From Centroscyllium fabricii (taxonomy: Eukaryota), in NCBI GenBank assembly GCA_051313645.2, contig JBNRSN020000010.1, positions 10,974,001 through 11,038,000 of the forward strand: DNA of 64,000 nt, in the 5' to 3' direction. The notes below the pieces were generated by a model. That model did no database searches and was not told the DNA's origin. It saw only the letters and a program-made list of their open reading frames with translations. This document shows positions 1 to 64,000 of the stretch, one piece after another; within the stretch, counting starts at the first letter, position 1, and the number at the start of each line of letters is the position of its first letter. Both the position numbers and the translations under genes were made by a program.

Positions 1-3000
1 ACGTCACAGAGTTGTGGTCACTGTCCCCAAAGTGCTCTCCTACCTCCAGTTCAACCAGTTGGCCCGGTTCATTTCCCAGAACCACGTCCAAGGTTGCCGT
101 ACCCCTTGTTGGCACCTCCACGTATTGTGTCAGGAAACTTTCCTGCACGCATTGTGCAAACAATTCCCCATCTACCCTATTTGACTTATATAGACTCCAG
201 TCTATATTTGGTAAGTTGAAGTCCCCCATGATAACCACTCTATGTCCCCCACATCTATCCATTAGTTGGCTTGCACTTTCCTCCTCCACCTCCCTGTTGC
301 CATTTGGTGGTCTTTAAAAGACTCCCACTAACGTGAGCGCCGCTTTCCTATTCCTAACCTCCGCCCATACTACCTATGTTTGTGTGTCCCCCTCAAAAAG
401 CTTTTCTGCAGCTGTCACGCTGTCTTTGAGCAGCAGTGCCACTCCCTCCCCCCCGCGTTTTCCTTCTTCCCTATTTTTGCAGACGTTTCTATAGCCCTGA
501 ACCACCAACAGCCAATCCTGTCCCTGTTCCAACCATGTCTCTGTAATGGACACCACATCGTAGACACATGTCGCAATCCATGCCCCGAGCTCTCCTAACT
601 TGTTTCTTATGCTTCTTGCATTGAAGTAGGCGCACTTCAGTCCACTGGCTCTACCCTGCGCCCTTGGTTCTCCCCCTGTTACTCCTTGTTCTTTAGGCTC
701 CCTACTGCATCACTGCCCGTTTGCCAATCGACCTACCCAATTAGTTTAAATCCCCCTGAATACCTGAAGCGAGTTTTCCACCCAGAAGTTTGGAGCCCCT
801 TTGATTCAGGTGCAAGCCATCCATAGAAACATTGAAGAACCATAGAAGATAGGAGCAGGATTAGGCCATTCGGAACCTTCCAGCCTGCTCCGCCATTCAA
901 TGAGATCATGGCTGATCCTTGGCTGAGATCATGCTGATCTTTCAAGCTCAGTAACCCGTCCCCGCCTTCCTTCCGTAACCCTTAATCCCTTTAGCCTGAA
1001 GAAATATATCCAATTCCCTCTTAAATATATTTAATGAACTGGCCTCCACTGCCCTCTGTGGCAAGGAATTCCATAGGCTCACCACTCTCAGGGTGAAGAA
1101 ATTCTTCCTCATACCTCTCCTAAATGGTTTACTCCTTATCCTTAGAGTGTGGCCCCTGGTTCTGGACTCCCCCGCAAATGGAAACAATCTTTCTGAATCT
1201 AACCTGTCCAGGCCTGTCAGAAAGTTATATATTTCGATGAGATCTCCTCTCAATCTTCTAAACTCCAGCGAGTACAAGCCCAAACTACACAATCTGTCCT
1301 CGTAGGTCATTCCTGCCATTCCAGGTATCATCCTGGTGAATCGCTGCTGCACTCCTTCCATGGCAAGAACATCCTTCCTCAGATGAGGCGACCAAAACAG
1401 TACACAATACTCAAGGTGTGGTCTCACCAGTGCCTTGTACAGCTGTAGTAAGGTATCCTTATTCCAATAGTCGAACCCTCTTGATATGAAGGCCAACATA
1501 CCATTTGCCTTCTTAACCGCCTGTTGCACCTGCATGCTCGCCCTCAGTGACTGGTGCACAAGAACACCCAGGTCTCTCTGCACTTCCCCATCTCCAAATC
1601 TATTGCTATTTAAATAATAATCTGCCCTATTGTTTTTGCCCCCAAAGTGGATAACCTCACATTTATCCACATTATAGTGCATTTGCCATGTATCTGCCCA
1701 TTCCCCCAACTTGTCCAAATCGCACTGGAGCTTCCTGACATTCTCTTCAGAGCCCCGCACCCCTCCTAGTTTAGTGTCGTCTGCAAATTTGGAGATGTTG
1801 CATCCAATTCCATGGTCCAGATCATTAATATATATTGTGAACAGCTGGGGTCCAAGGACAGATCCCTGCGGCACCCCACTAGTCACCGCCTGCCACTCAG
1901 AAAACGAGCCGTTTATTCCAACTCTCTGTTTTCTATCTGCCAGCCAGTTCTCTATCCACGTCAATACTTTGCCCCCAATCCCATGAGCCATAATATTGCA
2001 TGATAATCTTTTTTGTGGGACCTTATCGAAGGCTTTCTGGAAGTCAAGGTACACCACATCTACTGGCTCTCCCCCATCTATTTTACTAGTTCCTTCCTCA
2101 AAGAATTCCAATAGATTAGTCAAGCACGATTTACCTTTTGTAAATCCATGTTGACTCTGTCCGATCCCGTCCCTATTTGTCAAGTGCTCCACTATTAAAT
2201 CCTTCAGAATGGACTCTAGCATTTTGCCCACTACTGATGTAAGGCTTACTCGTCTATAATTCCCTGCTTTTTCTCTACCCCCCTTTTTAAATAGTGGGGT
2301 TACATTAGCTACCCTCCAATCCATGGGCACTGTTCGCGAGTCTATCGAGTTCCGGAAAATGATCATCAAAGCATCTACTATCTCCAGGGCCACCTCCTTA
2401 AGTAGCCTAGGATGTAGATTATCAGGCCCTGGGGATTTCTCGGCCTTCAATCCCTTCAACTTCCCCAACTCCATATCCTTCGAAATACTGATATCTGTCA
2501 GCTCCTCCCTCTTATACAGGTCCCACATTCCCCAGAAAGAGCCCCAATTGTCTACAAAATTTATGCCCTCCCGTCTACACCAACCCTGTAGCCAGGCATT
2601 TAGTTGTATTCACTTTTCGTTTTTCCACTCCCTATCCCTTGGCACGGGTAGGATCCCAGAAATTGTGGCATTTTTTGTTCTGTCCGTCAGTTTCCTCCCT
2701 AGTTCCCTAAACTCTTGTTTAATGGCTTCGTCCCTTTTCCTCCCAATGTCGTTCGTACCTACGTCTACCACGACTTGAACTTGATTACTCTCCCCTTTTA
2801 GGGTGCTGTAGACACGGTCCGAGACGTCGCGGACCCTGGCACCCGGGAAGCAACATACCATCCCTGAGTCCATTCTACTCCCGCAAAACCTTCTCTCCAT
2901 CCCCCTCACCATTGAGTCCCTCATAACTATGGCTCCCTGCCTTACCCCCCCCCCTCCCTCATTTCTGCACCGCCTCGTCCGGCCTGGTGTCTTGGTTCCC

Positions 3001-3975
3001 GTTCCCTCGGTCTCCCATTGTTAGGTCTCCCCCCTCGTTATTATCCAGGGCGGAGTACCTGTTGCTGAGGGAAACAAACCCTGAGGGGCCCGACCCTGCC
3101 CTCCCCTTCCCCTTCCTTTTTACCTTCCCCCAACCGCCATTTTCCACAGGGGTTTCTACAGCCCGCCTGCGTCACGTTGTGGCTTCCTCCGCCTCCCTAA
3201 GGATTTTTAGTTCTTCCAGGTCTCCTTCTTGTTCCCCAATATGGTCCTCCGCCGCCTTCCTCAGGAACCTGCGTTCCTCCAGGTCCCGTTCCAGTTCCGT
3301 TACTCTGTTTTTTAGGAGCTGTAGCTGGAAGCAATTCTCACAGGTGAATCCAGCCTGGGCCACCTTTGCCCCCACAGCTGAAACATGCTGCAGGAGGAGC
3401 ATTTTACCGCCTTCCTTGCCATCCATTCACATACAAGAATTCAAGTCCAAAAAATGTCTGACCTTAGTTTTTTTCGCGTTCCTCCTTTCCTCAGTTCACC
3501 CCCTAAAGGTTAGAGGAGGAGTGCGGTGGGGGTCACTACTATGTAGTGACTCGGGTTTAGACGCTGCTCCCCCTAAATACAGGTTTTGATCTGTATGCAC
3601 ACTCCCCTTGCTGTCTCTTTCCCTATTTAGAGTTCACCAGCCTGTTATGTGTGCCTTCAGGTCCGCTTCCTTGGAAGCTGTTCCCTCCTCTTCCAGTTTG
3701 CGCTCCTCGGGCCTCCGGTCTGCAGGCCCGACTCTCCTGGTCAGGGAGGTCTCTCCTTCCTCTCCTCCGGCGCTCCCCCTCCGGCCTTGTTGGCTCCGGT
3801 CTGGAGGTTCGACTCCCAGCTGCTCCTTTGCTGCTCCTGGCCTCTGGTTTAGAGGCCTCGACTCCCTGGTTCCTCCCTGGTTCTCCTGTTCCCTCCTCTT
3901 CCCCGCGCTGGCCCCGGTCTGGGGTTTTGACTCCCGGCTGCGCCTTTTATATCGCCTGCCACCGCTGGGTATTCC
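1..3975 (-). mobile_element. CR1 LINE, 5' portion (5'UTR, ORF1 with coiled coil and SGNH esterase domain, start of ORF2 APE endonuclease); interrupted by a nested CR1 and running off the left edge
   Basis: ORF1 pieces: 3172-3426 (FTCENC plus coiled coil), 2610-2924 (DSMVRG...CCFPGARVRDV...VGTNDIG), WDLYKR at ~2510-2525 continuing as DGLHLNQRG at ~795-822. ORF2 endonuclease ITETWL...GVALLLK at 374-556. The 5' boundary is approximate. Confidence 0.85.
823..2505 (-). mobile_element. 5'-truncated CR1 LINE (RT half of ORF2 plus 3'UTR) nested in ORF1 of another CR1
   Basis: ORF 948-2528 has KSPGPD, YLDFQKAFDKV, GVPQGSVLGP and KFADDTKL motifs. The CR1 3'UTR and tail (plus-strand CATAGAA repeats) lie at 823-940. 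Host ORF1 is split at WDLYKR|DGLHLN. Confidence 0.93.
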
Positions 3976-4039
3976 TCGCAAGTCCGCTTGTCCGCATGGT
4001 GTTTGGACAAATAATCCAGAGACCATTTGATATCGAGCT

Positions 4040-4520
4040 CATAGTAAACACTGCGGCCCCTATAATAACTTTCACAAAATCCCGCGCACCCATCTCTCAT
4101 GGGAGCGCTGACATTTACTGTCCACTTGTTCAGCAACACTTCTATTTTAAAATTTTCATCCTCCTGTTAAAAAGTCTCCATGGACTCGCTAATCCTTATT
4201 AATAACATTCTAAAGCCCTACAGCCCTCTGAGAATTACGCGTTCCTCCGAACCTGTCCTCTTGTTCAACACCCACTTTCTTCACCCAAGCACTGGTAGCA
4301 GTACCTTCACATGCCGAGGGCATATGCTCTGGAAATATTTCCCGAAACACCTCCCCCTCTCAGAATTTAAGTTCGATAACACAATCCGTAAATCTATGCC
4401 TTTAATCAAGCTTTTGAACACACATCTGAATGTATCCGTCTTCGGCATGGAGCCAATTTGATCTGATTAAGCTCCAGTGAAGCCAGCGATAAAGTCGCTA
4501 TATTAATGCAAGTTCTTGCT
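4040..4520 (+). mobile_element. Old L2-clade LINE 3' remnant
   Basis: Translation NTAAPIITFTKSRAPI...FKIFILLLKSLHGLANPY matches the typical L2 ORF2 C-terminal pattern. Confidence 0.65.
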
Positions 4521-4929
4521 GCTTTCATGAGAGACAGGAGCAGAAAACATGCTGGGGTGGCAGTGTAAGTGAATAACTACATTACAGCGCATGGAAACAT
4601 TGACACCACAGACGTTGCAATGGAACAGGATTCACATGAAGAGGCATAATTATTTGGACGGGCCAAATTACAATTCTTGGTGGCCATAACAGAACAGTAA
4701 GCTTATGTGATATAAGGGGGAAATGCAGCCAATTCAGAGGATTGTGTAAGAACAAAAGCTTACTGATAATGCGAGATTGTATCTATCCCATAATAAACAT
4801 GAATAAACTGATTATGCGTGGTCAAAGTGGAGAACACATTTCAGCCTGTATCCGGGACTGCTTGTTAGATAAGCATTTTTCAATGCAACAAGGAAATAAA
4901 CATCGCTTGCTTTAGTTCTGGAAGTTTGA

Positions 4930-6483
4930 GTGGGTTAAATAACTGCCCTAGAAATAGTAGATGCATTGCTGGTCATATTCCAAAGTTCCATAGACTCTGG
5001 AAGAGTACCCATGGATTGAGAGGTAGAAAATGTTACCCCTCCATTCAAAAATGTGGTAGAGAGAAAATGGGGTATTATAGATCGGGAAGGCTGACATCGG
5101 TAATGGGGAAAATTCTAGAAACCATTATAAATGATGTTGTAGCAGAGCACATTGAAAGCAATGGCAGGGTCGGCAATGTCAACATGGATTTACAAATCGT
5201 GCTTGACTACTCGACTGGAATTTTCTGAGGATGTAAATCTTAGAAGAGATAAGAGAGAACCAGTGGATGCGGCGTATTTGGCTTTTCAGAAGGCTGTCGA
5301 TAAGCTCCCGTATAAGAGATTAGCCTGTAAATTTAAGGCACATGTGTTTGGGGGCAAGTTACTGATTTGGTTACAGAACTGGTTGGCAGACAGGAAACAA
5401 TGAGTTGGTATTAACTGTGTTTTTCTTGCGAGTGGCAGGCAGTGGCTAGTGGGGTACCGCAGGGATCAGACCTAGGACACCAGCTACTCACAGTAGATAT
5501 TTATATTAATGATCTGGAAGAGGGAACTAGATGTAATTTCTCCAAGTTTGCAGACGACCCACAGCTGCGTGGGCGTGTGTGCTGTGAGGAGGATGCCGAG
5601 AAAATCCAGCAGGATTTGGACGGGTTTGTTGATTTGGCAGATTAATTTAAGATGCAGTAAAATGTGGAAAAATGCGAGGTTAACCACTATGGTGGCAAAA
5701 ACAGGAAGGCAGAACATTATCTGAGCAGCAAAAAATTGGGAGAAGGAGAAGTACAACGAGAACTGGGTGTCTTTGTGCATTAGTCGCTGAAAGTACGCAT
5801 GCAGATGCAGCAGGCGGTTAAGAAGGCAAATGATATGTTGGCCTTCGTAGTGAGAAGTTTCGAGTCCAGGAACAAGGATGTCTTGCTGCAGTGCTACAGG
5901 GTCTTGGTGAGACTACAGTTTGAGTATTGTGTTCATTTTCGGCCGCCTTATCTGAAGAAGAACCTTCTTGCCATGGAGGGAGTTCAGCAAAGCTTCAAGT
6001 CTGATGCCTCGGATGGCAGGAATGATGTATGAGGAGAGATTGTATCGATTCGTCTTGCACTCACCGGAGTTTAGAAAAATTGGAGGGGATCTCATTGAAA
6101 CGTATAACATTCTAAAAGGACAAGACAGACTAGGTGCAGGAAGGATGTTTCCGATTTCGTTGGATTCCAGAACCAAGGTTCACAATCAAAATTATGCGGT
6201 ATTCCGTTTCGTACAGACATGTGAAGAATCTCTTTACCCAGAGAGTAGTGAACATATGGAATTGTCTACCACATAAGGCAGTTGAAGCCAATTCATTAGA
6301 TATCTTCAAGAAGGATTTAAATACATGTCTTAAGGCTAAAGGAATCAAGGGATACGGGGATAATGCAGGGACAGGCTACTGAGTTTAGATGATCAGCCAT
6401 GAACTCATTGAATGGCGGAGCAGGCTCGAGGAGCCGAATTGCCTACTCCAACTCCTATCGTCTAGGTTTCTAAGCTTCTATGA
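4930..6483 (+). mobile_element. Degraded 5'-truncated CR1 LINE
   Basis: Frameshifted RT motifs (AYLAFQKAVDK, GVPQGS, FSKFADD), ORF2 end KGYGDNAGTGY, and CR1 3'UTR ggcggagcaggctcga...tttctaagcttctatg. Confidence 0.9.
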
Positions 6484-6967
6484 GAGTAGGAGAGATACTT
6501 GGAAATAGTGCCCATCACATATTAGGAGATAAGGGCGCATCATAAAGAGTCATTCGGAAGAGATGTGAAACCGGCTGCCGTTTCACTATCACCCGTATTA
6601 CACCATGGAGGACAACCAGAATTACTTCCAGGGTAAGGAAAATCGAACTGTCCTATAATGGGCGGCTAAATAACATCGCCCGTTGAACACTATCGCCCAG
6701 AGTTAAAATTGCCCACAATGTGAAACTTCAACAGAAGGCGTCTGATGAAGTTTGGGGCTAATAATATAAAATAAAATCAAGTATAATGTAAAAGGTTGAA
6801 TGGCGTTTACAAACGAGAGTGTGGAATGATTACAATCGGGTATTAAGCTGATAACAGGTAACACAGCAACAAACAATAAGGGATTTTGTAAATATACACA
6901 ATTAAACTTTTAGTTAGACAGAGTATGACCGGTCAGGAATAAAGTATGCACTGCTGGGTAATTATAA

Positions 6968-7160
6968 AGGCAAGAAGTCACACAACACCAGATTATAGTC
7001 CAACGGTTTTATTTGATATCACAAGCTTGTGGAGCTTCCTGACGATGGGGCAGAAGCTCCGAAAGCATGTGATTTAAAATAAAACCGTTGGACGATAATC
7101 TGGTGTTGTGTGACTTCTTGCATTTGTCCACCCCAGTCCAACAGCGGCCCCTCCACATTA
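6968..7160. mobile_element. Short Penelope-like element with inverted terminal (pLTR) arms
   Basis: Imperfect palindrome 6970-7121. A 13-bp direct repeat TGGGTAATTATAA at 6955-6967 and 7161-7173 is the TSD. The centre carries a CTGACGA-stem-GAAA hammerhead-like core. Confidence 0.75.
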
Positions 7161-7729
7161 TGGGTAATTATAACGTTGTGTAATGGTGCAAAATGGGCGA
7201 AAAAAATTATATGCCCAATATCAAGTCAATCGAAGGGAAAATTGGGCATGAAATAAAATGGCGTCCAATTAAATAGGGTCCAAAGTTACAATTATCCCCG
7301 TGGATTCTAATTGAAATAAATGTATGATGATGATAGCTGATATCCCATATAGCAAGAAATGATCCAGCATCGGATCATTGTTGTTGATTTCTGGTGTCCT
7401 GTTCTGCTGAGTTTCCATTATTACACAGAATCCGTGGACCTGTGGAAACTATTTTACACCAGTTATATTTGAATATTTTCTGATTTCCATTTCAGTGAAC
7501 AGGCATCTCAGAAGAGGAAAGACTGGATCAAGCGTATGTTCTTTAGCTCCTTGACATACCTGGCACCAATCTCACTGCTGACAAGTTTCATCATTTCCAA
7601 CACATCAAGAGAAAGCCTCGCCGATATAATGGGAAAGGACTTGGCCCACATTTCGCTGATCTGGGCGGTATGACTCTATTTAATATCTGCGACTAACCAA
7701 TCAATACCTGTCAGTGTTCGACGTCTATT

Positions 7730-8560
7730 TTTTTGATCGGAGTTCGTAGATGGAGCATTATTGCATACCCAGATCTGTACCTGCCCCTGAGTCTTTCAGG
7801 AGATCATACAGATGGAGCTCAACTGTGTATTAAACACGTACTGCACCAAACTTCGGAAAGTATCATGGAAAATTCTATAAAGTGCTTTACTCTCTGACTG
7901 ACCCGTGCTATACCTGGCAGGTTTTGATGAGACATTGTAGCGAAATATTCAAACTCTATCTAACCTGTGCTGAACCCACCCTGGGAGTGCGTAATGCGCA
8001 GTACAAATGGAGCATTTCTCTCTATCTGACGCATATTTTATCTAAACCATACTGTATTTTATCTCATGTTAGTTGATGTGAGTGCTTGATTGGGCATTGT
8101 ACAAGATGTTGTATTATCTGTCTGACGCATGCTGCACATTTCTTGGGAGTGTTTGATGGGATTGTGTAGCTAGGGCTTTACTCCGTATATAACCTATGCT
8201 GTACCTAACCAAGCCTTATTTTATGGGACAGTATCAATGGAGCTTTACTCTGTATCTGACGTTTGCTTTAACTAACCCTTACTATTTATAAACTGACGAT
8301 AGTTGATGTGTGCGTTTGATGGGCTATTGTAGAGTGAGTTCAGCTCTGTATCTCACATTAAATTACCTGCCCTGGAAATATTAAATGGGACATTGTAGAG
8401 GGAGCGTTACTTTGTATCGAATCCGTTCTGTACATGACCTAAGTGTCTTTGAGGGACAATTTTGAGGGAAGTTTACTATGTGTCAAACACCTACTGTACC
8501 TAACCTGATAGTAGTTGATGGTAGATGCAGATGGAGCTTTTTCTTATCTTAAACGTGCTT
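7730..8560. repeat. Degenerate ~67-bp tandem repeat (GATGGGACAGTGTAGAGGGAGCTTTACTCTGTATCTAACCCGTGCTGTACCTG...)
   Basis: Recurrent gatggg...gagctttactctgtatct...ctgtacct units spaced ~67 bp apart (e.g. 8155 and 8222); intronic. Confidence 0.8.
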
Positions 8561-9169
8561 TGCACATATGATGCTAGGATTTGGTCTGGGCATAAATTGA
8601 CGTGGTACTCGGAAAGAAATTAAGATATTTTAGTGAAATATGTAGGTTTTCCAACTTTTGCGGTCACTGTCATTCTTGCAAATAATATTAGAACGCAGAT
8701 TTGCTTTGATGGCCACGTCACATGCTGAGTTTAGCTATGATGATCTCAGATGCTTGGGCCTTTGACTTTCTCCTACATTTCTCAAGAATTACAGATTACT
8801 GTCTTGTAACAGGGGCTTTATTTTATCAAGAGAAGTTCAAACTGACCTGCAAGGGACGATTTTTACTTCTTACCATAAAAGTGAATTTCAAAGATTGCAA
8901 AGTTTGCGTTTTACTCCACCTTTATTATAGACCTGCTCAATGTATCATCTTATTGCTCTTATCTTCTGGCTATTGGTGTCTATCCAAAACCTGGAACTGG
9001 TTAACCGGAGGCATTTACATTCTGGCGCTGATTATGCTGATTGGATTCATGTTCATTTCGGTATTCCTTTCAAAGTGCTATTCCAGGTAAATTGTACTCT
9101 GACAGCTGCAGATGCAGTGGAATAATGACAATGGTAAAGCGCCGTTAAGGGACAAGATTAGGGTTCTGA

Positions 9170-9570
9170 ATGTGTCAGATATAGGGAGAGTGGCAGTAAC
9201 AGATGAAGGAAGCTAGGTACTGTCAGAAAGAGACACAGACATCTACAAACACACAGCGAAACTTAACGGAACAAACTGAGACAAGGAGAGACATAAACAG
9301 GGAGAGGGTACTTAAAGAGAATTACAGGCGAAACAGGGGGACAGAGATGTAACGAAACACGGAGAGAGAGAGAGGTGGAAGACAGAGACATAAACAGAGA
9401 ATGAGGAAACCAGGAGAGCTACAATTACAAAGAATGAGAGACAGAAAGACATAGTGAAGCAAAGATAGAGGGAGGAGAAAGACAGCGAGATACAGCGAGA
9501 GAGAGAGAGAGATTTTGAAGGAGATTAGCATCAGTAGAGGAGTAGGAATTTAACCAGGGAGGGAGGTTTC
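9170..9570. repeat. GA-rich low-complexity tract
   Basis: Purine-rich run with (GA)n stretches, e.g. 9497-9512. Confidence 0.7.
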
Positions 9571-10149
9571 TGCAGGTGCAGTTTTCCCGATGTAAAATAA
9601 TGCTAGATTATGACTGAGTAGACGAGGAAGCTGTTCGTGGTAATTTGGGCTGTGTTGAATTTTTGCCTCAATGTTGCAGCACAAAAACGACCCTTTCGAG
9701 GAAGGAGAAAAATAAACTTGAAGCAAACCGTGACTATGTCCAATGTGTTGTGGTTGAGAAAAATGTGAATTTTCCCTGTCATTCTCGCCTCTCTCTGATC
9801 GTAACACATACCTATACACGTCTCTGTATCGGCATTTGCATTATATGTGCCTGTTACAGGCCCTGTATTTACCTTCTGTATTTGCAAATCTGTCTTTCGA
9901 CAATTATTTCCACCAGCTATTCCAGATTAGATGCAAGTCATTCTTACATTTCCTTTATTAACATCGGTATGCTGCTTTTTTTTTGCAGGCAGAGCTGTAT
10001 GAACCGTACCACCATCAGTTTGTCACTGAACAGGAACTGAGCTAAAACTGACCAGCAGTGGGACTTTGAAAAGTGAGGCAATAACATGGTTCGATTTCTA
10101 ATTGTGGGCTCCCATATTTGCACGTTGGTACAGGTTTATGATACTGTAC

Positions 10150-11915
10150 AACTAATCCTAGGCGATTGATCCCGAGATGTGTGTTATGATTTCGCCATAG
10201 TACTTGCGAAATTTTAGTTCAGTCAATTAAATAAAACTCTGGAACAAAAAACTGGTATCGGTAATGATTACCATGAAATTATCAATTGTTTAAAAACCCC
10301 ATTGTATCCAAAATATTGTTTAGCTAAAGAAATCTGCTGTCTTTAAGTGGTCTGGCTGAAATGGGACAGCAGGTCATCTGCAATGTGCTTGTCTCTGAAA
10401 CGGAACAGCAAGTAGCTCAGTTGAAACAAACTGCTAATAATAGGAATGAAACCGGAAAGATCTCAAGTCAAGGACCACGGCACTGGCATACCTAGCCGAG
10501 TCGAAACAGGCAAATTATCCTCGTGAATATCGGGGACTTGTGACAAATTTGGAATCGTTGTTACACTGACTAGTCAAGCAACCGCGTGATATTGTCGTAC
10601 TGACAGAATCATATATTTTTCAGCCATGGTCCCACACTCCTCCATCAACTTTCTGAATATTAATTGTCCTAACAGAGGTGGGGGACAGTCGTATACTGTC
10701 GGGAGGGACTGAATCTGGGGACCTTAACATTGACTTGGAACCCCAAGAATTCTCATGGCTTCAGGTAATGCATGGGTAAGCAACCCACCCGCTGAATGCC
10801 ACCTGCCGCACTTATTCAGCTGATGATTCAGTACTCTTCCATGTGGAGCACCAATTGGAGGAAGTACTGAGAGTAGCAAGGGCACATACTGTACTCTGGG
10901 TGGGAGTCTAAAATGCCCATCGCCAGGAATGGCCCGGTAGCATTACCAGTGGCCGAGTCCTGAAGGACAGATCTGTCATCTGGGCCGTCAGCAGGTGTTG
11001 GGAGAACCACCAAAAACCCTACTTGATCTCGTCGTGAACAATGTACCTGCCGCAGATGCAACTGTCGTTGACAGCAGTCGTAGCAGTGACCACCAAAGTC
11101 ATTATGGAGATCAACTCCCATCTTTACACTGAAGACACCCTCCACCGTGTTGTATGGCAATACCATCGTGCTAAATGGAAAATTGAGAACAGATCTAGCA
11201 ATTCAAAACTGGGTATCCATAAGGCGCCGTGGGCCATGTGCAGCAACAAAATTGTATTCCATCACAATCTGTAACTTCATGGCCCGGCAAAACATTGAAT
11301 TTCCTATTAGTTTCGAGCCAGGATATCCAAAGTTTTTCAGCAAGAAATGCAGAAGAGAATGCGAGGAGACACACCAGGCATACCTAAACATGCGTTTGCC
11401 AAATTTGGGAAGATGCACCACAGGTATATGCATCCTGAACAGCTGAAGCAGCATGCTGCAATCAGAGCTAAGCAATACCACAATCAGCGAATCAGATCAA
11501 AGATCTGCAGTCCTTCCGTATTCAGTCGTAAATAGTGGTGAGCCACTAAACGGCTAACAGGAGGAGGAGGCTCCATTATTATCCACATCTTCAATAATGG
11601 TAGAGCACAGCATGCGATGGCAAAAGACAAGGCTGATGCTTTAGTAACCACCATCAGCCAGAAGGTTTGAGTAGATGATCCATATCGGCAGTCTTCTGAT
11701 GTTCCACGCCGTCAAAAAAGTCAGTCTTCAGCCAATTCAATTCTCTCCACTTGCTGTCAAGAAATGGCGGAGCCCACTGGATACAGCAAATGCTATGGTA
11801 CACAACAATATTCCGGCGGTCTTGCTGAAGACTTGGGCGTCAGAAGGAGCTGCGCCTCTAGCTAATGTGTCCAGTACAGATACAAAACTGGCATCAGTAA
11901 AGCTGCAACACTAGC
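10150..11915 (+). mobile_element. Degraded CR1-group LINE of a second family ('family B'), 5' region and endonuclease
   Basis: DIVVLTES, HRVVWQYHRAKW and RAKQYHNQRIRSKICSP motifs. The same family recurs at 27.4, 34.0, 38.1 and 55.4 kb. Confidence 0.7.
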
Positions 11916-13430
11916 ATCTGTTCTAGGTGATTTATTTTTCCAGTAAATTGATAAATGTATCCGTGCCATTTCCAGCTCTCTCCCTGAACTCGACAAATTC
12001 ATTCACTTTACCTCCAATTTCCACACTTCCCTCGCCATCACATGATCTACCTCCGACTCTTCCAGTCCCTTCCTCAAGATCTCCATCTCCATCTCTGGAG
12101 ATGGGGTATTGACAAGCATTCACTACAAGCCCACTTAATCCAACATCAATCTGGACTAAAATTCGTCCCACCCCTGCTTCTGTAAGGACTCTATTCCAAT
12201 CTCCCAGTTTCTCCCTCTCCACCGCATCTGCTCTGACGATGCCACCTTCCACACCAGTGCTTCCAATATGTTTTCCTTTCACCTCAACCGAGGATGTTCC
12301 TCTACAGTGGCTGACGCAGCCCTCGTCCGGGCCCTCGTCCGGGTCAATTCTATCTTCTTCACTGCTGCCCTCACCCGTGCCCCTCCCTCCAGAGGGACCG
12401 CTCCCTCCTTTACGCATTAGTCTTCTCCTTCATAAACCCCAGAATTACATCCCCTTTGCCCGGCAGCTTCCTGTGCAAGCCCAGGAGATGCTACACCTGC
12501 ACTTACACCTCCGTCCTTCCAGGGCTCCAAACAGCCTATTAAGGTGAAAGAGCGATTTATTTTACATCTTGCAAACTTGTATATTCGGTTTGTTGCTCAC
12601 GATGTGGTCTCCTCTTCATTGGGGAGACAAAAGTTAGATTGGGTGACCGCTTTGCTGAACAACTCCGTTCATTCCGTAATGGTGACCCTGAGCTTCCAGT
12701 CGCCTGTCACTTTGTCTCTCCGCTTCACTCCCACTGTGATCTCTCTGTCCTTGGCCAATTACATTGTTCCTTGGAAGCTCAGCGTAATGTCGAGGAACAA
12801 CACCTCATAGAAACATAGAAACATAGAAGATAGGAGCAGGAGTAGGCCATTCAGCTCTTCGAGCCTCCTCCGCCATTCAATGAGATCATGGCTGATCAGC
12901 CAAACTCAGCACCCTGTCCCTGCCTTCTCCCCGTATCCCTCGATCCCTATCGAGCATGCACCGACACATATCCCACCCTAGCCCGGCATTAAGGCACTTT
13001 ACAGCCCTCCGGACTCAATAATGAGTTCAACAATTTCCGAACATAAATTTGGGCCGCATTATATTTTTACCTATCTTGATCCACACATTTTATTTGCCCC
13101 CCTTCTATATTTTCTCTCTCTCGCCCATGGCAGCCGCCTCCCATTCTGTCAGTGCATTTCACAACTAATCTTTAGCTGTATTCTGTCACCAGCCCCATCA
13201 CTATCTCGTTTCATTTTGAACAAGTCTCATTGGCGTTTCTATTTTATGTTCTCTGTCTTTAGTTTTATCTTCTCTTTTGTTCTCCCCCAGCCCGCCCGGC
13301 CTTCTCACATGTTTAAATTCCTTGCTTTAGTCTTGAGAAAGTGTCCAAAAACGAAACGTCGTCTCCATGTTTCTCTCTCCACCGATGCTGCCTGGCCCGC
13401 TGAGTTTTTCCAGAATTTTCTGTTGTTATA
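11916..13430 (+). mobile_element. Penelope-like retroelement (RT C-terminus, GIY-YIG endonuclease, pLTR)
   Basis: Degenerate RYIDD-like RT motif at ~11935-11960. GIY-YIG CSRCGLLFIGETKVRLGDRFAEQLRS...LPVACHF at 12590-12713. pLTR gatgctgcctggcccgctgagtttttccag at 13384-13413. Confidence 0.85.
12806..12990 (-). mobile_element. Truncated HE1/V-type SINE (CR1-derived tail) inserted in the Penelope element
   Basis: (CATAGAAA)n tail plus a body matching 37665-37830. Confidence 0.8.
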
Positions 13431-13699
13431 ATATATTCACATCTTTGGACAGAATGTTGGCGACTGGGCGGTAGATTGCATAAGTCAGCGGGGAGTAGGG
13501 GTGAATTTGTCAGGAGGGAGTGATGGAGGCAGAAGTGAAATGGAGGGGGACAGGGGCAGAGCAGAGGGGATCGTTCATAATATAAAATAACAAGGGGCTA
13601 AGAAGAGACGTTGGTTGGTCAGCTGTTAAGTGGGAATGAGGCTAAGGCAGCAAGAGATGGTTTTCGGGGACAACATGAGCTTGGACCGTACACAGCGGG

Positions 13700-14640
13700 T
13701 AAATGGGGAAGTCACGGGAATACAGTAAATATTTATTTAAATTAGAGGACATGGACATTTAGGGGAAGGCAGTAAATATTTAATGAAAAATGGAATAAAT
13801 GAGACTTATCAGTAGCATAACGGGATCGGTAGGATCACAGATCAATTATGTAATTAGAGATAGAGGAAAGGGTAAAATGGGGAACACCGTAACTATATAA
13901 TTAGAGGTAGATGACAATGTAATTTAGGCGAACCCAATAATATGCAATTTGCGATAGAGGGAAAATGTAATTTAGGAAAACACAGTAACTAAGTATTTAG
14001 AAATAGAGGACAGGTAATTTAGGGGAACTCAGTAACTATGTAATTAGAGATAGAGGAAATGGTAACATGGGGAACACCGAAACTATATAATAAGAGATAG
14101 AGGACAAAGTAACTTAGGGGAACACACTAACTATGTAATTAGCGATAGAGGGAAGTGTAATACAGGAGAACACAGTAACTGTGTATTTAGAAGTAGAGGA
14201 CGTAGTATTTAGGGGTATTCGTTATCTGTGCATTTAGAGACAGAGGACATGATCATTCAGGGGATCACAGTAACTATATAGTTAGAGATAGAAGACAGGG
14301 CAATTTAGGGGACACAGTAACTGTAATCTGAGGTAGAGGACAGGGTAATTTAGGGGAACACATTAATTGTGTAATTAGAGAAAGAGGACAGGGTAATTTA
14401 GGGAAACACATGAAGTGTTTAATTAGAGAAATAGGAGAGGGTCATTTAGTGGAATACAGTAACTTTGTAATTAGAGATAGAGGGCAGGGTAATTTAGGGG
14501 AACACGGTAAATGTGTAAATAGAGATAGTGGATAGGGGATGTAAGGGGAACATGCTAACGTTTAATTGGAAATAGAGTACAGGAGAATTATGGGGAATGC
14601 TGTAAGTGTTAAATTATAAATGGGGACCAGGGGGAAACAT
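13700..14640. repeat. 48-bp minisatellite (AATTAGAGATAGAGGACAGGGTAATTTAGGGGAACACAGTAACTGTGT)
   Basis: cagggtaatt recurs at 14341 and 14389; roughly 18-19 degenerate units. Confidence 0.9.
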
Positions 14641-15804
14641 AAACCACTTATTTCGAAATATATCCAAGGAAAGTTATTAACATTTTAATATCAAATAGAT
14701 GGCACAGGAATGGCAGGAGAATACAAGACTATTTAATAATTATAGCGAAATAAAGCAAATGTTGGACATCTGAAATAAGAACAGAAAATGTGGAAACATT
14801 CGGGAGCTCAAGCCGCGTCGTGGAGATAGAAAAATACTTAATTTGTCATTTCGAAACCTTCGTAAGAAATGGAAAAGCTTAAGGAAGATAGATGTTAATT
14901 ATTGGCTGTTTCATCAGAAACGACACCGAGAATAACAAACATATGGGATAGAATTTGGTACGGTAGTGTAGCGGTTAGCTTTGCTTTCTATTTTGCCTTT
15001 TGATTTTGGTATCTGTAGTTGGTTAGATATCGACTTCTCGTCGATTTTAGCTGGGTGCAGCTGCATCGCATCTAATCTTGATGTTGTTAAAACCTCTGAA
15101 TGAGGCTTGACTGTTGCCTTAATTACTGTTGGTCGTTTGACTCCTGTTAAATGAGAATGTGCCTGTTACACGGAATTACTCGAAATTCAGAATCACTGCC
15201 CCAGAAACTGGATGGCAGCCGGTTTGGCAAAGCCTGGAGTCCACAGAGACTTGAAAGCACGTGGAATTTGGCTTTAGCGGAAGCTCAGGATCTAGTGGAA
15301 CTTTGAAGACTCACGGGAAAATAGGGCACTTACACAATTAATAAGTGAAGCTCATTCAGAAAGTACTGAAGCTATTGATAGCGAAAGGTTTTCAATTAGG
15401 TTCTTGAAGATTGAAGTGAGGTGAAAGTTGTTTTAAGCACACAGTACATGCAATAGTAATTAAACATATAATTCCAGGTATTAACTACAAACAAATCTCT
15501 GATTGTTTGTTGTGGATCAAACCTGTTATGGTTCTGAACTCATTATCTTGGACCATTGCGAATGCTCATTCCAAAAATTCACATCTCAGAATTTTGCATT
15601 ACCTAATTATATAGAAGTGAAACTAAAGCTCCATATCTGGAAAATGTAACGGAGTAATCTTTTTTTCATCAATGATCATTTCCTTTACTTAAACAGCACG
15701 CATTGGGCTGACGAATGTAATTACCTCAGCTCGTTATATTCCAATAATTTTGCTCTTGTTCCATTAATTGCAATTCGAGCAGGTGAATCATTTAATAATA
15801 ACTG

Positions 15805-16167
15805 TCTTCATTTTGTACCATTTGCACCAATTTGCTCGCCAAGGCTCCTTCGGTAGCACCTCCCAAATCCTCTCAACTTTCCACCTAGAAGGGCAAGGGC
15901 AGCATGCACAGGGGTACACCACCATTTCCAAGATCCTCTCCAAGTCACGCACCATCCTGACCTGGAAGTATATCGCCGTCGCTTCATCACCGCTAGGTCA
16001 AAATGCTGGAACGTCCTCCCTAATAACACTGTAGGAGTACATTCAGCACACTGACTGCAACCCTTGAAGTGGGTGGCTCACCGGCCTCTTCTCAAGGGCA
16101 ATTAGGGATGGGCAAACAATGCTGGCTTTGCCAGCGACGGCCACATCCCATGAAAGAATACAAAAAT
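15805..16167 (+). mobile_element. 3' end of family-B LINE
   Basis: Terminal gggcaattagggatgggcaa...ccacatcccatgaaagaataca matches 28670-28742. Confidence 0.75.
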
Positions 16168-17864
16168 GAGGGTGACAATCCAGATGTTTTCCAACAATGT
16201 AATCGCTTGATTAAAATTCTTGAAAATGTATGAATCCGTTTACAGTGACATGTCTTTAATTACATGTCATCTTAGTCCCGAATCTAATCATTGCTGCAGG
16301 ATGAGCACTCGCTCATCAGCTCAGTACTTCTTTAAATTAACTGCTTAAAAGCCAAAGGCTAAATGATAACTTCCCCACAACATTAAAATAAGCCAATACA
16401 GTATAACATTATCAACCTTCAGGACGGTCTGGGTCTCACTTCCCGTGCAGTGCCCTCTGTCGTACCAATACTATATTTACTGTCAGCAATAAATATATCT
16501 CATCACCAATGTATACCTATCGCGGTCTATTCTTTTTTGCATATCTGTACCCATTGGTTGCACACATTAAATTCTCCCGAGTCACATTAACCTTTTCAAT
16601 TAGGGTTGTTTTCAGCATGTTTTCCGCATTTGGAGCAGTTCGCCGAAGGACCTTCATCATGCATATAGAAAGTTAGTTGCTTCTTGCACAACACGTCACT
16701 TCTGCACACACAGTGATGATCAAAGATATTGCAGCGCAATACATCCGTGACAAAGCATGCTTGCCCTTTCTGTCAAACCGGGTGGGGGACGGGTTCTGTA
16801 GGTGTTAGATGTTAACATATCAACTACATTATTCTCATTATTCACTATAAACACGGAAACAACCATCTCCATCAGAAACCTATCAAGTTATTACCTGAAC
16901 AAAAATGTCTAGACTTTCACGAGATTGTTTATTGATTTCTGACTTATATGTTTTCACGACTCGTGACAAGGTGAGTTAACTTAAACAAGGGACGTGCTGC
17001 CATAGATAGGAGACAACGTCCATTCGTTGAGGAACAAGGACTAACTGCTTTAAATAAAAGGATAAATGGAATAGATTAAGAACTGACAGTATGGTAACCC
17101 GCTTTTGCTGTCGAGTTGTGAGGCTGTGGAATTTACAGATGGAGAAATCATCACCATTTCAAGATAACATTGGATATTTCAATGGATACAAATAGGTTGA
17201 TGGGATATTGAGATAATGCGGGCAAAGTGAATAGAACAGTTTATCGTGTGCAGTGTAACTGGGGACTCAGACTGGATTGGTAAAAGTATCTCGTCCCCTT
17301 TCATCAATGTTACAGCAATTTGATGACCAGTTTTGGATTGAAGTAAACATCTGTGAACAGAGATATCTAATGTCACAATGACGAGTCAAGTTCCTACTTT
17401 CTCCAGCATTAGACTCGGATCAGGAGACACGGCCCCGTTGTACTGGTCCAGGAGAACATGGGGGGCGGAGTCTGATGGGGAGACCAACGCCTACAACATT
17501 CACACCGAGATTACAGAATTACAGATAACCACGATTGTAAAACATTGTCTCTTTATAAAAGAAAGTTTAACTATTGATTCAACTGGGGCGTCTCCTTCCA
17601 GTACCTGCGGTGTGAAGCACTTAACTCTGACGCCCACATGTTCTAATCGTGCTGATGCTCAGTCACGACTGTTCTCTTTGAATCTTGAGCAGGAAGTGCG
17701 CTGTTTTAGCTGGAATCGATTATGTTCAACCGGGGAAAGCAACAGTCATCAAACACAAGGTACAAAGAGGAGTAAAGATTCGCTGAAACCTTTTTATTTT
17801 CACTCCAGCAAACCATAGTAATTGATCTCTATTTTGGAACGAAATCATTGTTTCATTTTGCTAT

Positions 17865-19573
17865 TTATTTGCAAATAAATGTCCAAGGAGTTTTCACTAC
17901 CTGCTTCAGCTCTTTCCTGAAATTAGTTTGCGTCGCTGCATAAATGCATGTGTTTGTACAGGAACTCAAATACACGAGCATATGTCCGGTTTCAACGGCA
18001 ATATAAGCAGGGGCTGCATAATCGCCTCGGTAATGCACGGTGCTTATCAACCTGGTAGTTAAAAAAGATACGACAGCTGTCACCCACAACAATATAAAAC
18101 TGCCCGATACACAGAACAGTAAAATAATCGATTTCCTCCGGCTCTCCATCTCTGGATCGCTCTGATTTACACTGCTCTGTCCACGTAATCCCCTGCGGGC
18201 TCTACTGGCCATTAAAATATGTCTAGCTGTCAAACAATTAAGCAGTAATATCAAAGCAAAGCTAAGCCAAGTGAAACAAATGCCACGTAACCAGAAAAGC
18301 GCCACTCCTAAAGTCGATGAAGAAAATTACACTCTGGAGCGGCAACCCCAGTGAACATTGTTAATTATTCTCTCAGGTTCAAATGCAAACCAATACAGAA
18401 GGCTCTGCAAACAGATCAGGACAGAGATCGTTGTTATAACAGCGGCGGCAGTTCTCACTGTGCAATACTTTGTTTTAAACCTGTTACAACATATAGCTAC
18501 AAATCGGTCAAATGTGAACGAGACTGTAAACCACACCGACAAATACACGCCGACACATTGCATATATATAATCAACTTACAAACGACAGTTAAGGACAGA
18601 AAGGAATGTGAAAAGTAATAACGTAAAATGCGGTTCACTAATAAATTGATGATCATGACTAGTAGATCTGCTGTTGCCATGGCCACCATGTAGACAGAGA
18701 TGCATTTGGAAAGGCCACAGTTTCCTCTGGAGAGAATCACGATTGTCAGTAGGTTCGCTGAAAGAAGCAGGGACAAGATGTCAGTAATGGGGTCATTGAG
18801 ATAAATCTCACAGATTATTGTGGGGAAATGTACGAATGTGTTCCTATTCAGCGTTATGCACACGGGTTATTATCATTAAAAAAGGCGAGGGTAAAAACAT
18901 TGTATTTATAGTGATGAAATCACTGAACATTCAATATAAGCAACTGCAATTCCGCGGTACATCCAACATATTTCAGTGGAGTATTAAATATAATTCCACG
19001 GCAACTAATGGAAAGAAAGTATTCAAATAAAACATTAAACGTCGATAAAGAACACGATCACATTATATCGAACTCCGCCGATAGGAGGGGCGCACCTTCC
19101 ACAGCGAAATTATTTCGTAAAATACCTTTCAGAATCGCCTGCTGGGTGAAGGTTTCTGCATTCCGAGTAATTATGAACTTAACGTAGACAGGGAATACGC
19201 ACAAATTACGTGATTACAATGGGAACTGAGCAAAACATTGTTCAGTGAGCTATGTGTTGTTGGAGAGGCTGGGGAATCAGGCTCGCCGTCCTTCAGTATT
19301 GGGATGATCATTGAGCGCCCGGTGCCCGAGATCTATCCACCAGAACAGCGCCTCAGCAGTCGCACGGCCAACTAGGATTGCCGCGGATTTTCACCGACTG
19401 ATCCCACTGAAAAAATGACTCTGCAGTGTGGACATTCTCGTAATCTGTTACATTAACACTGAGATAGTAAACAGGTATTAGGCAACATGATATATTGTCT
19501 TACCGGGAATGCCAAATGCTGCGAGGACATGGTAGTAAATGTCCCGTATCTGTAAAATTATTGGCCGTACCAT
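17865..19573 (-). pseudogene. GPR139-like class A GPCR with premature stop (exon 1 19504-19573, exon 2 17865-18757)
   Basis: MVRPIILQIRDIYYHVLAAFGIP|ANLLTIVILSRGNCG with GT-AG phase-1 intron; LAxAD-like MATADL, FDRF and SSCTNTCIY motifs. In-frame TAA at 18327-18329 where the paralog has GAG. Confidence 0.88.
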
Positions 19574-19652
19574 TGTTTTGGAGATTTTTCTGAACTCTGC
19601 GCTGCTTTACGGTTCCGGCAGGTGTGTTTCTGAGATCTATAAATGGTTCCCC

Positions 19653-19665
19653 TTTATAGACCAAT
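19653..19665 (-). promoter_or_regulatory. Putative TATA box plus CCAAT element of GPCR copy 1
   Basis: Minus-strand TATAAA ~80 nt upstream of the ATG, adjacent to CCAAT; conserved in the paralog at 54326-54338. Confidence 0.5.
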
Positions 19666-20019
19666 CGGCGCCCCGTGAGGTAATAAGGTTGCACAATAAT
19701 TAGTGTTAATTACAGTCACTTAACAAACAAGAGGCGATTTTACACATCACTGCGCATGGGCCGCCACAGAGGAAATTGAACAACTCGGTCCAAGAACATG
19801 AGTCCATTATAATCAAAGAACAGAAAGCAGTCGCTGAGGAAATGGGACTCTGCGCGTGTCCAGTAAACATTGATGGATAATGCAAACATTCCCTCTGACA
19901 CTGGGTTGATTTCTTGGAACCTCATCTTAATTTGCCGAAATGGGCAGCCACCCATCGCATAATTAAATGTTGTTTTGTACTCTGATTGTGATGATGTTGA
20001 ATCGGTTCTCACATTACTG

Positions 20020-23000
20020 CTGATGATCCTTATCTGACTTTACTCGTGATGGCTGTCTTCTAAAATTACATGTGGTGATTCTACTCTAACATTACTGGTG
20101 GTGACACTACTGTAACATTACTGTTAGTTACTCTACTCTAACATTACTGGTGGTGACGGTACTATATATTTACTAGAAACATAGACACATAGAAGATAAG
20201 TAACAGGAGTAGGTCATCGGCCCCTCGAGCCTTTTCCGCCATTTAATGAGATAATGGCCGATCATCCAAAAACACTACCCTGTCACTGTTATCTCCGCAT
20301 ATCCCTTGATGCCATCAGCCTTAGGAAATGCACTTAACTCCTTCTTGAATTTATTTAATAAGTTGGCTTCAACTGCCTTCCGTGGGAGCTTAATCCACAG
20401 TTTCACCACTCACTGGGTGAAAAAATGCTCATCATCTCAGTCCTGAATGGCTTACTCCTTATCCGTAGACTGTGAAACCTGATTCTTGACTCCCCCGCCA
20501 TCCGGAACATCCTTCCTGTATCTAGTCTCTTTAGCCCTGTTAAAATTGTACAGGTGTCATAAGATCCCGTCTCATTCTTCTAAACTCTAGCGAATACAAT
20601 AAGCATATTCGAACCATTCTCTATTAATACATAATTCCTGCCATCCCAGGTATCAGTCTGTTGAATCTTTGCTGCACTCCCTCCATTGCAAGAACATCCC
20701 TACTCAGATAAGTCGAACAAAACTGCAGACAATACTCAAGATGTGGCCCCACCAAGGTCCTGTACAACGGCAGAAAGCCTGTGCTCGAATCCGTTCTCTC
20801 GGAAGGCCAGCATACATTTTGCCTTCCTAACCGCCTCCTACCCCTGCATTCTTAACCTCAGTGACTGCTGCACAAGGACACCCACGTCTCGCTGCACTTC
20901 ACTTTTTCTCAATAATTTGCCGTTCAGATAATAATCTGTCTGCCTATTTTCGCCACAAAAGTGGGTAAACTCGGATTGATCCACATTATTCTGCATCTGC
21001 CATGCATCAGCCCAATCACCCAACCTGTCCAAATCATAATGCAGCTTCTCCACATCGTTCTGACAGCACACACTCCCACCCAGCATTGTTTCGTCTGCAT
21101 AACTGGTGCTGAACCCACTCTAACATTTCTTGTAGTGAAGCTCCTCTAACGGTTCTGGTGGTGTTTCTACACTATCATTACTGGTGGTGATCTTACATTG
21201 GCATTCCTGGTGGTAACCCTACAGCAACGTTATTGACGGTGGTACTACTCTAACATTATAATCATTGTCTATACTCTAAATTTGTTGGTAGTGACGCTCC
21301 TGTAACTTTACTGAAAGTGAATCTACTTTAACAGTATTGGGGGTGACTCTACGCTAACATCACTGGTGCTGAACATACTCTAATATTAATGATGTTGAAC
21401 CTGCTCTATCAATACTGGTTTTGACGCTACTCTAACATTACTGGTGTTGACTATAATCTACCATTAATTATGGAGGTCCTACTCTAACAGCATTGGTGGT
21501 GAACCTTCTCCATCATTACCGGTGGTGACTCTACTCTATCAATTTTGTCCACAGCCCTAATATAGCATTGCTGGAGGAGACCCTACTCTATCATTACTGT
21601 AGATGACCCTGCTCTAACAATACTGCTGGTGATTCTACTGTAACAATTTTGTTAAAGACGCTCCTCTAACATAACTGATAGTGACTCTACTCTAACAGTA
21701 ATGGTGGTGACTCTACGCTAAACTCACTGGTGCTTACCATACTGTAACATTAATGATGTTGTACCTGCTCTATCATTACTGGTGTTGACGCTACTCTAAC
21801 ATTACTGGTGTTGGTTATAATCTGACATTACTTGTGGAGGTCCTACCATAACAGAAGTGGTGTTTACCTTTCTCCAACATTACCTGTGGTGAACCTAGTC
21901 TAATAATTTTATGTAAAGCCCTAATCTAACATTACTGGAAGTGCACCTACTCTAACATTACTGGTGGTGACTCCACTCTAACATTACTGGTGCTGATACG
22001 GCACTATAATTACTGATGGTGACTCTACTCTAACAATTTTGTGTAAAGCCCTAATCTACCATGACTGGTGGTGACTATACTCAAACATTACTGGCGGTGA
22101 CCCTACTGGAACATTAATTCTGCTCACCCTTCGCTAACAGTTTTGTGGTGATCCTACTCTAACATCACTGGTGGTCGCCCTACTTTAAATTTACTATGGT
22201 GATTCTGCCCTAACATTACCTGTGGTGACCCTACAATAACATTACTGGTGCTGACCCTAGTCCAGCTTTACTCGTGGTGAATCCGATCTAACATTACGCA
22301 TAGAGAATCTGCTCTAACATTACTGGTGGTTACCCTATTCTAACATAAATACTGGTGACCCTACCTTGACACTTCTGGTGGTGACACTACTCTAGCGTTA
22401 CTGGTGGTGACGATACTATTAGATTACTGGTGCTGACGCTACTATAACATCAATGGCGTTGAGTCTACACTAATATTTTTGTGTTGACCCTACTCTACCT
22501 TTACTGGTGGGCAACAAATTCCAACATTACTTTTGGTGGCTCCACTCTAATTTTACTGGTGATGATGCTACTTTAACATTAATGGTGGTCACTCTACTCT
22601 AACATTATTCGTACTGATTCTGCTCTACCATTACTGCTGCTGATCCTGTTCTAACAGTACTGGTGGCGTCTCTACTCTAACATTACTGGTGGTGACTGCC
22701 CTCTATCATTACTGTGGTGACCATACAGAACTTTACTGGTGGTGAATCCTCTCTAATGTTACTGGTGGTGACCTCTTTATCATTAGTGTTCATGACTCTG
22801 CTCTACCATTAGAGCTGCTGAACCAACACTAACATTATTGGTGGTGACCCTAATCCAGCATTAATGTTGGTGACTCTCCTCTAACATTACTGATGATGCC
22901 ACCAAGCTAACAAACTGGTGATCTACCTATTCAACCAGTTTTGGTGGTTACCCTAATCTAACATTACTGTCAGTGAACCTATACTTAGATTACTGATGGT

Positions 23001-23540
23001 GATCCTACCCTAACATTACTGGAGGTGAATCCACTGTAACGTAACTGGAGGTGACCCTACCCTAACATTTCTGGTGGTGAATCCACTGTAACATTACTGG
23101 TCTTGCCTCTGCTCTAACATTAATTGTGGTGGACCTTCTCTACCATCACTGGCGATGCCCCTGCTCTAACATTACTGGTGATGGCTCTACTACAACAACT
23201 CATGATGACCGTACTCTAACATTTCTGGTGGTGCCCGTACAATAAAATGACTGGGGGTGATCCGACTACGAAGGTACTGATAGTGACCCTACTTTAACAT
23301 GACTGGAATGACCCTACACTAACATTAATGGATATTACCCTACTGTTCCATAACTAATATAAAATCATATTACTGTTGCTTACTTGGCGCTAAGATTACT
23401 GTACGTGAGGCTAATCTAACATTATTCCTGGTGATCTGATTCTAATATTGCTCGTACAGACACTTCCCAAATGTTAATGCAGGCAACCTTACTCCAAACT
23501 AATGAGTGGTGACACCTCTCTAACATTACTGCTGTTGACA
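20020..23540. repeat. 26-bp minisatellite (CTACTCTAACATTACTGGTGGTGAC[C/T]), interrupted by a CR1
   Basis: Dozens of degenerate units at 20020-20173 and 21090-23540. Confidence 0.92.
20174..21085 (-). mobile_element. 5'-truncated degraded CR1 inserted in the minisatellite
   Basis: LGDWADAWQMQ...QRDVGVLV motifs (ORF 20838-21086); CR1 3'UTR and tail at 20174-20270. Confidence 0.9.
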
Positions 23541-23544
23541 TTTT

Positions 23545-24055
23545 TTAAAATGTGTTCACCGCATGTTCGTGTCGCTGTCATGGCCAAACTTTATTGCCCA
23601 TCTTTAATTACTCTTGAGAATTTGGCGGTAAGCCGCATTCATGAACCGCTTCAGACCATTTGTTGAATCTTTTCCTACAGTGCTGTTAGGGAGGGATTTC
23701 AAAGTTTTTGAGCGAACGACGACAAAGTAACAGCGATATATTTCCATGGCAGTATCGTGTGTAACTTGGAAGAGAACTTGCAGGTGATGGTGTTACCAAT
23801 GAGCCTGCTGCTCTGGTCCATCTAGGTGGCAGACTTTGCAGGAGTCAGCGGCGCTGCCGAGGAAACTTGGCGAGTTGCTGCATTTCATCTTGGACGTGGT
23901 ACCTACTGCAGTCACAATGCGCCGGTGGTGGGGGGAGTGAATGGTTAAAGCGATGTATCGGTCCCAGTCAAGAGGGCTACTTTGTCCTCGATGGTATTGA
24001 GCTTCTTGAGTGTATTGTAGCTGCACTCATCAAGGCAAGTGTCGATTATTCTATT
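23545..24055 (-). mobile_element. 3' fragment of family-B LINE
   Basis: Reverse complement of the family-B 3' end (tttattgcccatc...; HHRRIVTAVGTTSKMKCSNSP). Confidence 0.75.
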
Positions 24056-24827
24056 GAAAACAAATTACACGAATGATTCAGATTTCCTCCCGTTTGCAGC
24101 TTTACTATGTTCAGCAACCCCCAAGACCACTGGCCACTCCAAGAAGCCCACACAGGTGTTGTCTAGGGACTGGTGTAAATCCTGCACAGTTGGACACCTG
24201 TCGAGGCACCGGTTATGCATCAGATGAGTATCAATATTATGCTGTTTTATCCCATACTTCCACCTCATCATTCATACGCTTGTCTTCTCTACCAGGGTAT
24301 CGCAATCGTCCGTACCGCAGGTAGCGGTGCATGCGCTTACTGTTTTAATCAGTTTTTTTCACGATTTGCTTTGCCGAAGCCGTTTACGTTTCTGACATGC
24401 TAGACAAAGTGGCCAACGAACCAGTATTAACTGCACCAGGACTAATGTTTGTTCAATCAGTCTGATCCATGGATGGATCTGTATATTGAGTCTCCAGTTT
24501 ATGATTATTCCCTCCGTTATCTGCTCTCATATTGCTGCATCATATGGCAAGGCAGCAGCGGCCCTGGTCTGATCGGTTATTTAAAATTCAATTCACTGTT
24601 AAAATATTCCAATTCTGCCCCGCCTAAGCTATCCTCTGTTTCTCTTTCTTTCCATTTGTTGTGCTCAATTAACTTGTTAGTGCTGGTTAGTCATACGGAT
24701 GACTATACAAAGATATATTTTTCAAAGTTTTACTACATAGCGTATGCATATATCAAATACATTATCATTACACATTGGATAATTACCAGAGCATGTGAAA
24801 TAATATAAACCTTAGGGTGTGCTGATA

Positions 24828-25786
24828 TAATGGGCCCTGTTTTCCTGTGCTGCATTTCGTGCGGGTGCGCGCTCCTGCACACCCGCGACGCACACGTACG
24901 TAATAATTTTTTTTTTACCGTCAATTTCCTGTGCCATTTGCCATCTTCATGGGCTGCGTAGCGATCTGGCCTCTCCTGCTGCGTATAGCTAGCTGCGTGG
25001 GCTATGACCAAGCCCCGCCCACAGATGTGTGATTTTTCTAAACACGCCCCCACAGAACGCACAGAACCTTGCAGAACGAAGGAAAGTCTCGCGCTGAAAA
25101 GGAGATCTCTATAGGTAGGAATGCTTACTTTTGATCGTTTTCTGTGATAATTTTTAATGAGTTCTGTGATAAACACTTTTAACTTATCTGAGAAGACAGC
25201 AGCTTGTTAATTTTTAGCTTATGAATCAAAAACCAGTCTTTAAAAAAGAAAAGGCAGAAAAACAGTTCAAAATCCGTAGAATCACTCAAATTTAACAGTT
25301 CAAACACCACACACATTGAGAAGACAGCAGCTAGTTAACTTTTACAAAAACAGTGTTTAAAAAAGAAAAGGCAGCAAAACAGCTCAAAACCCGTTTTTTT
25401 ACATTAAAAAAGATCTGAATCACTTCAATTTAACAGTTGAAACACTACACACACACATCAACAAATGAATCAACAAAAAACTTACCTTTTAAAGCTATCA
25501 GAGTGCTTTTCCCGTTCTCAACGCACCACAGCACACAGCAAAGACTGATTCCTAGATGTGCAGCTGCAGAGCGAATTGCCCACGTGAAGACACAAGCATT
25601 TTGACCCGTTCTGACAGGAAATCGTCAGTGCAAGGTCTTCCTGCGTTGGAAGCTGACGGGCCTTGCCCAACAGCACAGGAAATTACCGTTCGTGGGCATC
25701 CCCCGTGCTGCACATCCACGGGGCATTTCTGACCCCCCTTCGTGAGTGTGCAGCTCCTCTGGAGCACAGGAAAACAGGGCCCATTA
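24828..25786. mobile_element. Non-autonomous TIR DNA transposon (MITE-like, possibly PIF/Harbinger)
   Basis: Perfect inverted repeat TAATGGGCCCTGTTTTCCTGTGCT (24828-24851) / AGCACAGGAAAACAGGGCCCATTA (25763-25786). No transposase ORF. Internal ~130-bp tandem duplication at 25189-25455. Confidence 0.85.
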
Positions 25787-26825
25787 AGACCAATCTCCCA
25801 CCAGTGTGATTTGTCCGCTTTGCTGTCAATTTCAAAATCAAATCTCGTGTTGTTTTGCCCCCAAATATAACACAGCTTTAAGGGCGGAGTTCACTTGCAT
25901 CCTGAGCTCGCTGAAACCAGCAAAGAACAGGGGAATATTGTTGAGTATCGGAATTGTGCTTCAGAATTGTGCTGCTCCGACTTAATTATCTCCTTTCACT
26001 TGAGCCTATGTTGTGATATTATGCTAAAAGTGTTGATCACCTCATACTGGATTCGTATTACGTTTTCTCACACTCTGTTTTCCTGCAAAACACAATGATA
26101 GTCACAATTAAATTCTGCCTTATAGTCATCTCAAGCAGCATTACATTTTAACATCTAATCAACAAATCATGAACATAAACGATCAAACAGATCTCTCTTT
26201 TGCTTCTATCCATGTCGTGGATAATTCTTACTAAACATGCTTTTTTGTCCTTTTTCCACAATTGTACCGATCCAAATTATTCAATATGAATTTCAATCCA
26301 GGTACAGGTACCAGTGTGTTTAATTCTTCTGTGACCTTTTCATGAATTATATAGTTTCGTGATGGAATATTTGTCAATGCTTGAAAAGTTGTCTCGCTCT
26401 CCTGAGCCACATTATCCATCCATGTTTTGCTGTTGTTAAGTAAGTGAGCATATTTGTGACCCGTTCTTCAGTGCAGATACAGCATACATTCCCGGATGAT
26501 AATGGCCTAATATTTAACGAACCACATTTGCACACGCATACGATATGAGTCATACCGGTATCTCAATATCGTGCCTCACATAACCTCCGGTAAAAGCCTT
26601 TATCGTGATTTCAGAAGTCTTATCAAAAGATGGCCTGGAGGGATGTCGTTGTTCAACTTCAACCGCGTGGTACTGATAACTTGGGTAGTGGCCAGACTAT
26701 CACATTTTTCTTTTAAAAATTGTTCATTAAAGGCAAGTACACAAATATCTCCAAGATGAAACTATCAATTTACTATTCTTAACTACACTTTCCTGACTTT
26801 CCTAGCACATATTGTTAATTCCCAA

Positions 26826-27190
26826 GGACGACACGGTAGCGCAGTGGTTAGCACTGCTTCCTCGCAATTTGGAGCTCCTGTAATCGAATCCTGCTTGGAT
26901 CGGGTCCTCTCTGCGTTGAGTTTGCATGTTCTGCCCTTGTTCCTCCGGCTACTCCTGTTTCCTTGCTACACCCAAAGACATGCAGTTTAGTTGAATTGGA
27001 GATACAAAAAAAGAACAAAAAATTGCCCATGAGTATGTGTGTGAGATATAGTTCTGAGACTTGGGGGTGTCGGGGGATATGGGGAGAGGGTAGGAGGGGG
27101 TGCTTGCTTTGAATGATCAGCCATGATCTCAAGAAAAATGGCGCAGCAGGCTGTATTGGCCGAATGACCTACTCCTACCTTCTCTGTTTC
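26826..27190 (+). mobile_element. Degraded HE1/V-type tRNA-derived SINE
   Basis: A-box-like ggtagcgcagtggttagcact, B-box-like tcgaatcc, V-domain gagtttgcatgttct, and CR1-like tail. Confidence 0.75.
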
Positions 27191-27404
27191 GGTATTCACT
27201 TCTCATTACACGGACAGATGATCAAAAAGCTTTATCAAGGAGAGAGTTTTTAAGGACTGACTGAAAGGAGGACATGGAAGTAGAGAGGCGAATACATTTA
27301 CAAAGTGAATTGCAGAGGTTCGGTCCCAAACAGCTGAAGGCACGGCTGCCAATAGTGGAGCACTGGAAAGTGATGGAAGGTTTCGTTGACACTGATATGA
27401 ACGA

Positions 27405-28742
27405 CACTTACTCAGAAATAGCCTGATAAATGACGCCCAGTTTGGGTTCTGCCTGGGTCACTCAGCTCATGACCTCATTACAGCCTTAGTCCAAACATGC
27501 ACAAAAGAGCTGAACTCAAGAAGTGAGGTGAGAGTCACTTGCATTTACATCAAGGCAGCATTTGATGGAATGTGGAATCAAGGTGCCCTAGCAAAGCAGA
27601 AGTCAATGGGAATCAAGAACAAAACACTCCATTGATTGGAATCATACCTAGAACAAAGCAAGTTGGCTGTGGTTGTTGGAGGTCTTTCATCTGAACCACA
27701 TGACATCACTGTATGTGTTCCTCAGAGCAGTGTCCTAGGCGCAATCAACTTCAGCTGTTTTATCAATGACACTCAGCCCATTATATGGTCAGAAGTGGGG
27801 ATGTTGGATGATGATTACCTAACCCTAACCCGAACCCTAACCCTAACCCTATCCAACTGTTCAGCATCATTAGAGACTCGTCCGATACTGACGCAGTCTG
27901 TGTCCATATGCAGCAAGACCAGGACAACATTCAGACTTGGGCTGACATGTGGCAAGTAACATTTGCAGCACCCAAGTGTCAGGCAATGACCATCTCCAAC
28001 AAGCGAGACTCTAACCATCTCACTTGATATTCAATGGCATTATCATCGCTGAATCCCCCACTATCAACATCCTGGGGGTTACCATCGTTCAGAAACTGAA
28101 CTTAGCCAGCCATGTAAATACATGAGTACAATAGCAGGCCAGAGACTGAGAATTCTGCGGCGAGTGTCTCAACTCCTGACTCCCAAAGCATTTCCACCAT
28201 CTACAATGCACAAGTCAGGATTGTGATCGAACATACTCCAGTTGCCCAGATGAGCGCAGCTCCAAAAACACTCAAGAAGCTCGACAACATTCAGGATAAA
28301 GCAGGCCGCTTGCTTGGCACTCCATCCACCACCTTCAACATTCACTCACTCCACCACCGGCGCACTGTGGCTGCAGAGTATACCATCTACAAGATGCACT
28401 GCAGCAACACGCCAAAGCTCCTTCAACAGTACCTTCCAAACCCGCGAACTCTACCACTTAGAATGACAAGGGCAGCAGATGCATGGGAACAGCACCACCT
28501 TCATGACCCCCTCCAAGCCAGACACCATCCTGGCTTGGACCTGTATCGCCGTACCTTCACTGTCGCTGCGCCAAAATCGTGCAACTCCCTTCGTAACTAC
28601 ATTTTGGGTCTACCTACAGCATATTGACTGCAGCGTTTCAAGAAGTCAACTCACCACCATCTTCTCAAGCGCAATTAGGGATGGGCAATAAATGCAGGCC
28701 TTGCCAGCCAGCAACGCCCACATCCCATCAATGGATAAAAAA
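27405..28742 (+). mobile_element. Family-B CR1-group LINE, RT and 3' end
   Basis: AQFGF, IKAAFDGMW, VPQSSVLG, FSCFIND and GMLDDD motifs; 3' terminus gcaattagggatgggcaataaatgc...cacatcccatcaatggataaaaa. Confidence 0.85.
27818..27851. repeat. Short interstitial telomeric repeat (CCCTAA)~5.5
   Basis: CCTAACCCTAACCCGAACCCTAACCCTAACCCTA. Confidence 0.85.
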
Positions 28743-29556
28743 GCAGAGATACGGAACAGGCCAGAATTGAAGGAACTCAGATATCTTGTAGGGTTGTTGG
28801 GCTGGAGTAGTTTCCAGATATAATGTGGGACGAGGTCATGCGGGATGTATTGAACACATTGTTGTTAGTTCTAAAATCGAGGCATTTGCAGACAGGATGG
28901 CAAAATAGGTCAGTAAGAACATGTTTGATGGGTGAACGGGATTTGGTGCCAGTTAAAATACGGGCAGCAGAGGTTTAGATGAGAGAGAATATGAATTAAC
29001 AGGGGAATAATCAAGTGGTATACTAAAGCATAACATCAACCATGGAACAATTTGCGAAGCAGTGAACTAGAGGTCGATGAAGTATACGTTCATCTGTGTG
29101 TAAAGGTTGATCAGCAGAAAGAGACAAAACTTAGGAACCACAACACCGCCACTGACAGGAGGGTGGAATTACAGCATAATATTTCCATTCAGTTTCCACT
29201 ATAATATGGACTCAGGAAGACATAATGTGGAAGATGTTGATACAAATGTGTGACAAAGACATGACATTGGGATAAATTGCAGACAGGAATTATAAAAAGA
29301 GCATAACTCTTTGTTTAGATATAGCTATAATATAGTTATCTCATAAATTCCGTTGCGGGATATCATCCTTAAATTTATTTTAGTATTTAGATTATTTTAC
29401 TATCAAGGATTGTTCTTGTATAAATAAAGCGTTGCACGTATTACAAACAGATTACCATGAATTTTAAAGTACTGTTCCCGGAGCCTTCCCGGAGCTGAAC
29501 CTGGAATTCTGGAACAACATCTATTCCTGCTCAATACTCGTTCTGGGATCCCACAG

Positions 29557-32131
29557 GAGTGGCAGATCACTTGGCCACTGAGTTCACCACTTGAAAACTG
29601 AAGAAGTTTATCCTGGTGACATGTATCTAAACTTGTGGATGGCAATATGACCTATGAGTTTGACGTTTTCAAATGACGTATCTAGCTGGACAGTGATCAT
29701 TCCACTCCGTGAGATAAACACCAGTGCTCGATCATTTGGAAATTGGGGTCAACACACTTCAATATTAAAATCTCGCAGATTACAATAATTTGGTTTTATA
29801 TTCATTCTCGTGATGTCGGCGTAACCGGCAAGCTTTGGCTTGTATTGCCCAGAGTTATTTGTAGTGGACATGTGGAGGGTAAACTTCTTATTTGACTGGT
29901 GATATATTTTCTGTGATATAACTAAGCCGCTCCTAGTTTACTTCAGAGGCAAGTTGGCAAACCTACTGCTGAGGAACTGGAGTAACGGTTTTAATGAACG
30001 AGCTAGTTTCCTGGCAATCTGCCAGCCTTATACTCATGTATACTAACAAAGCTTTTTTTCCAGATTCTTTAAAAAGGGATGGCATTCTTATTTTCAGTGG
30101 TAGGATTTCATGGTTTTCCTACATTTCCAGCACAGAAATTAAACCACTGCACTGCAACACTTAACACAATGTATGTAGGAAATCGGACGACAAAGGAAAC
30201 GTGGAGATCCCCGATGGACAACTGGCAGCCTGCACACCACTGAGCAAATAATGATCGTGTTCGAAGTTATTTCGTTGTATGTGTGTTCAGAACAGAACCA
30301 ACGTCCAGCTTTCCCCTTAAAGAGCAATTATTTAAATGGAAACTGGAAGAACATTGTTCAGAAACAGTATTAACAGGAATTAAATAAGCTTCCATTTCTA
30401 CAGCTGCTTTAGACAGAAAATGTTGAATGGTTTCGAGGTTACAGAAAAATAAATCAAGTGCTAAAGTAAGAGACAACAATACATAACAGTTACAGGCGTA
30501 ATAAACTGAATACATACTTTTATTTAAATATTAGATTACATAAAACAAGATGAGTCGCCAAGTGAGAAGTTGAGTGAGTTATAATGAATTTGATAATAGG
30601 TGTGGGGTAAAAGCTGAAGAGTGAGCTGTAGGCGAGGATTTGTATGTGACATTGTTTGGCCGAGAAATTCATCTCAGGCGGTGGCGAAAAACGAGTGTTA
30701 TCGGAACGGACACCCGTTGTACTTGGTGCCTGATATTCAGCTATATTGCAGTCAACTGAATATCAGGCACTACATATAACGTACGGCCGATCCAATATCG
30801 CTCGCTTTTCTCCACTGTCCGAGAAGAATTCCTAGCTGACTGACGCTACAAAATCAGTGAAGATGGGATTGATGGCCGAACCTAACTCAGTGCAGCAGGA
30901 AGTGGGAGGTGAGGCGAAATTTTAATAAGCGTGTTAAGCGTCTGTTGGCAATATTACATTGCATGATTTCTGGATTTGAAAATCCACGAATTTTGTGTTT
31001 CGGTTTACCTGGTTTGTAATCAGACTCATTCGCCATAGTCCAATTCCACTCAGGAATTCACACCGGGTAGGGGAGTACCAGCACTGGTCGCCGGTAGACG
31101 GCCTGCTAATTGCTCAGCCGGTGGTGAGCCTTCCTTATTCTGCAGGGCCTGTGAATGGAATGTAGAAGCGCACCGCCGACCAGCGACAGACGGTCCTTCA
31201 TCTCACAATAAAGAATGCGATGGTTGGTCACTCAGGTTGCCGTGGAGCATAGCGGAGGGCTTTTGAAAAAATGGAGTGTGACTGGAGTCACATGTACTCC
31301 AGACTGGGTCGGCCTGGCAGGTTATCTTCTCTGAAGTGAGGTTTGTGAATGTTTGTTATAATGATTCAGCAGCCGCCATGGTGATTGTTCTGGCCGTATA
31401 ATACTTCATTCTGTTTAACAACTCACCATGATGACATTTCAAATCAGGCTCATTTGCTTTATAGTCCTTTACTGCGACCACTTCACTACCACCCACCTCT
31501 TTGTTTCCCTTTTTTGCTGCTTTCTCCATTCTGGAAAATATCTCGTGCCGGCTTCCCTTCCACAGACATAGATGACCTCTGATACGTGGTGTGATTATTT
31601 GAGCCAATACACTGTGCGTCGGCTTGCGTTTCTGTACTGCATCTAATACAATGGATCCCAATTCAGTCCCAAACCCTTAACTGCACGTGCACGGAGTCAA
31701 AAGCCAGGGACGAACTATGGAAGTCAGTCGCTGATTGCAGACCCACCCCCTAACACAGTGCCCACTCAGTAAAAGTACGGAAACCAATGAATCACGGCTG
31801 AGAGTAGTTGAAGCAGCAGAGATTGAGCACAAGTTTGTATAATCATAGGATTCAACCACGCCCCTATCAGAGCACTCAAACATCCATTGGTTTTATTTTG
31901 TGGTGATTATTGACAGAAACTCTTAACACCGTGAACTGTTACGGGTCGATCCCTCGTTTTCTGTCTGTAGTTGAACAGTTCAATCTGATCATTGCCTTCT
32001 TTGATCCTTCGGGCCAGTCCCCGTGTAAACAGACACTGAACGTGCTGCAAATGTTGAACGAAAATCACGGCGATAAAATTAAGTTCTACTTGAGCAAAGC
32101 CGATAAAGCTTGTCATGAGAGTGAAAGACAG
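29557..32131 (+). pseudogene. Two internal exons (29557-~29689 disrupted; 31971-32131 open) of an EHD/dynamin-like P-loop GTPase pseudogene
   Basis: Exon A (after cacag): GVADHLATEFTT*KLKKFILVTCI...LVDGNMTYEFDV, with the G3 DTPG motif destroyed. Exon B (ctgtag...cag|gt): EQFNLIIAFFDPSGQSPCKQTLNVLQMLNENHGDKIKFYLSKADKACHESERQ, with a G4-like SKAD. Confidence 0.7.
30637..30857. mobile_element. Degenerate palindromic MITE
   Basis: Imperfect long arms around a perfect 15-bp stem GTGCCTGATATTCAG (30726-30740) / CTGAATATCAGGCAC (30756-30770). Confidence 0.6.
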
Positions 32132-34526
32132 GTACAGGCAGAATTCATTTTATTGCAACTGAGGGTCCCCTTTCTGGAAAGATTTCCAAATTCCGTGATT
32201 TGATCACTGTGCTTTGTGGTTCACAGTGAGAATTTGCCACCCATTAATAAAAGACAGAAGTGATGTGGAAACGATGCATCCAAAGAGACTGTATAAACAG
32301 GGCCCCCAATATGTCCCGCCACACAAAAACTAAGTTGTTCCTTTTGAATGAGTGAATTGTACTGTAACAATGTCCCACCCCACTCATTAGTTGGATAAGG
32401 GTGTGCATAGGCGATTGTTTCGTTATTTTAAATTCATATATATTACCCATAAATTTATAGAATTCCTTGATTTGATAGTGTTACTTATAATTATGTAGCA
32501 AATCTTACTGCAATTTGGGAAGTTGATTGTTTTGAGTCTTCATGCATTTTATTCTACCGGAGAATCTCAGGAGCGGGGAGAAATAAATCTGAGACACTGA
32601 AGCGTCGACACTGGCGTGGCATAGTTTCAGGTGTTTATGCAATTTCTCGTGTGAACTTGGGCAATTGGATATTAAAAAGGAGAAAGATTAATACGTAAAT
32701 GTGACAACAGAAATTATGTTTTATAGACAGGACGTACACGCATGCATAACTTTTTGAATATTTCGTAGTTAATAAACGGAGTAACACTTGACAATAGCTG
32801 TCTGTAGCAATATCTGACAACGTGATTTTAATCCAGCGTTGAAATGATTTGCACGATAACAGAACACATTTCCATTTCCTAATATTCAAGGGATGAGGTT
32901 CGCAGATACTTTTCACCCCAGATCGCTTAATCTACAACATTCTCACTGTGCACCGGAACAAAAATGATGGTACGGGCAGCATTGACGAGTGACATGAACA
33001 AAAGCTATAGTAACATAGTTCTGGGATCAGATTCGCAAGGCATTAAAAAGGAAGGTTGCAGCGCAATTGAGGGTGCACACAACGGATACCAGGCTGGATT
33101 CTATGGGATGGATTGAGCGTCTGGAAATCTGGGACTAGCAATCCAAATTGCGGGATCTAAACACGAACCACAACAAGCAGTGCCATTAAATTACATAAAA
33201 TATGGTAATTTCTGGACAGGTGCCAAATAAATTATCGTGAATGTTACTGATGTTCAGGATGAAGTAATGGATCCACTCTTATGATTTGATGAGTCTTCGA
33301 GTTTCGGGTAACATTCATTCCATTACTGAAGCGACCAAAGGAAAGATTAACTGGTTATTTACCTCAATTCGAGATTATTCTATAAATTCAACTGGTGACA
33401 TAATGTCCTTCAGGGAAAGAAGACTTCCACATCTACGTGCTTTGCATTACAATTAACTCCAGTTCCTGGTGCATTTCGACTTTGTGACATACAGTAACAT
33501 ATGTCATCTGATTCTCGTCCACCACCCTCGATTTTTAACTTAATTAAATTTAATGGAAGTGAATAATCATCCGTTTTATACTGTCACACACATTCAAAAT
33601 ATACTCAGAGGTGCTCAGTCTTAATGCGCTCATTGGAGCCCAGGAATGGGCATCAAATGCAGCTACACTGAGAGAGCAAATTTACAAATTGAACCCGTAC
33701 AGACACTCAGAATAATGAAAACTGGGGGCAGAATGTAATGCATGAAAGATTTCAAAGTCGCTTTTGCTACTTATACTCCTTTGTCAGCGGATAGTTCTTC
33801 CAATAACCCCCCCATTCTCAGCAAAATAAAGCAGCATACGCAATTATTCCTAGCAAGGTGTGGAATAGGGGAAACAAATATTTGGGGTTCAATGCCTCTA
33901 TCGAAATAATGGATCTGAATAAAGAAACTGTGGTTACGTGTCTATGTATTTTTGTAGCTGCTTAGCGTCTCCAGAATTCCCTGCTTTCTTTCCAGATTTA
34001 AGTATAGTCTATGTAAATCATTGATTTTAGATGAATACCAATTTTACAGAATCGTAGTTGATCCGTATTCCACCCCAATCTGTAACCTCAAGGTGCAGCA
34101 CATCCTTCAAATCCCCGTTAACTTCTAGCCAGGTTACAAAACCAGGTTCAATAAGGAATGCAGAAGAGTATACGAGGAGAAACACCGGCGTACCCAAAAA
34201 TGGTTTGCCAAATTGGGGATGCTGCAACACAGGTAAATGTATTATAACGAGTGGAAGAAGCATGCTATAAGCAGAGCTAATCGATGCCACAATCAACGAA
34301 TCAGATCAAAGCTCGGCGGTCCTGCCACATCCAGTCCTGAATGGTGCTGAAACATTAAGCAACCAACTGGAAGAGGAGGCTCCATTATTATCCCTATCCT
34401 CAATGATGGCATTGCCCAACACGTGAGCGCAAAAGACAAGGCAGATGCTTTTGCAACCATTCTCAGATAGAAGAGACGAGTTTATTATCCATATCGGCAG
34501 CTTCTTGAGGTTCCACAACGTCACGA

Positions 34527-37500
34527 GTTAGTGAGTATAGGAATAGGAGGATAGAGCAGCTTAATACGTGGCTCAAGAGTTGGTGCAGGATGGACTGCTT
34601 TAGTTTCCTGGATAATTGGCCCTGTTTCTGGGAAAGTTGGGACCTGTATAAGCCAGACGGTCTCCACCTTAACCAGAGGGGAACCAATATCCTGGCGGGG
34701 AGGTTTGCTAGCACTGTTGGGGAGGGTTTAAACTAACTTGGCAGGGGGCTGGGATACAAAGTGGAGTAAAAATAGGGGATGACGAAAAGGCAAATATTGA
34801 GGAAAAAACAAGTATGATTAGAAGGCAGAACAAAAGTTCGACACAAGGGAGTAGGGCAAGTTTAAATGGCATTTATTTTAATGCAAGGAGTCTTGCAAAC
34901 AAGGGGGATGAATTGAAGGTGTTGTTAAACACATGGGAGTATGACATTGTTGCCATTACAGAAACATGGCTGAGAGAGGGGCAGGACTGGCAGCTCAATA
35001 TTCCGGGGTATAGAATCTTCAGGAGAGACAGAGTGGATGGAAAAAGAGGAGCGGTGTTGCAGTATTATTCAAAGAATCAATTACTGCTGTAAGAAGGGAT
35101 GACATATTGACTGGGTTCTCTAACGAGGCCATTTGGGTGGAACTTAGAAATAAAACGGGGGCAAGCTCATTACTGGGAGTATATTACAGACCCCCAAACA
35201 GTCAGAGGGAAATAGAGGAACAGATTTGCAGGCAAATCTCGGAGGTGTGAGAAACAATAGGGTAGTAATTTTAGGGGATTTCAACTTCCCCAATATTGAT
35301 TGGGATAGCCAAAGTGGGAAGGGCTTAGAGGGTGCCGAATTCCTAAAGGTCGTTCAGGAGGGCTTTTTGAGCCAATATGTTGAAAGTCCAACAAGGGGGG
35401 GGGGCGGTTTTGGACTTAATCCTGGGGAACGAGGACGGGCAGGTGGTTGAAGTGTCAGTAGTAGAGCATTTTGGGGAGACTGATCACAATTCAGTGATAT
35501 TTAAGGTGGTAATGGAAAAGGACAAAGATGGACCAAAAGTAAAGGTTCTAAATTGGGGCAAGGCTGATTTTAATTTGATAAGGGAGAAATTGGGCAAAGT
35601 GGACTGGGATCAGCTACGCATAGGAAAGTCCGCTTCAGATCACTGCGGGGCGTTCAAAGAAGAAATTGAAAAAGTACAAAGGAAACATGTTCCCCAAAAG
35701 GTCAAGGGTGGGACAAATAAACCCAGGGAGCCTTGGATGTCGAGCGATATATTAAAACTGATTCAGAAGAAAAGAGGGGCTTTTGGAAGGCATAAAGAAC
35801 TGAAGTCCCAGGTGAGTTTAGAGGAATATAGAAGGTGTAGGGGGGTTCTTAACAAAGAAATTAGGAGAGCAAATAGTGGCCATGAGATAACATTAGCGGG
35901 CAACATAAAAGATAATCCCAAGGTGTATTATAAGTGTATTAAGGGTAAACAGATAACGAAGGAAAGTGTGGGACCCATCAGGGACCATAGCGGGAAGCTG
36001 TGTGTGGAGCCAGAAGATGTAGGTGGGGTTTTGAATGAATTTTTTGCATCTGTTTTTACGATGGAGAGGGGCGATACAGACAAAGAAATAGGACAGGAGA
36101 GATGTGATATAATTGATCGTATTAGTATTGACAGAGAGGAGGTAGTAGCGGTTCTAGCTGGCTTAAAAGTAGATAAGTCCCCAGGTCCTGACGAGATGTA
36201 TCCCAGGATGCTGAATGAGGCAAGGGAAGAGATTGCAGGGGCCCTGACACAATTTTTCAGAACCTCTCTTGCAACAGGGGATGTGCCCGAGGACTGGAGG
36301 ATAGCCAATGTTATACCATTATTTAAGAAAGGCAGTAGGGAAAAACCAGGGAACTACAGTCCGGTGAGCCTGATATCGGTGGTGTGGAAGCTACTAGAAA
36401 AAATTCTGAGGGACAAAATCAGTCTTCACTTGGAGAGTCAGGGATTAATTAAGGATAGTCAACATGGCTTTGTCAAGGGAAGATCGTGTCTGACTAATTT
36501 GATTGAATTTTTTGAAGGGGTGACCAAGTATGTGGATGGGGTAGTGCAGTTGATTTGGTCTACATGGACTTTAGTAAGGCTTTTGATAAGGTCCCGCATA
36601 GGAGACTACTCAAGAAGGTAAGAGCCCATGGGATCTAAGGCACCTTGGCACAATGGATCCAAAACTGGCATGGTGACAGAAGGCAGATGGTAATGGTCGA
36701 AGGCTGCTTTTGTGACTGGAGGCCGGTGTCCAGTGGAGTACCGCAGGGATCGGTCCTGGGTCCCTTGCTGTTTGTAATCTATATTAATGATTTGGATATC
36801 AACGTAAAAGGCATGATCAGCAAGTTTGCAGACGACATGAAGATAGGAGGGGTGGTATATAGTGAGGAAGAGATCTGCAGGCTGCAGGGGGATATAGATG
36901 AGCTAGTCAGATGGGCGGAACGGTGGCAAATGGAATTTAACCCTGAAAAGTGCGAAGTGATGCATTTTGGCAGGACTAACATGGAGTGGGAATACACCAT
37001 GAATGGTAGGACTCTAGGGAAGACAGATGATCAGAGGGACCTTGGTGTACAGGTACACAAGTCCTTGAAGGCAGCAGGACAGGTGGGTAGGGGGTCAAGA
37101 AGGCATATCGGATACTTGCCTTCATTAGCAGTGGCATAGAATATAAAAGTAAGGAGGTGATGATGGAACTGTACAAAACATTGGTGAGACCACATCTGGA
37201 GTATTGTGTGCAGTTCTGGTCGCCACACTATAGGAAGAATGTGATAGCTTTGGTGAGGGTGCAGAGGAGATTCACCAGGATGCTGCCGGGGATGGCGAGC
37301 CTCAGCTATGAGGAGAGACTGTACAGGCTGGGGTTGTTTTCTTTGGAGCAGAGGAGGCTGAGAGGGGACCTGATTGAGGTGTACAACATCATGAGGGTAA
37401 TAGATAGGGTCGATGGCGGGGAGCTTTTTCCATTGGTGGAAGGGGCAATAACGAGGGGGCATGGATACAGGGTGAGAGGCAGGAGGTTTTGGAGGGATGT

Positions 37501-38125
37501 GAGGAAGAACATTTTCACCCAGAGGGTGGTTGGAGTCTGGAACTCACTGCCTGAAAGGGGGGTAGAGGAGGGAACAGTCATAACGTTCTAAACGCATTTC
37601 GATGTACACTTGAAAGGTTACAACATTCAAGGCTACGGTCCAAATGCAGGAATGTGGGATTAGAATAGAAACATAGAAACTAGGAGCAGGAGTAGGCCAT
37701 TCGGCCCTTCGAGCCTGCTCCGCCATTCAATGAGATCATGGCTGATCATCCAAACCCAGTACCCTGTCCCTGCCCTCTCCCCATATTCCTATCGAGCCTG
37801 CACCGACACATATCCCATCCTAACCCCGTAACCCCACACATTCAATCCCCCTAACACTAAGGGTCAATTTATCATGGCCAATCAACCTAACCTTCACATC
37901 TTTGGACTGTGGGAGGAAACCGGAGCACCCGAGGAAACCCACGCAGACACGGGGAGAATGTGCAAACTCCTCACAGATAGGACCTGAGGCTGGATTTGAA
38001 CCCGGTCTCCAGTGCTGTGAGACAACAGTGCTATCCACTAGACTAGGTTTCGATGGGCGGCACGGACGTGATGGGCCCAAGTGCCTCTTTCTGTGCTGTA
38101 TGACTCTATAACTCTATGACTCTAT
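34527..38125 (+). mobile_element. Near-complete CR1 LINE (ORF1 3' end, frameshifted ORF2 EN+RT, 3'UTR with (TGACTCTA)n tail)
   Basis: WDLYKPDGLHLN; NARSL, ITETWL, GDFNFP, LDLIL, KSPGPD, GVPQGSVLGP and KFADD across ORFs 34814-37591; tail at 38100-38125. Confidence 0.93.
37665..38040 (-). mobile_element. HE1/V-type SINE inserted in the CR1 3'UTR
   Basis: Reverse strand shows tRNA-like head with GGTTCAAATCC, V-domain and CR1-derived tail; homologous to 50541-50952. Confidence 0.9.
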
Positions 38126-40046
38126 GTCACAGACGGCAGTCTTCAGTCAATTCGATTCACTCCACCTGGAATCAAGAAATGGAAGAACCCACTGGAAACA
38201 GCAAATGCTGTGATATTCAACAATATCCCGGCGGTCGTGCTGACGACTTGTGCTTGGAGCTATTTGCCCCACCAGAAAAGCTGTTCCAGTACAGCTGCAA
38301 CACTGGCATCAGTGCAGCTGCAATACTGGCATCTGTTCGACAATGTGAAAAAGTGCCCAAATATGTCCTGTTCTCAAAATGCACGACAATCGAATCCGCC
38401 CAGCTACCGCCCGACCCGTCTATTCTCAATAATCTGCGAACTGATGGAAGGTCTCATCGACAGTGCTATCAAGCGACGCTTGCTCTCCAATAACCTGCTC
38501 TCCAATGCTCACTGTAGGTACCGGCAGGACCAATCTGTTGCAGTCATCATTACAGCCTTGGTCGAAACACAGGCAATAGAGATAAATTGGCGAGGTGAGC
38601 TGAGCGTGACTGCTTGTGACATGCAGACAGCATTTGACAGTGGCGGCCTACGCAAAGTGAAGTACATGAGAATCAGGGGGTAATGTATCCACTGGCTGGA
38701 AACAATCCTGCCTAGCACAAAGGAATATCACTGTGGTGGTTGCTGTTCAATCATCCCAACCCCAGGACAACGATGCAGGTGATCTTCAGCTTAATTTCCG
38801 ATGCGCAACGAACGTCAGCTGTTTCAGCAATGACGTTCCATCCATAATAAGTTCAGGAACGGGCTTATTCGCTGATGATTACAGAAATTTCAGTTCCATG
38901 CTAACTCCTCATGTAATGGAGCCGTCCATGCCCGCACGCAGGCAGTCCTGGACGGCATTCAGTCTTGGCTTCATATGTGGCAAGAAACATTCACGCCACA
39001 CAAGTGGCAGGCAGTGATTACTTTAGCAAGAGATAGTTGAAACACTGCCACTTGAAATTCAACGGCATTACCATCACTGAATATCTCACAATCAATGGGG
39101 TCACCACTGAGCAGAAACCTGACTATGATGCGCTGCGCAATATAGTAGATTCATCGCTGCTGCCCAACGTCCCATGACCAACCTTTTCATTATCAATTAC
39201 CCAAACCACCTAGATGCATCTGGCTCAGGGGACTGGCCTGCATGTATTTCTTATTTCAACAGCATTCATTTAAATAGCGCAATTAAATTAATAAAATCCC
39301 CAAGGCGCTTCCAATAGCGTAAGCAGACAAAATGCTAAGGAGCCAAATATGGAGGCACATGGACAGTTGACCAAAAGCTTGATTAGAGCTAGGTTTTGAG
39401 GACAGTCCTAAAGGCGAGGAGAATGGCAGGTTTCAGGGTAATTATTCCTGTATTTAGAACCTATACAACTCAAAGCACAGCAACTAATGTTGGGGCGAAA
39501 AACGTGTAGGATGCACAGGAGGGAAATTTGGCTCATCCTAGAATGTATATTGCGCCGACAAGCTATTTGACAATACAGAAACAGTGGTAGGATTATGTGA
39601 ATTGGTGTAGAGGTAGAGATATGCATCTTAAACATACACGGTAAATCTGATGTTGTGCTTTCGGTTGACGTCGACAAAGAGCAGCATGTGGATGCAAAAT
39701 AAAAGGAACAAAGAGTGTACATTTTGGGGTTAGAGGTAACGGTGCTAGAGTGCAAAGATAATCAATTTCATGATATTCTCTGGTTCATGCTGCATGGGTA
39801 AGTGTGGAAACAGGCGAGGGCAGTTCCACAGAGCTGGAAAATGGAGGAGAGGCGTGGAGATGGATGGTGTTGTCATCCCTGTCAAAGACGTGAAGAATGA
39901 GGATGGATAAGCACCATGGTCACCGTCAAAAAGGCTATCCTTTGTGACTTTGATAAGGGCCGTTTCAAGTGCTGTTCAAAGGCAGAAATTCGATTGTAGG
40001 GAATCGAAAAAAGAATTGTGGGAAAGATGGAAAGGATTTTGGGAGG

Positions 40047-40713
40047 TGTTGGAGTAAATTTTGGATGCTTGGACTAAAAGCTTTAATGGACTCTTTAAAT
40101 TTAAAAGGCATAAGAAACGCCGCCAAAGGGTTAACAGGGTAATACTGAGGACGTGTTGAAGAGAATTAAATAATATACATCTGCAGCATATTCTAGACGG
40201 TTTGAAAACTCCAAGGCTATGGGAACAGATACGAGGAGTGAGCTTCAACTGTGGAAACAGATTAGAAGTTAATTAAAGACGTAAATCAACAAAGGGACAT
40301 AGAGAAACTAACTAAAAACAGAATACAATGGGATCTTAGAAGAAGCTAGGGGGTAGTTGCAGGTGGAAGATAAGGTTAGCTTGTTGACGTAGGTTAGAGG
40401 TTATTGAGTTAATTGGCTAATAATAATGTAATATGCGTAGAAACAATTTATTGATTGGCTTAAGAAAATGTAACGCGCGCAAATGCTTTGAAATATTGTA
40501 AAAAAATGACTAACCGGAGCAGCTATTTTGAGAAAGTGTGACTAGCACTTATCTCCCGGAGCTCTGCTTGAATAAAATATACTCTCGCATTTTGAACAGA
40601 CAATCCGAGTTTCAGTTTTATTACTCTGTGTGATTAGGCTGAGTAGCGTCGATGTTCCTTCACGGTTCGTCCGCCAGGCTTCAGCTAATCAATACATAAA
40701 TTTTCCTACAACA
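40047..40713 (+). repeat. ERV 5' LTR (667 bp)
   Basis: TGTTG...CAACA termini; AATAAA at ~40571; about 18 differences from the 3' LTR by eye. Confidence 0.95.
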
Positions 40714-41030
40714 TCTCCGACGGGCACAATAATCAAGTGCCGGTGGACTCCTTAATTAAAAAGAATCTGAGGAAAGTTTGTGAGAGTATATCTTATTGGG
40801 TTTGGTCTTGGGACTCTCGGGAATAATAAAGCATTGTATGTGTTTTGCATTTATCTCTAACTTTTAAAGAAGCAGGTTAACTAGGGTTAAACCTTCGCGA
40901 TGCTTGGGCAGTCCGGACAACCCCAGGCGGTGATACACGTCGGTAAACGAGGTCACGAAACCGCGGTGACGAACGAGCACAAAGAGGTGGTGAGTGTTTA
41001 CTGGAGAGTGGTCGATAAAACGAACCAAGG

Positions 41031-42394
41031 ATGTGCAGTAAGAAAGTTAAACATGGGCTTCCGGGATCCCTAATTAACACTATATGACAGATAGAAGTTC
41101 GCTAATTGAGAAAATGCAGAAAGACGGATGGGATGTTAGTCAGTCATTAGAAATCCAACGAGCTTGAGTAACTATGCAGAAAAAGGATAAGACAAAGAAA
41201 GCAGGAGTTCTATTAGTCCACCAGCTGGCAGGATTACTTGAGCATGTAGAGAAAATCCGAGAGACTCAGACGGCCAAAACTAAAGTGATTGAAGACAAAA
41301 CTAAACAGTTAGAAGGCAAAACTAAAGAGATAGCAGACTTAACAAAAAAGATAAAAATTTTAGAAGGGATAAATCGAGAACAGTCTAAGGCTCGCAGTGG
41401 AGAATGGCATATGTATGCACCAGGGCCACCCCCGTGCGGACCATCAGCCCCCGTATTAGCGGAAGCTGAAATAGACGAGGAGGCTATGGCCCCCGTTACA
41501 ATAAGTCGGACAGCCGGGGGAGCAGGAAACCCAAAGGGAATATTTAAGCTTTTCACCCCCGGTGAAAGACAACAGATTTTGAAAGATCTAGGATGACTTC
41601 AACCTAGAAGTGCCAATACCAAGTTCTGGGAAAACCTGGATATGGTCGGGCTTGGACATAACCTCCACCTTAAAGATATCCACCAGTTAGTTAGGGCCGC
41701 CTGTCCGGTAGACCGTTGGCGGAACGTGCAGGCAACACAGGCAGTCGCTAATACGGACTATTACACAGGCCGTTGGGCTGACCAATTGCCACTCACGGCG
41801 GACATGCAGGCACAACAGGCACCCTTCCTACTGTTTAAGGCAGAAATACAGCGGGTCTTGTGAGACTCGCCAACAAACTGGAATAGGATAACCGCTACCC
41901 GACAGCAAAAAGTGGAAGAAGCATCTGAGTTTGGGGAAAGGCTATATACTGTTTACAAGGAATCCTCTGGGAACCCAGGGGCAGCAAGAACAGATCCCGC
42001 CTTCCTCCAGGCATATAAAGATGCATTTTCAGAACACCATCAACAGGTAAGTAATATGGGGGTAGTAACCCAGAGAAACTACGATGAACTAGTAGAATGG
42101 GCATGTGGGGTGGATAGTAGGAAGAATAAGGAAAACAGTGAAATTACGAATAAGGTTAAACAAGAGCGGGTGAATGCAACAAAACAAATTGTATCCCTAA
42201 AGGGAGTTTGTCATGGGTGCGGGAAGCCAGGACATTTTATTAAAGATTGTAAGGCTAAGAAAACATGTACCTACTGTACAAAGAATGGACACACCGAATC
42301 AGTGTGTTACAGTAAGCATGGTAGACCAGACGACCGTGCGACTCTGACCCCGGAGGATTTGCAGCTGTTCCAGCAATGGAAGGCTACCCAGTGA
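41031..42394 (+). pseudogene. gag: ERV gag (disrupted)
   Basis: ORFs 41174, 41642 and 41912 share one frame broken by TGA stops. Coiled coil, PPPC/PSAP late-domain-like motifs, and two CCHC knuckles (CHGCGKPGHFIKDC, CTYCTKNGHTESVC). The start is approximate. Confidence 0.88.
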
Positions 42395-45300
42395 CAACCC
42401 ATGGCCCCCATTCAGACAAAAAAAGGAAGGATGTATGTGTCAGCACTAGTAGGGGGCCGACAGTGTGAAATGCTAGTGGACACCGGAGCACCTGTATCAA
42501 TAACTAATCTTCCTCTTCCCATTACTAGCAAAAAGATTTGTATTACCGGAGTAGGAGGAGGAAAAACACCCGCCTTTCTCAGTACAGTACAACTAATACA
42601 GATTGATAAATGGTATATCCCAATGAAATTCTATGTGTGCAAAAATAGTGAAGGGACAATAATGGGGAGTGACCTAATGAAGGAATACCAGGTTTTAATT
42701 GACTGTGGCAACCAAAAATTAGAATGGCCAACCTTAAATGGTCACAAAACTAACTTGCAGTGTTTGGCTAACAATGTGAGTAAGATCGGTGTAGCCACAG
42801 CGATAGTTAGAGACTGGCAGGTGGACTCCAATGGATATGGAGATATTTGTACCTCCGTAGTAGGGATTTGGGCAAAGGACAAGCTGGATACAGGAAAGGT
42901 CAACATGGACCCCATTGTAATTCCGGGACCTGAGCACAAACCCCATAGACAATATCCGATCATGCCAGAAGCCAAAAAGGCGGTGGAGGAGATAGTGAAA
43001 GGAATGGTGCTCCAAGGTATTCTTCGAGAGACCACCAGCACAACCAATTCGCCCACCTGGCCGGTGAAGAAACCAGATAATAGTTATAGGTTCACAATTG
43101 ACTATACAGCCTTAAATAAGGTAACACCAAAACTCCACCCCATAGTGGTTTTGCCCAGCAACCATTTTAAATGGACTGGGTCCGGAACATAAGATATTTT
43201 CGGTTTTAGACATAGCTAACGGATTCTGGGCACTTCCATTGGACCCAGGATCTCAGGAGAAATTTGCCTTCACGGTAGGAGATAAACAGTATACGTGGAC
43301 CCGTTTGCCACAGGGGTTCCACAATAGCCCGGCAATTTTCCACCGGGCAATGAGCAACATCCTGAAGGACATGGAACTCCAGGATGGGAGCACCGTCCTC
43401 CATTATGTGGATGACCTTTTGATTGCGTCAGATACAGCCTCGGAACATGAGAAAGCACTGAAGGCTGTACTGATAGCACTCAGGGATGCAGGATTAAAAG
43501 CAAGCCCCAAGAAAGCGCAGATCGGGAAAACACAGGTCATTTATTTGGGACACCTCATTTCCCAAGGCATAAAAGAGATGCCCACTGACAGGAAGGCTAC
43601 AATACAAAAAATGCCGCAACCGGTAACCATTAGAGGAGTCAGGAAGGTAATGGGACTCTTTAATTACAGTAGAAACTTTATCCCTGAGTTCGCCAAAAAG
43701 GCTGAACCCATTCAACGATTGATAAAAGGAGGGAAGCCCGCTCTGGAACTCATAGAATGGGGTCCAGAACAAGAGCAAGCCTATAATAAATTAAAGCAAG
43801 AGTTAATGTCAGCGCCCGGATTAGAACTAACTGACATGAAAAAACCATTCCATATCCACTGTGATAATGAGGAGGGATTATATGCAGCAGTAGTGACACA
43901 AGAACATGGGAATAAACGCCGACCAGTAGCTTATTACTCCACGGCCGAAGGACCGGTGGTGACAGGACTCTCAAGGTGTGTCGCCACTCTGGACTGCGCA
44001 GCATGGGCAGTTCAAGTATGCAAACCTATCGTAATGAATGGGAGAATAGTCTTACACACCAAACACACTCTGGTGGAAATGCTTAACACGGGAAAGTTAA
44101 GATCAGTCTCCCACATAAGAAGTGCCAAATGGGAGGCGGTGCTGCTATCACCGAATGATTCAATCAGTATCGTAAGGGGTATAGGAGAAAACCCAGCCAC
44201 AGGAATGTTAGGAGCTGGACTTCCCCATAACTGCGGGGAAATAGATGATGAGGAAGCAGATAATAATATAAAGGACAGCCCACTAGAGGGAGCCGAAGAA
44301 ACATTTTATGTAGATGGATCCCGTAAATATATTGACGGACTGCCCCGAACGGGGTGGGCTGTAGTTAATAGTAAGATGGGAGTCAGCAAATCAGGACGAC
44401 TTGACGGAGGGTTATCCGCAAAAGTGGCCGAATTAGTAGCTCTGACCCAGGCGTTAAGAGAAGGAAAGGGTAAGATAGTTAATATCTACACTGACAGTGG
44501 ATATGCCTTTAGTGTAGTACATGACTACATGGTAGCCTGGGGACGCAGGGGTTACATAACGACAGGGGGAGAACCCATTAAACACCAAAAAAGAATAGAA
44601 GCTCTATTGGATGCCAGCAAGGAACCAAGACAAGCAGCAGTTATTAAAATAAAGGCACACCAGAGGGAACCCGACAAAATTAGCCCGGACTGGCAAAATC
44701 ACCAAAGTAACCGGGCTGCAGATGAGGCCGCACAGGCAGCTTTAAATTCAGCAAAAATAAAGGAAGAGCCAGTTAGCAGCCTTGAGCTGGAACCCGCAAA
44801 GGAACCCCAAGTCTGGAAAATTCAGGATGAAGCGCCAGACGCTGAAAAAGAAAAGTGGGTTAAACAGGGAGCTGACCGATGTGCTGCGGATCACGTATGG
44901 CGAAAGGAAGGTAAAGTGGTCGCGCCGGAATGTATACAGCACACTTTGCTGGAAGTACATCATGGTATCTCTCATTCGGGGAGGGAGGCCATGGATAAGT
45001 CATTGTGTAAAGAATGGTGGTGGCATGGGATTGGGAGAGACATTGCCACATTTTGCAGGCAATGTGTAATATGTGCCCAACATAACCCTGGGAAACCCAT
45101 AAAAAATAAAATGGGACACCAGCCGAGGCCCAAGGGACCTTGGGAACACATACAAATTGACTTTAAAGGACACCTGCCCCAGTCACACGGTAAAACCTAT
45201 TGTCTCGTGATAATTGATCAATTCACGAGATGGGTGGAAGCCATTCCAACCCGGAATTGTACTGCCCTAACGGTAGCAAGGATTTTGGCCGAGGAGGTAA

Positions 45301-46001
45301 TTCCGCAGTGAGTAACACCACTACAAATTGATTCCGACCAGGGGACACATTTCATGGGGAGGATTGTGAAGGTTATCTGTCAGTTCATGGGCAATAAACA
45401 AAAATTCCATATCCCATACCACCCCCAAAGCTCCGGAATGGTCGAGAGAATGAATCGGACACTCAAAAATGCCTTGGCAAAGGCAATACAGGAATCAGGG
45501 AAAACATGGGTTGAGGTTTTGCCCATCATTTTGATGGGATTACGGGCAACCTCGAACCGTGCTACGGGGTTAGCTCCCTATGAACACATTACAGGAAGAG
45601 CAATGTAGCTACCGGAGGGCATAATCACTGGTGGGGCAGATGTCGGTCCCTTCAAAGCCCGACTGCGGCGGTACGTCGTAGAATTAAGCGCACAATTAAG
45701 GGAGATGCGTAGGACGGTACGAGACCAGCAGGCGGCAAAAGACGAGGCAATACAGACAATCCTCGCACCCGTGCCGGCTGCTGGTAGCAAGGTTATGGTA
45801 AAAGTCATACCGGCACAGCCGGGGTTTGCACCCAAATGGAACGGACCATATGAGGTTATTATTAGCGGAGATACTTGTGCATGCATGGCGATAAGGGGAA
45901 GGGGGGTTTGGAAACACTGGACTCAGTTGAAGGTGTATGATAAAAGGACAAGTTCAAACGAACCCACTAAAATCAGGGACACTGAAAAGAAAAGCGACTG
46001 A
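42395..46001 (+). pseudogene. pol: ERV pro-pol (PR, RT, tether, RNase H, IN); one frameshift near 43150 and stops at 45309 and 45606
   Basis: LVDTGA; NSPTWPVKKPDNSYRFTIDY; WTRLPQGFHNSP; HYVDD; FYVDGS/AELVAL/YTDS; HHCC zinc finger; IQIDF...DSDQG...GMVERMN; GPY/F motif KWNGPY. Confidence 0.95.
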
Positions 46002-46086
46002 GCGAAACATTAGAAGAATATGTGACACTGTGTTATGATAACTATATTAGCGGAATGTTTTTGTATCTGCTTTACAGATCACCTGA

Positions 46087-46335
46087 ATGTACGATTCCCT
46101 TATTTGTTTGCCCATTTGGGCATTTGTATTTTGGCTAAGTACAACTTTTGTGCTTCTTAGCGTGTATGTTAATGTGTTAATACAAGACTGCTATCATAAA
46201 CGCGCTCGTCAGGCTGAGAGTCAGCCTTTAGTTAGAAGCAATGATGTGGAGATTGATCGGTTTAGCTGTGATTACATGCATTGCTTTGGAGGCACTAGGC
46301 CCCCTGCAGGTCAGGAAGCGAGAACTACATGTTAA
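46087..46335 (+). CDS. Putative ERV accessory ORF, 82 aa, single N-terminal hydrophobic helix, overlapping the env start
   Basis: Intact ATG ORF 10 nt after a pyrimidine-rich acceptor (ttttgtatctgctttacAG, 46076-46077); hydrophobic LICLPIWAFVFWLSTTFVLLSVYVNVLI. Confidence 0.45.
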   Translation: MYDSLICLPIWAFVFWLSTTFVLLSVYVNVLIQDCYHKRARQAESQPLVRSNDVEIDRFSCDYMHCFGGTRPPAGQEARTTC

Positions 46336-47467
46336 CACGTTCTTATATATGTCATACGAGCATGCTAAGGAAAACCAGCGGAGTAGCTGTTGGATTTGTT
46401 CCCACATCCCGGTTCATAGTAAAGGGGGAATTCCACTGAGACCGATTCCCCTCAATCTTACAGAAATCCAACACCACAGGAATAGGGACACCGGAAGGAG
46501 CGATATGTTGGGTGAGAGAGATCAACATTGGGAATGCAAAACATAAGGATAGTACAGCAGTGGGGTATAGTCGATTTAGTCAAAACTGGACGTTACTTAA
46601 TCAGGGATCAATTACGGAACGGTGGTGGTTTAATACCTCCACCTTACAGAATAAAACTGATAATGGAAGATGGAGGGGGAGAGTGAGTTGCACAGGTCAG
46701 TCAGGATTTCCGACCTGGTCACTTCATCTGGAGCTTACTGCCTACAACGGTACATACTTTATATGTGGTAACAAGGCATACCCCTGGCTGCCACCAAATT
46801 GGATTGGATCATGTTATTTGGGATTTGTGGTACCGTATGTGTATCACATTAAATCACTGCTGGGTCACTTCCATCATAAGAGCAAACGAGCAATAACTGA
46901 GACAGAAAGATTTTTTGCTATTCTGTTCCCCATGTATGGAACGACTAGATTAGCAGCAGAAATTAGGAACAACGCTCGAATCCTTGAATAGGTAGCCAAT
47001 GACAATGCGGAAACACTTACGGGAATAAACGCCGAATTGGTAGCAACCAGAACGGTTGCGCTACAGAATAGAATGGCATTAGACTACTTGTTAGCGGAGA
47101 AAGGGGGAACGTGCGCTCTAATTGGACAAGAATGTTGCACGTATATCCCCGACAGTTCAGAGAACGTAACCAATTTGGTAGCTCATATTAGAAAAGAAGT
47201 TAAAGAATTACATCGGGCCCCGCCCCAGTGTGGCTTGACTGGCTAGGGCTCACCGGATGGGGTCCCTGGGTGGCGCATATATTACTCGTGATCATTGCTA
47301 TATGCATTGCCATGTGCTGCTTATTTGCTGTTATTAAAATCTGCTGCAAAGCTGCTATTACACAATTAATGCCTATAAGTGCTGCCGAAATCGATACCCT
47401 GTTGACCGAAGAGGATGAGCAGAAGAAAGAAGACAATGACTGTGTGGATAATAGCCAGTGGCTGTAA
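46241..47467 (+). pseudogene. env: ERV env, gamma-type (disrupted)
   Basis: Signal peptide MMWRLIGLAVITCIALEA; SU CWIC; furin KSKR; fusion peptide; [14 protein letters not shown]; CX6CC (CALIGQECC); TM anchor. Frameshifts near 46510 and 47225, stop at 46989. Confidence 0.92.
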
Positions 47468-47529
47468 GCGTCAGCACTGTGAAGATCGATCGATGGTCAT
47501 CTGGGTCAAGCACGGCCTTGCCCAGAACC

Positions 47530-47540
47530 AAAAGGAGGGA
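47530..47540 (+). other. ERV polypurine tract
   Basis: AAAAGGAGGGA immediately before the 3' LTR. Confidence 0.85.
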
Positions 47541-47541
47541 T

Positions 47542-48207
47542 TGTTGGAGTAAATTTTGGATGCTTGGACTAAAAGCTTTAATGGACTCTTTAAATTTAAA
47601 AGGCATAAGAAACGCCGCCAAAGGGTTAACAGGGTAATACTGAGTACGTTTTAAAGAGAATTAAATATTATACAACTGCAGCATGTTCTAGACGGTTTGA
47701 AAACTCCAAGGCTATGGGAAAAGATACGAGGAGTGAGCTTCAACTGTGGAAACAGATTAGATGTTAATTAAAGACGTAAATCAACAAAGGGACATAGAGA
47801 AACTAACTAAAAACAGAATACAATGGGGTCTTAGAAGAAGCTAGGGGGTAGTTGCAGGTGCAAGATAAGGTTAGCTTGTTGACGTAGGTTAGAGGTTATT
47901 GAGTAAATTGGCTAATAATAATGTAATATGCCTAGAAACAATTTATTGATTGTCTTAAGAAAATGTAACGCGCGCAAATGCTTTGAAATATTGTATAAAA
48001 ATGACTAACCGGAGCAGCTATTTTGAGAAAGTGTGACTAGCACTTATCTCCCGGAGCTCCGCTTGAATAAAATATACTCTCGCATTTTGAACAGACAATC
48101 CGAGTTTGAGTTTTATACTCTGTGTGATTATGCTGAGTAGCGTCGATGTTCCTTCACGGTTCGTCCGCCAGGCTTCAGCTAATCAATACATAAATTTTCC
48201 TACAACA
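47542..48207 (+). repeat. ERV 3' LTR (666 bp)
   Basis: Copy of 40047-40713; retains TATAAAA at ~47994 and AATAAA at ~48066. Confidence 0.95.
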
Positions 48208-48499
48208 GGAGGCGACAATAAATTTAAGTATTTGGACAGCAAAATGATGTTGGAGATGTGGCAGTAGATTGCAATAATCAGCGGGATCAAGGGCTGATTC
48301 GTCAGGGTGGACTAATGGAGACAGATGGGAAAGGGAGGGGGACAGTACCATAGCAGCATTAACCGTTCACAATATCAAAGAGCATGGGGTTAGGAAGATA
48401 AACTAGATAATGAGCTGTTTAGTGGGAATGGGGTTAAGGCAGCAGCAGGAAGTTTTCGGGGACAACACATGCTTGGAGATTACACTGCGGGAAATACGG

Positions 48500-48910
48500 G
48501 AATTCACGGTATCACAGTAAGTGTTTAATTAAGTAACAGGACACAGCAACTAATTAACTAAAATAGACTAAAAGTGTTTTTAGGGGAATAGAACAATGTT
48601 GTACTCATCAGTTGAATAACAGGAGCTATAGGGGCACACAGTAACTGTGTAATTAGCGATAGACGACAGGGTAAGTTAGGGAAACAGTGTAACTTTGAAA
48701 CTTGAGATGGAGAACAGGGTTATTTAGGTCAACACTGTAACTGTGTAATCAGCGATAGATGACGGACAATATAGGGGAACACAGTAAATGTATAGTTAGG
48801 GAAAGCGGAAAGGGAAAGTACGGGGAAACTGTTAACTTTGTATTTGGAAATGGAGGACAGGAGAATCATGGGTAATGCTGTAACTGTTTAATTATAAATG
48901 GGGACCAGGA
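48500..48910. repeat. Shorter paralog of the 48-bp minisatellite
   Basis: acacagtaactgtgtaattagcgatagacgacagggtaagttaggg units. Confidence 0.8.
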
Positions 48911-50099
48911 GAAAACAAAAAAACATTCATTGAGAGCTAGGGCCATGGAAAGATATTACCTCTTTAAAAGGAGATAGAGGGAACAGGAATGAAAGAAGAA
49001 CACACCAAATCTTCAATAAGAATAGCAAAATAGAACGGATGCCGAAAATCTGAAATAACAAATTAAAATGCTGGAAACGCTCAGCAAGTTAGGCCGCGTC
49101 GAGGAGAGCGAAACAGAGTCAATGTTTCGGATCGAACGTTCGTCAGAAATGTAAAAGTTTAGTGAAGAGAGATTTTACGTTCTGGCTATTTAAGTAGAAA
49201 CGAGGGCGGGAATCACACCCATATGGGATGGAATTTGAAAACGTTATGTAACGGTTAGCTTTGCATTCTATTTGAGCTTTTGATTTTGGATGAGGTGGTT
49301 GATTGCATATCACCTTCTCACGATTGTAGCTGGGTGCAGCTGCATCGCATCTGAGTCCGATGCAGTTAAAACATCTGCCTGAATCCTGACTGTTGCGATA
49401 AAAATTATTGGTGGCCTGACTCCAGCTAATTGATAATGGGCCTTTTACACAGAATTACTCTAAACTGCTAATTACTGCCCCAGAATCTGCTTTGCAGCCG
49501 GATTGGAAAAGCCTGGGCTCCACGGAGACATGGAGCCAAGTGCAGATTGGCTTTAGCAGAAGATTCCAGTGGAATTTGAAGGGTTACGGTTAAAGAGGGC
49601 AATTAATCACAGTTAATAAATGAAACTCTTTCAATAATTACAGAAGCTATTGTTAGCGAAGGTTTTCAATTAGGTTCTTGAACATTGAATTGAGGTGACA
49701 GGTATTTAAATCACACAGTATATGCAATAGCAATTAACCATACAATTAAAGGTACAAACTACAATCAAAGCTGCTGCTGTGGTTCTGAACTCAGTATCTT
49801 GGACCATTGCGAATGATCATTGCAAACTTACATTTCCACGGCCTCTTCATATCCGTATCACTTCTCACAAATTTGCATTGTCTAATCATATAGAAGTGCA
49901 AATACAATTCCATATAAGGAAAATGTTCTTAACTCATCTGTGTTTTATGAATAATAATTAACTTTACTTAAAGAGCACGTTTTCCTTTGGGTGACTCATA
50001 TCATTACCTTGGTTCGTAATATTACCAATAATTTCAATCTTGTTCATTAACATACAATTTGGCCAAGTGATTACGTTAATTATAACTATATCTTTATTT

Positions 50100-50455
50100 A
50101 TGTAACATTTGCACCAATAAATACACCAAGGTTCGTTCGAAAGCACCTCAAAAATCTGCGAACTCTACCGTCTAGGAGGACAAGGGCAGCAGGCGCATGG
50201 TAACACGACCATCTCCACTTTCCCCTCTAAGTCACATACCATACTGTCTTGGAAGTATATAGCCGTGTCTTCATCATCGCTGGGTGAAAATCCTGCAACT
50301 CACTCGCTAACAGCACTTTAGGAGTACGTTCACCACAGGTACTGCAGCAGTTCAAATGTGCAGCTTACCAGCACGTTTGCATGGGTAATTAGGATTGGCC
50401 AATAAAGGTTGGCCTTGCCAGCTAAGCACACATCCCATGCATGAACAAAATAAAT
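50100..50455 (+). mobile_element. 3' end of family-B LINE (paralog of 15805-16167)
   Basis: ggacaagggcagcaggcgcatgg...cacatcccatgcatgaacaaaa. Confidence 0.75.
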
Positions 50456-50540
50456 GTTGATGGCAATCCAGGTGTTTTCCTTTTCATAATTAACAGATTC
50501 CCAACACTGCTATTAAATGTTTAAATTTCTCTGAAATGTC

Positions 50541-50952
50541 CGGCGGCACGGTGGCACAGTAGTTAGCACTGTTGTCTCACAGCACTGGAGACCCGGGTTC
50601 AAATCCAACCTCGGGTACCATTTGTGTGGAATTTGCACATTCTCCCCGTGTCTGCGTGGGTTTCCTCCGGGTGCTCCGGTTTCCTCCCACAGTCCAAAGA
50701 TGTGGGAGTTAGGTTGATTGCCCATGATAAATTGACCCTTAGTGTTAGGGGGATAGAATATGTGGGGTTACGGGGATAGGGTGGGATATGTGACGATGCA
50801 GGCTCGATAGGGATCGAGGGATATGGGGAGAGGGCAGGGGGGGAATACTGATTTTGGATGATCAGCCTTGATCTCATTGAATGGTGGAGCAGGCTCGAAG
50901 GGCCGAATGGCCTACACCTGCTACTAGTTTCTATGTTTCTATGTTTCTATGT
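50541..50952 (+). mobile_element. Full-length HE1/V-type SINE
   Basis: A box (TGGCACAGTAG), B box (GGTTCAAATCC), V-domain, CR1-derived tail (TTTCTATG)3, and flanking ATGTC repeat. Absent from the paralogous site near 16230. Confidence 0.92.
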
Positions 50953-52532
50953 CATTTTACAATGACATGCCATTAAATACGTTTAATCTTTATCCATCGT
51001 GAATCTGACCAATGCTTCAGGGTGAGTCCTGGACCATCTGCACAGTGTTTCTTTAAATTGTCTGCTTAACATGCAAAGCTTGAAAGTTAGCATTACTACA
51101 ATATCAAGATAAACTAATACAGTATAATTTTAGCAGACAACATGACCGTCTGCTTATTCCTTCAGACCAAGTTGCCTCTGTCGTAGCATTAGTGTATTAA
51201 GGTAGCATTAAACTACATCTCATCAGAAACGTACATCTACCGCGGTCTATACTTTTTCGCATTGATTTTACACATTCATCTCTGCAGAGCCACATGAACT
51301 TGTTATATTAGTGATGTTTGCAGCAGGTTTGTCCGTGTCTTAGACCTGTTCGCCCTAGCATCTTCAGCATGCATATCTCAAGCTAGTTCCTTCGATCATA
51401 ACACGTCACTTCTGCACAAAGTGATAATCCAAGATCATGCAGCACCATAAATCGTACACAAAACATGTCTGCCCTTTCTGTCAATCTATCGAGAGATCGG
51501 CGAGTGGGGGCGGATTCTTTAGGAGTTATATTTCAAGCTATCAACTATATTTTTCTCAATATTCAGTTTAAGCAAGAACATAACCATATCCAGCGGAAAG
51601 ATTTCAATTAAACATCTTAAATAAAATGTATTGACTTTCACTAGATTGTGCATTGATTGCAGACATATATCTTTTGGCAAATAGTGCCAATGTGACTTAA
51701 GTTAACAAGGGATGGGCAAACATAGATAGAAGGAGATTGTTTCCGTTTTTTGAGGATCAAAAACTTACTGCCATAGTTAATAGTTTATTATGGAAGAGAT
51801 TTAGAAATGAGTGTATGATTACCTTATTTAAATGAAGAACTTTGAGGCTATGGATTGGATATATCAATGAATAAAAATAGGTTGATGGGATAGTGATATA
51901 AGGCGGGTAAAGATAATTGAAATATTTTCTCGGGTGCAGTATAAACACGGACTCGGTCTGTTCGGGTAAAATTATCTGTTCCTCTGTTATCAATTCTACG
52001 ACATTCTGATGATCAGTTTCGGATTTGGTAGACATCTGTGCCAAAGATGTCTGATGTCACATAGACAAGTCAAGTTGCTACTCTCTACATCATTAGACAC
52101 TGATCAGGAGATAGGGCCCCGTTCTATTAGTCCAGGAGACCATGGGGGGCGAAGCCTGATGGGGAGACCAGCACCTGCAACATTCAAACCGAGATTACAG
52201 AATTACAGATAGCCAGCATTATATTTCCTTGTGTCCGCACTAATGGAAACTTCAACTGTTAATTAAACTGGGGCGTCTCATTCCAGTAACTGCGGTGTGA
52301 GGCAGTTAAATTTGAAGCCCACATGTTCTACTTCACTGCTGAAGCTCAGACATGACTGTTCTTTTTGAATCCTGAGCGGGAAATGCGCTGTTTTAGGAAA
52401 AATCGATTTTGTTCAGAAAAGCAGACATCAGACCCACGGCACAAAGCGAGACAAATGTTTCCTGTTTATTATTGAAATTTTCATAAAAGCAAAGCATGTT
52501 ATTTGAACTCCAATTTGGACAGGAATCGTTTT

Positions 52533-54246
52533 TTATTTTTGCAATTTTTTGCAAGTAATTGTCCAAGGAAGTTTTGTCGCCTGCTTTAGCTGTTCCCTGA
52601 ATTTAGTTTGTGTAGCTGCATAAATACATGTGTTTGTACACGAACTCAAATACATGAGCATATATCCGGTTTCAGCGGCAATATAGGCAGGGGCTGCATA
52701 ATCGCCTCGGTAATGCACGGTGCTTGTCACACTAGCAGCTAAATTAGTAACGCAAGTTGTCAGCCACAACAGTATAAAACTGGCGGATACACTGAACAGT
52801 AAAATGATTGATTTCCTTCGGCTCACCATCTCTGGATCGCTCTGATTCTCACTGCTGTGACCCCGGAGTCCCCTGCGCGCTCTATTGGCAACTAAAATAC
52901 GTCTGGCTGTCAAACAATTAAACATTAATATCAAAGCAAAACTAAGCCAAGAAAAACAAATGCGACGTAACCAGGAAAACATCACTCCTATAGGCGATGA
53001 AAAGAACTCCACACTGGAGCGGCAACCCCAGTGAACATTGTTAAATGTTCGCTCAGGTTCAAATGCAAACCAAAACACGAGGCTCTGTAAACAGATCAGG
53101 ACAGAGACGGTAGTTAAAACTGCGGCCGCAATTCTCAATGTGCAATACTTTGTTTTAAACCCCTTACAACATATAGCTACAAATCGGTCAAATGTGAATG
53201 AGACTGTGAACCATACCGACAAATGCAAGGCGACACATTGCACGTATATAATGATCTTGCAAACGGCAGTGTAGGACAGGAAGGAATGTGGAAAGTGATA
53301 ACGTAAAATGCGGTTCACTAATATATTGAAGATCATGACCAGTAGATCTGCTGTTGCCATGGCCACCATATAGAGGGAAATACATTTGGAAAGGCCGCAG
53401 TTTCCTCTGGAGAGAATCACGATTGTCAGTAGGTTCGCTGAAAGAAGGAGGTAAAAATGATCAATAACGGAATATTCAGAAAAATGTCACAGCTTATTTA
53501 GGGACATTTTCGGATATGTCACTATTCAGCGTTATGCGCACGGATTTTATTATGTAAGCGAGTGTAAAGACATTTTAATTATAGTACTAAAACCACTGAA
53601 CATTCAATATCGAGTAGATGAAATATGCCGTACGTCCAGCAAACTTCAGTCAAGTATGAAATATAGTTACATGTCAATTAATGGAAAGATATAATTAAAA
53701 TAAAACATTCAACTCCGGTAAAGACTAATCATATTATACTAAAATGCTGCGTAGAGGAGGGGAGCACATTCCTGAGCGGATATTATTTCATAAAATAACT
53801 TTCAAAATACCCTCTTGGGTGGAATTTCCGCAATCCGCGGAATTATCAACTAAATGTAGAAAGGGAACAACGGCTCAAATTACGTGATTACAATGGGCAG
53901 TGAGCAACATATTCTTAATAGGCTTTGTGTTGTTGGAGGTGCCGGGTAACACGCCTCTTTCCCCCTGAATTTACTGATGAACATTGAGTGCCCGATGCCC
54001 GCGACCTAGAGACCAGAAAAGCGCCTCAGCGATCGCGCCGACAGCAAAGATTTCAGCTGATTTTCACCGACTGATCCCGGTGAATAAACAATTCTGCAAT
54101 GTGGACAATCCCAGAATCTGTTACATTAACACTGAGATATTGAACAGCTATTAGGCAACAGGTAACATTGTCTTACCAGGAATGCCAAATGCTGCGAGGA
54201 CATGGTAGTAATCGTCCCGTATCTGTAGAAATATTGGCCGTACCAT
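52533..54246 (-). CDS. GPR139-like orphan class A GPCR, intact, 324 aa (exon 1 54177-54246, exon 2 52533-53437)
   Basis: MVRPIFLQIRDDYYHVLAAFGIP|ANLLTIVILSRGNCGLSKC...; canonical GT-AG phase-1 intron; 975-nt CDS without stops; seven hydrophobic segments; MATADL, FDRF, KYCT, SRRKSIILL and SSCTNTCIY motifs. Confidence 0.9.
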
Positions 54247-54325
54247 TGTTTTGAAGATTTCTGTGAGCTCTGCACAGCTTTACGATTCCGACTTTAGTGT
54301 TTCTGAGATCCGTAAATCTTTGCAA

Positions 54326-54338
54326 TTTATAGACCAAT
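54326..54338 (-). promoter_or_regulatory. Putative TATA box plus CCAAT element of GPCR copy 2
   Basis: TTTATAGACCAAT conserved with 19653-19665 at the same distance from the ATG. Confidence 0.5.
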
Positions 54339-54679
54339 TGGCGGCTCAGTGAGATCATCAGTTTGCACTGTAATTGGTGTTAGTTTCAGTCGCTTAACAA
54401 ACAAGGGATAATTTTCCGGTTCAGTGAGCCTGGGTCGCCAATGGGGAATTGGACAGCTCAGTCCATGAAACTCCACCCATTAAAATCAATGAGCGAAACG
54501 TAATCCCAGAGGAAATGGGCTCAGCGCATGTCCAGTAAACCATAAAGGATAAAGTAAACGAGCCACCGTACGCTGCCTTGATTTCTTGAAACCTCATCTT
54601 AATTTGGTCAAATCGTCACTCCTCCATTGCAATTATTAAATGTTGTTTTCTACTTTGATTAAGAATGATTTTGAATCGT

Positions 54680-55440
54680 CTCTAACAGTACTGAAGGTGA
54701 CCATACACTAACCTTTTGAAGGTCACCCTATTCTAACATTACCGGTGGTCAACCTACTCTAACATACCGGTGGTGGCGCTTATCTAACAAAACTGGTGCT
54801 GATTGCTGCTTAACAGTACTGTTGGTGAGTGCTATCTAAAATTACTGCTGATGACAGTCTCTTAACAATACTGATGGTGTTCCTGATCTGCCGTTACTGG
54901 TGGTGACTATACTCTAACATTACTGGCAATGAGACTGCTGTGACATTACTGCCGGTGGCCCTACTCTAACATTACTGGACGTGACTGTACTACAATATTA
55001 CTGGTGGTGACTGAACTCTACCTTTACTGGTGGTGATTATACTCTAATATTGCTTGGGCTGACCCTACACTAACGTTACCGGTGATGACACTAATCCAAC
55101 AAACTGATGATGGCCCTACACTAAGATTGCTGGTTGTGACTGTACACTAACATGACTGAGGTTGATCCTACTCAATTATTACTCATGGTGACCTTACTTT
55201 TCGAGTATGGGTGGCCTTCGTTTAATTAATACCTATGCCCCAATGTCACATTATTGCTATTGACTCTACGATGATATTATTGGTGCCTACGGTGCTGCAA
55301 TATTACTGTAGGTGACCCTAATCCAATATTATTTTTGGTTTTCGGATGTAATATTGCTGGTAGTGATTCTTCTCAAATGTTACAGCTGGTAACGATATTA
55401 TCATCTAATGGGTGCTGACATCTCTCTACCATTACTTCTG
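54680..55440. repeat. 26-bp minisatellite paralog
   Basis: ctactctaacattactggtggtgac units, about 0.75 kb. Confidence 0.88.
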
Positions 55441-55444
55441 TTGA

Positions 55445-57900
55445 CCTCTTTTTTATTTGTTTACAGGATGCTGGACATGCTGTCACGATCAGCCTTAAAT
55501 GCCCAAACCCAATTACCCCAGAGAAGTTGGTGGTGAGACGCCTTATTAAACCGCTGCAGCCAATTAGTGGACGGTCCTCCCACAGTGCTGTTAGGGTGGG
55601 ATTCAGGGATATTGACCGAACGGCGACGAAGGAAGGGCAATATATTTCCAAGTCTGAATAGTGTCTAACTTGGAGGAGAACTTGCAAATGGTGGCTTCTC
55701 AAAACACCTGCTGCCCTTGTCCTTCCAGGCGGCAGAGGTCCCATGTTCTTGAGGGGCTTTCGAAGAAATTTAGCGAGTTGCTGCAGTACATATTTTCGAT
55801 GGTACATACTGCAGTCACAGTGCACGGGTGCTGGACGGAGTGTTTTTTAAGTGGTGAATCGGTGGCAATCAAGCGGGCTGTTTGTTCTAGATGGTTTGGA
55901 GCTTTGTGAGTATTGGAGATGCACTCATGCAGGCAAGTGGCGAGTATTCCATCAAACTCCTGACTTGTGCCTTGTAGATGGTAGAAAGTATTTTGTAAGT
56001 ACGTGGATGGGAATCTCGCCGCAACATACCTAATCTCTGACCTGCTGTTGCAGCCACATTATTGAGGTGGCTCGTCCTGTTAAGGATCTGGTCATTGGTG
56101 TCCACTACGATGTATGTGGTGATAGTTTCGACGATGGAAATTCCGTTGAATGTTAAGTGGAGAATGACACTCTCTCATTTTGGAAATTCTGATTTCGTGG
56201 AGAATGTTTGTCAGCAATGTTTCTTGCAATTTATCAGCCCAAGCCAGTATGATGTGCTTGTGTCGCTGCATGGGGGCTTCATTATCCCAGGAAATGGGAA
56301 CAGAACGGAACACTCTAAAATCAACAGGAACATCCTGAATCTTATTTTCTTATGATGGCCGGGGCATCAATGATGAAGCTGTTGAATAAGGTAGAGTCTC
56401 AGGTATTGCCCAGAGGAAAATCTTCAGCAATGTTCTGGGGCTGATATGACGGGTCTGCAACAAACTTCTCTTTTGCTAGCTATGAATCCAGCCAGTGAGC
56501 CTTTTTCTGCTGAACGCCATTTATATCAAATTTACCATGGCTGCAGGCTGCCGCACATGGTCAAATATTTTTGATGTCCGTATCAATCACTGTTACCTCA
56601 CCTCTGGAATAATGATCATTTGTCCATGTTTGGAGAATGCTGACGTGAGAGCTCGAGCCATCGGATCCTGGCTAAAACAAACTGAGCATCACTTATCAGG
56701 TTTTAGATCAGCATGTGACGCTTGTTTGCAATGACGACGACGCCTTCCATCACTTTGCTCATAACTGAGAGTAAGGTGATCAGACGGTAATTGGCCGAAT
56801 ATGATTTGTCCTGCTTTTCGTGGACAGGACATTCGGGGTAATTTTTCACTATGTCGGTAGATTCCAGGGCAGCAGTAGTCCGGAAACAGCTTGGCTAGAA
56901 GGGCAACTAGATCTGTAGCAGGATCCTGCAGCACCACAGCACGGAGGTTGATGGGCCACAACCTTTGCCATATCAAGCGTGGTCAGTCGTATTTGATGTC
57001 ATGTCGAGTGCAGTTCTGGTATCCCTATTTAAGAAAGGACATATTTGCTCTCGTGGCAGTGCAGAGAAGGTTCACTAGGTTAATTCCGGGGATGAGGGGG
57101 CTAACATATGACGAGAGGCTGAGTAGATTGGGCCTCTACTCATTGGAGGTCAGAAGAATGAGAGGCGATCTTATTTAAACATATAAGATTGTGAGAGGGC
57201 TTGATCGGGTGGATGCGGTGAGGATGTTCCCAATGGTGGGTGAAACTAGGACTAGGGGGCATAATCTTAAAATAAGGGGCTGCCATTTCAAAACTTAGAT
57301 GAGGAGAAACTTCTTCACTCAGAGGGTGGTGGGGCTGTGGAATTTGCTGCCCCAGAGAGCTGTGGAAGCTACTTCGTTGAATAAATTTAAAACCGAGATA
57401 GACAGTTTCCTGGAATTAAAGGGAATTAGTGATTATGGTGAGCGGGCAGGTAAGTGGACGTGAGGCTAGGTTCAGATCGGCCATGTGATCTCCTGGACCA
57501 GTTTTCGATCGCCTGGAAGGGTCGGAGAGGAATTTTCCTGATTTTTTCTCCCAAATTGGCTACTGGGTTTTTTATCTGGTTGTTCGCCTCTCCCAGGTGA
57601 TTACATGGGTCTGGGCGGGGTGGAGAGTAAAAATAAAATTGAGGTTAGGATCAGATCAGCCATGACCTTGTTGAATGGTGGAGCAGGCTCAAGGGGCCGA
57701 TTGGCCTACTCCTGCTCCTGTTCCTTATGTTCTTATGCTCTTATGAAGTGACTGAAAATGACATTATGATGGTGGCGATCTCAGGAGCAGGCCGAGATGA
57801 ATCATCCACTCGGCAATACTGGCTGAAGATGGTTGTGAACGCTTCCATATTATCTTTCGGAGGCCCATGCTTGGCTTCTTCGTCATTGGAGATGGGGATA
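55445..57900 (-). mobile_element. Degraded family-B LINE split by a CR1
   Basis: TIYKAQVRSLMEYSPLACMSA (ORF 55887-56105); the family resumes after 57745. Confidence 0.75.
57005..57745 (+). mobile_element. 5'-truncated CR1 with extended 3'UTR
   Basis: VQFWYPYLRKDIFALVAVQRRFTRLIPG...RMRGDLI; 3' end ggagcaggctcaagg...(ttcttatg)n. Confidence 0.88.
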
Positions 57901-59950
57901 TTAACAGACAAAACATGTAGAAGATTTCAGGAAGATTCCAGGAGAAACATGGGAGAAAATGAAAGATGAGAGACCAGTGACCCAGCGTATAGCTTAATCA
58001 TTGTTGTGATTCCACCCATAGGGTCACGGGGAAATATACGTCCCAATTGTCCTCTGTAAGCTGCTGCTCCATACTGTAATGTATTAAGTCAGGCATGTGC
58101 TCCATGAAGGAAATTACTGTATCCAGTGTGGCTCTGTTTCGCATCATTTAGAGCCAGGTTCCCTCTGCGATATCATAAACGCCCGGCACATCCTGCAGTC
58201 TGCCATCACCATCAAGCCAGGGGAACCTCAATGAAGAGTAGCTGGAGCAGCAGCAGATGTACCTGAAAAGGTGGTGCCAATCTGACGAAGTTACAGCAAA
58301 AATGTGCATGCATGCTAAATAGCAGTACAGCATTCTGAAGCCTGCACTAATTGAGCCCACAACAAATGGATCATAACATAGCTGTCCCATTCTGCCACAT
58401 CCAGTCATGAGTGTTTTGGGGCAATTAAACAATTAACGGAATGAGATGGATTCATGAACATCCCCATCCTCAATGATGGCAGAGCCCAGCACGGACTTAG
58501 CAAAACTGCAGTAAGACTTGCTACTCTTATACTCCAATCCATTTGTAGAAAACGTTTATTAACCATTTGCTTTCTTAATTGCTTTCTGCACTTGGAAGCC
58601 AGCTTTGCAGTGTACATGGACACCAAGTTTCCCAATAATTCCAACATGATGCAATATCGCACCAGTTTACAATATTATGTTTTTCTATTTTCCATACAAA
58701 ACTGGATAACTTCACACTTCTCCCATCTGATATGTTCTTTCCCAATCACTTAACCTGTCTATAACGCTTTTTATCATATTTGCATCTACATCAGAACTTA
58801 CTTTCACACCTAGCTTTGTATCACCAGCAAACTCGGAACCATTTGTCACATTTGAGCTTCCAGTTCATTCAGTTTATTTCTTACACCCCATACATCAGCA
58901 AATAACACAACTATTTGGCTTGATGCTGTCTTTCTTATAGTGTTTAATTTTTTTTTATTATGTATCTCCCCTGCTTCAACCTCGTTAATTATTTTAGTAC
59001 TCCCTTCACTAGAGTATCACGTGGTGACCTGAAATCTGCTCTTAACCTGTTTTATCGATCAATTATCAGTTTTACTGTTGTTTAAGACAGAGCCCGCCCC
59101 CACCGCATTTCATTGTTTAATGTCCAATTTTGCCAAGCTATTTATACTTTCCACTGGGAATATAGTTACAGCCTTTTCCAAAGGTACAGTTATCTCTTGG
59201 CCTGTTTCTCGTAACAGTGTCCCATGAAATGGAACCGCTTCCTCCCACACCACTCATCCAGCCACATGTTCACCTTTCTATTCTGTTTGTCTCTGTTACA
59301 AGTTGCACGTGGCCCGGGTAATAATCCTGAGAATAGCAGCCTTGAAGATATTGTATTTAGTTCCTCACTCCACATTCTCCCGCAACAAGAACTCTTCACT
59401 TTTTACATGTTTTCATTGATCCCAACATGGACCTCGATGAACCTGGCTTTGCAATTGCATTTGGAGCTGCATCGAGCTATCCTTTATCATGGAATCAGTT
59501 TATGTAACAAACCGGGATAATGAACCCTGGAATTTATGATAATCCTCCCTCATGAGCGAGGACCCGCTCGGGGAGGGAACTTCCGTAATCTCCGCAAAAC
59601 ATGTCTTACATTTCACACCTGAAATCGTTGTAGACCTAGTTCAATGTGGTAAGCAATAGAGACTCCCATCTTCTGTACATTAGGAGTGCAGGTACATTTA
59701 AAACTCATAACATCACAGAATAAATACTCCTTGTTTCATAACATCCTGCAGCAGTAGCGTCGTTTCCAATTCCATTTTGCAATGTAATATTGAATCTGCC
59801 CCCATCACCTTTTCAGCGATTGCATTCCCGACATCAACCCGCTGTGCAAAACAATTTTCCTCCTTTTGACGCTGGTTCTTCTATCAATCACATTTTACTT
59901 CGCAGAAGTGTTTGTAACAGGTCGGGTCGATATGATTGAAGCTATTTCCT

Positions 59951-62785
59951 CGTTGATGCACAATTAATTATACTCGAGACGAAGTTGAGAATACAACTGA
60001 GCGATTTATTCTCTAAGAACACTGGAACATCGTTAGGCTGACTGGCGACTCCTTGTAGTGAGCCAGCGTTCCAAAGTCTGGGCTTATATCAGGTATGCTA
60101 TGGGTGGAGTCAGCTTCAGGCATGCCCAGCCATGTATACACACAGGCAAGATGCAACTATATACAAACAGTTGTTTACCGCATTCACCCATTCTTAAAAA
60201 TGAGTATGCAGGGTGAAGTGTGACAAGGTCAAGTGTACATGAGTCTTTCAGGAGGTCTGGTACACCTCTGCGATAGTTGTAGCTCCGACTGTGGCGCAGG
60301 TCTAACGTCTCCATCCATGCGGGAGCAGTCGGCAGTCGGTGGTGAGGCCCTTGGGACCGGCACGCTGTGTACATGGGCTAGGGGCGATATTTCGGACACA
60401 GGCGCCTCGCAGGTTGCAGTGGCTGGCAAAATGTGAGGGTGGCGGGGTTCGGCGGCATCGAGGGTACCCAAGGGTGCACGGACCCGAATGGAGTCCGTGG
60501 CCTCCCGCCCATCCGGATACCCAATGTAGGTGTATTGGGGGTGTGCGTGGAGAAGTTAGACTGTTTTAATGAGGGATCTGTCTAATGGTTTCTGATGTGT
60601 TTTCAGAGCAGGACGAACCCTGTGGACCTCAGCCAAAATGTGAGCGATGTCCCCGAGGTGGCCGACCTCATGAGTTGAAGCATTTATGGCCGTACAGAGA
60701 AGGGATCGGATGGTATGGAGTGCATCAGGGAGTACGTCTTGCCAGCGAGAGACTGGAAAGCCTCTAGACGTTAGAGCTAGCAGGGTGGCCTTCCAGACTG
60801 TAGCGGTCTCCCTCACCTGATTTCAGCTCAATGGTGGAGAACACCTTGTACTGCGCAATCGGATTGACTATGTCACATAAGCGGGGAAGGGTTTACGCTT
60901 CCAACTGCGTAAATCAGTTGATGGTCTGGCTGTAGTCGACAACCATTTGGTTCTTTTCACTGGTCTTAAAGATGACTACCTAAACCCTCCAGTGGCTAGT
61001 GCTAGCCTCAATGAGCCATTCCTTCAGTAGCCGCTGTACATCGGACTTGATTAAAGCCCAGCCCCCAGCACTGTATCTCCTGTTCTTAGTGGCTAAGGGT
61101 TTACAGACTGGGGAGAGGTTAGCGAAACGTGGGGGAGGGGCACCTTTGCGAGTCGAGTGGCTGCAGACGGTGTGTGGTGGGCACTTTAAGGACTGCTGGC
61201 TGCGGACAGTGAGAGGGGGAAGGGACCCGCCATAGGCCATTGTAATCCTGTTAAAGTGGGGTTGGTAGTCTAACCCCAGGAGGACAGCAGTGCAGATATT
61301 GGAAGGCTAGAAGTTTGAAATTCTTATACAAAGCACCTTTCACCGACAGGGTTACCACGCAATAAACACTGACATCTGCGGTCTGCGATTTAGAAGCGAG
61401 GGAGATGTGCTGGTGCAGGGGATGCTTGGAGAGCGAATGGCGGCAGACCTTATCATGGTGGATAAAGGTTGTCGTGCTCCCCGAGCCAAACAGGCAGTTC
61501 CTGGTGCAGCCGTTTACCTAAATGTCCATCATGGACTTCGTGTGGTAGTGGGGCTGGGACTGGTCCAAGGTAATGGAAGCCAATACCGAGATTGGTGGCT
61601 CATCGCAGCTAGCAGGGGAGCCGGCTCGGTCCATGGCTGGAGGCATCCAAGATGGCGGACAATATGGTAGCTCTCATGAGTTGCACATGTTGGGGAGTGT
61701 CCAAGATGGCCGCAAGGTCGGTTTGCACGTGGCGCACCTCAGCCTGGGGGACGAATTGCAGACGCTCGTGTAGTGTCCCTTCTTCTGGCAATGCGTGCAC
61801 GTAGCTTCCTTTGCCAGACAGCTCTCTCTGCAGTGATTTGCTTGGACACAGAAATAGGACCTCTGTCTCTGGGACACCGCCGTGGTGGTCGGGCTGTTCG
61901 CGTGACTAGGCAAAGGTGGCGCGGCATAGGGTGTTGTGCCTGGCGTGTTCCAATCTGGCAACTCCCGGATGGTCCACGGGGCGGCCATGTAGCTGGGTGT
62001 GTTTGCCTCCATACTCTGATTACCTTACATGACTGCGAGTCCGATATTTGTGGCCATCATCAGGGACAGTTTGACCAGTTCTAGCAATCCTTCCGGGTGT
62101 AGTCCGATTGTATGCCTACGACAATGGCGTCCCGGACCAGCAGCCCCCTGTGCTCATCTGCCGAGGCCGTTTCACAGTTGCAGGCTCTGCCGAGCTCCGT
62201 CAGAACCCACTCGAATCCAGCGAAACTCTCACCTGGCTGTTGTTTGCGGTTCAGCAGGAGGTGCCTGGCGAAAACCGTGTGGGTCGGGCGCTTGTACTGT
62301 TACTTGAGGAGGGCCATCACGGATGTGTAGAATGCCACTCCCTTGAAGATTTGGAACACTCGGTGATGGACCCGGGACTGCAGGAGCGAGAGTATGTGGG
62401 CGTCCGTTTGGATAGTGTTGGTGAAAGCAGCCAGAGATCGCTCGAAGCAGCTTAGTCAGTTTTACAAGCCGCTTGGTGTCTCCGGTGCGCTCGGGTCGAG
62501 ATCCAGTGTGGAAGGCTTCAGGAATTCTTCCATCTGAAAACTTTTAGTGAATAAAATTGTTGCTCGATCAATTATACGCGAGACAAAGCTAAGAATACAA
62601 CCGAGGCTTTTATTCACTAAGAACCCTGGATCATCCTTTTGCTGACTGGCAACACATTGTAGTGAGCCAGGCTCCCAGAGACTGGGCCTATATCAGGTAG
62701 GCTGGGAAAGAATTAGCTTCAGGCATGCCCAGTCATGTATACACACAGGCAAGAGGCAACTTTATACAAACAGTGGTTTTCCTCT
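59951..62785 (-). mobile_element. Internally deleted Ty3/Gypsy LTR retrotransposon
   Basis: ~230-bp LTRs at 59951-60182 and 62558-62785; PPT-like aagaatgggtgaa. gag from ~62533 with CCHC (CTHCQKKGHYTSVC); degenerate protease; RT N-terminus (IEASTSHWR, MVVDYSQTIN) fused near 60817 to the integrase C-terminal half (WQDVLPDALHTIRSLLCTA). Confidence 0.88.
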
Positions 62786-63644
62786 AGAGGATAAAGGTAG
62801 TCATTGACTGGTTGGGTGGAATTTATTGTTTCCATGTTGTAACACTGACGTATGTGTGTGTACATTGAGGTATCACGATTTAGAAATAGTATTAGGAGCC
62901 TGGGAAAATGACTTTGGACCTCAATGTTTTAGAGCACTGAAGCCAGACCTGGCATCAGGCAGCACTGGGAATGTGGGTTAAATGTTTGTGACCACAGGGA
63001 ACGGCTCTGGAGTTAGGTCGTTGGGAGAAATATGGAACGTTGGATTCTGCTATCCAGAAGTTATAACAACGTTGATGTATATATAGCTTTGTAAGATTTA
63101 TTCAACTATTCAGAGGTTAAAAATATTCGTGTAAGCCCAGGAATTTGAGACATGCTATGTGTTTGAATATAAATCTTCATTGGAGGCCCTCAAATAAATA
63201 TTGAAAACAAAGCAATCATTAGATTTATGATGCAAATACGAAAATTAGGTTTTTGCTTTTATTTAGATCCTTATTTTGATGATTGGTCATTTCAGTTACA
63301 GAAAAATGACAAACATTATTTTCAATTAGCTCTTTCTTTATTTTGATTGTTTGATGAAGAAACTCGTTCCTGTGCCGGTTCTGTGAAAGAGCCTCCATTT
63401 AATACCTCGCCAGCTCCTTCCCTCGAGTTCTGCACATTTTCTACTTCAAGGATTAAAACAAGTAATATTCAAAGCTACTATTGAAACTGCTTCCGCCACC
63501 CATGCAAAGCAATGCAGTCCAGACGAGAACCGCTGGCTGCGTGAGACAAATTGACCTCAGCTTCCATCTGGTTTATTGATAACTCCCTGTAAAATAAGCA
63601 TCTTTACGTTTCTTGAATTTATGTTATTATTTATTTGCAGAAAT

Positions 63645-64000
63645 TGTTGGAGTGAATTTCGGACAATGCAAAGTATGCTTGAACTGAACTTTGATGGACT
63701 CTTAATAAAGTTAAACGGCATGCACTCTCAGTGAGGTAATGCCACCAAAGGGCTAACAGGGTAAAACTGGACTTCTGCAAACGCACACTGTACTAACAGG
63801 TGGAACTAAGTTGTGGCGGACTAGCCCAATTCAAGGACATCACACATGAACCACAGACAACTGTGGGAGTGAGACAAAGCGGATACGCAGAACACAGAAG
63901 GTTCCTTAGAAAACTAACAACGGCAGTTTCAGGGGGAGATAAAACTGTCCACATTGACGTAGGTTACAGGTTGTTGAGTTAATTGGCTAAAACTAACATA
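63645..64000 (+). mobile_element. Start of an LTR related to the ERV LTR (diverged subfamily), truncated by the window end
   Basis: Begins TGTTGGAGTGAATTT (cf. TGTTGGAGTAAATTT). Shares ccaaaggg.taacagggtaa and ttgacgtaggtta.aggtt.ttgagttaattggctaa blocks with 40047-40713. Confidence 0.8.

What the first reader, a model, noticed from the sequence alone, without database searches (positions are those of the whole stretch)
40047..48207. Full-length ERV with class III/snakehead-like pol, gamma-type env and two-knuckle gag
Seen: complete provirus with 5-bp TSD, two CCHC knuckles, RT motifs NSPTWPVKKPDNSYRFTIDY and FSVLDIANGFW, and env with CWIC, ISD and CX6CC. Known: NSPxWPV..P.GS.R.T.DY motifs and 5-bp TSDs typify class III (ERV-L/spumavirus-related) elements, while CXXC/CX6CC env is gamma-type; snakehead retrovirus has such a combination. 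Inference: this is a relatively recent member of a poorly described chondrichthyan retroviral lineage. About 18 LTR differences in ~667 bp (~2.7%, counted by eye) and few ORF lesions mean a consensus could be rebuilt.
Basis: partly seen in the sequence, partly recalled or inferred. Interest (0 to 1): 0.75.

Follow-up and report, generated by a model that had tools for sequence, protein, structure and literature searches.

The report
Dead shark provirus, deep retroviral branch
This is a complete but broken retrovirus fossil, likely tens of millions of years old and likely in a shark, from a little-studied branch already sampled in whale sharks and turtles, which likely made its enzymes by reading through a stop codon helped by a predicted RNA stem.

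Summary
The anatomy is confirmed: an 8,161-bp provirus with 667/666-bp LTRs (17 substitutions, 1 indel), a 5-bp TSD, two CCHC knuckles, the quoted RT motifs and a gamma-type env. Gag, pol and env are all broken (at least 9 lesions).

In two trees RT lies outside the gamma+epsilon crown and is not sister to SnRV, though that sisterhood is not rejected (AU p=0.10). Zinc knuckles and a GPY motif exclude ERV3/ERV-L and ERV4. Xu et al. 2018 already hold relatives (whale shark ERV4, turtle ERVs), listed in their SnRV-related clade Huo. The lineage is therefore neither new nor chondrichthyan-only. At shark mutation rates the insertion is probably over 19 Myr old, not recent. The env resembles that of an elephant-shark ERV with a different pol, fitting known env swapping.

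One addition: gag and pro are in frame across a UGA that is invariant in sister copies. It is followed by an 8-nt spacer and a 7-bp stem also seen in whale shark ERV4, a candidate readthrough signal. The scan had not noted this sequence before; two notes describe other shark ERVs with F-like env.

The parts
40042..40046 (+). left target-site duplication GGAGG
40047..40713 (+). 5' LTR (667 nt, TGT...ACA; AATAAA at 40571)
40714..41077 (+). leader; primer-binding site not recognisable; candidate splice donor GT at 40990
   Evidence: motif match only
41078..42394 (+). gag, broken by stops at 41165, 41594, 41861; start uncertain; heptad-rich N-terminal part; two CCHC knuckles at 42209-42250 and 42266-42307
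   Evidence: (homology to Heterodontus P0141 in all four pieces)
42392..42458 (+). gag-pro junction: in-frame UGA (42392-94), 8-nt spacer, predicted 7-bp stem 42403-42409 / 42452-42458; inferred readthrough signal
42395..46001 (+). pro-pol: protease (DTG 42479), RT (YVDD 43404), tether, RNase H, integrase with GPY motif; frameshift within 43146-43190, stops at 45309 and 45606; no dUTPase hit
46055..46077 (+). candidate env splice acceptor (pyrimidine tract, AG at 46076-77)
   Evidence: motif match only
46087..46335 (+). 82-codon hydrophobic ORF overlapping the env start; no homolog found, possibly chance
46241..47467 (+). gamma-type env: signal peptide, basic site RKR 46313, N-terminal CWIC 46388, furin site KSKR 46878, ISD 47061, CX6CC 47112, membrane anchor about 47279-47335; two frameshifts and one stop
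47530..47540 (+). polypurine tract
47542..48207 (+). 3' LTR (666 nt)
48208..48212 (+). right target-site duplication GGAGG

Best explanation
This is a full-length, defective provirus of a simple retrovirus, likely integrated in a shark germ line tens of millions of years ago, whose RT falls outside the gamma+epsilon crown in a lineage that likely includes the published whale shark ERV4 and turtle ERVs, and which likely made Gag-Pol by UGA readthrough and Env from a predicted spliced RNA. [quoted passage not shown] Inferred: host identity, age, readthrough, the role of the stem, splicing, and that env was exchanged between pol lineages. The locus cannot replicate on its own.
For: Closest Pol hits are the Mustelus asterias cluster (67-70%), Pristiophorus (63%), unnamed P0104 (58%), the Anguilla cluster (45%) and Pimephales (44%). 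Trees of 55 rows (LG+G4) and 34 rows (LG+C20) both give window + Mustelus + P0104 + Heterodontus (100/99, 100/98), joined by Pimephales + P0170 (98/95, 99/96), outside a class I crown (100/99, 98/99). Xu 2018 S2 Data entries rh_ty_ERV4, ch_my_ERV12, ch_pi_ERV20 and ma_te_ERV13 carry the same RT motifs. By eye over one 66-residue RT stretch, identity is 80% to ch_my_ERV12 and 71% to rh_ty_ERV4. Their tips stand in the block labelled Clade Huo in S2 Fig. Readthrough: no variant at 5% or more was listed at 42377-42426 in 4 of 4 runs, with contigs bridging the stop in 2 of 4. More divergent contigs keep the spacer but not the AUG at 42401. Whale shark ERV4 has UGA-CGG in frame, no AUG before the protease, the same spacer length and the same stem with one G-U pair (by eye). 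UGA junctions are known in SSSV, ZFERV and XtERV-S. Env: 54% to P0309, 66% by eye over 73 TM residues to elephant-shark CmiERV scaffold 2, and 29-38% to mouse gamma-type TM.
Against: My trees lack ERV-L, foamy and class II rows and are rooted on distant gypsy RTs. They put the lineage on the class I stem (96/92, 97/91), whereas the published tree lists its relatives in clade Huo, so the deep position is unsettled. The link to Xu's entries and their clade was read by eye from truncated supplements and from tip order, not computed. The junction region folds no better than shuffles (z +0.6 to +1.2), and the stem's 3' arm codes for conserved protease glycines. The host species was not determined. 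The age rests on assumed rates, and the LTR differences are oddly rich in transversions (13 of 17), so sequence errors could inflate it.
Confidence: 0.8

Rival explanations
1. It is a true close relative of snakehead retrovirus (sister lineage).
For: It shares WPVxKPD, TIDY, LDIxNGFW, WTRLPQGFH and GLFN motifs with the SnRV RT row. A tree holding the window clade with SnRV is not rejected (AU p=0.0985). Its Gag has a heptad-rich N-terminal part, and SnRV Gag has a coiled coil. Relatives are listed in clade Huo.
Against: RT-thumb-tether identity to SnRV (P0191) is 34%, no higher than to WEHV1 (33%) or MDEV (35%); RNase H is 32% to SnRV against 41-43% to class I. Both best trees separate them. 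A clade with SnRV plus the amphibian/coelacanth group is rejected (p=0.0009). SnRV has one knuckle, a UAG junction, accessory ORFs and a 136-residue Env tail; this element has two knuckles, UGA and a short tail.
Confidence: 0.15
2. It is an ordinary class I (ERV1, epsilon-like) fish ERV whose RT motifs only look class III-like.
For: The best PDB match is MLV RT (324 bits against 142 for foamy). It has knuckles, a GPY motif, gamma-type env and in-frame gag-pol. My trees place it on the class I stem.
Against: It is outside the gamma+epsilon crown in both trees. Union with the WEHV1 pair is rejected (p=0.003). The TSD is 5 bp where ERV1 generally makes 4 bp. The published tree lists its relatives outside clades Jin and Mu.
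Confidence: 0.1
3. Pol is not made by readthrough: the UGA is a lesion of this copy, or Pol starts at its own AUG (42401) on a separate RNA, as in foamy viruses.
For: An AUG lies two codons after the stop, and this copy has many other stops.
Against: The stop region shows no variant in sister-copy contigs. The AUG is absent from more divergent contigs and from whale shark ERV4. The close Pol homologs P0042, P0097 and P0104 begin in the protease, and none of the 40 hits of 1263 residues or more exceeds 35% identity.
Confidence: 0.1

Closest known systems
Rh_ty_ERV4 (whale shark) and turtle ERVs Ch_my_ERV12, Ch_pi_ERV20, Ma_te_ERV13, Pe_si_ERV12 of Xu et al. 2018 (PMC6001957, clade Huo)
   Same: Same RT motif set (71-80% over a 66-residue stretch, by eye). 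Rh_ty_ERV4 shows the end of one CCHC knuckle plus a complete second one, a similar Gag end, an in-frame UGA-C and the same spacer and stem.
   Different: A different family and host. Their env, TSD and LTRs could not be seen because the supplement text is cut at 400 characters per record.
Annotated shark Pol-like proteins: Mustelus asterias XP_078069418.1, Heterodontus francisci XP_067870587.1, Pristiophorus japonicus
   Same: Same clade with full support; the Heterodontus Gag is homologous and has two knuckles.
   Different: Named only 'uncharacterized' or 'NYNRIN-like'; 55-73% identical in RT, so separate families.
CmiERV lineage I (elephant shark scaffold 2; Han 2015, PMC4422223)
   Same: Shark-type host, SnRV-related RT, very similar gamma-type env with an N-terminal CXXC (TM 66% by eye), in-frame UGA-CA junction, similar LTR divergence (0.033).
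   Different: RT is more distant (58% in the same 66-residue stretch, by eye) and resembles the amphibian/coelacanth group. I read one knuckle, and it has an intact TGG-type PBS.
Snakehead retrovirus (SnRV)
   Same: RT motifs, in-frame gag-pol, heptad-rich Gag.
   Different: Only 34% RT identity; one knuckle; UAG junction; complex genome and long Env tail; its env type was not confirmed.
XtERV-S (PMC8278194) and ERV-SA.a-Ppe (bioRxiv 2021.11.23.469661)
   Same: Non-class-I pol with a gamma-type env, N-terminal CWIC; for XtERV-S also an in-frame TGA, TGT...ACA ends and a 5-bp TSD in related copies.
   Different: XtERV-S is ERV-L-like: no knuckle, YIDD, dUTPase. These show that the pol/env combination is already described.

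Membership tests
Orthoretrovirus-type ERV (Retroviridae) | PR-RT-tether-RNase H-IN order plus env between LTRs | tested here: met
ERV3/ERV-L and ERV4 (Chong 2014, Table 1) | 5-bp TSD | tested here: met
ERV3/ERV-L and ERV4 (Chong 2014, Table 1) | no zinc knuckle in Gag | tested here: not met
   two CCHC motifs
ERV3/ERV-L and ERV4 (Chong 2014, Table 1) | no GPY/F motif after integrase | tested here: not met
   PKWNGPY at 45831-45851
ERV3/ERV-L | dUTPase after integrase (lost in some lineages) | tested here: not met
   no Pfam hit at E<=0.1
ERV3/ERV-L, spumaviruses | RT groups with ERV-L or foamy viruses | not testable with these tools
   no ERV-L or foamy protein among the fetched sequences; PDB score 142 bits to foamy against 324 to MLV
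Class I crown (gamma + epsilon, ERV1) | RT nested among gamma/epsilon retroviruses | tested here: not met
   AU p=0.003 for union with the WEHV1 pair
Class I crown (ERV1) | 4-bp TSD (general rule) | tested here: not met
   5 bp
Class I crown (ERV1) | 1-2 knuckles, GPY/F motif, in-frame gag-pol stop | tested here: met
SnRV-like (sister to SnRV) | RT monophyly with SnRV | tested here: inconclusive
   not recovered in either tree; not rejected, p=0.0985; wider SnRV + amphibian/coelacanth clade rejected, p=0.0009
SnRV-like (sister to SnRV) | accessory ORFs and long Env tail | tested here: not met
   tail about 40 residues, no 3' ORF between env and LTR; one unsupported 82-codon ORF
Clade Huo (Xu 2018) | RT groups with Huo members such as Rh_ty_ERV4 and Ch_my_ERV12 | tested here: inconclusive
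   motif and identity match by eye and tip order in S2 Fig; those sequences were not in my tree
Gamma-type Env | CXXC in SU, furin site, ISD, CX6CC, membrane anchor | tested here: met
   definition from PMC9967133 passages
Lokiretroviruses | F-protein-like env and no second RNase H (recalled, not from a call) | tested here: not met
   TLV_coat env; tether plus RNase H both present

The most novel reading that the evidence does not exclude
This shark-turtle-teleost lineage is the stem group of class I retroviruses, and it expresses Gag-Pol through a conserved UGA-C + 8-nt spacer + single long-loop GC stem. That stem occupies the same protease-coding positions as stem 2 of the gammaretroviral pseudoknot, so it would be a simpler, undescribed form of the retroviral readthrough signal.
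Probability: 0.3. Interest if true: 0.62.

Novelty: new member of a known kind. Interest (0 to 1): 0.36.

Why it matters
It gives a fully bounded example (TSD, both LTRs, two-knuckle gag, env) of a retroviral branch known mainly from RT trees and unnamed gene models. It mixes class III-like traits (5-bp TSD, RT motifs) with class I traits (knuckles, GPY, gamma-type env), which bears on where class I retroviruses came from. A 2026 review (PMC13517186) says readthrough in epsilonretroviruses is not experimentally verified and its cis-elements are unclear, and lists only hexanucleotides for SSSV, ZFERV and SnRV. The conserved UGA-spacer-stem seen here is a small, directly testable candidate. Otherwise it is one more dead fish ERV with a swapped env, a pattern already in print.

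Tried and rejected
No whole genome is held for this window, so copy number and orthologous sites were not measured. Viral-contig scans found no relative (0 confirmed of 3 and of 60 pattern matches). The metagenome scan gave 57 loci at only 31-42% identity; those examined are gamma-type and none is a close relative. No RNA holder was listed among 11 runs; this is no evidence on expression. A contig joint from 39996 to 48228 in 2 of 4 runs could be an empty site or another LINE copy, so it was not used. The paralogous unit in the window matches only the right flank, so it gives no empty site. The AlphaFold model of Pol had mean pLDDT 48 and was not searched. Atlas searches for the env piece and the 82-codon ORF gave no usable hit. 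Pfam did not confirm the LINE identity of the flanks (0 of 7 translations); the L2-like reading is a recalled resemblance. A TMV-type CARYYA signal was considered and rejected: the hexamer after the stop matches 5 of 6 positions. Whole-region folding was no better than shuffles. The stem test against 1,153 pol codons (0 hits) used a rule defined after seeing the stem, so it is weak. The primer tRNA was not identified. No TM tree was built: only one close env (P0309) was retrieved among 184 candidates. Paper searches found no description of this family; subscription papers and bioRxiv supplements (Chen et al. name families in 6 cartilaginous fish) were not visible and may hold it.
Full report
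Observation. The element runs from 40047 to 48207, begins TGT and ends ACA, and is flanked by GGAGG on both sides. On the minus strand the two flanks read as one continuous LINE-like RT frame if a single TSD copy is counted (by eye; Pfam gave no hit, so the L2 label is recalled). All quoted motifs are at the stated places. Pfam finds protease, RT, tether, RNase H, integrase and TLV_coat. A polypurine tract precedes the 3' LTR, but no TGG-type primer-binding site follows the 5' LTR. The copy is dead: three stops in gag, one frameshift and two stops in pol, two frameshifts and one stop in env. The first env break coincides with the absence of about 50-60 residues present in P0309.

Relatives. 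The 721-residue unbroken Pol ORF finds a Mustelus asterias cluster at 67-70%, Pristiophorus at 63%, unnamed P0104 at 58%, an Anguilla cluster at 45% and Pimephales at 44%. The profile search adds Heterodontus at 53%, whose Gag matches all four window gag pieces and has two knuckles. In four sequencing runs, 1,047 to 3,335 contig records lay on the element at mixed identity. It therefore belongs to a multi-copy family; the depths give no copy number. A shark host is inferred from these hits and agrees with unchecked notes on this genome.

Phylogeny. P0191 matches the SnRV RT row printed in a supplement of PMC10435555, and P0164 is WEHV1. Trees used RT-thumb-tether from the unbroken ORF and a hand-picked subset of the 308 fetched proteins: 55 rows and 34 rows with a mixture model, rooted on gypsy RTs. 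Both give a supported clade of window, Mustelus, P0104, Heterodontus, Pimephales and P0170. The clade lies outside a supported gamma+epsilon crown and branches after SnRV, on the class I stem (96/92, 97/91). AU tests on the 34-row set: with the WEHV1 pair rejected (p=0.003); with SnRV plus the amphibian/coelacanth group rejected (p=0.0009); with SnRV alone not rejected (p=0.0985). RT identity is 34% to SnRV, 33% to WEHV1 and 35% to MDEV. No ERV-L, foamy or class II rows were available, which limits the deep placement.

It has been sampled before. The S2 Data of Xu et al. 2018 (PMC6001957; parts 1-2 of 5 of the text, S2 Fig whole, S2 Data as passages cut at 400 characters) contains rh_ty_ERV4, ch_my_ERV12, ch_pi_ERV20 and ma_te_ERV13 with the same RT motifs. 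By eye over one 66-residue stretch the window is 80% identical to ch_my_ERV12 and 71% to rh_ty_ERV4. These tips stand in the block labelled Clade Huo, the SnRV-related clade. Cyprinid ERVs of PMC10435555 (supplement passages and results part 1) match the Pimephales branch. By the table in PMC4299795 (passages and one section), ERV3 and ERV4 have 5-bp TSDs but no knuckles and no GPY/F, while ERV1 has 4-bp TSDs. This element fits neither and falls among the unclassified SnRV/Ovex1-type intermediates that the paper mentions.

Env. CWIC lies near the N-terminus of SU, as in XtERV-S and SYNC2. The SU-TM piece is 54% identical to P0309, and TM is 29-38% identical to mouse gamma-type TM. By eye TM is 66% identical over 73 residues to CmiERV scaffold 2 of Han 2015 (text part 1 of 2 and supplement part 1 of 3), whose RT is only 58% identical in the 66-residue stretch. 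TM closer than RT core suggests env exchange. Chen et al. (bioRxiv 2021.11.23.469661, parts 1-3 of 6) report this as common in anamniotes, including class III pol with gamma-type env, and XtERV-S (PMC8278194, part 2 of 8 and passages) is another case. I found no passage stating that SnRV's own env is gamma-type. Two unchecked notes describe SnRV-related shark ERVs with F-like env instead.

How it worked. Gag and pro share a frame across UGA at 42392. In sister-copy contigs no variant at 5% or more was listed from 42377 to 42426 in 4 of 4 runs, with bridging contigs in 2. More divergent contigs keep the spacer but not the AUG two codons downstream. Eight bases after the stop a 7-bp GC stem is predicted (42403-09 with 42452-58, pair probability 0.85), although the region folds no better than shuffles. 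The start of the published rh_ty_ERV4 sequence shows, by eye, UGA-CGG in frame, no AUG, an 8-nt spacer and the same stem with one G-U pair and a 45-nt loop against 42 here. CmiERV scaffold 2 has a similar geometry with a differently placed 3' arm. In mouse gamma-type loci the matching VGG codons pair with the proline-rich arm, which I take from recall to be pseudoknot stem 2. The review PMC13517186 (passages) lists UGA junctions for SSSV and ZFERV and UAG for SnRV. It says UGACGG readthrough in VEEV and CTFV needs a downstream extended stem-loop, and that epsilonretroviral cis-elements are unclear. Readthrough is therefore likely (about 0.85) and a role for the stem plausible (about 0.45); the 3' arm also codes for conserved glycines. 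Env from a spliced RNA (donor 40990, acceptor 46077) is inferred from motifs only.

Age. K=0.026 gives 59 Myr (34-93) at the 2.2e-10 per year assumed by Han, and 6 Myr at a mammalian rate. The epaulette shark rate of 7e-10 per generation (PMC10587355 passages) implies more than about 19 Myr for any generation time over a year. 'Relatively recent' is not supported, with the caveat that the transversion excess (13 of 17) may include sequence errors.

Other papers seen: PMC4977317, PMC12193657, PMC2717909, PMC9967133, PMC3758190 and bioRxiv 2024.03.17.585361 as passages only. The scan's own index had no look-alike for this Pol.

Verdict. A real, well-bounded, dead provirus and a new member of a known, thinly described retroviral branch with a known kind of pol/env mosaic. 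The gag-pro readthrough element is the one point that may be new. Interest 0.36.

Noticed in passing
window:63645-64000: Start of a second, diverged LTR related to the provirus LTR (68-72% over the first 100-130 nt, about 90% over a 43-nt block), with no polypurine tract before it; it runs off the window end. A sister family or solo LTR.
   Followed up: partly
window:52533-53486 (-) and 17856-18746 (-): Single-exon rhodopsin-family GPCR ORF (7tm_1, 317 codons) with a 78% identical paralogue, inside an old tandem duplication of about 34.7-kb spacing (13430-24054 against 48217-55952). The provirus sits just before the second unit.
   Followed up: partly
window:40047-40713 against 47542-48207: LTR differences are 13 transversions to 4 transitions, whereas family-level differences in run X1 are 65% transitions (p=0.0006 under that share; p=0.28 under no bias). 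Unexplained: mutation spectrum or sequence error.
   Followed up: partly
window:46087-46335: 82-codon ORF with a hydrophobic N-terminal stretch, starting 10 nt after the candidate splice acceptor and overlapping the env start in another frame; no homolog found.
   Followed up: partly
window:46313-46321 and P0309: Env has a basic RKR site right after the signal peptide. P0309 has the matching site with about 90 extra residues in front of it, so this env group may gain or lose a cleavable N-terminal domain.
   Followed up: no
window:41898-43394, 46334-47194, 43902-44085: Contigs in up to 4 of 4 runs join across these stretches, suggesting internally deleted members of the family.
   Followed up: no
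window:21098-23331 and 54680-55198; 13847-14552 and 48627-48892: Diverged 26-bp and 48-bp minisatellite arrays, each present in both units of the duplication.
   Followed up: no
window:948-2609 (-) and 35371-36621 (+): Long LINE reverse-transcriptase ORF remnants (CR1-like by recalled motifs).
   Followed up: no

Follow-up and report, generated by a model that had tools for sequence, protein, structure and literature searches.

Did a shark retrovirus carry an accessory gene between pol and env, and is that gene preserved as a short open reading frame (ORF) in one decayed copy? The copy lies in a window of 64,000 nucleotides, which is the whole stretch of DNA that was analysed, from a contig of Centroscyllium fabricii (JBNRSN020000010.1, positions 10,974,001 to 11,038,000 of the forward strand). 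Positions 40047-48207 of the window hold a full-length but decayed class I endogenous retrovirus (ERV) with a gamma-type env and a length of 8.2 kb. The parts of this provirus are as follows.

40042..40046 (left) and 48208-48212 (right), no strand: target-site duplication of 5 bp, flanking both LTRs
40047..40713, + strand: 5′ LTR, 667 nt, with a poly(A) signal at 40571
40900..41073, + strand: leader ORF, 57 aa when unspliced, in frame with the strong-context Met-Gly ATG 41053
41174..42394, + strand: gag remnant with a zinc knuckle, internal stops at 41594 and 41861, and a terminal TGA in frame with pro
42395..46001, + strand: pro-pol remnant (protease, RT with YVDD, RNase H, integrase) with a frame change at about 43146-43192 and stops at 45309 and 45606
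46241..47467, + strand: gamma-type env remnant with a signal peptide, CWIC, immunosuppressive domain, CX6CC and membrane anchor
47542..48207, + strand: 3′ LTR, 666 nt, with 17 mismatches and 1 gap column against the 5′ LTR (2.55%)

Along the provirus the Pfam families occur in the order zinc knuckle, protease, RT, RNase H, integrase and TLV_coat, and the closest solved structures to Pol are gammaretroviral RTs. The features of a class I ERV with a gamma-type Env were found, namely LTRs, a target-site duplication, the gag-pro-pol-env order and a gamma/epsilon-like RT, together with CXXC in SU and an immunosuppressive domain and CX6CC in TM. Judged by its sequence, the provirus appears to be an epsilon-related class I ERV of this kind. 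Passages of a survey describe the same combination for epsilon-related class I ERVs, with an MLV-like pol, a shared frame for gag and pol, and an Env with CXXC, immunosuppressive domain and CX6CC (bioRxiv 10.1101/2021.11.23.469661). The hosts named for class I ERVs with a gamma-type Env in passages of that survey and of PMC4422223 are fish and amphibians, including cartilaginous fish.

Stops and frame changes in gag, pol and env number about 8 in all, and the damage to env consists of frame changes near 46440-46546 and 47204-47246 and a stop at 46989. The window provirus is dead, so any function of the small ORF belonged to the replicating family. A second internal copy was not found within the window, which holds only short LTR-like fragments. 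A TGG-type primer-binding site is absent after the 5′ LTR (window 40714-40735), and we know of no tRNA end that matches there; either decay of the window copy or an unusual primer would explain this oddity, and self-priming was rejected because complementarity to the LTR extends over no more than 6 nt. The distance between the LTRs gives an age of about 58 million years with the rate in passages of PMC4422223 and about 6 million years with the mammalian rate given there, each rate being an assumption. At the 5′ end, ATG 41053 may be the true gag start, and a leader-extended Gag, beginning at ATG 40900 in the same frame, may once have existed. At its other end gag terminates with TGA followed by CAA, in frame with pro (42392-42400). 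In gamma- and epsilonretroviruses, gag readthrough usually takes place at TAG. A furin-like RKR site lies directly after the Env signal peptide (46304-46330), in addition to the SU/TM site, and is common to the env homolog P0001.

The interval between pol and env had drawn attention in an earlier note, which claimed a strong splice acceptor, an intact 82-aa ORF just past it that overlaps the env ATG in another frame, and a donor-like site in the leader. All of these were found again, and the signals and parts are listed below.

40987..40995, + strand: candidate major splice donor GTG|GTGAGT, a sequence candidate only, at which the intron would begin at 40990
46058..46077, + strand: candidate env splice acceptor (pyrimidine tract and CAG), likewise a candidate
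46084..46086, + strand: TGA that abuts the ATG of the small ORF in the same frame and would close a spliced leader ORF after 32 codons
46087..46335, + strand: small ORF of 82 aa with a weak ATG context and the stop TAA at 46333-46335, intact in the window copy
46102..46182, + strand: hydrophobic helix, residues 6-32, a predicted single membrane span
46216..46233, + strand: ESQPLV, residues 44-49, a match to the ExxxLV acidic-dileucine-type motif

The AG at 46076-46077 is preceded by 14 pyrimidines in 18 positions. It ranks first among the 15 AGs found after the pol stop and before the env ATG, and its pyrimidine count is matched by 4 of the 546 AGs of the internal region. The candidate donor is one of four GTRAGT sites from 40600 to 46078. 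Leader ATG 40900 lies exactly 30 codons 5′ of this donor, and splicing of 40989 to 46078 would yield a 32-codon ORF terminating on the TGA that adjoins ATG 46087. ATG 46087 is the first ATG 3′ of the acceptor, with T at −3 and at +4; two tiny ORFs with weak ATGs (4 and 2 codons) follow it, and the env ATGs have G and A at −3. The sequence contexts, with a weak first ATG and a purine at −3 for env, fit the pattern expected of leaky scanning. On the minus strand a competing ORF was sought at the same locus and rejected, as the longest open stretch is 56 codons.

Other splice-like sites were seen in the element. Within gag (41992-42052), 36 nt lie between a strong acceptor at 42010 and CAG|GTAAGT at 42047, the best donor of the element, and are a possible micro-exon. 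The donor at 42047 also joins 46078 in phase 0, and that frame terminates at the TGA before the small ORF. A donor-like site at 40780 and an acceptor-like site at 40869 with a branch-point-like CTAAC suggest a possible short leader intron.

The small ORF extends 95 nt beyond the env ATG at 46241, which is in a different frame. Ribosomes that start at ATG 46087 would thus miss env, and this arrangement would suit a regulatory overlapping upstream ORF (uORF), the translation of which throttles Env output while its peptide is of little import. Retroviral uORFs do set Env ratios, according to passages of PMC13762970. However, an element that acts only in cis predicts neither of two patterns in the family variation described below, the sparing of second codon positions across the helix and the silent changes in the ESQPLV codons, and we regard this explanation as very unlikely.

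A second rival is that the ORF arose by chance in a T-rich stretch that is hydrophobic in any frame, and that its conservation reflects splice signals at the RNA level and a small, linked sample. In shuffled sequences, an ORF of at least 50 codons was present in 8-12% of the cases; when such a helix was also required, the share among composition-keeping shuffles was 2.2-3.3%. The combined layout (first ATG at most 30 nt from the acceptor, at least 50 codons, hydrophobic) was present in 0.8-1.7% of 5000 shuffles; it is unusual, yet it was found post hoc. The intactness of the ORF in the window copy is weak evidence, because a frame of 249 nt would survive intact about 70% of the time at the density of breaks in gag, pol and env (an estimate, from about 8 in 6 kb).

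In terms of the protein, the hydrophobic N-terminal helix claimed by the earlier note was confirmed, with a best 19-residue hydropathy window of 2.09 and a single membrane span predicted at residues 6-32. The tail (residues 33-82) is charged, with 7 K/R and 7 D/E, and is neutral overall, so that the acidity of Vpu, the HIV-1 protein with which the layout had been compared, did not hold. The helix alone is uninformative, because the stretch after the acceptor is 44% T and this composition yields hydropathy in most shuffled frames: 67% of the composition-keeping shuffles reach 1.6 and 32% reach 2.0. The env frame over the same stretch is nearly as hydrophobic (1.93). In a structure model built from the single sequence, residues 7-45 form the one helix predicted with confidence, and the tail is poorly defined. 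The hydrophobic span has five residues in front of it, and a basic patch, HKRAR (residues 37-41), comes directly after the helix; this arrangement suggests an N-out/C-in topology. A [DE]xxxL[LIV] motif such as ESQPLV is present in 0.7% of shuffled tails, a frequency to be read with the fact that the motif was found post hoc in a scan of five motif types. The DSGxxS beta-TrCP motif and an acidic tail are absent, as is a Gly2 for myristoylation.

These features also raise the rival that the protein is real and had another job, either as an oligomeric viroporin or as a cell-cell fusogen similar to FAST/sORF2, for release or germline entry. Vpu itself forms channels, according to passages of PMC8402909. 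With 82 aa, one membrane helix, an adjacent basic patch and a nearby cysteine, the small ORF recalls the anatomy of FAST/sORF2 proteins, for which passages of PMC11952523 give a range of 63-107 aa, one membrane span and a juxtamembrane basic patch. In contrast, those proteins have an ectodomain of about 30 residues where the small ORF has about 5 residues before the helix; the small ORF has no myristoylation motif, and the element has an env of its own. Another job of this kind is considered quite unlikely.

The variation within the ERV family was examined in public sequencing runs. In nine of the 11 runs listed, which come from 3 studies, 22-36% of the words of the stretch were present, and 6 of the 9 were compared, all as contigs; the species may differ from that of the window, one run may be the window's own source, and depth is not equal to copy number. 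Within 46090-46332 there were 36 listed single-site differences, of which the one at 46152 was set aside as an alignment by-product of a contig with a 2-nt loss. Each difference was scored against the codon of the window, and the original and the replacing letter of each difference were preserved in the permutation.

In the frame of the small ORF, 15 of the 35 listed differences were synonymous against 8.3 expected (permutation p=0.007; omega-like ratio 0.42), an excess to be read with the caveats that sites are linked within few lineages and that several statistics were tried. The CpG-matched version gave p=0.010, and adding back 46152 gave 16 of 36 (p=0.003). The numbers were 11 of 35 in the env frame (p=0.34) and 6 of 35 in the third frame (p=0.89), and the synonymous excess was confined to the small-ORF frame in 8 of 8 site sets, with omega-like ratios of 0.35-0.51. 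None of the 35 created a stop in this frame (2.0 expected, p=0.12); the counts cover listed differences only, and as the long contigs hold more, an unlisted stop is possible. Within the helix, codon position 2 was changed in none of 9 listed differences (3.0 expected, p=0.02). Four of the five listed changes in the ESQPLV codons were silent, and the fifth was at an x position. Of the 11 differences that fall where the ORF overlaps env, 6 were silent when read in the small-ORF frame (p=0.02) and 3 when read as env; env is poorly conserved against P0001 in this overlap.

The indels gave a similar picture. The commonest was an in-frame loss of 3 nt, listed in 5 of the 6 runs at 43-96% of the summed depth there. 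Contigs that are about 88% alike were gap-free over 46109-46262 (17 other letters) and 46153-46344 (23 other letters), and equally divergent contigs over 45891-46083 had 6 gaps. The stretch 46051-46096, with the acceptor, the TGA and the ATG, had zero listed variants in the six runs, and 7.3 would be expected at the density of the ORF. RNA runs were absent from the listing, and the contigs of the six runs, which by nature are unable to reveal splicing, had no joint at the acceptor.

The excess was smaller or less certain in parts of the data. Without 5 sites that are possibly private to the window, 12 of 30 differences were synonymous (p=0.03), and without those and 3 low-depth sites, 10 of 27 (p=0.07). 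The divergent lineage alone had 7 of 15 (p=0.03) and the remainder 8 of 20 (p=0.08); the figures were 9 of 24 (p=0.08) for the non-overlapping part on its own and 4 of 12 (p=0.47) for the segment that directly follows the helix. A net 2-nt loss inside the helix accounted for about 5%, 6% and 12% of the summed depth in runs X3, X7 and X9, and contigs with this loss were absent from the listings of X1, X4 and X6. In these contigs the frame would run into a stop at 46158 if no compensating change lies beyond the contig, and other gaps occur in a few low-depth contigs. One lineage may have spread without the small ORF, which lowers the claim for a gene. The spread of ERV lineages without env is likewise common.

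Over most of the listed family variation the small ORF is open, and the possibility that it is broken across the family, on which the earlier proposal could have failed, was not borne out. That proposal, of an accessory membrane protein translated with env by leaky scanning, gains from the ATG contexts, the synonymous excess and the ExxxLV motif, and loses from the minority that is frameshifted in the helix. An origin by chance accords with the hydrophobicity of shuffled frames, the subset p values of 0.03-0.08, the frameshifted minority, and passages of the survey according to which epsilon-related class I ERVs with a gamma-type Env lack accessory genes (bioRxiv 10.1101/2021.11.23.469661). 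It is at odds with the frame-specific synonymous excess, with the lack of stops among the listed differences, and with an in-frame main indel and gap-free divergent contigs, and chance seems somewhat unlikely. It is the family variation that moves the case from an analogy of layout to a probable gene: the 82-codon frame was probably coding.

A different origin of the hydrophobic segment would be the true N-terminus of Env, split off by a frameshift in the window copy. Long Env leaders are known in foamy viruses, MMTV and HERV-K, and the segment could have been one of them. The evidence has already largely refuted this: the env-frame stops at 46136, 46178 and 46229 intervene, the latter two without a listed variant, and none of the listed indels would join the frames. 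A complete Env signal peptide begins at 46241, and P0001 (53% identical over 87 columns) opens with a hydrophobic leader at the matching place. Longer proteins that match the small ORF were not found in the searches, which is weak evidence. The segment is therefore highly improbable as the start of Env.

Searches for relatives of the small ORF gave no Pfam family at E≤0.1, and no homolog in word-index searches at similar and longer lengths, the result at longer lengths being weak evidence. The ESM Atlas gave none either, with a recognition of 1460 that is below the level typical of known families and is uninformative. Foldseek on viral models had 0 of 120 matches at E≤0.001. Three HMMER matches among 1.84 billion representatives were rejected as multi-stretch matches to repetitive proteins. 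These blank searches say little, because even env found one relative (P0001) among 65 candidates. Among related loci, scans of viral contigs gave a single locus, rejected as a phage false positive, and a metagenome scan gave 2 loci. One of the two (L002) is a distant ERV in which env overlaps the end of pol without an intervening ORF; it was also observed that positions 622-2859 of this metagenome contig hold an intact gamma-type env of 745 aa.

Searches of the open-licence PMC and bioRxiv literature gave no description of a small ORF of this kind in shark ERVs; the lineage lists and genome maps that accompany bioRxiv 10.1101/2021.11.23.469661 may include the present family. Passages on the elephant shark CmiERVs leave an accessory gene unmentioned (PMC4422223), and those on amphibian ERVs contain nothing comparable (PMC12690878; bioRxiv 10.1101/2024.07.05.601823). 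Further background came from passages of PMC4977317 and PMC10892966.

Membrane-anchored accessory proteins ahead of env are known from lentiviruses, with Vpu as described in passages of PMC8402909. Vpu has 81 aa and the small ORF 82 aa; both have a single N-terminal helix (residues 6-29 in Vpu, and 6-32 here, where insertion is predicted), a gene located 5′ of env that overlaps env in another frame, a weak start suited to leaky scanning, and an ExxxLV in the tail, which here is ESQPLV with putative binding. According to PMC3315493, the antagonism of tetherin by Vpu depends on ExxxLV. HIV-1 also has a uORF that ends at the start of vpu and boosts Env (passages of PMC13762970), two codons long compared to the predicted 32-codon spliced leader ORF here. 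In contrast, similarity between Vpu and the small ORF was undetectable by sequence or fold, in keeping with the earlier note, which claimed no homology. The small ORF lacks the DSGxxS and its tail is neutral where that of Vpu is acidic; the motif sits about 12 residues past the helix, whereas in Vpu it belongs to a second helix of the tail; and the carrier is a class I ERV with a gamma-type Env and not a primate lentivirus. The small ORF is Vpu-like in layout, size and motif, but outside the Vpu family.

In equine infectious anaemia virus (EIAV), the S2 gene lies ahead of env and overlaps it. Its product resembles that of the small ORF in being a small accessory protein without homologs and with an ExxxLL motif (passages of PMC11769393 and PMC10892966), and it counters SERINC5 through ExxxLL and AP-2 (passages of PMC11769393). 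Unlike the small ORF, which has a predicted membrane span and no Gly2, S2 is described in those passages as anchored by myristoylation. Among fish viruses, passages of PMC12193657 describe ORF1-3 and the 3′ORF of snakehead retrovirus (SnRV), and genes of walleye epsilonretroviruses, as small ORFs of spliced mRNAs. SnRV differs in forming a separate clade and in having a genome of 11.2 kb versus 8.2 kb here, and a description of the SnRV or walleye ORFs as membrane proteins is absent from these passages. Claims made from an ORF only need caution, because the product of the SnRV 3′ORF is largely dispensable in culture according to the same source.

The whole explanation that we prefer, an accessory gene for a single-pass membrane protein with adaptor sorting driven by ExxxLV, is given an even chance. 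Under this explanation a splice from 40989 to 46078 would put the small ORF and env on one mRNA. The spliced leader ORF would stop on the TGA abutting ATG 46087, and ribosomes leaving the TGA would be poorly placed for an immediate restart and well placed for env, 154 nt on; leaky scanning past the weak ATG 46087 would also reach env. The product would span the membrane once, N-out/C-in, and its tail motif may bind a clathrin adaptor and divert a host membrane protein into the sorting pathway, in the manner of Vpu and EIAV S2. The target would be a restriction factor such as tetherin or SERINC. A function as a trafficking adaptor similar to Vpu or S2 is, by this analogy, possible and is proposed tentatively. 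It is unlikely, though the analogy allows it, that an equivalent of Vpu against tetherin or SERINC arose independently in a class I retrovirus of sharks, with the same size, the same place, the same control by a uORF and leaky scanning, and the same ExxxLV.

If the small ORF is conserved in the shark family, then simple-looking ERVs conceal short genes under the usual ORF cut-offs. If the reading as a Vpu equivalent is true, the locus would bear fossil witness to an arms race over tetherin in cartilaginous fish, and a group reported to lack accessory genes would have one. Tetherin is reported in passages of PMC6002735 to be older than the split of cartilaginous and bony fish, and the small ORF can therefore be used to probe the counter-measures of shark retroviruses. 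The intact ORF is a direct and cheap route to ask whether these viruses countered tetherin or SERINC, and it bears on whether the ExxxLV trick arose more than once.

In the surroundings of the provirus, two similar frames of rhodopsin-family GPCRs (7tm_1) were seen at 52536-53486 and 18330-18866, both on the − strand and with the provirus between them, which suggests a receptor gene cluster. Remnants of LINE reverse transcriptases and a SINE-like stretch, the latter presumably of a type typical of sharks and rays, were seen at 951-2609 (− strand), 35371-36618 (+ strand) and 50513-50725 (− strand).
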